Below, in pieces: positions 1 to 40,026 of a DNA stretch of 40,026 bases. The stretch lies in sequence record SRR2962707_1517; one strand, written 5' to 3'. The first letter of the stretch is position 1. Each line of letters starts with the position of its first letter. The notes below the pieces were generated by a model. It was not told where the DNA came from. It saw nothing but the letters and a program-made list of their open reading frames with translations, and searched no databases. The translations under genes were made by a program, and so were the position numbers.

Positions 1-1
1 C

Positions 2-433
2 CATGACCAGATCGAAGCCATGACCATGGCGACCCATGTGGGGGTTCTGGATCGGGGCAAACTGGTTCAATTCGGCAGCCCGCGGGAGATCTATGAAAAC
101 CCGGTGAGCATCTATGCCGCAAGCCGCCTTGGCCAGCCGCGGATCAATATTCTGCCCGCTGACCTTTTCACCGGCGCACCGGACAATGCGGTCAAGATCG
201 GCCTGAGGCCGGAGCAGATTGTCCAGGGATCGGGCGAAGACAGTCTCGTTACGCGGGTCGAACATCTGGGTGACCAGACACGGCTGCATCTGTCTTTCAA
301 GCACCACGATCTGGTGTCTGTCACGGACGCGCACACGACGTTGAGTGAAGGCGACATCGTCAAGATCAGACCGGAGAAGCCGTTCTATTTTGGTGCTGAC
401 GGTGCGCGAATTGTCTCAGGAGGAAGTCTATGA
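2..433 (+). CDS. Sugar ABC transporter ATP-binding protein (MalK-like), 5'-truncated by the window edge
   Basis: Frame open from base 2: HDQIEAMTMA (H-loop), GKLVQFGSPREIYENP, GLRPE, and C-terminal TOBE-like VEHLGDQT. Stop overlaps the next ATG (ATGA). Confidence 0.9.
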   Translation, partial: HDQIEAMTMATHVGVLDRGKLVQFGSPREIYENPVSIYAASRLGQPRINILPADLFTGAPDNAVKIGLRPEQIVQGSGEDSLVTRVEHLGDQTRLHLSFKHHDLVSVTDAHTTLSEGDIVKIRPEKPFYFGADGARIVSGGSL

Positions 434-2049
434 CCCAGTTTATGAACAGCAAGGAAAATATCGTCACGGAGGCAGTCGACGGTATCGTTGCAGCGTCGGG
501 CGGCAAACTTGCCCGCCTCGATGGGTACCCGCACATACGGGTGGTGGTGCGCAATGACTGGGACAGGTCGAAAGTGGCGCTGGTATCAGGTGGTGGATCC
601 GGCCATGAGCCCGCACATGCGGGATTTGTCGGCGAAGGCATGCTGACTGCTGCGGTGTGCGGGGACGTGTTTGCCTCGCCCTCCGTTGATGCCGTGCTGG
701 CCGGGATCCTGGCCGTAACGGGTCCCGCCGGCTGCCTGCTGATCGTCAAGAATTACACCGGTGACCGGTTGAACTTCGGATTGGCAGCCGAGCGCGCCAA
801 GGCTTTCGGGCTCGATGTCTCCATGGTTGTCGTCGATGATGATGTTGCTTTGCCTGATCTGCCGCAGGCGCGCGGCGTGGCAGGAACCCTGTTCGTGCAC
901 AAGATCGCAGGCGCCCTGGCTCAACGTGGGGTCAAGCTTGATGAGATCACAAGGCGTGTTGAGAAGGTGATTGCCGGCACCAAGACAATCGGCATGTCTC
1001 TGGACACCTGCACGGTTCCAGGGTCTCCGAAAGAAACCCGCATTCCAAAAGGCATGGCGGAGCTCGGTCTTGGCATTCACGGTGAAGCCGGTGTGGAGCA
1101 AATTCAGTATTCCGATGCGAAGCAGGCCATGGACGCGGTTGTCGCCAAACTCGACAAGCATATGGGTGATGGCCAGCATGTCGCGCTTCTGAACAATCTG
1201 GGCGGGGCATCGGTTCTGGAGATGGCGGTTCTGGCCAATGAAATGGCCAGTTCCAGCGTTGCGGGAAAACTGAAATGGATTGTCGGGCCGGCGGCGATGG
1301 TGACATCGCTGGATATGCGCGGCTTCTCGGTTTCGGTCTATCCGGCGGACGCGGAAGATCTGGATGCGCTTTCCCAACCGACGTCGCTTTCAGCCTGGCC
1401 GGGTCTTTTCGAGATTACACCGGTGACAATCCTCAACCTGCCGGATGGCCTGGCGCCGATCAAGCCGCTTCCGTCCGATCATACCGAAACACGAGCTTTC
1501 CTGACCAAATGCTGCGAGATCCTGATCCAGTCCGAGAGTGACCTGAACGCGCTTGATGCCAAATCGGGCGATGGTGATACAGGGTCGACGCTGGCCGGTG
1601 CGGCGCGGGCGCTGATTGCCACGATGGACACGCTGCCATTGGCCGATCACACGCAACTCTACCGGGCCATCGGCCAGGAACTGAGCCAGACTATGGGCGG
1701 GTCTTCGGGCGTGTTGCTGGCGATCTTCTTTGCAGCGGCGGGCGATGCCGCTTCAAGTGGCCTTTCGATGACAGGATCGCTGAAGGCGGGGCTTGCCCGC
1801 ATGCAGGACATCGGTGGCGCCAAACTCGGTGACCGGACAATGGTGGATGCTCTGCACCCGGCGCTTGATGCGCTGGAGGACAGTCTGCATCTTGCTGCCA
1901 AGGCGGCGCGTGCTGGTGCCGATCATACCGCGACCCTGACCAAGGCAAATGCAGGCCGGGCAAGCTACATCAATGCGCAGCAGCTTGAAGGCCATACCGA
2001 CCCGGGTGCTGAAGCCGTAGCGCGTTTGTTCGAACACCTGCAGGGGTGA
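430..2049 (+). CDS. dhaK: Dihydroxyacetone kinase, fused DhaK-DhaL (Dak1+Dak2), probably ATP-dependent
   Basis: GGGSGHEPAHAG, KNYTGDRLNFG, GIHGEAG (Dak1); LNALDAKSGDGDTG, GGSSG, GDRTMVDAL, GRASY, DPGA (Dak2). AGGAGG RBS upstream. Confidence 0.93.
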   Translation: MTQFMNSKENIVTEAVDGIVAASGGKLARLDGYPHIRVVVRNDWDRSKVALVSGGGSGHEPAHAGFVGEGMLTAAVCGDVFASPSVDAVLAGILAVTGPAGCLLIVKNYTGDRLNFGLAAERAKAFGLDVSMVVVDDDVALPDLPQARGVAGTLFVHKIAGALAQRGVKLDEITRRVEKVIAGTKTIGMSLDTCTVPGSPKETRIPKGMAELGLGIHGEAGVEQIQYSDAKQAMDAVVAKLDKHMGDGQHVALLNNLGGASVLEMAVLANEMASSSVAGKLKWIVGPAAMVTSLDMRGFSVSVYPADAEDLDALSQPTSLSAWPGLFEITPVTILNLPDGLAPIKPLPSDHTETRAFLTKCCEILIQSESDLNALDAKSGDGDTGSTLAGAARALIATMDTLPLADHTQLYRAIGQELSQTMGGSSGVLLAIFFAAAGDAASSGLSMTGSLKAGLARMQDIGGAKLGDRTMVDALHPALDALEDSLHLAAKAARAGADHTATLTKANAGRASYINAQQLEGHTDPGAEAVARLFEHLQG

Positions 2050-2171
2050 ATTCCTGGCGTCGCGATGGCGCATCCGAATGGAGGCAAGACGAGGAAACCA
2101 GGAAGCAAGGCTTGCTTTCTCCGTCTCCCAAGCTGCAGGTTGCATAAGCCTTGTCTTCATTGGTTCGTTCA

Positions 2172-2204
2172 CAACAACGCCCCCATGGGCGTTGTTGGCG
2201 TTTT
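2172..2204 (+). terminator. Stem-loop / probable intrinsic terminator downstream of the dak operon
   Basis: Perfect 11-bp inverted repeat CAACAACGCCC-CCAT-GGGCGTTGTTG followed by GCGTTTT. Confidence 0.5.
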
Positions 2205-2353
2205 GACAAAGGCCGTGCAAACTTCTGTGGCTTCCTGCTCCTCGGCTCGGGCCGGAACTTGACGACGATGCCATTGCACAAATGAGCCACACCGGACAGA
2301 ACGTGCATCTGGACATGGCGCAAACCCGTGTGCCCCGCTGACAGGAGACAAGA

Positions 2354-3796
2354 ATGATCACGCTCGACAAATTCTACATCGACGGGGACTGGGTCGCGCC
2401 GCTCTCTACGGCCACGATGCCGATCCTGACGCCCGCGACCAATGCCCGGATAGGCACGGTAGCACTGGGCACCGCGGCAGATGTGGATCGCGCTGTGGCC
2501 GCGGCCAAATCCGCATTTGAGAGCTTCTCGCTGACCTCGAAAGCCGAGCGGCTGGCGCTGTTGCACCGGTTGGCAGACGTGACACGCGCACGTATGGGCG
2601 ACCTGGCTGAGGCCATCACCCTGGAAATGGGCGCGCCGGCCACCATGTCGCGCGATGTGCAGGCCCAGGCGGGCCTCGGGCACCTGCTGGCCTTCATCGC
2701 TGCGCTGGAGTCGCTGGAAGAGGAGGAAATCCTGCCCAACGGCGATATTCTCAGCCGCGAACCAATTGGGGTTTGTGGCCTGATCACGCCTTGGAACTGG
2801 CCGATCAATCAGATCGCGCTGAAGGTTGTGCCGGCGCTTGCAACCGGTTCGACCTGTGTTCTCAAGCCGTCCGAACACACACCCTTGTCGGCGCAGGTCT
2901 ATGCGGAGATCGTGCATGAGGCCGGATACCCTGCAGGCGTGTTCAACCTGGTTCACGGTGATGGTCCCACTGTCGGTGCAGCACTGTCGCGCCACCCTGA
3001 TGTGGCCATGATGTCCTTTACCGGCTCCACGCGGGCCGGCAGTGCAGTTTCGCAAGACGCCGCCGGGACCATCAAACGGGTGACGCTGGAACTGGGAGGG
3101 AAGTCTCCCAACCTGGTGTTTGCCGATTGCGATCTGGAGACACGGGTGGCCGAAGGGGTCGCGAGCTGTTTCTACAACACTGGTCAGTCCTGCGACGCCC
3201 CGACCAGAATGCTGGTGGAACGCAGTGTCTATCCTCAGGTGCTGGAACTGGCGCGTGCCGCAGCCGAGGCGCAGGCGGTGGGCAACCCGCATGAGGAGGG
3301 CGACCATATCGGCCCGCTCTTCGACCGGATCCAGTACGAGCGCGTGCAGGCGATGATCCAGACTGGCATCGACGAGGGAGGCCGGTTGCTGGCGGGTGGG
3401 CCGGGGCGCCCTGCGAGCCTGCCGGAAGCTTTGCAGGCTGGGTGGTTCGTGCGGCCTACGATCTTTTGCGACGTGACGCCGGACATGACCTTGTGGCGCG
3501 AGGAAGTCTTTGGTCCGGTGCTGGTCATGACCCCATTTGACACCGAAGAAGAGGCCATTGCGCTGGCCAATGACACCGTTTACGGGCTGGCCGCCTATAT
3601 CCAGACCGGCAGCGAAGACCGCGCCCGCCGGGTGGTGCGCTGTCTCCGCGCCGGCGGTATCCATATCAATGGCCGCGACGCCGACTACGGTTCGCCTTTC
3701 GGCGGCTTCAAGCATTCGGGCAATGGCCGCGAGGGCGGCCTGATCGGACTGGAGGACTATCTGGAGCTAAAGGTTCGTCCGCCCTTCGCACCATAA
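2354..3796 (+). CDS. NAD(P)-dependent aldehyde dehydrogenase
   Basis: ITPWNWP, LKPSE, FTGSTRAG, LELGGKSP (catalytic Glu), NTGQSC (catalytic Cys), EEVFGPV, PFGGFKHSGNGRE. AGGAGA RBS. Confidence 0.95.
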   Translation: MITLDKFYIDGDWVAPLSTATMPILTPATNARIGTVALGTAADVDRAVAAAKSAFESFSLTSKAERLALLHRLADVTRARMGDLAEAITLEMGAPATMSRDVQAQAGLGHLLAFIAALESLEEEEILPNGDILSREPIGVCGLITPWNWPINQIALKVVPALATGSTCVLKPSEHTPLSAQVYAEIVHEAGYPAGVFNLVHGDGPTVGAALSRHPDVAMMSFTGSTRAGSAVSQDAAGTIKRVTLELGGKSPNLVFADCDLETRVAEGVASCFYNTGQSCDAPTRMLVERSVYPQVLELARAAAEAQAVGNPHEEGDHIGPLFDRIQYERVQAMIQTGIDEGGRLLAGGPGRPASLPEALQAGWFVRPTIFCDVTPDMTLWREEVFGPVLVMTPFDTEEEAIALANDTVYGLAAYIQTGSEDRARRVVRCLRAGGIHINGRDADYGSPFGGFKHSGNGREGGLIGLEDYLELKVRPPFAP

Positions 3797-3817
3797 GGCG
3801 CGATGGTCCTGAAAGCG

Positions 3818-3846
3818 AAAACGGCGCAGAGAGATCCGCGCCGTTT
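3818..3846 (-). terminator. Intrinsic terminator between convergent genes (best on the minus strand)
   Basis: Minus strand reads AAACGGCGCGGA-TCTC-TCTGCGCCGTTTT: GC-rich stem with one G-U pair, then a U tract. Confidence 0.6.
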
Positions 3847-4011
3847 CCCATTCTCGCATCATCCGAAATTCAGGCTCTGGCACCCACGTGAGCGCAAGCC
3901 CGCAAGGGATCGGCCTGCTCCGCCGCGACTATTCAAGCGACAACTTCGCATCCCACCTTCAGGAACAACGACACCGCACGTGTATGCTATGGCTTGCAGC
4001 CTGCAGGCTAT

Positions 4012-4506
4012 TCACTTGTCCAAGACGGCAATCAGGCGGCCATCCAGCCCGAGAAACTCATCCCACAGGCTCACCACAAGCGGATTGGGGTCGGCTTGCG
4101 GCCTGATCTCGCGCAGGATCTGCATGGCCTCAGACGGGTCGGTCTGCTGTGCAATAAACCCAAGTGCGATTGCCGCCGATCGATGGACGCCTTGCAGGCA
4201 GTGCACGATCAGGGCTGCATCCTCCGGCAAGTCCAGCATCCAGGCCTGAATCTGACGGATGTGATCGGCTGTGGGCGGAAGACTGTGGGATGCGTCGGGG
4301 ACATCATTGAACATCATCAGCAAGCGGCGGCCTTCGGGCATGTCGCGCGGCCCGAAATCCTTGGTCTGCGTTCCCTTGATGCTCAGCACATGGGTCGCGG
4401 CAAGCGTCTTGTGAAAGCGCCGCGCCTCCGATTGGCTGGTTACCAGCAATCGGCAGGGCCATCGATTGGGATGGTTTTTGCCGTCAGTCAGTGCTTTGAA
4501 CCGCAT
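4012..4506 (-). CDS. Predicted protein-tyrosine/dual-specificity phosphatase (CX5R family)
   Basis: IVHCLQGVHRSAA P-loop, THVLSI, FNDV acid loop, RPQADPNPLVV C-terminal motif. Start set at MRFK (4506); the ORF extends to 4659, so the start is uncertain. Confidence 0.8.
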   Translation of the reverse strand: MRFKALTDGKNHPNRWPCRLLVTSQSEARRFHKTLAATHVLSIKGTQTKDFGPRDMPEGRRLLMMFNDVPDASHSLPPTADHIRQIQAWMLDLPEDAALIVHCLQGVHRSAAIALGFIAQQTDPSEAMQILREIRPQADPNPLVVSLWDEFLGLDGRLIAVLDK

Positions 4507-4774
4507 GCCGATTGGGATCGCATATCTTGTGTAGACGATGTTGCTATCGGGAATGAATTTCAATTGTCCTATCCCCCCGGTGCTTTTCGCCGCCATCGTT
4601 CTTAGAGGTGTCAGCACCAGGCGAGCAGGCATGCAGCCATCATGGTGCATACGCCTCACCCTGCAAAGCGGTGTCGCGCTCGAACCAGATCACTTTCATG
4701 AAACAATCCGGTGGTCGCGACGGCTTCCATTGGAAATAGGCAATTTGGCGATCTCGGAGCTTGTAAATTGAAAT

Positions 4775-4790
4775 ATGAATCAGTATTCAT
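4775..4790. promoter_or_regulatory. Putative TetR operator (copy 1) overlapping the tetR promoter
   Basis: Palindrome ATGAAT-CAGT-ATTCAT, 15/16 identical to the site at 14018-14033. Lies downstream of TTGTAA (4761-4766) and overlaps TATTCA (4784-4789), 17 bp apart. Confidence 0.75.
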
Positions 4791-4795
4791 TTTTT

Positions 4796-5386
4796 ATGTC
4801 GACAAATGCTTACCCCAGAACCAAAAGAGGCATTGCGCGGCGCGAGCAGATTCTGCGGGCTGCCGAGGCCATGATCGGAGAACAGGGGTTCTCCGCTGCC
4901 TCCATCGCTGACATCACCCGCCATGCGAAGACAGCACTGGGCACGTTTTACATCTACTTTTCCAGCAAGGAAGATGTGTTTCGCGAACTGGTTCTGGAAA
5001 TGGGGCAACTGACGCGTGCAGTCGTGACCCAAGCCGTGGCCGACGCGCCGAACCGACTGGACGCCGAGCGTGCCGGCCTGAAGGCCTTCCTGCGTTTCGT
5101 TGCCGAGCGTCCGTCGCTTTACCGGATTGTCGAGGAAGCCCGTTTCATCGATGCCGACGCCTACAAGGCTTATTTCACCAGCTTTGCCAAGGCCTATGCG
5201 GTGCAACTCTCCGAGGCTGCGGCAGCCGGGGAATTACGCCCGGGTGACGCCGAGGTTCGCGCCTGGGCGCTGATGGGCATCGCCAAGACGCTGGGCGAGC
5301 GATACGTGCTGTGGGACGAGACCTCCGATATTGATCACGTCGTCGACGAAGCCTTCGCCATGATCCGGGATGGTTTGTCGCCATGA
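4796..5386 (+). CDS. TetR/AcrR family transcriptional regulator
   Basis: ILRAAEAMIGEQGFSAASIADITRHAKTALGTFYIYFSSKEDVF HTH. Start set at ATG 4796 because the upstream ATG (4775) lies inside the operator. Confidence 0.93.
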   Translation: MSTNAYPRTKRGIARREQILRAAEAMIGEQGFSAASIADITRHAKTALGTFYIYFSSKEDVFRELVLEMGQLTRAVVTQAVADAPNRLDAERAGLKAFLRFVAERPSLYRIVEEARFIDADAYKAYFTSFAKAYAVQLSEAAAAGELRPGDAEVRAWALMGIAKTLGERYVLWDETSDIDHVVDEAFAMIRDGLSP

Positions 5387-6165
5387 CAGCGCGGGTCACA
5401 GCAGAGATGCTGCATCTGTCTGACGGCACGATGTGCGCGCGGCTGACCATGAATGCCGGCCGGGCCAATTCGCTCGAACCCGGACTGTTGACTGAACTTG
5501 GTGCGGCGCTTGATGAAGCAGAAACGCAGGATGCCCGGGTAGTTCTCATTTGCGGCGGGCAGAATTTCTCGAGCGGTGGCGATGTGCGTGCTTTTCACGC
5601 AGCTTCGGTGCGGGGTGAAGCGATGGAATATGCCAACGAAGTCGTGCCCTGTCTGCAGGCAATTGTTGCGCGCCTGATCGCCATGCCGCGACTGGTGGTG
5701 GTGGCGGCGCGCGGCGCGATCACCGGCGGGGCGGCAGGGCTTTTGTTTGCCGCAGATCTCGCGGTGCTTTCGCCCGATGCATTTGTGCAGCCCTATTATG
5801 CAAAGGTTGGTTTTGCCCCAGATGGCGGCTGGACCGCGCTGCTGCCCGAACGGATAGGTGCCGGAAAGGCGCAGGAATGGCTGCAGTCGGACCGCCGGCT
5901 GTCTGCTGCCGAGCTCTGCAACGCAGGACTGACCACAGCTGTCTCGGACAATCCCGAAGCTCTGGCTGCCGAGCTCGCAACGAATGGAGAAATCGGCACC
6001 CGGCTCGTGACCAAGTCGCTGATCTGGGATGAGGCTCGCCGTGCGCATGTCAATGCGCGGCTTGAGGCCGAAACCGAGGCATTTCTGGACCGGATCATCC
6101 AGCCGGAAACAGCATTGGGCATGACACGCTTTCTCGAACGCATTGGAGGCAAGGCCGGTGTTTGA
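5383..6165 (+). CDS. Enoyl-CoA hydratase/isomerase (crotonase fold), PaaG-like active site
   Basis: FSSGGDV oxyanion motif, AARGAITGGAAGLLFAADL, GFAPDGG. ATGA-coupled to tetR. Confidence 0.88.
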   Translation: MTARVTAEMLHLSDGTMCARLTMNAGRANSLEPGLLTELGAALDEAETQDARVVLICGGQNFSSGGDVRAFHAASVRGEAMEYANEVVPCLQAIVARLIAMPRLVVVAARGAITGGAAGLLFAADLAVLSPDAFVQPYYAKVGFAPDGGWTALLPERIGAGKAQEWLQSDRRLSAAELCNAGLTTAVSDNPEALAAELATNGEIGTRLVTKSLIWDEARRAHVNARLEAETEAFLDRIIQPETALGMTRFLERIGGKAGV

Positions 6166-7645
6166 GACAATCCCGGACATGGCCGCCAAGCGAGCCGAAA
6201 TATCGCCCAGCGCCACCGCCTTTGTCGATGCCGGCAGCGGGCGGGTCTGGCAGTTCCGCCAGATCAACGATGCCGCCAATGCCGTTGCTGCAGGTCTGGG
6301 GCGGGCCGGTTTGTCTCGCGGTGATCGCCTCGCAATCCTGTGTCTCAATCGGGTCGAATTCTTCATCACGCTTTTTGCCTGCCAGAAAGCCGGCATCATC
6401 CTGTGCCCGCTCAACTGGCGGCAACCGGCGCCCGAACTGGTTGAAACACTCGAGCCGGTGGGGGCGAAGGCGCTGATCCATGATGCGGCGCAAGCCGAAC
6501 CGGCAGGGGACGTGGCGCGCGCTTGCAGGCTTGGGACATTCGCCATCGAAACCGATATCGCCGCCTGGATTGCGGCAGGGGCAACAGTGCCCGTTGCGGA
6601 GACTATTCTCCCGGAGCAGCCCTGGTATCTGCTGTTCACATCGGGGACGACAGGGCGACCCAAGGCGGTGATCCAGACGGCGCAGATGGCCTGGGCCAAC
6701 GCTGTCAATATTTCCCATGCGACGCGGATGACTGCGGATGACAGCTCGGTCAATTTCCTCCCGCTGTTTCACACCGCCGGAATCAACCTTTACACGCTGC
6801 CGCTGTTTCTCATCGGCGGCTCGTCGACGATTCTGCCGAAGTTCGAACCGGCGCAGATCTTTGATCTTCTCAAACAGGGCAGGATCACCCAGTTTTTCGG
6901 TGTGCCGGCGATATATCAGGCTTTCAGCCTGTTGCCAGATGTTGGCGAGATCGACTGGAAGGCAATCCGCTGCGGCTGTGGCGGTGCGCCCTTGCCGGAA
7001 CCGTTGATCCGGTTTTTCGCAGGTCTGGGCGCCAGGGTGCTCAATGGCATGGGCATGACCGAAACCGGACCAACCGTCTTTTTGATGGATCCGGAAAATG
7101 CCGAGCGCAAGATCGGCTCCGTCGGACGGGCGCAGATGCTGACAGAGATGCGGCTTGATGGGGTTGTCGCCGGAGAGCCGGGTTCGGGCGAGATTCAGCT
7201 CAGGGGGCCCAATATCACGCCGGGATATTTCCAGAACGAGAACGCCACCCGCGACGCTTTCACCCGTGATGGATGGCTCAGGACGGGTGACATAGGACGG
7301 CGAGATGAGAACGGCTACATCTTCATCGTTGACCGGATCAAAGACATGTACATTTCAGGCGGTGAGAATGTCTATCCGGCCGAAGTCGAGCGTGTGCTCA
7401 ACGAGCATGCCGATGTGCTTGAAGCGGCGGTGATCAGCATGCCGGACCCAAAATGGGGCGAAGTCGGTGCGGCCTTCATCATCGCCCGGCCCGGCGCGAA
7501 GCTTGACCCGGCCGAGCTGAGAAGCTGGAGCCGGGAACGGATGGCGGCCTACAAGGTTCCCGTCAGGATTACGGTCGTTGAGGATTTTCCGCGTACCGCA
7601 GCCGGCAAGGTTCGCAAACTGGAGCTGAGGTCGATGCTGCCATGA
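6158..7645 (+). CDS. Acyl-CoA synthetase / AMP-binding ligase
   Basis: LLFTSGTTGRPKAV, LPLFH, GMGMTET, GWLRTGDIG, VDRIKDMYISGGENVYPAEVE, PRTAAGKV. GTG start with GGAGG RBS. Confidence 0.93.
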   Translation: MFETIPDMAAKRAEISPSATAFVDAGSGRVWQFRQINDAANAVAAGLGRAGLSRGDRLAILCLNRVEFFITLFACQKAGIILCPLNWRQPAPELVETLEPVGAKALIHDAAQAEPAGDVARACRLGTFAIETDIAAWIAAGATVPVAETILPEQPWYLLFTSGTTGRPKAVIQTAQMAWANAVNISHATRMTADDSSVNFLPLFHTAGINLYTLPLFLIGGSSTILPKFEPAQIFDLLKQGRITQFFGVPAIYQAFSLLPDVGEIDWKAIRCGCGGAPLPEPLIRFFAGLGARVLNGMGMTETGPTVFLMDPENAERKIGSVGRAQMLTEMRLDGVVAGEPGSGEIQLRGPNITPGYFQNENATRDAFTRDGWLRTGDIGRRDENGYIFIVDRIKDMYISGGENVYPAEVERVLNEHADVLEAAVISMPDPKWGEVGAAFIIARPGAKLDPAELRSWSRERMAAYKVPVRITVVEDFPRTAAGKVRKLELRSMLP

Positions 7646-7998
7646 ACATTGAACTTTCGATGCAATGGATGCCGAGCCAGGATGAGTTCGATCTGTTTGC
7701 GCAGATATCCGGTGATGACAACCCGATCCATGTCGATCCGGATTTCTCGGCCCGAACCGCTTTCGGGCGGACGGTCAGCCACGGCATGCTGATCTACGCC
7801 AAGCTGTGGGGACTGCTCACGGCCTCGCACCCGGACGTGGTGCAAAAGGGGCAGACGATGATGTTTCCCAACCCCTGTTACACCGGCGAGCCGGTCGATA
7901 TGCTGATCAGCGGGGAATGTCCGGGAACGCTCACCATGCGGGCTGTCAGGTCGGTTGATGGCGCGGAGCTTCTGGTCGGCGAAACGGAGGTTGCGTGA
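7642..7998 (+). CDS. MaoC/PhaJ-type (R)-specific enoyl-CoA hydratase, catalytic hotdog subunit
   Basis: FAQISGDDNPIHVD...FGRTVSHGML hydratase-2 motif with the Asp/His dyad. Confidence 0.88.
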   Translation: MNIELSMQWMPSQDEFDLFAQISGDDNPIHVDPDFSARTAFGRTVSHGMLIYAKLWGLLTASHPDVVQKGQTMMFPNPCYTGEPVDMLISGECPGTLTMRAVRSVDGAELLVGETEVA

Positions 7999-8354
7999 TG
8001 CAAGTGGGACAGTCAGCCACCGTCAGCCGCAGCTACAGCCGTGCCGATCTGGAAGGGTTTGCCCTGCTCAGCGGCTCAGAAGTTCCCGAGACCATCCCGG
8101 AGCCACTGATTGCCGCACTGTTTTCCTACCTGCTCGGCGTCGAACTTCCAGGGCCAGGCACGAACTATCTCAAGCAGGAACTGAAGTTTCTTGCTGCGGC
8201 GTCTCCCGACATCGAACTGACTGCGAAAGTCGAGATCACAAGATTGAGGCCAGACAAGCATCTGGTCGATCTCTGGTCGACCTGCACCGACGCCGATGGC
8301 GTGCTGATCTGCGAAGGCCGTTCGCTGGTCAAGGCAAAGGACGTCGCGGCGTAG
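7995..8354 (+). CDS. MaoC-like hotdog protein lacking the catalytic DxNPxH segment
   Basis: VGQSATVSRSYSRADLEGFALLSG and LLGVELPGPGTNYLKQELKF match the PhaJ fold; the DNPxH loop is absent. Start overlaps the upstream stop (GTG 7995, or ATG 7998). Confidence 0.78.
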   Translation: MMQVGQSATVSRSYSRADLEGFALLSGSEVPETIPEPLIAALFSYLLGVELPGPGTNYLKQELKFLAAASPDIELTAKVEITRLRPDKHLVDLWSTCTDADGVLICEGRSLVKAKDVAA

Positions 8355-8386
8355 TTTCACCTGCTGCATGATTGTTTGGAAAAAAT

Positions 8387-9148
8387 CTAGATCCGGAGGG
8401 CGAATTCCAGGAACCTGTCGGCAAAAGCCTCGGGTTCTTCCAGGTGTGGAGAATGTCCGGAAGCCTCGAACACATGCATTTCGCCTCGCGGAGCTGTATT
8501 GGCCAGCCACGCGGCGGCCGAAGCGGGATAGACCCGGCTGCGTGCGCCGCAGGTTGCCAGTAGCGGGCAGGGCATCCGGCCAATGAGCGACCTTTGATCC
8601 ATCCGGACAAGAGCCTTCCACATAGCAATCATTTTTGCCGGATCGTTGCTGAGGATCTGGGCGAGGGCATCCTGTCGGGAATAGCCCGGGGCTCCGTCGC
8701 GGTGGCCAAACATTGTCGTCGCGATTGCCTCCGCCATGCCGTGCCAGTCCGTCATCATGCGTTCTGTGGTGATGGTGAGATCGTCTTCGCTCTGCCCGAT
8801 TAAACCGTGCGGCCAGTTCGGTTTGCAAGCGAGCCTGGGGCTCATGTCGACCGTCATCAGGCCGGCCAGCCGGTCTGATCCAAATTGCTCGATGAACTGC
8901 CAGGCTACGGCAGCCCCCATTGACCAGCCAACCAGAACGACCTCGTTGAGATCATGTGTCTCAAGCAGATCTGCGAGCGTTTGTGCCGCGGACTCAAGCG
9001 AGGGTTCGGTTGCCGCCAACTTGCCGTGCCCCGGCAGATCAGGGGCGTAACAGTCAAGCTCCGCTGGCAATCTGGCAACGAGATCATCGAAAATCGACCC
9101 GCGCATGGTCCAGCCGTGCAACAGTACCACCGGTCGTGATCGGGGCAT
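8387..9148 (-). CDS. Alpha/beta-fold hydrolase (esterase-like)
   Basis: VLLHGW, PDLPGHG, GWSMG nucleophile elbow, SGHSPHLEEP catalytic His. Start is ATG 9148 or TTG 9166. Confidence 0.9.
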   Translation of the reverse strand: MPRSRPVVLLHGWTMRGSIFDDLVARLPAELDCYAPDLPGHGKLAATEPSLESAAQTLADLLETHDLNEVVLVGWSMGAAVAWQFIEQFGSDRLAGLMTVDMSPRLACKPNWPHGLIGQSEDDLTITTERMMTDWHGMAEAIATTMFGHRDGAPGYSRQDALAQILSNDPAKMIAMWKALVRMDQRSLIGRMPCPLLATCGARSRVYPASAAAWLANTAPRGEMHVFEASGHSPHLEEPEAFADRFLEFALRI

Positions 9149-9162
9149 GGTCTGCGCGCCCG

Positions 9163-10215
9163 TCAATCCTCTGACCTTAACCGTCCGACAATCCCTGTGG
9201 GAAAGAAGTAGACACTTAGGATGAACAGCACGCCGAGCCACAACAACCAGCGGTCGGGATCAAGCAATTGCGGAATGAACGGCAACCCCTCGGTCGCACC
9301 GGAGGCGACACCCATCAGGTTCTGCAGATAGTTCTGCGCCAGCACGAAAATCGTGACGCCAATCACCGCGCCATACATCGTTCCCATGCCGCCGATCACC
9401 ACCATCAACAAAATGTCGAGCATGATCTCGAACGACAGCGTTGTGGCCGGGCCGACATAGCGCAACCAGATGGCAAACAGGCTTCCGGCAAGAGCTGCCA
9501 CTGCAGCCGACAGGCAGGTGGCAAGCGTCCGGTAGAAAACCACACGGTAGCCGATCGCCTCGGCGCGGAAATCATTTTCCCGGATTGCCTTCAATACCCG
9601 TCCAAAAGGGGAATTGACGATCCTGAGCAGCAGCAGGAACAGGGCCAGCGAGGCGAAGAACACGAGGTAGTAATTCAGCAGCTTGCCGGTGATGCTTACC
9701 CCGAACAGTTTGCCGAGCCGGAAGGCAGGCGTCAGTTCGCGCGGGATCGAGTAATTCAGGCCATCCTCACCGCCGGTCAGGCCCGAAAGCTGGCTGACAA
9801 GCACTGCCACGGCAGAAGCCACGGCAAGCGTGATCATGGCAAAGAAGATCGCCCGGACCCGCAGCGAAAACAGCCCGATCAGCAATGCGAGCAGGGCGGC
9901 GGCAATGGCTCCGGAAATGGTGCCGACGATCAATGCATCGTACCCCCGGCCCATGTGGGTGGAGGCCAGTGCCACACCATAGGCGCCGAGGCCAAAGAAC
10001 ATGGTGTGGGCGAAGCTGACAATGCCTGAATATCCGAGCAGCAAATCATAGCTCGCCACAAGCACGATGAAGATGCAGATTCGTGCTGCGGTTTCGAGCG
10101 AGCGGACGCCGGGGAACAGGAACGGCGCAAAGGCCAGTCCGGCAAGAATGGCGAGCAGCAGGATTGTCAGGATCAGAGAGCGCGGGCGGTCGCCGGAAAG
10201 GATGTTTGTCAGCAT
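9163..10215 (-). CDS. HAAT (Liv-type) ABC transporter permease, LivM-like
   Basis: DLLLGYSGIVSFAHTMFFGLGAY, LTGGEDG, SPFGRVLKAIREN, VIGGMGT; many TM segments. Confidence 0.92.
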   Translation of the reverse strand: MLTNILSGDRPRSLILTILLLAILAGLAFAPFLFPGVRSLETAARICIFIVLVASYDLLLGYSGIVSFAHTMFFGLGAYGVALASTHMGRGYDALIVGTISGAIAAALLALLIGLFSLRVRAIFFAMITLAVASAVAVLVSQLSGLTGGEDGLNYSIPRELTPAFRLGKLFGVSITGKLLNYYLVFFASLALFLLLLRIVNSPFGRVLKAIRENDFRAEAIGYRVVFYRTLATCLSAAVAALAGSLFAIWLRYVGPATTLSFEIMLDILLMVVIGGMGTMYGAVIGVTIFVLAQNYLQNLMGVASGATEGLPFIPQLLDPDRWLLWLGVLFILSVYFFPTGIVGRLRSED

Positions 10216-10216
10216 C

Positions 10217-11248
10217 TTACTTCGCCTTCACAACGGGCATCATGCCTTGCGGCCGCCACATCAGGATGGCCGTCATCAGCGCGATGTTGGAGATCAACGC
10301 CAGCTTGGGTTCGAGAAACGCCACGTAGTTCTGCAGCAGCCCGACCAGCAGCGCGCCGATGAAGGCTCCCTCGACCGAGCCGAGGCCGCCGATGATGACT
10401 ACAATAAAGACCAGGATCATCATTTCCTCGCCCATGCCAGCGGTGATGACTTCCTGGTAGAGCCCCCACATCACGCCACCGAGACCAGCGAGCGCTGAAC
10501 CGGCGATGAAAACGCCGATGAACACCAATTTCAGACGATAGCCCAGCGCCTCGACCATTTCGCCGTTCTGTACACCGGCCCGGACGATCAGTCCGATCTT
10601 GGTGCGCTTGAGAACCAGCCGCATCGCCACGAACAGCGCCAGTCCGACGACCACTGCCAGCAACCGGTATTTTTCGATCGCGGCACCGGCAAAGGTGACG
10701 GCGCCTTTGAGTGTTTCGGGCCGGGTGAGATAGATCTCGTCGGGGCCCCAGATGACCTGGATCAGCTGTTCGATGACGATGAGGCCGCCGACTGTCACCA
10801 GGATCTGCTTGAGATGCGCGCCATAGACCGGCCGAACGATCACCCGTTCAAAGCCCCAGCCCAGCGCGCCGGTGACGCACATGGCGGCAACCACCGCAGC
10901 CATCACCGCCGCCACATTGAGGATCAGCGATGGTGCCCCGGTCCAGCCCTCAAGCGCCAGCAGCGCCGATATGCCGACATAGGCGCCCACCGAGATGAAG
11001 GCGCCATGGCCGAAATTGATCACGTCCATGAGGCCGAAGACGAGTGTCAACCCGGAGGCCATGATGAAGATCATCATCCCCATTGCCAGGCCGGAAACCG
11101 TCAGTGTGAGCCAGCTCGATGTCGAGCCGATCGACAGGAACCCAAGCACCACCAGGACAGGAACCAGCAGCAACGGCATCATTTTGCCGATGCTGTCTGT
11201 GAGCGAGAGTTGCGCGTATTTCGGCGCGTGATCGGGTGCGGCAGCCAT
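10217..11248 (-). CDS. HAAT (Liv-type) ABC transporter permease, LivH-like
   Basis: GLTLVFGLMDVINFGHG, TKIGLIVRAG, VIIGGLGSVEGA, RPQG. Confidence 0.92.
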   Translation of the reverse strand: MAAAPDHAPKYAQLSLTDSIGKMMPLLLVPVLVVLGFLSIGSTSSWLTLTVSGLAMGMMIFIMASGLTLVFGLMDVINFGHGAFISVGAYVGISALLALEGWTGAPSLILNVAAVMAAVVAAMCVTGALGWGFERVIVRPVYGAHLKQILVTVGGLIVIEQLIQVIWGPDEIYLTRPETLKGAVTFAGAAIEKYRLLAVVVGLALFVAMRLVLKRTKIGLIVRAGVQNGEMVEALGYRLKLVFIGVFIAGSALAGLGGVMWGLYQEVITAGMGEEMMILVFIVVIIGGLGSVEGAFIGALLVGLLQNYVAFLEPKLALISNIALMTAILMWRPQGMMPVVKAK

Positions 11249-11249
11249 A

Positions 11250-11972
11250 TCAATGCGCCTCCATGCTCAGGCCCATCAGGCGTTCCTGCAGCGTTGCGTC
11301 CCGGGCGAGCTCGGCCATTTCTCCGGCCCAGACGATCCGGCCGTCATCCATCACAGCTGCGGTGTCGCCGAGCGCCTTGGCGACAGCAAAATTCTGTTCG
11401 ACCAGCAGGATCGAAGCGCCTTTGTTCTTCAGATCCCGAAGTGCGCCTGCCATGGTCGAGATGATCGCCGGCGCCAAGCCCTTGGTCGGTTCATCAATCA
11501 GGTAGAGCTGCCGCTCTTCGGCCATGGCGCGGGCAATGGACAGCATCTGCTTCTGGCCCCCGGACAGATTGCCCGCCTCGGATCGCCAGAAAGTGCGCAA
11601 GGGCGGGAAGGTTTCGAAAATCCATTCTAGGCGGGCCGGATCGAGCGGACCGGAGGCTGCCGCGAGTATCATGTTTTCTTCCACCGTCAGGTCGGAAAAA
11701 ATGCCCATGTCCTCAGGCACGAAGCCGATACCGGCGCGGGCCCGGGCAGGGGTCGGCATGGTGGTGATGTCAGTGCCGTTGAAATGAAGGCTGCCGGTTT
11801 TCGCCTGCCAGTGTCCGATGATGGTGCGCAGCGTCGTGGTCTTGCCGACGCCGTTGCGGCCCAGAAGCATGGTCACGCCGCCGCGCGGCACGGTGAGCTC
11901 AACGCCTTGCAGGATGTGATACTGCGCAATGTCGGTGTGAATGCCGGAGAGTTCGAGGATCGGATCAGACAT
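11250..11972 (-). CDS. HAAT ABC transporter ATP-binding protein, LivF-like
   Basis: GRNGVGKTT Walker A, LSGGQKQML, LIDEPTKGLAP, LVEQN. Start at MSDPILEL. Confidence 0.93.
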   Translation of the reverse strand: MSDPILELSGIHTDIAQYHILQGVELTVPRGGVTMLLGRNGVGKTTTLRTIIGHWQAKTGSLHFNGTDITTMPTPARARAGIGFVPEDMGIFSDLTVEENMILAAASGPLDPARLEWIFETFPPLRTFWRSEAGNLSGGQKQMLSIARAMAEERQLYLIDEPTKGLAPAIISTMAGALRDLKNKGASILLVEQNFAVAKALGDTAAVMDDGRIVWAGEMAELARDATLQERLMGLSMEAH

Positions 11973-12729
11973 CGGCGAGGTCCCGTCCCATATAGGCTTC
12001 CTGCACAACGTCCGAGGCCATGACCGTGAACGGGTCGCCGTCGGCTGCAAGTTCGCCGTTGTGCAAAACAATGATGCGGTCGGCGAGCGAGCGGATGACA
12101 TCCATCTTGTGCTCGACCAGCAGGATCGTCCGCTCGGTATCGGCCTTGAGTTCGGCAATCAGGTCGAGCACCAGCGGGGCTTCGTCAACACTCATGCCGG
12201 CGGTTGGCTCGTCAAACATGTAAACGGCAGGCTCGAGTGCGATCAGGATGGCCACCTCCAGCTTGCGCTGGTTGCCATGGCTTAGTCCGCCAACCTTCTG
12301 TTCGCTCAGGTTCTGGAGGCGAACCCGGTCCAGAATGGCCATGGCAGCGACCGTCAATTCGGTGTGCGCACTTGCCATGGAGAACAGGTTGAAGCCCATC
12401 CTGCGCCGGGCCTGGATGACCAGTCGGACATTTTCAAGAACCGTGAGATCGGGAAACAGATTGGTCAACTGGAAGGCGCGACCCAGCCCCTTGTGGCAGC
12501 GCGTGGCCACAGGGTCGCGGGTCACATCTTCGCCCATCAGCCGCACGGTTCCTGCGGAAGCCGTGATCTGACCGGAAATCAGATTGAAATAGGTTGTCTT
12601 GCCTGCGCCATTTGGACCGACGATCGCGGTCAGCTCGCCGGCGCGAAAGCCGCAGGTCACCGCGTCCACTGCCACATGGCCGCCAAAGCGGACCGTCAGC
12701 CCGTCTGTTTCCAGAAGCATCTGTGTCAT
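11965..12729 (-). CDS. HAAT ABC transporter ATP-binding protein, LivG-like
   Basis: GPNGAGKTT, LSHGNQRKLE, FDEPTAGM, VEHKM, VQEAYMG. Start at MTQMLL. Confidence 0.93.
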   Translation of the reverse strand: MTQMLLETDGLTVRFGGHVAVDAVTCGFRAGELTAIVGPNGAGKTTYFNLISGQITASAGTVRLMGEDVTRDPVATRCHKGLGRAFQLTNLFPDLTVLENVRLVIQARRRMGFNLFSMASAHTELTVAAMAILDRVRLQNLSEQKVGGLSHGNQRKLEVAILIALEPAVYMFDEPTAGMSVDEAPLVLDLIAELKADTERTILLVEHKMDVIRSLADRIIVLHNGELAADGDPFTVMASDVVQEAYMGRDLADV

Positions 12730-12760
12730 GGCGCACCTGTGAAGGAGAAGGGTGGGGAAG

Positions 12761-12784
12761 GCGGGCGCCATGGCTGACGCCCGC
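12761..12784 (-). other. Intercistronic stem-loop after the binding-protein gene
   Basis: Minus strand GCGGGCGTCA-GCCA-TGGCGCCCGC; typical position for an mRNA-stabilising hairpin in ABC operons. Confidence 0.55.
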
Positions 12785-12795
12785 GGTCTGAAGCA

Positions 12796-13974
12796 TCAGT
12801 TGCGGACTGGAATGTCCATATCGTCGATGCCGATCTCACGCACCAGAACCGGTACGCCATAATCCTTGCCGTCCTGGATTTCGGTGCGGAAATGATACAT
12901 CGACTGCAGCGCCTGGTGGTCTTCCTTGCGGAAGCGCATCAGGCCCTTCGGTGTCTCCCATTCCATGCCTTCCATCGCGGTGATCAGGGCCTCGGTGTCG
13001 GTGGAGCCTGCCTTCTTGATGGCTTCGACCACGGCAATGCCGGCTGCCATGCCACCTGCGGTGAAGAAATCCGGAGGCGAGCCAAAGCGATTCATGTGCT
13101 CCTTGACCAGCCAGTCATTGACCGGGTTTTTGGGGATTTCGTAGTAGTAGTAGGTCGCACCCTCCATGCCCGGCAGTTCCTTGTAGGCCTTCAGCGCCGC
13201 CAGGATGTTGCCACCTGTGGCAATCTCGATGCCGAAGCGCGACGGGTCCATGGCATTGATCTTGCCCATCGGATTGCCGCCGCCGGCCCAGATGATGAAC
13301 AGCTTCTTCTTGCCTTCAATGTCGCCCATGGCGTTGAAGATGCGCTCCGCCGCCGCGGTAAAGTCTGTCGTGTCGGTCGGCACATATTCTTCGTGGGCAA
13401 TCTTGGCGCCCGAACTGGCCAGTGCATCCCGGAAGGCAGCTACGCCATCGCGTCCGAAAGCGTAGTCCTGAGCCAGGGTTGTGATCGTCACGCCCTCGCC
13501 ACCCAAAGCCACCGCATTGGAAATGGCGTCCTGGGAAGAATTGCGCCCGGTGCGGAAGATGAACCGGTTCCAGTTTTCTCCGGTGATTGAGTCTGCCACT
13601 GCAGGTTCCACGATCAGGATCTTCTCGTATTCCTCGGCAACCGGAAGCATCGCCAGGGCCACGCCTGAGCTTACTGGTCCGACGGCGATGTCAGCCTCAT
13701 CATCGCCATAGGCTTCAGCCAGCACAGCCTTGCCTATGTCGGGCTTGATCTGGGTGTCTTTTTCGATCACGACGATCTTGTCGCCATTGATCTCCATGGT
13801 GCCGCCGGTGGCATATTCCAGGCCGAGCATCAGCCCGGTGTGCGACTGGGCCGCATAGGCCTCAAGCGCTCCGGTTTTCCCATACACATGGGCAACGCGG
13901 ATGTCATCGGCAATCGCCGGAGCAGCCAGCATGATGGCTGCTGCCCCTGTTGCTAACATCGTCTTCATCTTCAT
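12796..13974 (-). CDS. HAAT ABC transporter periplasmic substrate-binding protein
   Basis: Sec signal MKMKTMLATGAAAIMLAAPAIA-DD, type 1 PBP features (GPVSSGVALA, NRFIFRTG, DYAFGRDG, TPKG). GGAGGAG RBS upstream of ATG 13974. Confidence 0.92.
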   Translation of the reverse strand: MKMKTMLATGAAAIMLAAPAIADDIRVAHVYGKTGALEAYAAQSHTGLMLGLEYATGGTMEINGDKIVVIEKDTQIKPDIGKAVLAEAYGDDEADIAVGPVSSGVALAMLPVAEEYEKILIVEPAVADSITGENWNRFIFRTGRNSSQDAISNAVALGGEGVTITTLAQDYAFGRDGVAAFRDALASSGAKIAHEEYVPTDTTDFTAAAERIFNAMGDIEGKKKLFIIWAGGGNPMGKINAMDPSRFGIEIATGGNILAALKAYKELPGMEGATYYYYEIPKNPVNDWLVKEHMNRFGSPPDFFTAGGMAAGIAVVEAIKKAGSTDTEALITAMEGMEWETPKGLMRFRKEDHQALQSMYHFRTEIQDGKDYGVPVLVREIGIDDMDIPVRN

Positions 13975-14017
13975 TTCGGGTCTCCTCCCTGAGCGAACAA
14001 CGGTGAAAACATGAAAC

Positions 14018-14038
14018 ATGAATCAATATTCATGTCAA
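14018..14038 (-). promoter_or_regulatory. Putative TetR operator (copy 2) abutting a consensus -35 of the ABC operon promoter
   Basis: ATGAAT-CAAT-ATTCAT at 14018-14033; minus-strand TTGACA at 14038-14033 overlaps its edge. Confidence 0.75.
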
Positions 14039-14308
14039 TGATCAGGCGAGTGCATGGGGTTCCCGAAAAGGAAGGGCAGTCTCTTCCAGTCTCGCATGAA
14101 AACGGGCGAAGAAATTTGATGTCGATTGGTATTGTGGCGTATCAGCCGATCGGCATTTTGCATACGATGACCGGGTTCATTTGCGCGGCCAAGGCACCGG
14201 TGTGATGGTTCCTGGGTTGCCGGAAACGGCATGGCGCGGCACCCCCGAAATAGCCATGATACTGCTGCGAGGGGGCGAAAGAGCACAAGAATTGTCATGC
14301 CTCTGAAA

Positions 14309-14337
14309 AATATGAAATTTCATGGGCCTGCCGTCAA
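14309..14337 (-). promoter_or_regulatory. Sigma70-type promoter with an overlapping 12-bp palindrome
   Basis: Minus strand (C)TTGACG-N17-CATATT; perfect palindrome ATGAAATTTCAT at 14312-14323. Confidence 0.55.
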
Positions 14338-14623
14338 GACCCCAGTCCAAAAGAGTGCGTTTTCATATTTTAAGCTTGAAGTGAATAGAAAGCTGTGTGA
14401 GCTTTCGTTTCAGACGCTGCGGTTGGAGTTGACGTGACGAATGGGCGCTACAGTCAAAATATTTGCGTATGCATGCAATCGCTCTCGCATGGCCGATTGC
14501 CAGAGCAGGGCAAGCCGGTGCGACGCGGTTGGGGTTCGGCTGTTTGATGTGCTGCAGGTGCCGATTGGCGCAACGACGGTTTTACCCGGTAAATGATCAA
14601 TTGTGTTTTCCAGGATGGATAGA

Positions 14624-15700
14624 ATGAAGATTGTTGTAATCGGTGGTGGTAACGGATCCTACGCGGCGGCAGCAGATTTTGCCGAGGCGGGTCACAATGT
14701 GCGCTGGTGGCGGCGCAACGCCAGTGACTTTGCGGACGTGACGAAGGCCGGCGGCATTGTCGTGACCGATTTCAAAGGCAGCCGGCCGGTTAAACTGGTG
14801 CCGACCGATGATCTGGCTGCCGCGATGGCAGGCGCCGAACTGATTGTTGCGCCTACGCCTGCCAACGCCCAGGCGGATATTGCCGACAAGCTGGCTCCCC
14901 ATATGGCTGACGGGCAGGTGATTTTTCTGCCACCGGGCACATTCGGATCCTACATCATGATGAAGCGGATGCGCGACGCAGGTTGTACCGCTGATTTCGC
15001 CATTGCCGAAACCGGTACGCTGCCTTGGCTGACGCGCAAGCAGAGCCAGACCGAGGTTCGGATTTCGACCCGCGCTTCCCGGCTGCCAACCGGTGTGCTG
15101 CCCGCGCGCAAGACCGATGAAGCCATTGCCATTATTGCGCAGGCCTTCCCGGATGCAATCGAGCCCATCGAGGACGCACTGTCGGGCGCGCTTATGAACG
15201 CCGGCCCGATTATCCATCCGCCGCTGATCATGATGAATGCTGGGCCGATTGAGCATTTCGAACGCTGGGACATTCACAACGAGGGCACCCAGCCTGCCAT
15301 TCGCCGGGTCCACACGGCGCTCGACAACGAACGCATCGCCATCCGCGAGGCGCTTGGTTATGGCGCGCCGCATTTCCCTCTTGCCGATCACTACGAGACG
15401 AGCAACTGGATGTATGGCAATCTGGCGCATGACAAGCTGGTTGGCTCCGGCGACTGGCACGAACATCTGGATCTCAAGACCCACCGTTATATGCAGGAAG
15501 ACATCGGCCTCGGCCTTGCTTTTCTGGTGTCGGTCGGGGAGTGGGTCGGGGTGCCTTGTCCGGTGGCGCAGGGGCTTCTGGCGGTGGCCGAAGCGGTCTC
15601 GGAGTGTGATTTCCGCAAGGATGGCAGGACCATGACGACGGTCGGGCTGGCGGACCAGGATCAGGCTTCGGTACAAACCATGCTGCGCGAGGGGCTGTGA
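14624..15700 (+). CDS. NAD/NADP-dependent octopine/nopaline (opine) dehydrogenase family protein
   Basis: KIVVIGGGNG Rossmann motif, AETGTLPW, LMNAGPIIHP, LDNERIAIREALG, HRYMQEDIGLGL. Confidence 0.88.
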   Translation: MKIVVIGGGNGSYAAAADFAEAGHNVRWWRRNASDFADVTKAGGIVVTDFKGSRPVKLVPTDDLAAAMAGAELIVAPTPANAQADIADKLAPHMADGQVIFLPPGTFGSYIMMKRMRDAGCTADFAIAETGTLPWLTRKQSQTEVRISTRASRLPTGVLPARKTDEAIAIIAQAFPDAIEPIEDALSGALMNAGPIIHPPLIMMNAGPIEHFERWDIHNEGTQPAIRRVHTALDNERIAIREALGYGAPHFPLADHYETSNWMYGNLAHDKLVGSGDWHEHLDLKTHRYMQEDIGLGLAFLVSVGEWVGVPCPVAQGLLAVAEAVSECDFRKDGRTMTTVGLADQDQASVQTMLREGL

Positions 15701-16692
15701 TGAGCGCCCGGCCTGCCATCGCCTGTATTGGCGCCGGCCGGATGGGGCGCGGCATTGCGCACAGCGTCGCCTATGCCGGACATCGGGCTGTGCTGGTGGA
15801 TGCCAAGGACCGCAGCGCGGAAGATTTCGCCCGGCTGAGCACCGAGGCTCTGGCTGAAATCAAGGGTGGCCTGGCTTCGGTGGCTGCGCTGGGAGCCTTT
15901 GATGCTGCCGCCATTCCCGCGATCATGGATCGCATCAGCGTCTACAGCCTGGCCGACGCTGATCAGGGGATTGCGGGTTGCGAGATCGTCTTTGAGGCGG
16001 TGCCTGAGGTGCTGGACGCCAAACGCGATGCGTTCGCGCTGTTTGACGCCCATGCCGATGATGACGCGATCCTTGCGTCAACCACGTCCACCATCCTGTC
16101 GACTGAACTCTCCGGGCTGACACAGCGCCCGGAAAATTTTCTCAACGCCCACTGGCTCAATCCTGCCTTTCTGATGCCGCTGATCGAACTCAGCCCAAGC
16201 GATGTGACGACCGAGCGGACGCTCAGCCGTTTGCGTGGACTGCTTGAAGCCATGGGCAAGGTGCCGATCGTCTGCAAGGCTTCACCCGGCTACATCGTTC
16301 CGCGTATTCAGGCGCTTGCCATGAACGAGGCGGCACGTCTGGTCGAAGAGGGCGTGGCAAGCGCCGAGGATGTCGACAAGGCCGTGAAATACGGCTTCGG
16401 GCTTCGCTTCGGTGTTCTGGGGTTGCTGGAATTCATCGACTGGGGCGGGGGCGATATTCTGTATTACGCCAGCAATTATCTGCGCGAGGCTTTTGACGAT
16501 GAGCGCTTCAAGGCGCCTGATGTCATCGTGCAGAACATGAAGGAAGGCCGTATCGGCCTCAAGACCGGTTCAGGATTCTTCGACTATTCCGAAATGGATG
16601 TCGAAGCTTACCGCCAACGCCGCATGGCGGATTTTCTAAAGGCATTGAAGGGAGCCGGAATGACAAGAGGTCCGGTTCTCGACGATCACTGA
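15697..16692 (+). CDS. 3-hydroxyacyl-CoA dehydrogenase family protein
   Basis: IGAGRMGRGIA, FEAVPEVLDAK, ASTTS, HWLNPA...LIE (His-Glu dyad), PGYIVPR, MNEAARLVEEGVAS, GLKTGSGFFDY. Confidence 0.9.
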   Translation: MMSARPAIACIGAGRMGRGIAHSVAYAGHRAVLVDAKDRSAEDFARLSTEALAEIKGGLASVAALGAFDAAAIPAIMDRISVYSLADADQGIAGCEIVFEAVPEVLDAKRDAFALFDAHADDDAILASTTSTILSTELSGLTQRPENFLNAHWLNPAFLMPLIELSPSDVTTERTLSRLRGLLEAMGKVPIVCKASPGYIVPRIQALAMNEAARLVEEGVASAEDVDKAVKYGFGLRFGVLGLLEFIDWGGGDILYYASNYLREAFDDERFKAPDVIVQNMKEGRIGLKTGSGFFDYSEMDVEAYRQRRMADFLKALKGAGMTRGPVLDDH

Positions 16693-16745
16693 CGGCAGCT
16701 TAAAACGGAAGCGATAATTCCGTGCAACCAGAGGAGAATGTAGCA

Positions 16746-17756
16746 ATGAAAAATTCAAACCATCCTGGCCGGCGCATTGCCGGCATGGCCGTGTCGGGCA
16801 CCGCACTGGCGCTTGTTTTCATGGCAAGCACTGCCAACGCCGAAGAAACCCTGCGCGCGATTTCGGCATTTCCGAAGCCGTTGGCTTTTTCGCAGAGCTT
16901 TCAGGGCTTTGCCGATCTCGTCAATGAGAAGGGCAAGGGTGTCATCAAGATTGATTATGTTGGCGGACCGGAGATGTTCCCGTCCAACCAGCAGGTTGAT
17001 GCGGTGCGCCGTGGCGTGATTGACATGCAGTATGGCCCGGCGTCCTATTATCTCGGCACTATGCCCGAAGCAGACGCCTGGGTCGGTTCGACCGTGTCGG
17101 CGATGGAAGCGCGCGCCAATGGCGGTTTCGCGACCATGCAGAAGGCTTTCTCCGAAAAGCTCGGCGTCAATCTGCTTGCTCATCTCGATACCGGCATTCA
17201 GTTTCACGTCTATACGATCGATGAACCCAAGCGCACTGAAGATGGCGGCGTCGATCTCGATGGTTTGCGCATCCGCTCGCAGCCGATCTACAACTCGTTC
17301 TTTGAATCGCTTGGTGCGATCCCGGTCTCGGTGCCGGTGCCGGATGTCTACACCGGCCTCGAACGCCACACCTTCGACGGCTCGGGCTGGCCGATCATCG
17401 CTATCAAGGACCTGTCATGGGACAAGTTCCTGCGTTTCCGGATTGATCCCGGTTTCTTCCAGACCGACCTTGCCGTCGTCATCAATCCGGCGAAGTGGGA
17501 TGCGCTTAGCGATGAGGCCAAGACCATCATCAACGAGGCGGCCGTCGAGTATGAGCAGACGTCCTATGATAATTTCCAGAAGATGATTGCTGAAACGGAC
17601 AAGGCCGTCCGCGATGAAGGCATGCAGGTGATCACACTGGAAGGCGATGCCGCAAACAAGTATCTTGACGGTGCCTTTGAGAGCGCATGGAAGCGGATGA
17701 AGGATGCCGGGTCGGAGCATTACGATGCGCTCCGCAAGGCCTATTACAACCGCTGA
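16746..17756 (+). CDS. dctP: TRAP transporter substrate-binding protein DctP
   Basis: Signal peptide ending ANA-EE; DLDGLRIR with conserved Arg; LGAIPVSVPVPDVYTGLERHTFDG; KWDALS. GAGGAG RBS. Confidence 0.92.
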   Translation: MKNSNHPGRRIAGMAVSGTALALVFMASTANAEETLRAISAFPKPLAFSQSFQGFADLVNEKGKGVIKIDYVGGPEMFPSNQQVDAVRRGVIDMQYGPASYYLGTMPEADAWVGSTVSAMEARANGGFATMQKAFSEKLGVNLLAHLDTGIQFHVYTIDEPKRTEDGGVDLDGLRIRSQPIYNSFFESLGAIPVSVPVPDVYTGLERHTFDGSGWPIIAIKDLSWDKFLRFRIDPGFFQTDLAVVINPAKWDALSDEAKTIINEAAVEYEQTSYDNFQKMIAETDKAVRDEGMQVITLEGDAANKYLDGAFESAWKRMKDAGSEHYDALRKAYYNR

Positions 17757-17764
17757 TGATCCCA

Positions 17765-17795
17765 GCCGGCGGATGCTGTTGTTGTGTCCGCCGGC
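17765..17795 (+). other. Intercistronic stem-loop between dctP and dctQ
   Basis: GCCGGCGGATGC-N7-GTGTCCGCCGGC, 12-bp stem with G-U pairs. Confidence 0.55.
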
Positions 17796-17819
17796 CCTTT
17801 TGGCCACAATGGAGCACTC

Positions 17820-18314
17820 ATGCTTGCGCGTTTCTATGACAGGGTAATCACCGGTCTGGCGGTGACCGGTGGCATTAGCCTGGTCATCATCACCATCGCC
17901 ATCATTATTGATGTTGTCTTGCGCAACACAGGCTTCCGCCCGTCGCAATCGACGAGTGCGCTGGTCGAATATGTCATGCTTTATTCAACCATGGCTGCGG
18001 CCCCCTGGCTGGTGCGCAAGAACGGGCATGTGGCGATTACCTCCTTTATCGAGCGCCTACCGCAGAGGCTCCGCTTTCTGGCCGGTCGCGCAGTACTCAT
18101 CCTGTGCATCTTCGTGCTGGGGCTTTTGTCCTGGCGGTCCAGTGCGGTTGGTCTGGAGATGGTCGCGGCAGGATCGGTGGACATGCGTTCGATCAATATT
18201 CCCTCTTGGGTTCTCTACGCCATGCTGGCGGGCGGGTTCGGGCTGATGACGCTTGAATTTTTGCGCATGCTGCTGCGCGGCAATATCTATACCGGCAACG
18301 AGGCAAGCCATTGA
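17820..18314 (+). CDS. dctQ: TRAP transporter small permease DctQ
   Basis: Four TM segments, DVVLR, VEYVML, GHVAI; located between dctP and dctM. GGAG RBS. Confidence 0.88.
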   Translation: MLARFYDRVITGLAVTGGISLVIITIAIIIDVVLRNTGFRPSQSTSALVEYVMLYSTMAAAPWLVRKNGHVAITSFIERLPQRLRFLAGRAVLILCIFVLGLLSWRSSAVGLEMVAAGSVDMRSINIPSWVLYAMLAGGFGLMTLEFLRMLLRGNIYTGNEASH

Positions 18315-18345
18315 CCCGGCCCCATTATCCTGAATCGAGACGACC

Positions 18346-19665
18346 ATGATGCCGTGGTATGAAGCAGCCGGCCTGATGGTCGGCGGCCTGTTGTTCCTGA
18401 TGCTTTTCGGAACGCCGGTGGCGATCGCGTTCCTCGCCATCAATGTTGTCGGTGTCTATCTGTTCATGGGCGGTCTGGTTGGCGTCGACCAACTGGTTGC
18501 CAACGCCACCACCTCAGTCACCAGCTTTGCGCTGGTGCCTGTCCCGCTGTTCCTGATCATGGGCGAGTTGCTGTTTCACACAGGCCTTGCCGTGCGGGTG
18601 TTCGATGCGCTCGACAAGTGCTTCGGCGGCATCAAGGGACGGCTGTCCTACCTGACGGTTGGTGGCGGCACCATATTTGCCACCCTGTCCGGCTCGTCGA
18701 TGGCCAATACGGCGATGCTCGGCACCACGCTGATGCCCGACATGATCAAGCGCGGCTACAAGCCGAAGATGATCATGGGGCCGATCCTGGCGACCGGTGG
18801 TCTGGCGATGATCATTCCGCCATCCTCGCTGGCGGTGCTGCTGGGTTCGCTGGCGCGGATCGATGTCGGCGCACTGCTGATTGCGGGACTGGTGCCCGGG
18901 TTGGTGCTGGCGCTGATGTTTGCGGCGACGATCCGGCTACAGATCGCGCTCGATCCCGATGCCGCGCCCGGCTACGCCGCCGAGCGCGCCACATTCGGCG
19001 AAATAATCTACGCCATTACCACCGACATTCTGCCAATGGGCCTTGTCATCTTCGCAGCGGTCGGCCTGATCCTGCTCGGCTGGGCGACGCCGACGGAATC
19101 GGCGGCATTCGGCACGCTGGCAGTCGCTATCCTGGCGGCAATTTACGGGAAGCTGACCTGGGCGGCGATCATTGCGGCGATGAAAGGCACGCTCATGGTC
19201 TCGGCCATGATGCTGATGATCATTGTTGGTTCCACCACTTTCTCGCAGATCCTGGCCTTCTCCGGGGCGTCAACCGGGCTGATCTCCTACGCCATGAGCT
19301 TCGATTTCGGCTTCTATGCCATTCTGGCACTGATGTTCCTCGTGCTCATCATTCTCGGCATGTTCATGGATCAGCTCTCGATCATGATGCTGACACTGCC
19401 GATCTTCATGCCGCTTGCCTCCAGCTATGGCTTCGATCCGATCTGGTTCGGCGTGATCATGCTGCTGGCGCTGGAGCTGAGCCTTGCGACGCCACCCTTC
19501 GGACTGTTGCTGTTTGTCATGGTGGGTGTCAGCCCGCCCGGCACCACCATCGGTCAGGTGGCCTGGGCTGCGGCGCCCTATATCGCCTGCACGCTATTGC
19601 TGGTGCTTATTCTTGCAGTGTTCCCGGAGCTGGCGCTTTGGCTGCCGGGTTTGATGAGGAGTTAG
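18346..19665 (+). CDS. dctM: TRAP transporter large permease DctM
   Basis: VPLFLIMGELL, SGSSMA, IIPPS, ATPTES, DPIWFGV, TPPFGLLLFV. Confidence 0.94.
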   Translation: MMPWYEAAGLMVGGLLFLMLFGTPVAIAFLAINVVGVYLFMGGLVGVDQLVANATTSVTSFALVPVPLFLIMGELLFHTGLAVRVFDALDKCFGGIKGRLSYLTVGGGTIFATLSGSSMANTAMLGTTLMPDMIKRGYKPKMIMGPILATGGLAMIIPPSSLAVLLGSLARIDVGALLIAGLVPGLVLALMFAATIRLQIALDPDAAPGYAAERATFGEIIYAITTDILPMGLVIFAAVGLILLGWATPTESAAFGTLAVAILAAIYGKLTWAAIIAAMKGTLMVSAMMLMIIVGSTTFSQILAFSGASTGLISYAMSFDFGFYAILALMFLVLIILGMFMDQLSIMMLTLPIFMPLASSYGFDPIWFGVIMLLALELSLATPPFGLLLFVMVGVSPPGTTIGQVAWAAAPYIACTLLLVLILAVFPELALWLPGLMRS

Positions 19666-19668
19666 ATC

Positions 19669-20442
19669 ATGAAGATCTGGTATCAGAGCTATGTCGATTA
19701 CGAGCACGGCGCCGAGTACTGGGATGAGTTGCGCAAGCATCTCGACAAGATCGTCGAGCCCGGCACCCAGATCGACATCAAGGGCATCACTCCGCACAAC
19801 AATTATGCCCATGCCATTGTCGAATTCCGCTGCGCCCGTGAGGTGATCTGCAACGCTGTGAAGGCCGAGCGCGAAGGCTATGATGCCTTTATCATCGGGC
19901 ATTTTCAGGATGCGGGGCTTTATGAAGCTCGTTCCGTGGTCGACATTCCAGTGCTCGGCATGGGCGAGGCGTCGATGCTGCATTCCTGCCAGCTAGGTCA
20001 GCGCTCGGGTATCGTCACCATCAACCGCCGTTTCATTCCGTGGTTCCATCACCAGATCGGCAAATACGGGTTGAAAGAGCGTGTCACAGGGGTTCACGCC
20101 ATGGACTTCGAGCCGGGCCAGATCCTCTCGGCCTTTGGCTCGGATGACCGGCTGGAAGAGGTCCGAGCGCTGTTTGAGGCGCAGGCGAAGCCGTTGGTTG
20201 AACAGGGTGTGGATGTGTTGATCCCGGGCGGCGGCATTCCGATGCTGCTGTTCTCGCAGCTCAATGATCACCGCGTTGATGGCGCACCGGTGATCAACGG
20301 CATCCCCATTGTCGTCAAGATGGCAGAAATGGCTGTGCGCCTGCGCGAACTGACCGGGCTCGGCATCAGCCGTACCTCCGATTACGTCAAGCCGCCGCTC
20401 GAGATCATCGAGGAATTCATGGCCCACCCTAAAGGGCTTTGA
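19669..20442 (+). CDS. Asp/Glu/hydantoin racemase-fold protein with non-canonical active site
   Basis: AEREGYDAFIIGHFQDAGLYEARSVVDIPVLGMGEAS and GVDVLIPGGG...PVING...VKMAEMAV follow the hydantoin racemase pattern. GAGGAG RBS. Confidence 0.85.
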   Translation: MKIWYQSYVDYEHGAEYWDELRKHLDKIVEPGTQIDIKGITPHNNYAHAIVEFRCAREVICNAVKAEREGYDAFIIGHFQDAGLYEARSVVDIPVLGMGEASMLHSCQLGQRSGIVTINRRFIPWFHHQIGKYGLKERVTGVHAMDFEPGQILSAFGSDDRLEEVRALFEAQAKPLVEQGVDVLIPGGGIPMLLFSQLNDHRVDGAPVINGIPIVVKMAEMAVRLRELTGLGISRTSDYVKPPLEIIEEFMAHPKGL

Positions 20443-20527
20443 AAAACGTAGGCCAATCCCTTGCACCCGTCGGGGGCAATCCATTGGATGCCGGAAAATG
20501 GAGCTTCGGTTCCTCTGAGGAATGGGA

Positions 20528-20950
20528 TCAGGCCCTGTCGGCTGGTATGTTTTGCGAGAGCGGAAGGGCCCCGCCTCTTGCGTGAATGTTGCTCATGGCG
20601 ACCCGATCGACCAATCTATGGAGAATGTCTGTCAATTCATCGAAGTCGACCGGTTTGGAGATGCAGGTTGCTGCACCCGATATCTCGACAGGTATGGTCG
20701 ATGACCCGCCGCCAAACATGACAACCGGAATCCCCGAACGACGAAGCCCGGACACGAATTTCATGTCGAGAGGGTCGGGGTGCCTGAAATCGAACACCGC
20801 AGCATCGATATCTTGTCGAATTGAACAGAGGGCATAATCGCCCCGGGTTCTTGGTGAAACCGTAAAGCCGCGGCCCTCCAGCTCATAAAGCAGGTCGACA
20901 AGAAGCATCGGTTCGTCCGAGACAATCAGGATTTTTGGGCTCTCATTCAT
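20528..20950 (-). CDS. Single-domain response regulator (REC), atypical
   Basis: KILIVSDE, AAVFD (phosphoacceptor position), IPVVMFG, ISKP. AAGGAG RBS before ATG 20950. Confidence 0.75.
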   Translation of the reverse strand: MNESPKILIVSDEPMLLVDLLYELEGRGFTVSPRTRGDYALCSIRQDIDAAVFDFRHPDPLDMKFVSGLRRSGIPVVMFGGGSSTIPVEISGAATCISKPVDFDELTDILHRLVDRVAMSNIHARGGALPLSQNIPADRA

Positions 20951-21169
20951 ATGCACTCCTTAAAGGCTGCCACTTCGAAAATGCATGGCCAAAGTGCCGC
21001 TGATCGAACGCCGCAGGCGTATGACAGACAATGATACGAATAGAGCTCTGGATAAAGGCCACGGTTGCGCCGGGTGCATACACCACGTCGATGGCGTGCA
21101 ATGAGCCTCTTGCAATCTGTACATCAATTACTAACATAATGGCGGAAGCAGGGTTTTTGGGTCTACGAC

Positions 21170-21388
21170 ATGTATCGTGAAAGAAATGAGCGCCTGCAGA
21201 TCATGCTGTCGCCTGAGGAACTCAGCGCCATCGACGACTGGCGGTTTCAGCAGAGGATGCCGAGCAGAGCTTCGGCTGTACGCGAGTTGTTACGCCGCGG
21301 CTTGCAAGCCGAAGGCGTTGAAATTGCCGAATCCCATGAAAAATCAAGTGATTTTGGTGTCCTCGAGAAGCGTGGCGAGGGCGAATAA
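21170..21388 (+). CDS. Small ribbon-helix-helix (CopG-like) putative DNA-binding protein
   Basis: ERLQIMLSPEELSAIDDWRFQQRMPSRASAVRELLRRGL has the beta-strand/helix/SR-helix RHH pattern. Confidence 0.72.
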   Translation: MYRERNERLQIMLSPEELSAIDDWRFQQRMPSRASAVRELLRRGLQAEGVEIAESHEKSSDFGVLEKRGEGE

Positions 21389-21504
21389 ACCCTCGCAGTG
21401 CAGCGTGATAAGCGGTCTCCACCTGCCTTCAGGCTGGTAGATCAGATTCCGGCCTATTATCGGCCGGTGGCTCCAAGTCCCTCAGTGTCTCCTTAGAATC
21501 TGCT

Positions 21505-21529
21505 GGAACAAACCGTCTGGCACGACGTT
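21505..21529 (+). promoter_or_regulatory. EcfG (RpoE2/SigT) general stress response promoter of katE
   Basis: GGAAC-N16-CGTT, about 80 bp upstream of the katE ATG. Confidence 0.8.
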
Positions 21530-21608
21530 ATTCGTGCTGGATGTGGGTATGCCTGTACCTCCCGGTACGACAGCCACTTCCGTTTTTCAGCAGGATTTGG
21601 AGAACGTC

Positions 21609-23720
21609 ATGGCGAAGAAAAACAGCGGTCAATCACAATCGGCGACTATCGGAGATCAGAAGTTACTGCGTGGGACCGGAGGAGAGCTGCACCAGACTGC
21701 CGGCGGCGACATTCCGACCCTGACAACACAGCAGGGTACTCCGGTTGCGGATGATCAGAACTCACTGAAAGCCGGACAACGCGGACCCACCCTCGTCGAA
21801 GATCAGCATTTCCGCGAAAAGATCTTCCATTTTGACCATGAGCGTATTCCCGAGCGTGTTGTTCATGCGCGCGGTTTTGGAGCCCACGGCTTTTTCGAAA
21901 CCTACGAATCGCTCTCGGACATTACCCGCGCGGACATTTTTCAGCGCAAAGGCGAGAAGACCGAACTGTTCGCCCGGTTTTCTACTGTTGCCGGGAACAA
22001 GGGCTCACCTGACCTGGCCCGCGACGTGCGCGGATTTGCGGTGAAATTCTACACCAAGGAAGGCAACTGGGATCTGGTTGGCAACAACATCCCGGTGTTC
22101 TTCATTCAGGACGCGATCAAGTTTCCCGACCTGATCCATTCAGCCAAGCAGGAGCCGGATCGCGGCTTCCCGCAGGCCCAGACGGCGCATGACAATTTCT
22201 GGGACTTCATTTCGCTGACGCCGGAGTCGATCAACATGGCGCTGTGGATCATGTCCGACCGCACCATCCCGCGCTCGCTGCGGTTCATGGAAGGGTTCGG
22301 CGTCCATACTTTCCGCATGGTCAACGCTGAAGGCAAATCGAGCTTCGTGAAGTTCCACTGGAAGCCGAAGCAGGGACTGCAGTCGGTAGTCTGGAACGAG
22401 GCGCTGAAATTGAATGGCGCCGATCCCGATTTCCACCGCCGCGACATGTGGGATTCCATCCAGATGGGCGACTACCCGGAATGGGAACTCGGGCTGCAGG
22501 TGTTTGATGACAAGTTTGCCGAAGAGTTCGAGTTCGACGTGCTTGACCCGACCAAGATCATCCCGGAGGAACAGGTCCCTGTGAGGATCGTTGGCCGGAT
22601 GGTTCTCAATCGCTGTGTCGACAATTTCTTTGCCGAGACCGAGCAGGTCGCTTTCCAGACAGGCAATCTGGTTCCAGGCATCGACTTTACCAACGATCCG
22701 CTTTTGCAGGGTCGCAACTTCTCCTATCTCGACACCCAGTTGAGCCGTCTCGGATCGACCAACTTCAACCATTTGCCGATCAACGCGCCACGCTGCCCGT
22801 TCCATCATTTCCAGCAGGACGGCCACATGGCCTTCCACAATCCGAAGGGACGGGCGAACTACGAACCCAATTCCTGGGGCAAGGATGGCGGTCCGCGTGA
22901 GAACCCGGAAAAGGGGTTCCAGTCCTATCCCGAAGATCTGGAAGGCGCAAAAGGCCGATACCGATCGGAGACGTTTGCCGATCATTATAGCCAGGCGCGG
23001 CAGTTCTACCTCTCGCAGACGCCCGTCGAGCAGGGCCATATCGCCGACGCTTTTGTCTTCGAGTTGTCAAAGGTGCAAACAACGGCCATCCGGGAACGTA
23101 TGGTTTCGCATTTGCTCAATGTTGAGGAGGATCTCGCCAAACAGGTTGCCGAGGGGCTGCGGCTGAAGTCGATGCCGAAGCCGGCGGACGCGGCGCGGCC
23201 GACGGTCACTGATCTGAAGGTTTCGGAAAAGCTATCCATCGTCCTCAACCGTCCGGGCAGCTTCAAGGGGCGGAAGCTTGGTGCGCTGGTTACCGACGGC
23301 GTGGACATAGATTTGGTGACTGCGCTCAAGAGCGCCATCGAGACCGAAGGTGCGCAGATCGAGTTCATCGCGCCGCAGGTCGGCGGCGTCGAAGCCAGTG
23401 ACGGTACCTGGATTGAAGCAGACGAAAAAATCGATGGTGGTCCGTCGCTTCTCTATGACGCGGTTGTCATTCTGGCGTCGAAAGACGGGGCATCTCAGCT
23501 TGCCAAACTGCCGCCGGCCCGTGACTTCGCCGCCGATGCCTTCGCGCATTGCAAGTTCATCGGTTACACTGAAGAGGTGCAGCCTTTGCTTGAGAAGGCC
23601 GGCATCTGGGCCGATCTCGACGACGGTTGCAAGGCGCTGTCGAAGAAGAGCGATGGCAAGGCATTCGTCGCGATGTGCCGCGACCTTCGCTTCTGGGAGC
23701 GCGAGGAAAAGCTCGGCTAG
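21609..23720 (+). CDS. katE: Monofunctional large-subunit catalase HPII
   Basis: [15 protein letters not shown] (distal His), [23 protein letters not shown] (proximal Tyr), C-terminal GATase/DJ-1-like domain. GGAGA RBS before MAKK. Confidence 0.96.
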
Positions 23721-23743
23721 ACTAGCGCTGCCTGCACGATACG

Positions 23744-23774
23744 AAAGAGCCCGCTCAATGGCGGGCTCTTTTTT
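23744..23774 (+). terminator. Intrinsic terminator after katE, probably bidirectional
   Basis: AAAGAGCCCGC-TCAATG-GCGGGCTCTTTTTT. Confidence 0.88.
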
Positions 23775-23797
23775 GGAACTGGTTATGGGTGCGAAGC

Positions 23798-24151
23798 TCA
23801 GGCATCGCGGACAAGGCCGCGCGGGCCGAGCACACCCTCATCGTCTTCAAGAGTGACGTGGTAGAGCTTGTCGTCGCGAAAGGCGCTGGCGAAATCCGTG
23901 GTGGTTCCATCACCCGGCTTGGCATCGATATCGAGAAAGTCGATTTCGGCTTCGGCCGCGACAACGCGGGCGTCGGCCGGAGAAAGTGCCCGAACCCTGA
24001 CCACACCATGATTGGGTGCATTGTCCCATCGCGGATCGTCCGGCCTCGTGTTGGGTTCAAGCCGGTAGATGTTGAGCTTTTCGGCTGGTTGTTCAGGGGC
24101 GACAGGGTCGCCGAGGGTGCCAACGCTTGGTTGGGCGATGAAATCAGTCAT
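23798..24151 (-). CDS. Hypothetical acidic protein, probably general-stress induced
   Basis: 117-aa ORF with GAAGGA RBS, own EcfG-like promoter and a shared terminator; no family recognised. Alternative start at 24160. Confidence 0.65.
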   Translation of the reverse strand: MTDFIAQPSVGTLGDPVAPEQPAEKLNIYRLEPNTRPDDPRWDNAPNHGVVRVRALSPADARVVAAEAEIDFLDIDAKPGDGTTTDFASAFRDDKLYHVTLEDDEGVLGPRGLVRDA

Positions 24152-24191
24152 GGTTCGCATTCCTTCTCTCGGTTGTTGCCAATGAGAGGAA

Positions 24192-24216
24192 AACGGTCGA
24201 GACGCAATTTGGTTGC
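24192..24216 (-). promoter_or_regulatory. EcfG-like promoter of the hypothetical gene
   Basis: Minus strand GCAAC-N16-CGTT (one mismatch to GGAAC), 40 bp upstream of the ATG. Confidence 0.62.
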
Positions 24217-24223
24217 GGGCCTG

Positions 24224-25255
24224 TTATGCGGAACCGCGCATCACGAGCTTGCCGTCAAACAGTGTCACCGTCCGAGACATGCCGTGCTGTTCGGACTCAA
24301 TCAGGCCGAACAGGGTTTCGGCGCTTTTGGCAGCGATCGATGTATAATCCTGTGAAACGGTTGTCAGCGTCGGGCAGGTGTAGCGGGAGAAGGGATGGTC
24401 ATCGTGACCGGCAATGCGCAGGGCGCAATTGGGTCCGAGCCCAACCCGCAGTCCGAGTTGATAGGCAGCGGACAGAAGGCCGATCGCCAGCCGATCGTTG
24501 CTGCACAGAATGGTGTCGGTTGGAAGTGTGCGCTCTGTTATGATCCGGGATCCTTCCCGGAAACCGATTTCCTCGAAATCCCAACCGTCGCCCTCGGCCT
24601 GCACCAGATTTGGTTCATGGCCAAGCCGGTTCATCGACTTGATGTAGGCGGTTCGACGTTTGATGGCGTTCGGATTGGGCGGGGTGCGCATCTCGAAGAA
24701 TGACGGCGGTTGCCCGGTTCTGCACAGATAATCGACAATGAGACCAATGCTCTGCTCATTGTCCGAGCCGATGAAGGCCTCACCGACATTCTCGATGTTT
24801 GCGTCAAACAGCACAGTGGGCACTTCCTTGCAGAAGGCGGCAATGCGGTCAGGGTCCGAGACTCGTCCAAGCGGGCCAAGCAAGACACCCGCAGGTTTGA
24901 TCAGGCGCAGATTGTTGAGGTTCTCGATCTCCTGCTCGGGGTCGCCATGTGATCCGAGCACGATCGGACGAAACCCTGCCTCGATCACATGGTTTTCGAT
25001 ATTCCGGGCAATCTCGGCAAAGAAGGGGTCGGCCATATAGGGGATGACGATCCCCACATTCTTGGTCAGCCGCCGGTTCTGGTTCATTGCATAGAAATTC
25101 GGCCTGTAGTCATATTGCTCCAGCGCTTTCTCAATGCGGGCTCTTGTGGATTTGCGGACGCTGTCGGGATCATTGAAATATTTGGAAATCGTAGGACGTG
25201 AAATACCGCTCACGGATGCGAAATCGTCCATGTTCTTGATCTTCGTATCACTCAT
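24224..25255 (-). CDS. LacI family transcriptional regulator
   Basis: MDDFASVSGISRPTISKYFN HTH, YRPNFYA hinge, DPFFAEI, CSNDRLAIG, GHDD, PTLTTVSQD. Confidence 0.93.
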   Translation of the reverse strand: MSDTKIKNMDDFASVSGISRPTISKYFNDPDSVRKSTRARIEKALEQYDYRPNFYAMNQNRRLTKNVGIVIPYMADPFFAEIARNIENHVIEAGFRPIVLGSHGDPEQEIENLNNLRLIKPAGVLLGPLGRVSDPDRIAAFCKEVPTVLFDANIENVGEAFIGSDNEQSIGLIVDYLCRTGQPPSFFEMRTPPNPNAIKRRTAYIKSMNRLGHEPNLVQAEGDGWDFEEIGFREGSRIITERTLPTDTILCSNDRLAIGLLSAAYQLGLRVGLGPNCALRIAGHDDHPFSRYTCPTLTTVSQDYTSIAAKSAETLFGLIESEQHGMSRTVTLFDGKLVMRGSA

Positions 25256-25470
25256 CCACAAACGCCTTGTTCAATTCTGCACGGGAAGTTTCGACGGCCG
25301 CCAATTCCACGTTGTGCCAAAGGCCGCAGTGTAGTTATCGCGCGTCAAATTTACCAGCGATCTGAAATGTCTTGTGTGGAAAATGGATGCGAGCCGTGGA
25401 TATCGAGGCCTCGGGATCCCAACGAAACCGGGCCCCTTGTGTGGTGTGCAGCGAAGATCGTTGGCAAAAC

Positions 25471-25956
25471 CTAGTACGTCGAGCCCGGCAGGTTGGTTTC
25501 GGAGCAAAGCGACGGGGGCTTTGGCGCCAGTTGCAAAATGGCCTCCAAACCACAATTGCCGCGGACAAGGTCATCGAGCGTGACCATGTCCAGCTCATGG
25601 TAAAACGCTTCCACCGCGCGTTTGATGAAGCCGCGCAGCCGACAGGTATCGGTCAGTGGGCAGGTGTTGTCTTCACCCGCAAAGCACTCGGCAAAGGGCA
25701 CGCTGGATTCGAAAATGCGAAAGACTTTCCCAATGCTGATGTCGCGTGGCCTGAGGCCAAGCCGCAAGCCACCGGCGCGCCCGCGCAGGGTCTCGACGAA
25801 ACCATGCTGCTGTAGCTGGTGAATAACATGCCCCAAATGGTTGCCTGATGCATTGCAGGCCTTGGCAATGTCGGAAGATTTGACAAGCTTGCCTTCATGG
25901 ACGGCACAGAACATCAGAACACGTGAGGCAAGATTGGTTCTGGTTGTCAGACGCAT
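25471..25956 (-). CDS. Rrf2 family Fe-S transcriptional regulator (NsrR/RirA-like)
   Basis: MRLTTRTNLASRVLMFCA, VETLRGRAGGLRL wing, three cysteines in AECFAGEDNTCPLTDTCRL. Confidence 0.9.
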   Translation of the reverse strand: MRLTTRTNLASRVLMFCAVHEGKLVKSSDIAKACNASGNHLGHVIHQLQQHGFVETLRGRAGGLRLGLRPRDISIGKVFRIFESSVPFAECFAGEDNTCPLTDTCRLRGFIKRAVEAFYHELDMVTLDDLVRGNCGLEAILQLAPKPPSLCSETNLPGSTY

Positions 25957-26015
25957 GGCGCAGTTCCCGTGTCATTGCTAGACAGACAAAATAGACTGCA
26001 ACGATCAGGCCGGAG

Positions 26016-26029
26016 TTGATTCAGATCAC
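26016..26029. promoter_or_regulatory. FNR/FixK-type box upstream of cydD
   Basis: TTGAT-TCAG-ATCAC (9/10 to TTGAT-N4-ATCAA). Confidence 0.7.
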
Positions 26030-26052
26030 TCGGGCGCTTGTTGGGAGCAGAT

Positions 26053-26075
26053 AATACGCATCCTGGAAACAACTT
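26053..26075. promoter_or_regulatory. Possible Rrf2/NsrR-like operator upstream of cydD
   Basis: AATACGCATCC-T-GGAAACAACTT, a degenerate 11-1-11 match to AAGATGCATTT-N-AAATGCATCTT, related to the site at 29451. Confidence 0.45.
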
Positions 26076-26089
26076 TGCAGGCCAACACA

Positions 26090-27760
26090 TTGTCAAAACC
26101 GGACACGGACCCCAAGCCGGACGAGCATGTGCTTGAACAATTGCTGCGTCCAATCCGTGGACCGGTGCGCGTTGCGTCGATGCTTGCCGTGGTGTCGTCG
26201 TTGATCTGGGTGTTGCAGGCGGCGATCGTGGCGCTTGCAATCGGGGGGCTGCTTGCGCCGGAGCGCGAAATTGGCGCCGGCATGCTGATAACCGCGATTG
26301 CGTTTGTTGCCCTCGGCGTCCTGCGCGCTTGTTTGACCTACTATGCAGAAGGTTTGCTGTTTGCTGCCGGCACAAGGGCGGTGACAGAGGCAAGAGAGGA
26401 AATCGTTCGACGCGAAATGCGGACAACCGGTTCCGCAGGAGCAGGATCGACTGCTGCCCTGGCCAGTGAGAAGCTTGATTTCATCATCCCCTATATCACC
26501 CGTTACGCCCCGGCACGTGCGCGGGTGATGATCGTGCCATTGGTTATTCTGGTGCTTGGTTTCTGGTTTTCGTGGGCCGTCGGAGTAGTTCTGCTGATGA
26601 CCGGACCATTGATCCCGGTCTTCATGGCGCTGGTCGGGATGGCCGCCAGAGAGGCGAGCCAGCGGCAGATGACCGACATTGGTTCGCTCAATGATCTCCT
26701 GATTGAGCGCTTGGCTGCGCTGGTCGATATCAGACTTCTCGATGCCGGGCGCTCCGTGGTTTCCGATTTTGCCAGTGGCGCTGAGCAGCTCAGGGCGAGA
26801 ACCATGAACGTCCTGCGGATCGCCTTCCTGTCCTCGACTGTGCTGGAGCTTTTTGCCGCCATCGGTGTTGCGATGGTCGCGGTCTATGTCGGCTTTGCGC
26901 TGCTCGGCGCCATCGGATTTGGCAGTTACGCCATGCCGCTCAGTCCCGCCGCCGGGATATTTCTTTTGTTGCTGGCACCGGATTTTTATCAGCCATTGCG
27001 GGATTTATCGGCAGCCTGGCATGACAAGGCTGCGGCTTTGGCAGTCGCCGGCGAACTTTCGGAATGGCGGGCGCAGACGCCTCCGGTGATGCTTGGCAAG
27101 GGCGCGCGCGCCGGGAAACTTCACGGAGCTGCCGAAATCAGACTGCAGGGCGTGGCGGTTCAATCGGGAAGCAAGCTGATCCGGTTTCCCGACATGACCA
27201 TCCGGGCAGGGGAGAGTGTCGCCCTGATGGGCCCGTCTGGTGCGGGAAAGACGACGCTGCTGCGGCTCATTGCAGGTCTGGCAATTCCTGTTGAGGGAGC
27301 GATCCACGTTGCGGGCAAGGAACTTGGCACCGACACCGCAGATGCCTGGCGGGCGCGATTGGGCTGGATGCCGCAAGCACCGCATTTTCTCAACTCCAGT
27401 CTGGCCGACAATGTGGGCTTCGGGCAAGCCGGAGACCTCGATGAGGCCTTGCGCGCTGCTGCTGTCGGGCCTGTTGTCGATGCGCTGCCCGGTGGAAAGC
27501 AAGCGCTTCTGGGCGAAACCGGCGGAGGGCTTTCGGGTGGCGAGGCGCGCCGGATCACGCTGGCGCGGGCGGTTTTCGCGCGGCCCGACATCCTGCTGGC
27601 CGATGAGCCGACTGCTGATCTCGACCCGGAAACAGCCGGTATGGTGATGGCCGGATTGCGCCAACTCGCGGGCCGGGGGTGCGGTCTGGTTGTCGCCACG
27701 CATGATCGCGAACTGGCTGCGAGGATGGACCGAATCATCCGGATCGGAGATGAGGCATGA
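26090..27760 (+). CDS. cydD: Thiol reductant/heme ABC exporter subunit CydD
   Basis: TGPLIPVFMALVG, RTMNVLRIAFLSSTVLELF, LLLAPDFYQPLRDL, GPSGAGKT, LSGGEARR, DEPTADLD. Start uncertain (TTG 26075 or 26090, GTG 26129). Confidence 0.93.
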   Translation: MSKPDTDPKPDEHVLEQLLRPIRGPVRVASMLAVVSSLIWVLQAAIVALAIGGLLAPEREIGAGMLITAIAFVALGVLRACLTYYAEGLLFAAGTRAVTEAREEIVRREMRTTGSAGAGSTAALASEKLDFIIPYITRYAPARARVMIVPLVILVLGFWFSWAVGVVLLMTGPLIPVFMALVGMAAREASQRQMTDIGSLNDLLIERLAALVDIRLLDAGRSVVSDFASGAEQLRARTMNVLRIAFLSSTVLELFAAIGVAMVAVYVGFALLGAIGFGSYAMPLSPAAGIFLLLLAPDFYQPLRDLSAAWHDKAAALAVAGELSEWRAQTPPVMLGKGARAGKLHGAAEIRLQGVAVQSGSKLIRFPDMTIRAGESVALMGPSGAGKTTLLRLIAGLAIPVEGAIHVAGKELGTDTADAWRARLGWMPQAPHFLNSSLADNVGFGQAGDLDEALRAAAVGPVVDALPGGKQALLGETGGGLSGGEARRITLARAVFARPDILLADEPTADLDPETAGMVMAGLRQLAGRGCGLVVATHDRELAARMDRIIRIGDEA

Positions 27761-29424
27761 GTGCCTTGTGGCGCATTTTCCGGCTCATCCTCCGGGACCA
27801 GAAGACCGCCCTGATGCGTGGTGCAGTGCTGAGTCTGGTCGTGTTGATCGCCGGTATCGCTCTGCTCGGGCTGTCGGGCTGGTTCATCACGGCTGCAGCG
27901 GCAGCGGGGCTGGCGGGTGCCGGACTGGTTTTTGATGTGTTCCGACCTTCGGCAATGGTGCGCTTTCTGGCATTGGGCAGAACTGCCGCACGCTATGGCG
28001 AAAGGCTTTTGACACATGACGCGACACTCAAGGCGCTGACATCAATCAGGGTGCGGTTGCTGGAAGCCACTGTTTCCGCCCCGCATGATGCGGTGGTACG
28101 GCTGCGCGGCCCGCAGGCGCTAAACCGCCTGATGGCGGATGTTGATGCGCTTGACGGTGTGCCGTTGCGGTTGATCCTGCCTATCACAGCTGGAATCGCA
28201 GCCCAGTTGCTGACATTTCTGGCCTTGTGGTGGTTGGTGGATCTTCGCATTGCGCTCTGGATTTTCATGGGCTTTCTCGCGGCTTCGACGGTCACGCTGA
28301 TTGCTGCCGCACGGGTGGCTGCAGCGGCGTCACGGCAAGAAGAAGCCGCCGCCCAGGAATTTCGTTCGGGCTTCATTGATCTGATCCGGGCGCGCGGGGA
28401 TCTTGCCGTTTACGGGCAATTGGCGCGGCACGGGGAGGCCGTGCTGGCAAGTGATGTCAGTCGTCAAACAAGGCGCGCCAGGCTTGATCTGGTGGAGCGG
28501 CGGGCCGGCTTTGCACTCTCTGTTATGGGAACAGTCGTGGCTTCAGGCGCGCTTGCCATCGGCATGGCACTGGCGCAGGCTGGCACGATCACCCCCGCAC
28601 TGGCAGCTATCGGTTTCTTTGTTTCGCTGGCCTTGATGGAGACGGTTGGCCCGTTGCGCCGGGCAATGGCCGATCTGGGCCGAATGGTGGTTGCCGCACG
28701 AAGAGTGGATGACAGCCTGTCACTGGTTGGCACTGACGGCAGCGGTACCTTGTCCAGTGCAACCGCGCGTTTGCAGATCGAAAACCTGACGTTCTGCCGA
28801 AGCAATGCCACAAGCCCGGTGCTGAGCGGGGTTAGCCTGGAGCTTGGCTCAGGAGAAAGCCTGGCGATCACTGGCGCGAGCGGATCCGGCAAGAGTACGT
28901 TGCTGCTGCTTGCGGCACGGCTTCTGCCCGCTAGTGAAGGACGCATATCCCTGGGCTCCGTGCAGCTTGAAGATTGGAGCGAGACCAAATTGCGCTCGGT
29001 TCTCACCCTGGTGCCACAACGCAGCGCCCTGATGGCGGTCACAATCAGCGAGGCACTGCGGCTGGGAGCACGAGATGCCACCGATGCCGAACTTTGGGGT
29101 GTGCTCGAGGCTGTCGCACTGGCCCGCGTTGTTCGCGCCAAAGGCGGGCTGGATTTCCATTTGGGACCGATGGGGGCGGGATTGTCGGGTGGCGAAGCGC
29201 GGCGGCTTGTGATTGCACGCAGTTTGCTGCGGCATCCCAAATTGCTGTTGCTTGATGAACCCACCGAGGGGCTGGATGATGCGACGGCTCTCGCCGTTCT
29301 TACGGGAATCCGTGCGTATCTTCCCGAAGCCGGGATCCTGACAGCGTCGCATCGCATGGTTGAAATCAAATGGGCAGATCGTATCATGGCTCTGGACCAA
29401 TCCCGCCCGCAGGCACAAGGATAG
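27757..29424 (+). CDS. cydC: Thiol reductant/heme ABC exporter subunit CydC
   Basis: LLGLSGWFITAAA, RTAARYGERLLTHDATL, GASGSGKST, LSGGEARR, LLDEPTEGLD. ATGA-coupled to cydD. Confidence 0.94.
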   Translation: MSALWRIFRLILRDQKTALMRGAVLSLVVLIAGIALLGLSGWFITAAAAAGLAGAGLVFDVFRPSAMVRFLALGRTAARYGERLLTHDATLKALTSIRVRLLEATVSAPHDAVVRLRGPQALNRLMADVDALDGVPLRLILPITAGIAAQLLTFLALWWLVDLRIALWIFMGFLAASTVTLIAAARVAAAASRQEEAAAQEFRSGFIDLIRARGDLAVYGQLARHGEAVLASDVSRQTRRARLDLVERRAGFALSVMGTVVASGALAIGMALAQAGTITPALAAIGFFVSLALMETVGPLRRAMADLGRMVVAARRVDDSLSLVGTDGSGTLSSATARLQIENLTFCRSNATSPVLSGVSLELGSGESLAITGASGSGKSTLLLLAARLLPASEGRISLGSVQLEDWSETKLRSVLTLVPQRSALMAVTISEALRLGARDATDAELWGVLEAVALARVVRAKGGLDFHLGPMGAGLSGGEARRLVIARSLLRHPKLLLLDEPTEGLDDATALAVLTGIRAYLPEAGILTASHRMVEIKWADRIMALDQSRPQAQG

Positions 29425-29450
29425 TCCTTGATACGCAGGGGCGCGGCACA

Positions 29451-29473
29451 AAGGCGCATTTCCAATACAGCTT
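29451..29473. promoter_or_regulatory. Rrf2/NsrR-like operator upstream of cydA
   Basis: AAGGCGCATTT-C-CAATACAGCTT, 17/22 to the NsrR 11-1-11 consensus AAGATGCATTT-N-AAATGCATCTT. Confidence 0.62.
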
Positions 29474-29475
29474 TG

Positions 29476-29489
29476 TTGATCCAAATCAA
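29476..29489. promoter_or_regulatory. FNR/FixK box upstream of cydA
   Basis: Perfect TTGAT-CCAA-ATCAA. Confidence 0.85.
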
Positions 29490-29576
29490 TGCTGGCGGGT
29501 TGATCCGGACATATTCGGGAACTTGCAGATATTATTTTGAGAACGGCACTCGTTCTCATTCAAAGGAGTGCAGCAA

Positions 29577-31187
29577 ATGGAATTCGGGATCGTCGAGCTG
29601 TCACGGCTGCAGTTTGCCGTCACGGTCATGTATCACTTTCTCTTTGTTCCTCTGACGCTGGGACTCTCGGTCCTCGTGGCGATCATGGAAACGGTCTATG
29701 TGATGACCAACCGCCCGATATGGCGGCAGATGACCAAATTCTGGGGCTTGCTGTTTGGCATCAACTTCGCTCTCGGAGTGGCCACCGGCATTACCATGGA
29801 GTTTCAGTTCGGGATGAACTGGAGCTATTACAGCCATTATGTCGGCGACATTTTCGGCGCGCCGCTGGCGATTGAAGGTCTGATGGCCTTCTTTCTCGAG
29901 GCCACATTCGTTGGTTTGTTCTTCTTCGGCTGGGACAAACTGAGCAAGGTCGCGCATCTGATTGTGGCCTGGCTGGTGGCCATCGGTTCGAACTTCTCCG
30001 CGCTGTGGATTCTGATCGCGAATGGATGGATGCAGAACCCGGTTGGCGCTCAGTTCAATCCGATGACGATGCGCATGGAGATGACCGATTTCTTCGAAGT
30101 GCTGTTCAACGAAGTGGCGCAGGCCAAATTTGTTCACACCGTATCAGCCGGCTATGTGACCGCGTCGGTGTTCGTGCTTGGCGTTTCGGCCTGGTACCTG
30201 CTGCGCGGACGCCATATCGAGCTGGCGCGGCGTTCAATCACAGTGGCAGCCGCATTCGGACTGGCATCGGCCTTCTCGGTGGTGCTGCTGGGTGATGAAT
30301 CCGGCTACAGCGCCACGCACAGCCAGAAAATGAAACTGGCGGCCATCGAAGGCATGTGGGAGACCGAGCCGGCTCCGGCAGCCTTTACCGCCTTCGGGTT
30401 TCCCGATCAGGAGGCGCGTGAAACCCACTATGCCATCCACATTCCCTATGTGATGGGGCTGATCGGCACTCGCTCGCTGACCACATCCATTCCAGGCATC
30501 GAAGAGCTTGAACGCCAGGCTGAGACCCGCATTCGGTCCGGCATGATTGCCTATGACGCGCTGATGCACATTCGTGAAGAGCGCGACAATGCCGACCCGG
30601 CTGAGACCGCGCGTTTCGAGGCGCATTCGGCCGATCTCGGCTTTGCGTACCTTTTGAAGAAATATGTCGATGACCCCAGAGAGGCGACGCCCGAGCAGAT
30701 CGTGCAGGCCGCCAATGACACCATCCCGACGGTGTGGCCGCTTTTCTGGGCGTTCCGGATCATGGTGGCGCTGGGCTTCGGTTTCATCGCGACGATGGCT
30801 TATTTCTTCTGGCGCGCCTCGTTCAAGGGCATGAACTTCCCGCGGCCTGCGCTGCATCTGGCCGTCTGGATGATCCCGGCGCCGTGGATTGCGGCGGAAC
30901 TCGGCTGGTTCGTGGCCGAATACGGCAGGCAACCCTGGACCGTGGACGGCGTGTTGCCGACGGCCATGTCGGTCTCTGCGCTGTCGATGACCGAGGTGGC
31001 GATCACGCTCGCGGGATTTGTCATCTTCTACACAGTGCTTTTTGTGATCGAGATGGGGCTGATGCTGAAATATATCCGCAAGGGCCCCTTCCAGGATGTC
31101 GAAGAAACCGACGCCTGGGTTGCCAGACACACTGAACGGTTGGCCGGGCGGCGCAATGCCGACGCCATCGCCATGCCAGCGGAGTAA
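29577..31187 (+). CDS. cydA: Cytochrome bd ubiquinol oxidase subunit I (long Q-loop)
   Basis: SRLQFA, YHFLFVPLTLG, GITMEFQFG, KFVHT, QKMKLAAIEG, FRIMV, AEYGRQPW. AAGGAG RBS. Confidence 0.97.
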   Translation: MEFGIVELSRLQFAVTVMYHFLFVPLTLGLSVLVAIMETVYVMTNRPIWRQMTKFWGLLFGINFALGVATGITMEFQFGMNWSYYSHYVGDIFGAPLAIEGLMAFFLEATFVGLFFFGWDKLSKVAHLIVAWLVAIGSNFSALWILIANGWMQNPVGAQFNPMTMRMEMTDFFEVLFNEVAQAKFVHTVSAGYVTASVFVLGVSAWYLLRGRHIELARRSITVAAAFGLASAFSVVLLGDESGYSATHSQKMKLAAIEGMWETEPAPAAFTAFGFPDQEARETHYAIHIPYVMGLIGTRSLTTSIPGIEELERQAETRIRSGMIAYDALMHIREERDNADPAETARFEAHSADLGFAYLLKKYVDDPREATPEQIVQAANDTIPTVWPLFWAFRIMVALGFGFIATMAYFFWRASFKGMNFPRPALHLAVWMIPAPWIAAELGWFVAEYGRQPWTVDGVLPTAMSVSALSMTEVAITLAGFVIFYTVLFVIEMGLMLKYIRKGPFQDVEETDAWVARHTERLAGRRNADAIAMPAE

Positions 31188-31192
31188 GACCG

Positions 31193-32356
31193 ATGATCCT
31201 GCACACTTTAATTGACTATGACGTTCTGCGCGTGATCTGGTGGGGATTAGTCGGCGTCCTGCTAATCGGCTTTGCCATGACCGACGGCTTCGACATGGGC
31301 GTTGGCGCATTGCTGCCGTTTGTCGCCAAAACCGATGCCGAACGCCGCGTGGCGATCAACACGGTGGGGCCTGTCTGGGAAGGCAACCAGGTCTGGTTCA
31401 TCCTCGGCGGCGGGGCGATCTTCGCCGCATGGCCGCCACTCTATGCCGTCTCGTTTTCGGGTTTTTATCTGGCGATGTTTGTGATCCTTGCTGCCTTCAT
31501 CGTACGGCCGGTGGCATTCAAATACCGCTCCAAGCGTGATGATGTGCGCTGGCGGACGCGGTGGGACTGGGCGCTGTGTGTCAGCGGCGCGATCCCGGCG
31601 CTGTTGTTCGGTGTTGCCGTCGGCAATGTCATTCAGGGCGTGCCGTTCCATTTCACCGATGATTTGCACACCATCTATGAGGGTGCCTGGTACACCAAAT
31701 TTGTAGGTCTGCTGGATCCGTTCTCGCTGCTCGCGGGCGTCGTGTCGCTGTCCATGCTGGTCATGCATGGTGGCGCATGGCTGACATTGAAAGCAGAAGG
31801 CAATGTCCGTGATCGGGCCCGCCGTTTCGGCTCCGTCGCAGCTCTGGTTGCCGTTGCGGCTTACGCGCTGGCCGGTGTCTGGATGGCAGTCGGTATCGAC
31901 GGCTACCGCATCGTCGGCGATTATGTGACCGGCGGCCCCTCCAACCCGCTGCATTTCGAGGTGGAAAAAACAGCAAGCTGGTTGAGCTCTTATTCGGATC
32001 GCCCGTGGATCGCGATTGCTCCGGTGATGGGCATTCTGGGCGGCTTGCTGACATTTCTCGGTCTGCGCGCCGGACGTGAAATCTCGACATTGCTGGTTTC
32101 CAAGATGGCCATTTTGGGGGTGATATCGTCTGTCGGACTGACCATGTTCCCGTTCATCATGCCGTCTTCGTCCGATCCACGTTCGTCGCTGACGGTGTGG
32201 AACAGCTCGTCGTCACACCTGACCCTGTTCATCATGCTGGTGGCGACCGTGATCTTCCTGCCGTTGATCCTGGTCTATACCGCATGGGTCTACAAAGTCC
32301 TGTGGGGCAAGGTCACCGAGGACGACGTCACCGACAATTCTCATTCCGTTTACTGA
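31193..32356 (+). CDS. cydB: Cytochrome bd ubiquinol oxidase subunit II
   Basis: DGFDMGVG, GPVWEGNQVW, FAAWP, PFIMPSS, SLTVWNSSSS, YTAWVYKVLWGK. Confidence 0.97.
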   Translation: MILHTLIDYDVLRVIWWGLVGVLLIGFAMTDGFDMGVGALLPFVAKTDAERRVAINTVGPVWEGNQVWFILGGGAIFAAWPPLYAVSFSGFYLAMFVILAAFIVRPVAFKYRSKRDDVRWRTRWDWALCVSGAIPALLFGVAVGNVIQGVPFHFTDDLHTIYEGAWYTKFVGLLDPFSLLAGVVSLSMLVMHGGAWLTLKAEGNVRDRARRFGSVAALVAVAAYALAGVWMAVGIDGYRIVGDYVTGGPSNPLHFEVEKTASWLSSYSDRPWIAIAPVMGILGGLLTFLGLRAGREISTLLVSKMAILGVISSVGLTMFPFIMPSSSDPRSSLTVWNSSSSHLTLFIMLVATVIFLPLILVYTAWVYKVLWGKVTEDDVTDNSHSVY

Positions 32357-32372
32357 TCAGGAGGATCAAGAC

Positions 32373-32516
32373 ATGTGGTATTTCGCCTGGTTGCTCGGAC
32401 TTCCGCTCGCTGCAATGTTTGCCGTGGTCAACGCCATGTGGCTGGAGCTGCAGGAAGACAGCCGTATGATCAATGATCAGGGACACAATGAAGAGCGTGG
32501 TAGAACGGGTCGCTGA
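32373..32516 (+). CDS. cydX: Cytochrome bd oxidase small subunit CydX (47 aa; not in the ORF track)
   Basis: My translation: MWYFAWLLGLPLAAMFAVVNAMWLELQEDSRMINDQGHNEERGRTGR. AGGAGG RBS directly after cydB. Confidence 0.93.
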   Translation: MWYFAWLLGLPLAAMFAVVNAMWLELQEDSRMINDQGHNEERGRTGR

Positions 32517-32782
32517 TCGCGTTGTAATTGACAAAATTCCCGAGGGCGCCGCTTCACCATGGCACTCTCTTGTGTTCGGAGCACTCAAAAATCTCAGCGG
32601 TTTTGTCTGACGATCATCATGCCGGCGTGAGCTGTGGCAATCGGATCATGCTGGCCGCGATCACACGTTGGTGCCGAATGGGATGTGCCAAGGTTCGGGT
32701 TGGGGTTGAGTTGATATCCCAGTGAGGCTATCTGGTGTGCGCCACAGGCGGAATTTCCGCAAACACGAAGGCGCATTCACGC

Positions 32783-33709
32783 ATGATCCCAGATTTCCTC
32801 GTTACCCATTCAGGCGGTTTCCATGCCGACGAGTTGCTGTCCAGCGTCATCCTGACACGGCTTTTCCCGCAGGCGCGAATCGTACGCAGCCGCTCACCGG
32901 AGTGGATCACACCGGCAAGTGACCGGATCATTTATGATGTGGGCGGCGCCTATGATGCCGAGGCGCGGATCTTTGATCACCATCAGCGTGGAGCGCCTCT
33001 GCGCGAGGACGGCCAACCCTACAGCTCGTTCGGGTTGATCTGGAAGCATTATGGCCGAGACTATCTTGCCGCCACCGGACTGCCGGAGGCGCATATCGAG
33101 ACCATCTTTACGGCTTTCGACACCAGCTTCGTCCTGCCAATAGACCTGATGGACAATGGCGCCATGAGCCCCTCCGTTGCAGGTCCGCTGGCGGTGCTGA
33201 CCTTGCCGGTTCTGCTTGAAACGCTGAAGCCGGTGTTCGACGAGCCCGACCCCGAGGCGCTGGAGCGGGCGTTCGGCGAGGCTCTGGCCATTGCGCGAAG
33301 CTTCCTTGAGGCCAAGATCGGCGGGAGTGCTGCCAAATTGCGCGCCGAGGACCTTGTCCTCAAGGCTGTCGCAGATGCTGGCGACGGCCGCGTTCTGGAA
33401 CTGCCGATGGGCATGCCATTCCGGTCTGCCGTAATGAAGTCAGGTGCGGATCATCTGCTGTTCGTGGTTCACCCGCGCGACAAGGACTGGTGTCTGACAG
33501 GAATCCGCCGCGCAGCCGAAGGGTTCGAACTGCGTGCCGATTTGCCTGCAGCCTGGGCGGGCCTGACAAATGGTGAATTGGAAAAGGCCTGCGGCGTGGA
33601 GGGCGCGAGCTTCTGCCACAATGGCCGCTTCATTGCCGCCGCCAAGAGCCGTGAAGCAATCCTCGAAATGGCACAGATCGCCGTAAAGGAAGCTGTCGCA
33701 ACCCAATAG
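32783..33709 (+). CDS. MYG1 (UPF0160) family DHH-like metal-dependent hydrolase/exonuclease
   Basis: THSGGFHADE, YDVGG, FDHHQ, YSSFGLIWKHYG, IDLMDNG, LPAAWAGL, FCHNGRF. Confidence 0.92.
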   Translation: MIPDFLVTHSGGFHADELLSSVILTRLFPQARIVRSRSPEWITPASDRIIYDVGGAYDAEARIFDHHQRGAPLREDGQPYSSFGLIWKHYGRDYLAATGLPEAHIETIFTAFDTSFVLPIDLMDNGAMSPSVAGPLAVLTLPVLLETLKPVFDEPDPEALERAFGEALAIARSFLEAKIGGSAAKLRAEDLVLKAVADAGDGRVLELPMGMPFRSAVMKSGADHLLFVVHPRDKDWCLTGIRRAAEGFELRADLPAAWAGLTNGELEKACGVEGASFCHNGRFIAAAKSREAILEMAQIAVKEAVATQ

Positions 33710-33770
33710 GGTTGCAGCCGCCTTTGCCTGACTTTCTTGCAGATCTGTCAGGTCGTCTTTTGGCGTCAAC

Positions 33771-36035
33771 CTATGCTGTGGCTGTCCTTGGAGGCTGTTG
33801 GCCCTTGATCTTTACAGCGAGTGCATTGGCATCAAGCCGAAGCGCGAAGGCGATGGCCTCATGTGCCGGCGCCGGTCTGGCGTAAACAAACCCCTGAACC
33901 TGATCGCATCCGAGTTCCTGCAGAAGTGCGACCTCCTGCTGTTTCTCGGCGCCTTCTGCGATCGTCGTCATGCCAAGCCCGCGCCCAAGCGCGATGATGC
34001 CCCTCAGCAGTTCGATGGCGCGTTTTGAATCTGGCGCACCATCGATGAAAACGCGGTCGATCTTCAACTTGTCAAACGGAAGCTGCGTCAGATACCCCAG
34101 AGACGAGTAACCCGTCCCGAAGTCGTCCAACGCCAATGAAACGCCCAACTCCTTCAAGGATTTCAAGACAGACCGTACCCGGGTTTCGTTCTGATCAACC
34201 AACAGGCTTTCGGTCAGTTCCAGGCACAACAGTTCAGGCGGCAGGTTTGTTTCGGCCAGGACGCTGCTGACATCGCTGACCAGATCCGAATTCCAGATCT
34301 GGGCGGCGGACACATTCACCGCGATCACTGGTGTGGGCACTCCCTCGTCAAGCCATTTCTTTGCCTGAAGGGCTGACTGCCTGAGAATCCAGTAGCCAAG
34401 GTCGCAGATGAGGTGGGAACTTTCCGCAATGGGAATGAAAATACCGGGCGAGATGTTGCCGCGCACAGCGTGGTTCCAGCGGATCAGGGCTTCATATCCG
34501 ATCACCCGGCCGGTCGAAAGGTCGACCTGCGGCTGATAATGAACAGAAAGTCCATCGTCATTGGCCAATGCGTTACGCAGATCCAGGGCCAGGGCGACTT
34601 TTTCCTGAACGGCTTCATCCATGCCGATCTCGAACATCTTGTAGCGGCCGCGCCCTTCCTCCTTGGCGCGATAGAGGGCGAGATCAGCATTGCGCAGAAG
34701 ATCGGTGGATGTTGTACCATGGTCCGGAATAAGGGCTATGCCGATACTTGTGCCGACCGTCACTTCGACACGATCGAGTACAGTCATTCCGGAGATAACC
34801 CTGACGATTTCAGCGGCGATGTCTTCGCATTCCGCTTGGCCGGTTACGCCTTCGAGCAGGATGGCAAACTCGTCGCCGCCGAGTCGGGCGACAAAATGTG
34901 CATTGCCCAAAGTCCGCGCAAGCAGATGGGCGACCTTGACCAATAGCGCATCGCCGACCGAGTGACCGAGCGTATCGTTCACATCCTTGAACCGATCCAG
35001 ATCCAGCAGCAGCAGTGCCCCACTTTCCCCGGTTCGCATGCTGCGTGCCAGAACATCGTCAATCCGGCGGTGGAACAGGGTCCGATTGGCAAGCCCGGTA
35101 AGCGGGTCATGAAACGCCAGTTTCTCCAGCTGCTCTGCTGCCGTCTTTCTGTCGGTGACATCCTGAATTGTGCCGTAGATACCAATCTTGCGTCCATCAC
35201 CGTCGGTTCTGAGTTTGGTGGTAATGGCGAAATGTCCGAGAGTTCCGTCGCCGCGCTGAACCGGGACATCGATGCTCCTGACCACGCCGTAGCGGATGAC
35301 TTCGGCCTGGACATCAAGCAACCGGCTTGCGCTGTCCTCCATGTAGAGGTCCATGACGGAGTCGCGTGTCGGTTTGAATGATGCCGGTTCGTAGGACAGA
35401 AGGCGGTAGATTTCCTCAGCCCAGTAAAGATGGGCCTCACCAAAGTCATAGCTCCAGTCGCCGATTTTTCCCAGATGCTGGGCTTCATTCAACTGAGCCG
35501 AACGGCGGGCAAGCACATCACGGGCGTTTTCAACCTGGCGGACAGCGCGGTCGAGTTTGCGCATCGGGATTGCGCGGCCAAAATAGGCGAAAGCACCGAG
35601 GAAACTCGTAAAAATGCTGAAGAGAAACAGCTCCAGCGCCTTTTGGGCAATCGGGTTGGCGACAACAAGGCTGCCAATGGTTTTTTCGGCAACGCGGATC
35701 GGGGCGCTGGCTCGAAGCTGCAGGGCGCCGGGAAACGGCCCGACAGTGAGGACAAGCTTGCCATCACTGTCAATTATTGTCTGTTCGATCTCGGCTGATC
35801 TGGCGGTATGGAGCTCGACGAGCTCGGTGAGCCGCACTTTCTGATACTGCCACAGTGCTTCGTGGGCGTAGATATATTTGGATACCCTTGCAGCTTGCAT
35901 ATCGGCGATGAACTGGATCTTGCCGTTCAGGTGCTGGTAGGAAGCCACGCCATAGGCAAACGGCGGTACAACAGCGATCGCAAGTGCGATAGCCAGCGCC
36001 ATCCGTTTTCCTGTGGTTTGGAGTGCGTTGATCAC
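33771..36035 (-). CDS. Membrane-anchored PAS-GGDEF-EAL diguanylate cyclase/phosphodiesterase
   Basis: Two TM segments around a periplasmic loop, PAS region (GDWSYDF...TIQDVT), HDPLTGLANR, DLDRFKDVND, RLGGDEF, YEALIRW, DDFGTGYSSL, LKID, QGF. GTG start overlaps the upstream TGA. Confidence 0.94.
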   Translation of the reverse strand: MINALQTTGKRMALAIALAIAVVPPFAYGVASYQHLNGKIQFIADMQAARVSKYIYAHEALWQYQKVRLTELVELHTARSAEIEQTIIDSDGKLVLTVGPFPGALQLRASAPIRVAEKTIGSLVVANPIAQKALELFLFSIFTSFLGAFAYFGRAIPMRKLDRAVRQVENARDVLARRSAQLNEAQHLGKIGDWSYDFGEAHLYWAEEIYRLLSYEPASFKPTRDSVMDLYMEDSASRLLDVQAEVIRYGVVRSIDVPVQRGDGTLGHFAITTKLRTDGDGRKIGIYGTIQDVTDRKTAAEQLEKLAFHDPLTGLANRTLFHRRIDDVLARSMRTGESGALLLLDLDRFKDVNDTLGHSVGDALLVKVAHLLARTLGNAHFVARLGGDEFAILLEGVTGQAECEDIAAEIVRVISGMTVLDRVEVTVGTSIGIALIPDHGTTSTDLLRNADLALYRAKEEGRGRYKMFEIGMDEAVQEKVALALDLRNALANDDGLSVHYQPQVDLSTGRVIGYEALIRWNHAVRGNISPGIFIPIAESSHLICDLGYWILRQSALQAKKWLDEGVPTPVIAVNVSAAQIWNSDLVSDVSSVLAETNLPPELLCLELTESLLVDQNETRVRSVLKSLKELGVSLALDDFGTGYSSLGYLTQLPFDKLKIDRVFIDGAPDSKRAIELLRGIIALGRGLGMTTIAEGAEKQQEVALLQELGCDQVQGFVYARPAPAHEAIAFALRLDANALAVKIKGQQPPRTATA

Positions 36036-36862
36036 TGTGTTGCCGAAAGGCTCCCTGCCTCGCGCAAAATGCTTTCGCCATCACTGGATGCAATGAACTC
36101 CATGAAGCGTTGCACGCTCGGCAAGGGCTGATCGGCGAACACAAAAAGATAAGGCTTGAAGTATGGATATGTCCCGTTTTCCAGGTTTTCCAATGTCGGT
36201 TCGACGCCGTCTATCGTGAGAAATCGCAGGTGTGGCTGATAGTTTTCGGTTACCATCTGGGTTACGCTTGTGCCCACAAGTGAGCCATTGATGCTTGTCG
36301 CCATTTCGAGATTATCCTGATCAGTTGCCGCGACGGGCACATCGATGCGGGTTCTAACCTGTTCGATGGCAGCCGCCATCTCCGGAAATGTCTCTCCAAG
36401 AAGGGCGGTGTCGCTCTCGCTTTTCGGCCTGAGAATAACACGGACCGGTGTTCCGTCGGACCATGTGGCTGTGGGTTCTGCGTAAAACGCTGCTACGTCT
36501 GTTTTTGCAATGTCGCCGGGCTTCGGATGGGAACTGGCAAGGCCATAGGGCGTGCGTACGGCAGCAACTTCGGTAAGCCCCGTTTCAGCGGGCTTCAAGG
36601 GACGTGCGGATACCGCAAGATCAAGGACGCCGTCGCGAACGGCGGCTATGCCACCGGAGCTGCCGAGACCCGGAATCACCTCAACTGTCGTGCCCGTCTC
36701 TTTGGCCTCGAATGCCGCACCAAGGCGTTGCATCAGCACTGTCGAGGAGCCGGTGCCGCCAATCCGAAGCGTGTCTGCCTGAGCGGCGGAAAAAGCACCG
36801 AAGCAAGCGGTTGTTGCTGCTATCGCAAGAATGACTTTTCTTCGAAGGCCGGATCCGGACAT
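36032..36862 (-). CDS. PstS-like periplasmic (phosphate-family) substrate-binding protein
   Basis: Signal peptide ending AQA-DT, LRIGGTGSS, GLGSSGGI, DLAVSARPLK, IDGVEPTLENLENGTYPY. GGAGAG RBS before ATG 36862. Confidence 0.87.
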   Translation of the reverse strand: MSGSGLRRKVILAIAATTACFGAFSAAQADTLRIGGTGSSTVLMQRLGAAFEAKETGTTVEVIPGLGSSGGIAAVRDGVLDLAVSARPLKPAETGLTEVAAVRTPYGLASSHPKPGDIAKTDVAAFYAEPTATWSDGTPVRVILRPKSESDTALLGETFPEMAAAIEQVRTRIDVPVAATDQDNLEMATSINGSLVGTSVTQMVTENYQPHLRFLTIDGVEPTLENLENGTYPYFKPYLFVFADQPLPSVQRFMEFIASSDGESILREAGSLSATQ

Positions 36863-37084
36863 GCTTCTCTCCAGGTAGCTAGACCCAGGTTCATAACTGT
36901 TCACTAATAAAGAATGTGTGAAACGGGAGGCTGTTTTTCGGGGGTAACCAGCCTGCGTTTGTACCGACGATGTCGGTCCTGAATGGCCCATGTGAAGCTG
37001 GTGGAATGCCCTGGCCGACACTCGCACTGGCGTAGCGCCAGAGCTTGTAGCCAAGTTGTGTTAATCGACCGATGTTCCAGGGGG

Positions 37085-38044
37085 TCAACTATAGATGCGC
37101 TGATCCATTGGTGTGTTTGCAATCAGGTCGGTCAAGCCGGTCAGCATGGCCACCTCGGCGCGGTTCTGTTTGGAATGTGGGTTCCAGACTACATGCACAT
37201 CGATTGCTGGAGGTGCTTCGTAGGGCGGCAGCCGCCAAAGCCGTCCGCGTTCGACATCCTCGCGCACCACATGCAGCGGCAGCGGGCCGATGCCCAGACC
37301 GGCTATGATCATGCGTTTCACCTCTTCGAGATTGGGAGAGGTACCGACGATGCGGGCCTCGAGTTGGGCCTCGGCGCGCATTTGCGCAACAGGGCGCAAT
37401 GCATCATCCATCTGGTCGGTGACAAAGCTCACCGAAGAATGGCCTGCGAGATCGGCGATGCTGATGCCTTCGCGGCCGAAGAGCGGATGGGTGGGGCCAC
37501 AGAACAGGCCAAAATATTCCCGAAACAGGCGCCGGTATTCGAGTTGCGGACTGCGTTCCATCACCAGGCAAATGGCAAGTGAGGCGCGGCGTGCGGCAAC
37601 AGCGGTCAGGGCGCTGCGGCTTGCCATTGCCTCGATCGACAGCGTGGCGCGCGGATGATCCTTGTGAAACTGGGTCAGGGTCGCGTCGAACAGGGGGCTG
37701 GTGACGTGGCTGGCCATGACGATGCGGACATGACCGCTGACCTCGTCCTCGACATCCCGGATTGCGGTGCCCAGACGAAGAATGGCGCCGTGGATATCTA
37801 TTGCTTCATCATAGAGAAGGCGGCCGGCAGCGGTGAGTTCGAACCGCCCCGGCTTGCGGTTGATCAGCTGCTTGCCCAGCCTCTCCTCAAGACGCTTGAG
37901 TGCGCTGGAAACCGTAGGTTGTTTCAGGCTCAGACGTTCTGCCGCTTCAGTGACTGAGCGGGAATCGGCGAGCACCAGGAAGGTGCGCAGGAGGTTCCAG
38001 TCGAGATCGCGGGCCAGACGTTCAGGCGGGGTGAGGCTGCTCAT
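37085..38044 (-). CDS. LysR family transcriptional regulator
   Basis: LDWNLLRTFLVLADSRSVTEAAERLSLKQPTVSSALKRLEERLGKQLINR HTH; GLGIGPLP. Confidence 0.95.
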   Translation of the reverse strand: MSSLTPPERLARDLDWNLLRTFLVLADSRSVTEAAERLSLKQPTVSSALKRLEERLGKQLINRKPGRFELTAAGRLLYDEAIDIHGAILRLGTAIRDVEDEVSGHVRIVMASHVTSPLFDATLTQFHKDHPRATLSIEAMASRSALTAVAARRASLAICLVMERSPQLEYRRLFREYFGLFCGPTHPLFGREGISIADLAGHSSVSFVTDQMDDALRPVAQMRAEAQLEARIVGTSPNLEEVKRMIIAGLGIGPLPLHVVREDVERGRLWRLPPYEAPPAIDVHVVWNPHSKQNRAEVAMLTGLTDLIANTPMDQRIYS

Positions 38045-38048
38045 TTCG

Positions 38049-38067
38049 CTATAGATATCATCTATAG
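38049..38067. promoter_or_regulatory. LysR recognition site in the divergent promoter
   Basis: Perfect palindrome CTATAGAT-ATC-ATCTATAG containing T-N11-A, followed by a degenerate copy (ATATCAATTATCTAT). Confidence 0.75.
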
Positions 38068-38150
38068 TTAGAATATCAATTATCTATTTGATCAATGTCG
38101 ATTTCCCCAACATCATGGCCGCAACAAGAACGCCGGGGAGCGTCGGGACC

Positions 38151-39017
38151 ATGAGCATCGAACAACGCGAGGCGCGGCAGCCGTGGATCCTGCTGGCTCC
38201 GGCACTGACGGCAATCGGCCTGCTGCTCATCGTGCCGCTGATCTTCATCGTCGTCTATTCGTTCTGGCTCAAGAGTGCTGTCGGCGCCGACACACCGGGG
38301 TTTTTCCTCGACAATTGGCAAGAAGCGCTCACCGATCCGTTTTATCGCGACATCCTGCTCAACACCCTGAAGATCGCGGCCTTCACCACAATCGCCTGTG
38401 CGCTTCTGGGCTATCCGGCGGCCTACTTTATCGCCCGTTCGCAAGGCAACAAGGTCGTGCTGCTGGTGTTGCTGATGTTGCCGTTCTGGATCAGCTACAT
38501 CATCCGCACGATGAGCTGGATCAATATTCTGGGCGTCTCGGGTGCGCTCAATTCGGCATTGATTTGGCTCGGGATCATCAACGAGCCGATCCAGATGCTT
38601 TACAATGAAACCACCGTGATCCTGGGTTTGGTGCATTTCCTGCTGCCGTTCATGGTGCTCAATATTTTCGTCAGTCTCGATGGCATCGATACCAATCTCG
38701 AAGACGCGGCATCCTCGCTTGGCGCAACCCGCTGGCAGGGTTTCTTGCAGGTGACACTGCCGCTGTCGCTGCCCGGACTGGCAGCGGGCGGGCTTCTGTG
38801 TTTCGTGCTGTCCGCAGGAACCTACATCACCCCGGTCATTCTCGGCGGGCCGCGCGATGCGATGTTTGCCAACCTTGTCTACGAAGCCATCATCCGGCAG
38901 TTGAACTGGCCGCTCGGCTCGGCCCTGTCGCTGCTTCTGCTCGTCGTCCTCGGCGTGCTGGTGCTGATCTACAATCGCTATCTCGGCATGGCGCAACTGG
39001 CGAAGGGATTGGGCTGA
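38151..39017 (+). CDS. Polyamine/opine-family ABC transporter permease, PotB-like
   Basis: LLGYPAAYFIA, LPFWISYIIRTMSW, LPFMVL, LEDAASSLGA (EAA loop), PLSLPG, LNWPLGSALS. Confidence 0.92.
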   Translation: MSIEQREARQPWILLAPALTAIGLLLIVPLIFIVVYSFWLKSAVGADTPGFFLDNWQEALTDPFYRDILLNTLKIAAFTTIACALLGYPAAYFIARSQGNKVVLLVLLMLPFWISYIIRTMSWINILGVSGALNSALIWLGIINEPIQMLYNETTVILGLVHFLLPFMVLNIFVSLDGIDTNLEDAASSLGATRWQGFLQVTLPLSLPGLAAGGLLCFVLSAGTYITPVILGGPRDAMFANLVYEAIIRQLNWPLGSALSLLLLVVLGVLVLIYNRYLGMAQLAKGLG

Positions 39018-39802
39018 TGGGCTGGCGTCTGATCCGCATCTATACGATCCTGGTCTATCTCTTCATGTTCCTTCCGATCGCGGTCGTGGTGCTGCTGTCG
39101 TTCAACGCCAACCAGTTTGGCAGCTTTCCGATGACCGGACTATCGACCCGCTGGTTTGAAGTGCTGTGGAACAACGATGCCATCATGCGGGCCTTCCGGA
39201 CCTCGATCGTGCTCGGGCTGATGACGGCGGTGATCTCGACGGTGCTTGGCGTATTGGCAAGTCTGGCGCTGGTGCGCTACCAGATTCCGGGCCGCAACCT
39301 GATCACCACGCTGCTGATCGCGCCGATCCTGGTGCCGGAGGTGGTGCTGGCGGTAGCCTTGCTGCTGTTCCTCAACTACCTCAATATCGGCAAAAGCTTC
39401 ACGCTGCTTCTGGCGGGCCATGTGATCTTCACGCTGCCATTTGTCATCCTCGTGGTGCAGGCGCGGCTGGTCAGCATCCGTCGCGATGTCGAGGAAGCGG
39501 CGTTGAGCCTTGGCGCTTCGCCGATGCAGACCTTCTTCACGATCACGCTGCCGCAGCTGATGCCGGCGGTGGCGGCGGGCGGGCTGTTCGCTTTCACCAT
39601 CAGCTTCGATGACATCACCGGAACGCTGTTCTGGAAGCCGGGCGGGATTGAAACCGTACCTACGCAGATCTTCTCGATGCTTCGCAATTCGATCTCGCCC
39701 GAGATCAACGCCCTCGGTACGGTCATCATCGTGCTGACGGTCGGGCTGCCGCTGATTGGTGCGGCCCTTGCCCGAAGACTTGCAACAAAAAGCGGCGGAT
39801 AA
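39017..39802 (+). CDS. Polyamine/opine-family ABC transporter permease, PotC-like
   Basis: FMFLPIAVVVLLSFN, PEVVLAV, VEEAALSLGA, AFTISFDD, SPEINA. ATG overlaps the upstream TGA. Confidence 0.92.
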   Translation: MGWRLIRIYTILVYLFMFLPIAVVVLLSFNANQFGSFPMTGLSTRWFEVLWNNDAIMRAFRTSIVLGLMTAVISTVLGVLASLALVRYQIPGRNLITTLLIAPILVPEVVLAVALLLFLNYLNIGKSFTLLLAGHVIFTLPFVILVVQARLVSIRRDVEEAALSLGASPMQTFFTITLPQLMPAVAAGGLFAFTISFDDITGTLFWKPGGIETVPTQIFSMLRNSISPEINALGTVIIVLTVGLPLIGAALARRLATKSGG

Positions 39803-39840
39803 ACCGCCCATCTGAACCTGAACCAGAGTTGGAGAACAAA

Positions 39841-40026
39841 ATGGACGATACAAAACGCTATGAACGACTGCGCGAGCGGTTCCAGAACGGCGATATTAGC
39901 CGCCGCAAATTCTTTGGCCTTCTCGGAGCTGCGGGCGCTGCCTACGGCCTGCAGATGCCGTTTGCCCGCCAGGCGCTGGCTGCGGGCGACGTCACCCAGG
40001 TCCGCTTTGACGGCTGGGGCGGCGTT
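39841..40026 (+). CDS. ABC substrate-binding protein (PotD/PotF-like) with Tat signal, 3'-truncated by the window edge
   Basis: My translation: MDDTKRYERLRERFQNGDISRRKFFGLLGAAGAAYGLQMPFARQALAAGDVTQVRFDGWGGV. SRRKFF twin-arginine motif, ALA cleavage site, GGAGA RBS. Confidence 0.8.
   Translation, partial: MDDTKRYERLRERFQNGDISRRKFFGLLGAAGAAYGLQMPFARQALAAGDVTQVRFDGWGGV

Follow-up and report, generated by a model that had tools for sequence, protein, structure and literature searches.

A conserved TRAP transporter and oxidoreductase operon as a candidate accessory module for the catabolism of tryptophan- or auxin-derived aromatic acids

Layout and conservation of the six-gene operon

The window (the whole stretch of DNA analyzed here, 40,026 nucleotides of record SRR2962707_1517) carries six genes on the + strand between positions 14624 and 20442, as judged from the open reading frame (ORF) listing and from Pfam and NCBIfam scans. 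The operon opens with an opine-dehydrogenase-family NAD(P) oxidoreductase (ODH, 14624..15700, 358 aa) and a 3-hydroxyacyl-CoA-dehydrogenase-family oxidoreductase (HCDH, 15697..16692, 331 aa), continues with the solute-binding protein DctP (16722..17756), the small membrane subunit DctQ (17784..18314) and the large membrane subunit DctM (18346..19665) of a TRAP transporter, and closes with a protein of the Asp/Glu/hydantoin-racemase fold (rac, 19669..20442, 257 aa). The ODH stop and HCDH start overlap by 4 nt, and the gaps that follow measure 29, 27, 31 and 3 nt. The ORF listing thus bears out the original prediction of six co-oriented, closely packed genes at these coordinates. The longest ORF for ODH begins at 14603, but we favor a start at 14624 because homologs are 358 aa long and AGGATGGATAGAATG is conserved upstream of it.

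All six genes are found in this order in 14 of 80 related loci, belonging to Hoeflea, Nitratireductor, Mesorhizobium, a Rhodobacteraceae bacterium and Prosthecomicrobium (genes in related loci were called with a crude GC3-based ORF picker), so the arrangement is not a matter of chance and the genes are conserved together elsewhere, as the original prediction presupposed. No paper describing this six-gene module was found in the literature searched, in keeping with the earlier statement that the combination was not recognizable as a described pathway. About 150 nt upstream of ODH, the first gene, lies a near-palindromic motif, TTGCGTATGCATGCAA (14463..14478, + strand), a candidate operator or promoter element. 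Of 7 Hoeflea loci, 6 have a degenerate form of the motif ahead of the operon, whereas all 103 other loci lack it; the motif occurs once in the window, and 46 of 100 shuffles contained at least one match at three or fewer mismatches.

The transporter is complete, with PF03480, PF04290 (78 bits) and PF06808 (235 bits) in three consecutive genes; DctM scores 255 bits against TIGR00786, under the cut-off of 268. DctP has as its best solved relative Bpro_4736 (4mnc/4mni, E 1e-50 over ~300 residues), with which it shares the arginine of the I-R motif, presumably the residue that binds the carboxylate. By sequence, DctP groups with an aromatic-carboxylate-binding lineage, which speaks against the import of an opine carboxylate that had been predicted. 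The ligand bound in 4mnc/4mni is given as benzoylformic acid in the available part of PMC10443332.

The fold of rac is well supported (PF01177, 90 bits; cut-off 31), and its best solved relatives are the hydantoin/allantoin racemases 3qvk, 3qvj (HpxA) and 5lfd (AllR), which belong to the same Pfam family and match it at the level of the fold (E 2.7e-14). Unlike these enzymes, rac lacks both catalytic cysteines: His78 and a Gly stand at the 3qvj Cys positions, a replacement conserved in 13 rac orthologs, among which a GHFQD motif is also invariant. Since neither cysteine is present, its assignment as a racemase is doubtful. Among loci of the same gene order rac is 80-98% identical, with ODH and HCDH less conserved there.

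The paired oxidoreductases

ODH combines an Octopine_DH domain (PF02317, 100 bits; cut-off 30) with a Rossmann N-terminal domain (PF01210), and among solved structures it comes closest to a true opine dehydrogenase, N-(1-D-carboxyethyl)-L-norvaline dehydrogenase (CENDH; 1bg6, E 4.6e-35). In opine dehydrogenases such as CENDH and OcDH, a His/Asp pair is catalytic and an Arg binds the free alpha-carboxylate of the 2-oxo acid. H198, R288 and D293 of ODH align with H202, R292 and D297 of 1bg6 and are invariant in 31 orthologs. ODH thus retains the full catalytic set of the opine dehydrogenase that had been proposed, and a C-N substrate is conceivable.

The original prediction went further, holding that an opine-like N-(carboxyalkyl) amino acid is imported and handled independently of CoA. 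On such a route ODH would release an amino acid and a 2-oxo acid, which HCDH and rac would then process. Besides the family and active site of ODH, several features are in line with this proposal: a Pfam scan detected no CoA ligase, CoA transferase or thiolase among the six genes, a RidA imine-deaminase gene lies immediately upstream of ODH in 9 loci, and three loci (L023, L024 and L026) carry an apparent ABC transporter of the Opp/Dpp type (SBP_bac_5; Pfam-confirmed for L023 only), from a family that includes some opine binders. However, the loci examined yielded no opine oxidase, occ/noc-type gene, opine transport gene or any other sign of opine metabolism, and the neighbors of ODH there are instead genes for aromatic and aryl-CoA catabolism; the nearest solved relatives of DctP bind aromatic acids; and ODH is strongly linked, at the level of whole genomes, to IorA and ACMR (see below). 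An opine substrate is thus distinctly improbable.

HCDH contains both the 3HCDH_N and 3HCDH domains (PF02737, 149 bits; PF00725, 82 bits) and passes NF006125, the model for 3-hydroxybutyryl-CoA dehydrogenase (480 bits, cut-off 427). Human HAD uses a catalytic Ser and a His-Glu dyad with a 12-residue His-Glu spacing, which S131, H152 and E164 of HCDH, invariant in 31 orthologs, fit. The family also holds enzymes acting on free acids, FHMPC dehydrogenase and lambda-crystallin, both among the PDB matches of HCDH. The match to a model of a CoA-ester enzyme sits awkwardly with the free-acid substrates that we favor below. For the predicted independence from CoA the signs are divided: the six genes encode no CoA-activating enzyme, but HCDH passes NF006125, and CoA ligases, IorAB and ACMR abound in the related loci and in the same genomes. 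The window also contains a TetR-ECH-CoA ligase-MaoC cluster, 6-10 kb upstream of the operon.

The two oxidoreductases behave as an obligate pair and appear to be translationally coupled. Of 80 related loci, 74 have HCDH next to ODH, and four of the other six are cut by contig ends. Taking all loci together gives 90 same-strand pairs, 73 of them with a gap of at most 17 nt, and in locus L053 the two genes are fused into one ORF. Among 301 sampled alphaproteobacterial genomes, 16 encode ODH, 16 encode HCDH and 15 encode both.

Genomic context and the likely substrate

The pair, often together with the TRAP transporter and rac, is embedded in or travels with iad-type loci for the degradation of auxin (IAA), IorAB and clusters of the ACMR type, which encode an aryl-CoA hydroxylase/reductase. 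At least one iad core marker lies within 8 kb in 21 of the 32 loci with an ODH identity of at least 64%, the markers around these closer relatives being IadD, IorAB (IadAB) and MarR. A Rieske subunit encoded beside the pair in locus L020 matches Variovorax IadD (9o71_A, E 3e-176; 7yls_B, E 9.5e-176). On a Paracoccus saliphilus plasmid, iadCDEFGHIJ-type genes (by annotation and order) are followed on one strand by ODH, HCDH and DctPQM; on an Acinetobacter plasmid, AraC-ODH-HCDH-MarR adjoins what product names and gene order suggest is an iac cluster; and an Azospirillum plasmid carries MarR-ODH-HCDH-DctPQM-MarR. Loci L018 and L021 share the order IorA, IorB, ODH, HCDH, MarR, and the upstream ACMR-like gene and the MarR genes of L018 were confirmed. 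In Bradyrhizobium-type loci (47 of the 48 loci L033-L080 are without an iad marker), an ACMR-like gene (NF006101, 1131 bits; cut-off 1078) stands with genes for ECH, SDR, hydrolase, ACAD and CoA ligase and with ODH and HCDH. Paraburkholderia has AraC-ODH-HCDH only, and 15 sampled, more distant pairs have mixed neighbors (amidases, amidohydrolases, ADP-forming CoA ligases, rhodanese). The window (40 kb) itself contains no iad, IorAB or ACMR gene and so is not an iad locus, and none of these genes lies within 8 kb of the operon in seven Hoeflea loci. Whether homologs already belong to a characterized pathway, a point raised by the original prediction, has a divided answer: they sit inside the loci of one, iad, but are absent from its described genes.

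The association is also seen between genomes. In the 301-genome sample, counted without regard to phylogenetic relatedness, IorA is found in 15 of the 16 genomes that have ODH and in 29 of the 285 that lack it, and ACMR in 14 of 16 against 42 of 285. Presence is nested, as ACMR in turn occurs in 38 of 44 IorA-positive genomes. DhaK, the sole control gene, occurs in 7 of the 301 genomes and is too rare to serve. All five operon-carrying Hoeflea genomes (5/5) encode IadD, ACMR and IorA elsewhere. In Hoeflea, IorA lies ~12 kb from ACMR and adjoins cyclase and kynureninase genes, and the ACMR cluster includes ECH, ACAD, ligase and RidA genes without an HCDH of its own.

These neighborhoods could mean that the pair supplies core enzymes of the lower 2-aminobenzoyl-CoA (or salicylyl-CoA) pathway, with the TRAP transporter importing anthranilate: HCDH would oxidize the hydroxyacyl-CoA formed from the ACMR product, and ODH would reduce or oxidize its enamine/imine function. 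The score of HCDH against NF006125, the position of ODH-HCDH right behind the CoA ligase and ACAD genes in Bradyrhizobium-type loci, near ECH and the ACMR-like gene, the frequency of ACMR in ODH-positive genomes and the Hoeflea ACMR cluster devoid of its own HCDH all agree with such a role. Yet 42 of the 56 sampled genomes with ACMR lack the pair, as do 29 of the 44 with IorA, so it is dispensable for those pathways and does not perform a core step. Moreover, the invariant Arg of ODH, given its role in opine dehydrogenases, suits a free alpha-carboxylate, which a CoA thioester does not have; the linkage to IorA is tighter than that to ACMR; and the pair often brings its own transporter and regulator, as a feeder module would. 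We therefore consider a core role in this pathway unlikely.

A feeder of another kind would import indole-3-lactate, indole-3-pyruvate or D/L-tryptophan and convert it to indole-3-pyruvate, from which IorAB would make indole-3-acetyl-CoA/IAA to supply the iad or iac pathway. IorAB is indeed annotated as indolepyruvate:ferredoxin oxidoreductase, iad and iac clusters are both found beside the pair, and D-Trp, indole-3-pyruvate and IAA are known ligands of one TRAP binding protein, Dde_0634. However, DctP is no more than a distant relative of Dde_0634 (4pgn, E 7e-9), IorA tracks ACMR across genomes and lies in Hoeflea in the ACMR/kynureninase locus rather than in an iad locus, and an IadD ortholog was found in only 2 of the 16 ODH-positive genomes of the random sample, which argues that auxin is not a universal source. 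Such a function appears very unlikely.

The reading we favor, with a probability of roughly 0.55, is that the operon forms an accessory uptake-plus-oxidoreductase module for the catabolism of tryptophan- or auxin-derived aromatic acids, and not an opine pathway. As its relatives lie inside auxin and anthranilate breakdown clusters, a tryptophan-derived aromatic acid is the compound most likely to be handled, and the genomic context is best read as pointing to an aryl 2-oxo, 2-hydroxy or 2-amino acid. The TRAP transporter would import an aromatic carboxylate with an oxo, hydroxy or amino group at the alpha carbon; ODH, using the 2-oxo-acid site formed by its Arg and His/Asp, and HCDH, using its His-Glu dyad, would carry out NAD(P)-linked redox steps leading to an aryl 2-oxo acid; and IorAB, encoded elsewhere in the genome, would convert the latter to an aroyl-CoA for degradation by the ACMR cluster. 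As to the precise substrates, our guess, of low probability, is isatinate (2-aminophenylglyoxylate) together with 2-aminomandelate or compounds derived from dioxindole, all of them known to arise late on the way from IAA to anthranilate. The available parts of two reports on iad name dioxindole, isatin, isatinic acid and anthranilate as intermediates (PMC9613470; bioRxiv 10.1101/2025.10.25.684584). Were the guess right, the module would feed IorAB and then 2-aminobenzoyl-CoA, and rac would act as a non-canonical helper (an isomerase, decarboxylase or similar) rather than as a two-thiol racemase.

Relation to known systems

ODH shares the two-domain PF02317 family with CENDH and the other opine dehydrogenases (349 residues aligned with 1bg6). 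It differs from CENDH in that their similarity is low and that ODH invariably has an HCDH-family partner, and from opine dehydrogenases in its setting, which is aromatic and aryl-CoA catabolism instead of opine metabolism. The aerobic 2-aminobenzoyl-CoA pathway (2-aminobenzoyl-CoA monooxygenase/reductase clusters; SdgC-type salicylyl-CoA 5-hydroxylase) is echoed by the bifunctional NF006101 hydroxylase/reductase, CoA ligase, ECH and ACAD near Bradyrhizobium-type pairs, whereas CoA enzymes are absent from the operon of the window and the pair is missing from most ACMR-positive genomes.

Orthologs of IadA/B, IadC-J and MarR of the Variovorax/Bradyrhizobium iad locus (iadR, iadA-L) surround the pair in related loci. 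The Variovorax iad genes listed in the available part of PMC12852158 do not include opine-dehydrogenase-like, 3HCDH-like or racemase-fold genes. The iad locus and the window operon nevertheless both possess a dedicated solute-binding-protein importer, which in Variovorax relies on ABC binding proteins (IadK; same part of PMC12852158) and in the window operon is of the TRAP type.

Operon layout and flanking DNA

We report a conserved enzyme pair with its own importer that, with a probability of roughly 0.55, forms an accessory module of aromatic, tryptophan- or auxin-linked metabolism and not an opine route. The operon consists of six plus-strand genes encoding an opine-dehydrogenase-like protein (ODH; 14624-15700, PF02317), a 3-hydroxyacyl-CoA-dehydrogenase-like protein (HCDH; 15697-16692, PF02737 and PF00725, scoring 480 bits against NF006125, cut-off 427), the TRAP importer subunits DctP (16722-17756, PF03480), DctQ (17784-18314, PF04290) and DctM (18346-19665, PF06808), and a protein of the Asp/Glu/hydantoin-racemase fold (rac; 19669-20442, PF01177). 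Successive junctions are a 4-nt overlap and gaps of 29, 27, 31 and 3 nt. ORF listing and family-model matches agree with the original prediction of six co-oriented genes at 14624-20442. For ODH, we prefer the start ATG 14624 to GTG 14603, as its homologues have 358 aa and the sequence directly upstream is conserved. ODH is 92-96% identical in seven Hoeflea loci, and the window is Hoeflea-like.

Upstream, a plus-strand group (4775-8354) encodes a TetR regulator, an enoyl-CoA hydratase (ECH), a CoA ligase, one MaoC-like hydratase and a small ORF with no Pfam match. Between this group and the operon lies a minus-strand Liv-type ABC transporter (9163-14019), whose binding protein (12796-14019) matches the Rhodopseudomonas-type structures 3n0x/3nnd (E 1e-171) and, more distantly, binders of p-hydroxybenzoate, vanillate and nicotinate. 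This stretch has the appearance of a CoA-dependent aromatic-acid cluster in its own right; we rejected it as part of the operon, since it is conserved beside it in one close Hoeflea locus only (L003). Downstream are a stand-alone receiver-domain protein (20528-20956, minus strand; PF00072 weak, below cut-off) and a large catalase HPII (21534-23720, plus strand), an arrangement conserved in some Hoeflea loci only.

A near-palindrome, TTGCGTATGCATGCAA (14463-14478), lies about 150 nt upstream of ODH, and six of the seven Hoeflea loci keep it in front of the operon. It is absent from the Hoeflea loci L092-L094, and we therefore rejected the idea of an operator common to the operon and the Hoeflea loci for auxin (IAA) degradation (iad) and for ACMR, an aryl-CoA hydroxylase/reductase type of enzyme. 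Another inverted repeat occupies 14382-14412, and a scan for consensus promoters and terminators gave sites no more numerous than in shuffles.

Conservation and neighborhoods of the ODH-HCDH pair

Related loci were scanned by tblastn with the window proteins, taking the best 80 of 272 ODH relatives from one-genome-per-species contigs. Among these 80, HCDH lies directly 3' of ODH in 74, orthologous TRAP genes come next in 17, a rac orthologue (at least 68% identity) is present in 19, and 14 keep the complete six-gene order, in Hoeflea, Nitratireductor, Mesorhizobium, one Rhodobacteraceae bacterium and Prosthecomicrobium. The co-conservation of the operon genes is thus borne out. Contig ends truncate four of the six loci with no HCDH match (L001, L019, L034, L059); in L028 and L065 downstream sequence is present and the window protein found no match there by tblastn. 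Over all loci compared there are 90 same-strand ODH-HCDH pairs, with a gap of at most 17 nt in 73, and in a sample of 301 alphaproteobacterial genomes ODH occurs in 16, HCDH in 16 and both in 15. Given this adjacency and joint presence, ODH and HCDH behave as an obligate pair, with TRAP and rac as frequent yet optional companions.

One of the 90 pairs, in Bradyrhizobium oligotrophicum (L053:7851-10079), is a single 742-aa ORF with both domain sets, which may reflect a genuine fusion or the loss of a stop codon; a sole case being too rare, we set it aside as an argument for a physical ODH-HCDH complex. Separately, a gene of the RidA family (imine/enamine deaminases) immediately precedes ODH in nine loci (L002:7624-8004; also L005, L008, L009, L012, L013, L014, L028 and L032), and non-coding sequence occupies this place in the window, L004, L006 and L007.

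The link to auxin degradation comes from the neighborhoods. Of the 32 loci with ODH identity of at least 64% (from the best 80 of 272), 21 have one or more iad core markers no farther than 8 kb away; none was found within that distance in the seven Hoeflea loci, L019, L027, L031 or L032. In Breoghania (L020), the Rieske subunit beside the pair matches the solved IadD proteins of Variovorax (9o71_A, E 3e-176; 7yls_B, E 9.5e-176). A Paracoccus saliphilus plasmid (L087) carries MarR, a first TRAP system and then, on one strand, iadCDEFGHIJ-type genes (named from annotation and gene order), ODH, HCDH and DctPQM. An Acinetobacter plasmid has AraC-ODH-HCDH-MarR followed by an apparent iac cluster, a second type of auxin degradation locus, judged from product names and order. 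In Azospirillum thermophilum, a plasmid carries MarR-ODH-HCDH-DctPQM-MarR and, divergently oriented, a Liv-type ABC system, a transporter type also found in the window. Simpler arrangements occur in Paraburkholderia (AraC-ODH-HCDH only) and Pseudooceanicola algae (ODH-HCDH-DctPQM with a GntR regulator).

A second set of neighbors points to CoA-linked aromatic metabolism. The 48 Bradyrhizobium-type loci (L033-L080; 59-62% ODH identity) have iad markers in one only. Two annotated ones, L048 and L053, encode a bifunctional FAD-monooxygenase/OYE protein scoring 1131 bits (cut-off 1078) against NF006101, a model named 'salicylyl-CoA 5-hydroxylase/oxidoreductase' whose family we take to be that of 2-aminobenzoyl-CoA monooxygenase/reductase (ACMR). 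Both also carry an ECH (NF006107), an SDR, an alpha/beta hydrolase, an ACAD and a CoA ligase; the ligase ORF runs a few nucleotides into the start of ODH. L018 and L021 share the order IorA, IorB, ODH, HCDH, MarR, ligase, cyclase, IorAB being equivalent to IadAB; in L018, an ACMR-like protein encoded upstream and the MarR genes were confirmed. Two observations count against the aromatic reading here: the neighborhoods of more distant pairs are mixed, and no iad, IorAB or ACMR gene was found in the window or near the operon in the seven Hoeflea loci.

Genome-level nesting with IorAB and ACMR

All five operon-carrying Hoeflea genomes encode IadD, ACMR and IorA at other sites. In one of them (G001), the iad locus (L093) comprises a different TRAP system, MarR, IadD, E, F, G and H and one SDR, and in a second locus (G001:C2:254695-271079) some 12 kb separate IorA from a cluster that comprises a cyclase, an Opp-type ABC transporter, two kynureninase-like genes, ACMR, ECH, ACAD, CoA ligase and RidA. 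Since IadD, ACMR and IorA are encoded away from the operon, the pathway pieces in Hoeflea are present yet scattered, and the window operon would be a third piece.

Across the 301 genomes, a split-type IorA orthologue occurs in 44, including 15/16 ODH-positive and 29/285 ODH-negative genomes, with G245 entering this background count only. Full-length ACMR, leaving out three OYE-only matches (G133, G174, G287), occurs in 56 (14/16 and 42/285), and an IadD orthologue of at least 60% identity in four (2/16 and 2/285). The sets are nested: ODH-HCDH lies inside IorA, and IorA mostly inside ACMR, which is found in 38 of the 44 IorA-positive genomes. One-sided Fisher tests gave p 4e-13 for ODH with IorA and p 1e-9 for ODH with ACMR, values that ignore shared ancestry and so are no true probabilities; a control gene, DhaK, present in 7/301 genomes, was too rare to calibrate the co-occurrence test. 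Feeder steps acting in succession would be expected to nest in this way. ODH-HCDH is missing from most IorA- or ACMR-positive genomes, which counts against an aromatic module.

The IorA-ACMR co-occurrence, with the ~12 kb spacing in Hoeflea, suggests that the product of IadAB is an aroyl-CoA (2-aminobenzoyl-CoA formed from isatinate, for instance) rather than indoleacetyl-CoA. We consider it unlikely that ODH-HCDH supplies IAA as a feeder from indole-3-pyruvate or indole-3-lactate.

Proposed function and relation to known auxin loci

The proteins themselves help to choose between chemistries. ODH aligns over 349 residues with the opine dehydrogenase 1bg6 (E 4.6e-35) and retains the His, Arg and Asp of 1bg6 positions 202, 292 and 297; these residues (H198, R288, D293), presumably the catalytic ones of opine dehydrogenases, are invariant across 31 orthologues. 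Because of them, ODH probably still works on a C=O or C=N group that neighbors a free alpha-carboxylate. That ODH is an opine-dehydrogenase homologue with full equipment counts against the aromatic reading; set beside the IorAB and ACMR nesting, the CoA-independent route for an opine-like substrate put forward in the original prediction nevertheless appears unlikely. HCDH has an invariant Ser, His and Glu, which we assume to be the catalytic residues of 3-hydroxyacyl-CoA dehydrogenases, with the His-Glu spacing of those enzymes. Its score above the cut-off of NF006125, a CoA-enzyme model, also counts against the aromatic module as we picture it, and there is some chance, if a limited one, that the pair instead acts on CoA esters inside the lower 2-aminobenzoyl-CoA pathway.

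The closest solved relative of DctP is 4mnc/4mni (E 1e-50), entered in a supplement as Bpro_4736 with benzoylformic acid (PMC10443332); among the weaker relatives are binders of picolinate and other aromatic acids. The TRAP of the Hoeflea iad locus has a binding protein whose nearest match is the mandelate binder 4p56, so the two TRAP systems are distinct. rac matches hydantoin and allantoin racemases, and a protein atlas offers only family-level names for it. It is the cluster's most conserved protein, 80-98% identical in same-order loci, with a GHFQD motif invariant across 13 orthologues. Since His78 and a Gly replace both catalytic Cys of the HpxA racemase (3qvj), its predicted active site excludes a two-thiol racemase mechanism. 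The annotations 'opine dehydrogenase', '3-hydroxybutyryl-CoA dehydrogenase' and 'hydantoin racemase' are all probably wrong functional names here.

Returning to the aromatic module, the most economical model is that it produces or interconverts an aryl 2-oxo acid, which IorAB would turn into an aroyl-CoA feeding ACMR, because ODH-HCDH nests in IorAB and IorAB in ACMR, the pair repeatedly adjoins IorAB, the binding protein is of the benzoylformate type and ODH retains a 2-oxo-acid site. The reported iad route leads from IAA to anthranilate by way of dioxindole-3-acetate, dioxindole, isatin and isatinic acid (PMC9613470; bioRxiv 10.1101/2025.10.25.684584). As a tentative best guess, the substrates may be isatinate (2-aminophenylglyoxylate) and its reduced or aminated forms. 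More specifically, and just as speculatively, ODH-HCDH might catalyze the redox step from dioxindole/2-aminomandelate to isatinate, with IorAB as an isatinate:ferredoxin oxidoreductase yielding 2-aminobenzoyl-CoA for ACMR. If so, ODH-HCDH, IorAB and ACMR would together carry IAA into central metabolism by a complete, CoA-linked route. Hoeflea and similar bacteria could then use the TRAP system to scavenge breakdown products of auxin or indole that their neighbors release.

Bacterial auxin destruction shapes root development and probably also algal-bacterial signaling. Being conserved, obligate, provided with its own importer and nested in IorAB- and ACMR-positive genomes, the pair offers candidate genes for the steps past isatin/dioxindole, for what IadAB does and for the lower 2-aminobenzoyl-CoA pathway. 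Full-text searches returned no paper joining opine dehydrogenase with 2-aminobenzoyl-CoA, though prior mention is possible in the original Azoarcus evansii cluster paper or bioRxiv supplements. Literature searches likewise returned nothing relevant joining ODH- or HCDH-type enzyme names with IAA, auxin, anthranilate pathways, MarR or TRAP, and the iad papers checked do not use 'opine', 'hydroxyacyl' or 'racemase'. We regard the finding as an accessory module, so far undescribed, within known networks of aromatic catabolism. The Variovorax iad list (iadR, A-L), in the accessible part of its source, differs in having no ODH-, HCDH- or racemase-like gene (PMC12852158), so that, relative to that list, the ODH-HCDH module is an add-on to iad loci, outside the described gene set. 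Transport differs as well: the alphaproteobacterial iad loci L087 and L093 have a TRAP system beside MarR, a candidate IAA importer distinct from the window TRAP, whereas Variovorax has the ABC binding proteins IadK in that place.
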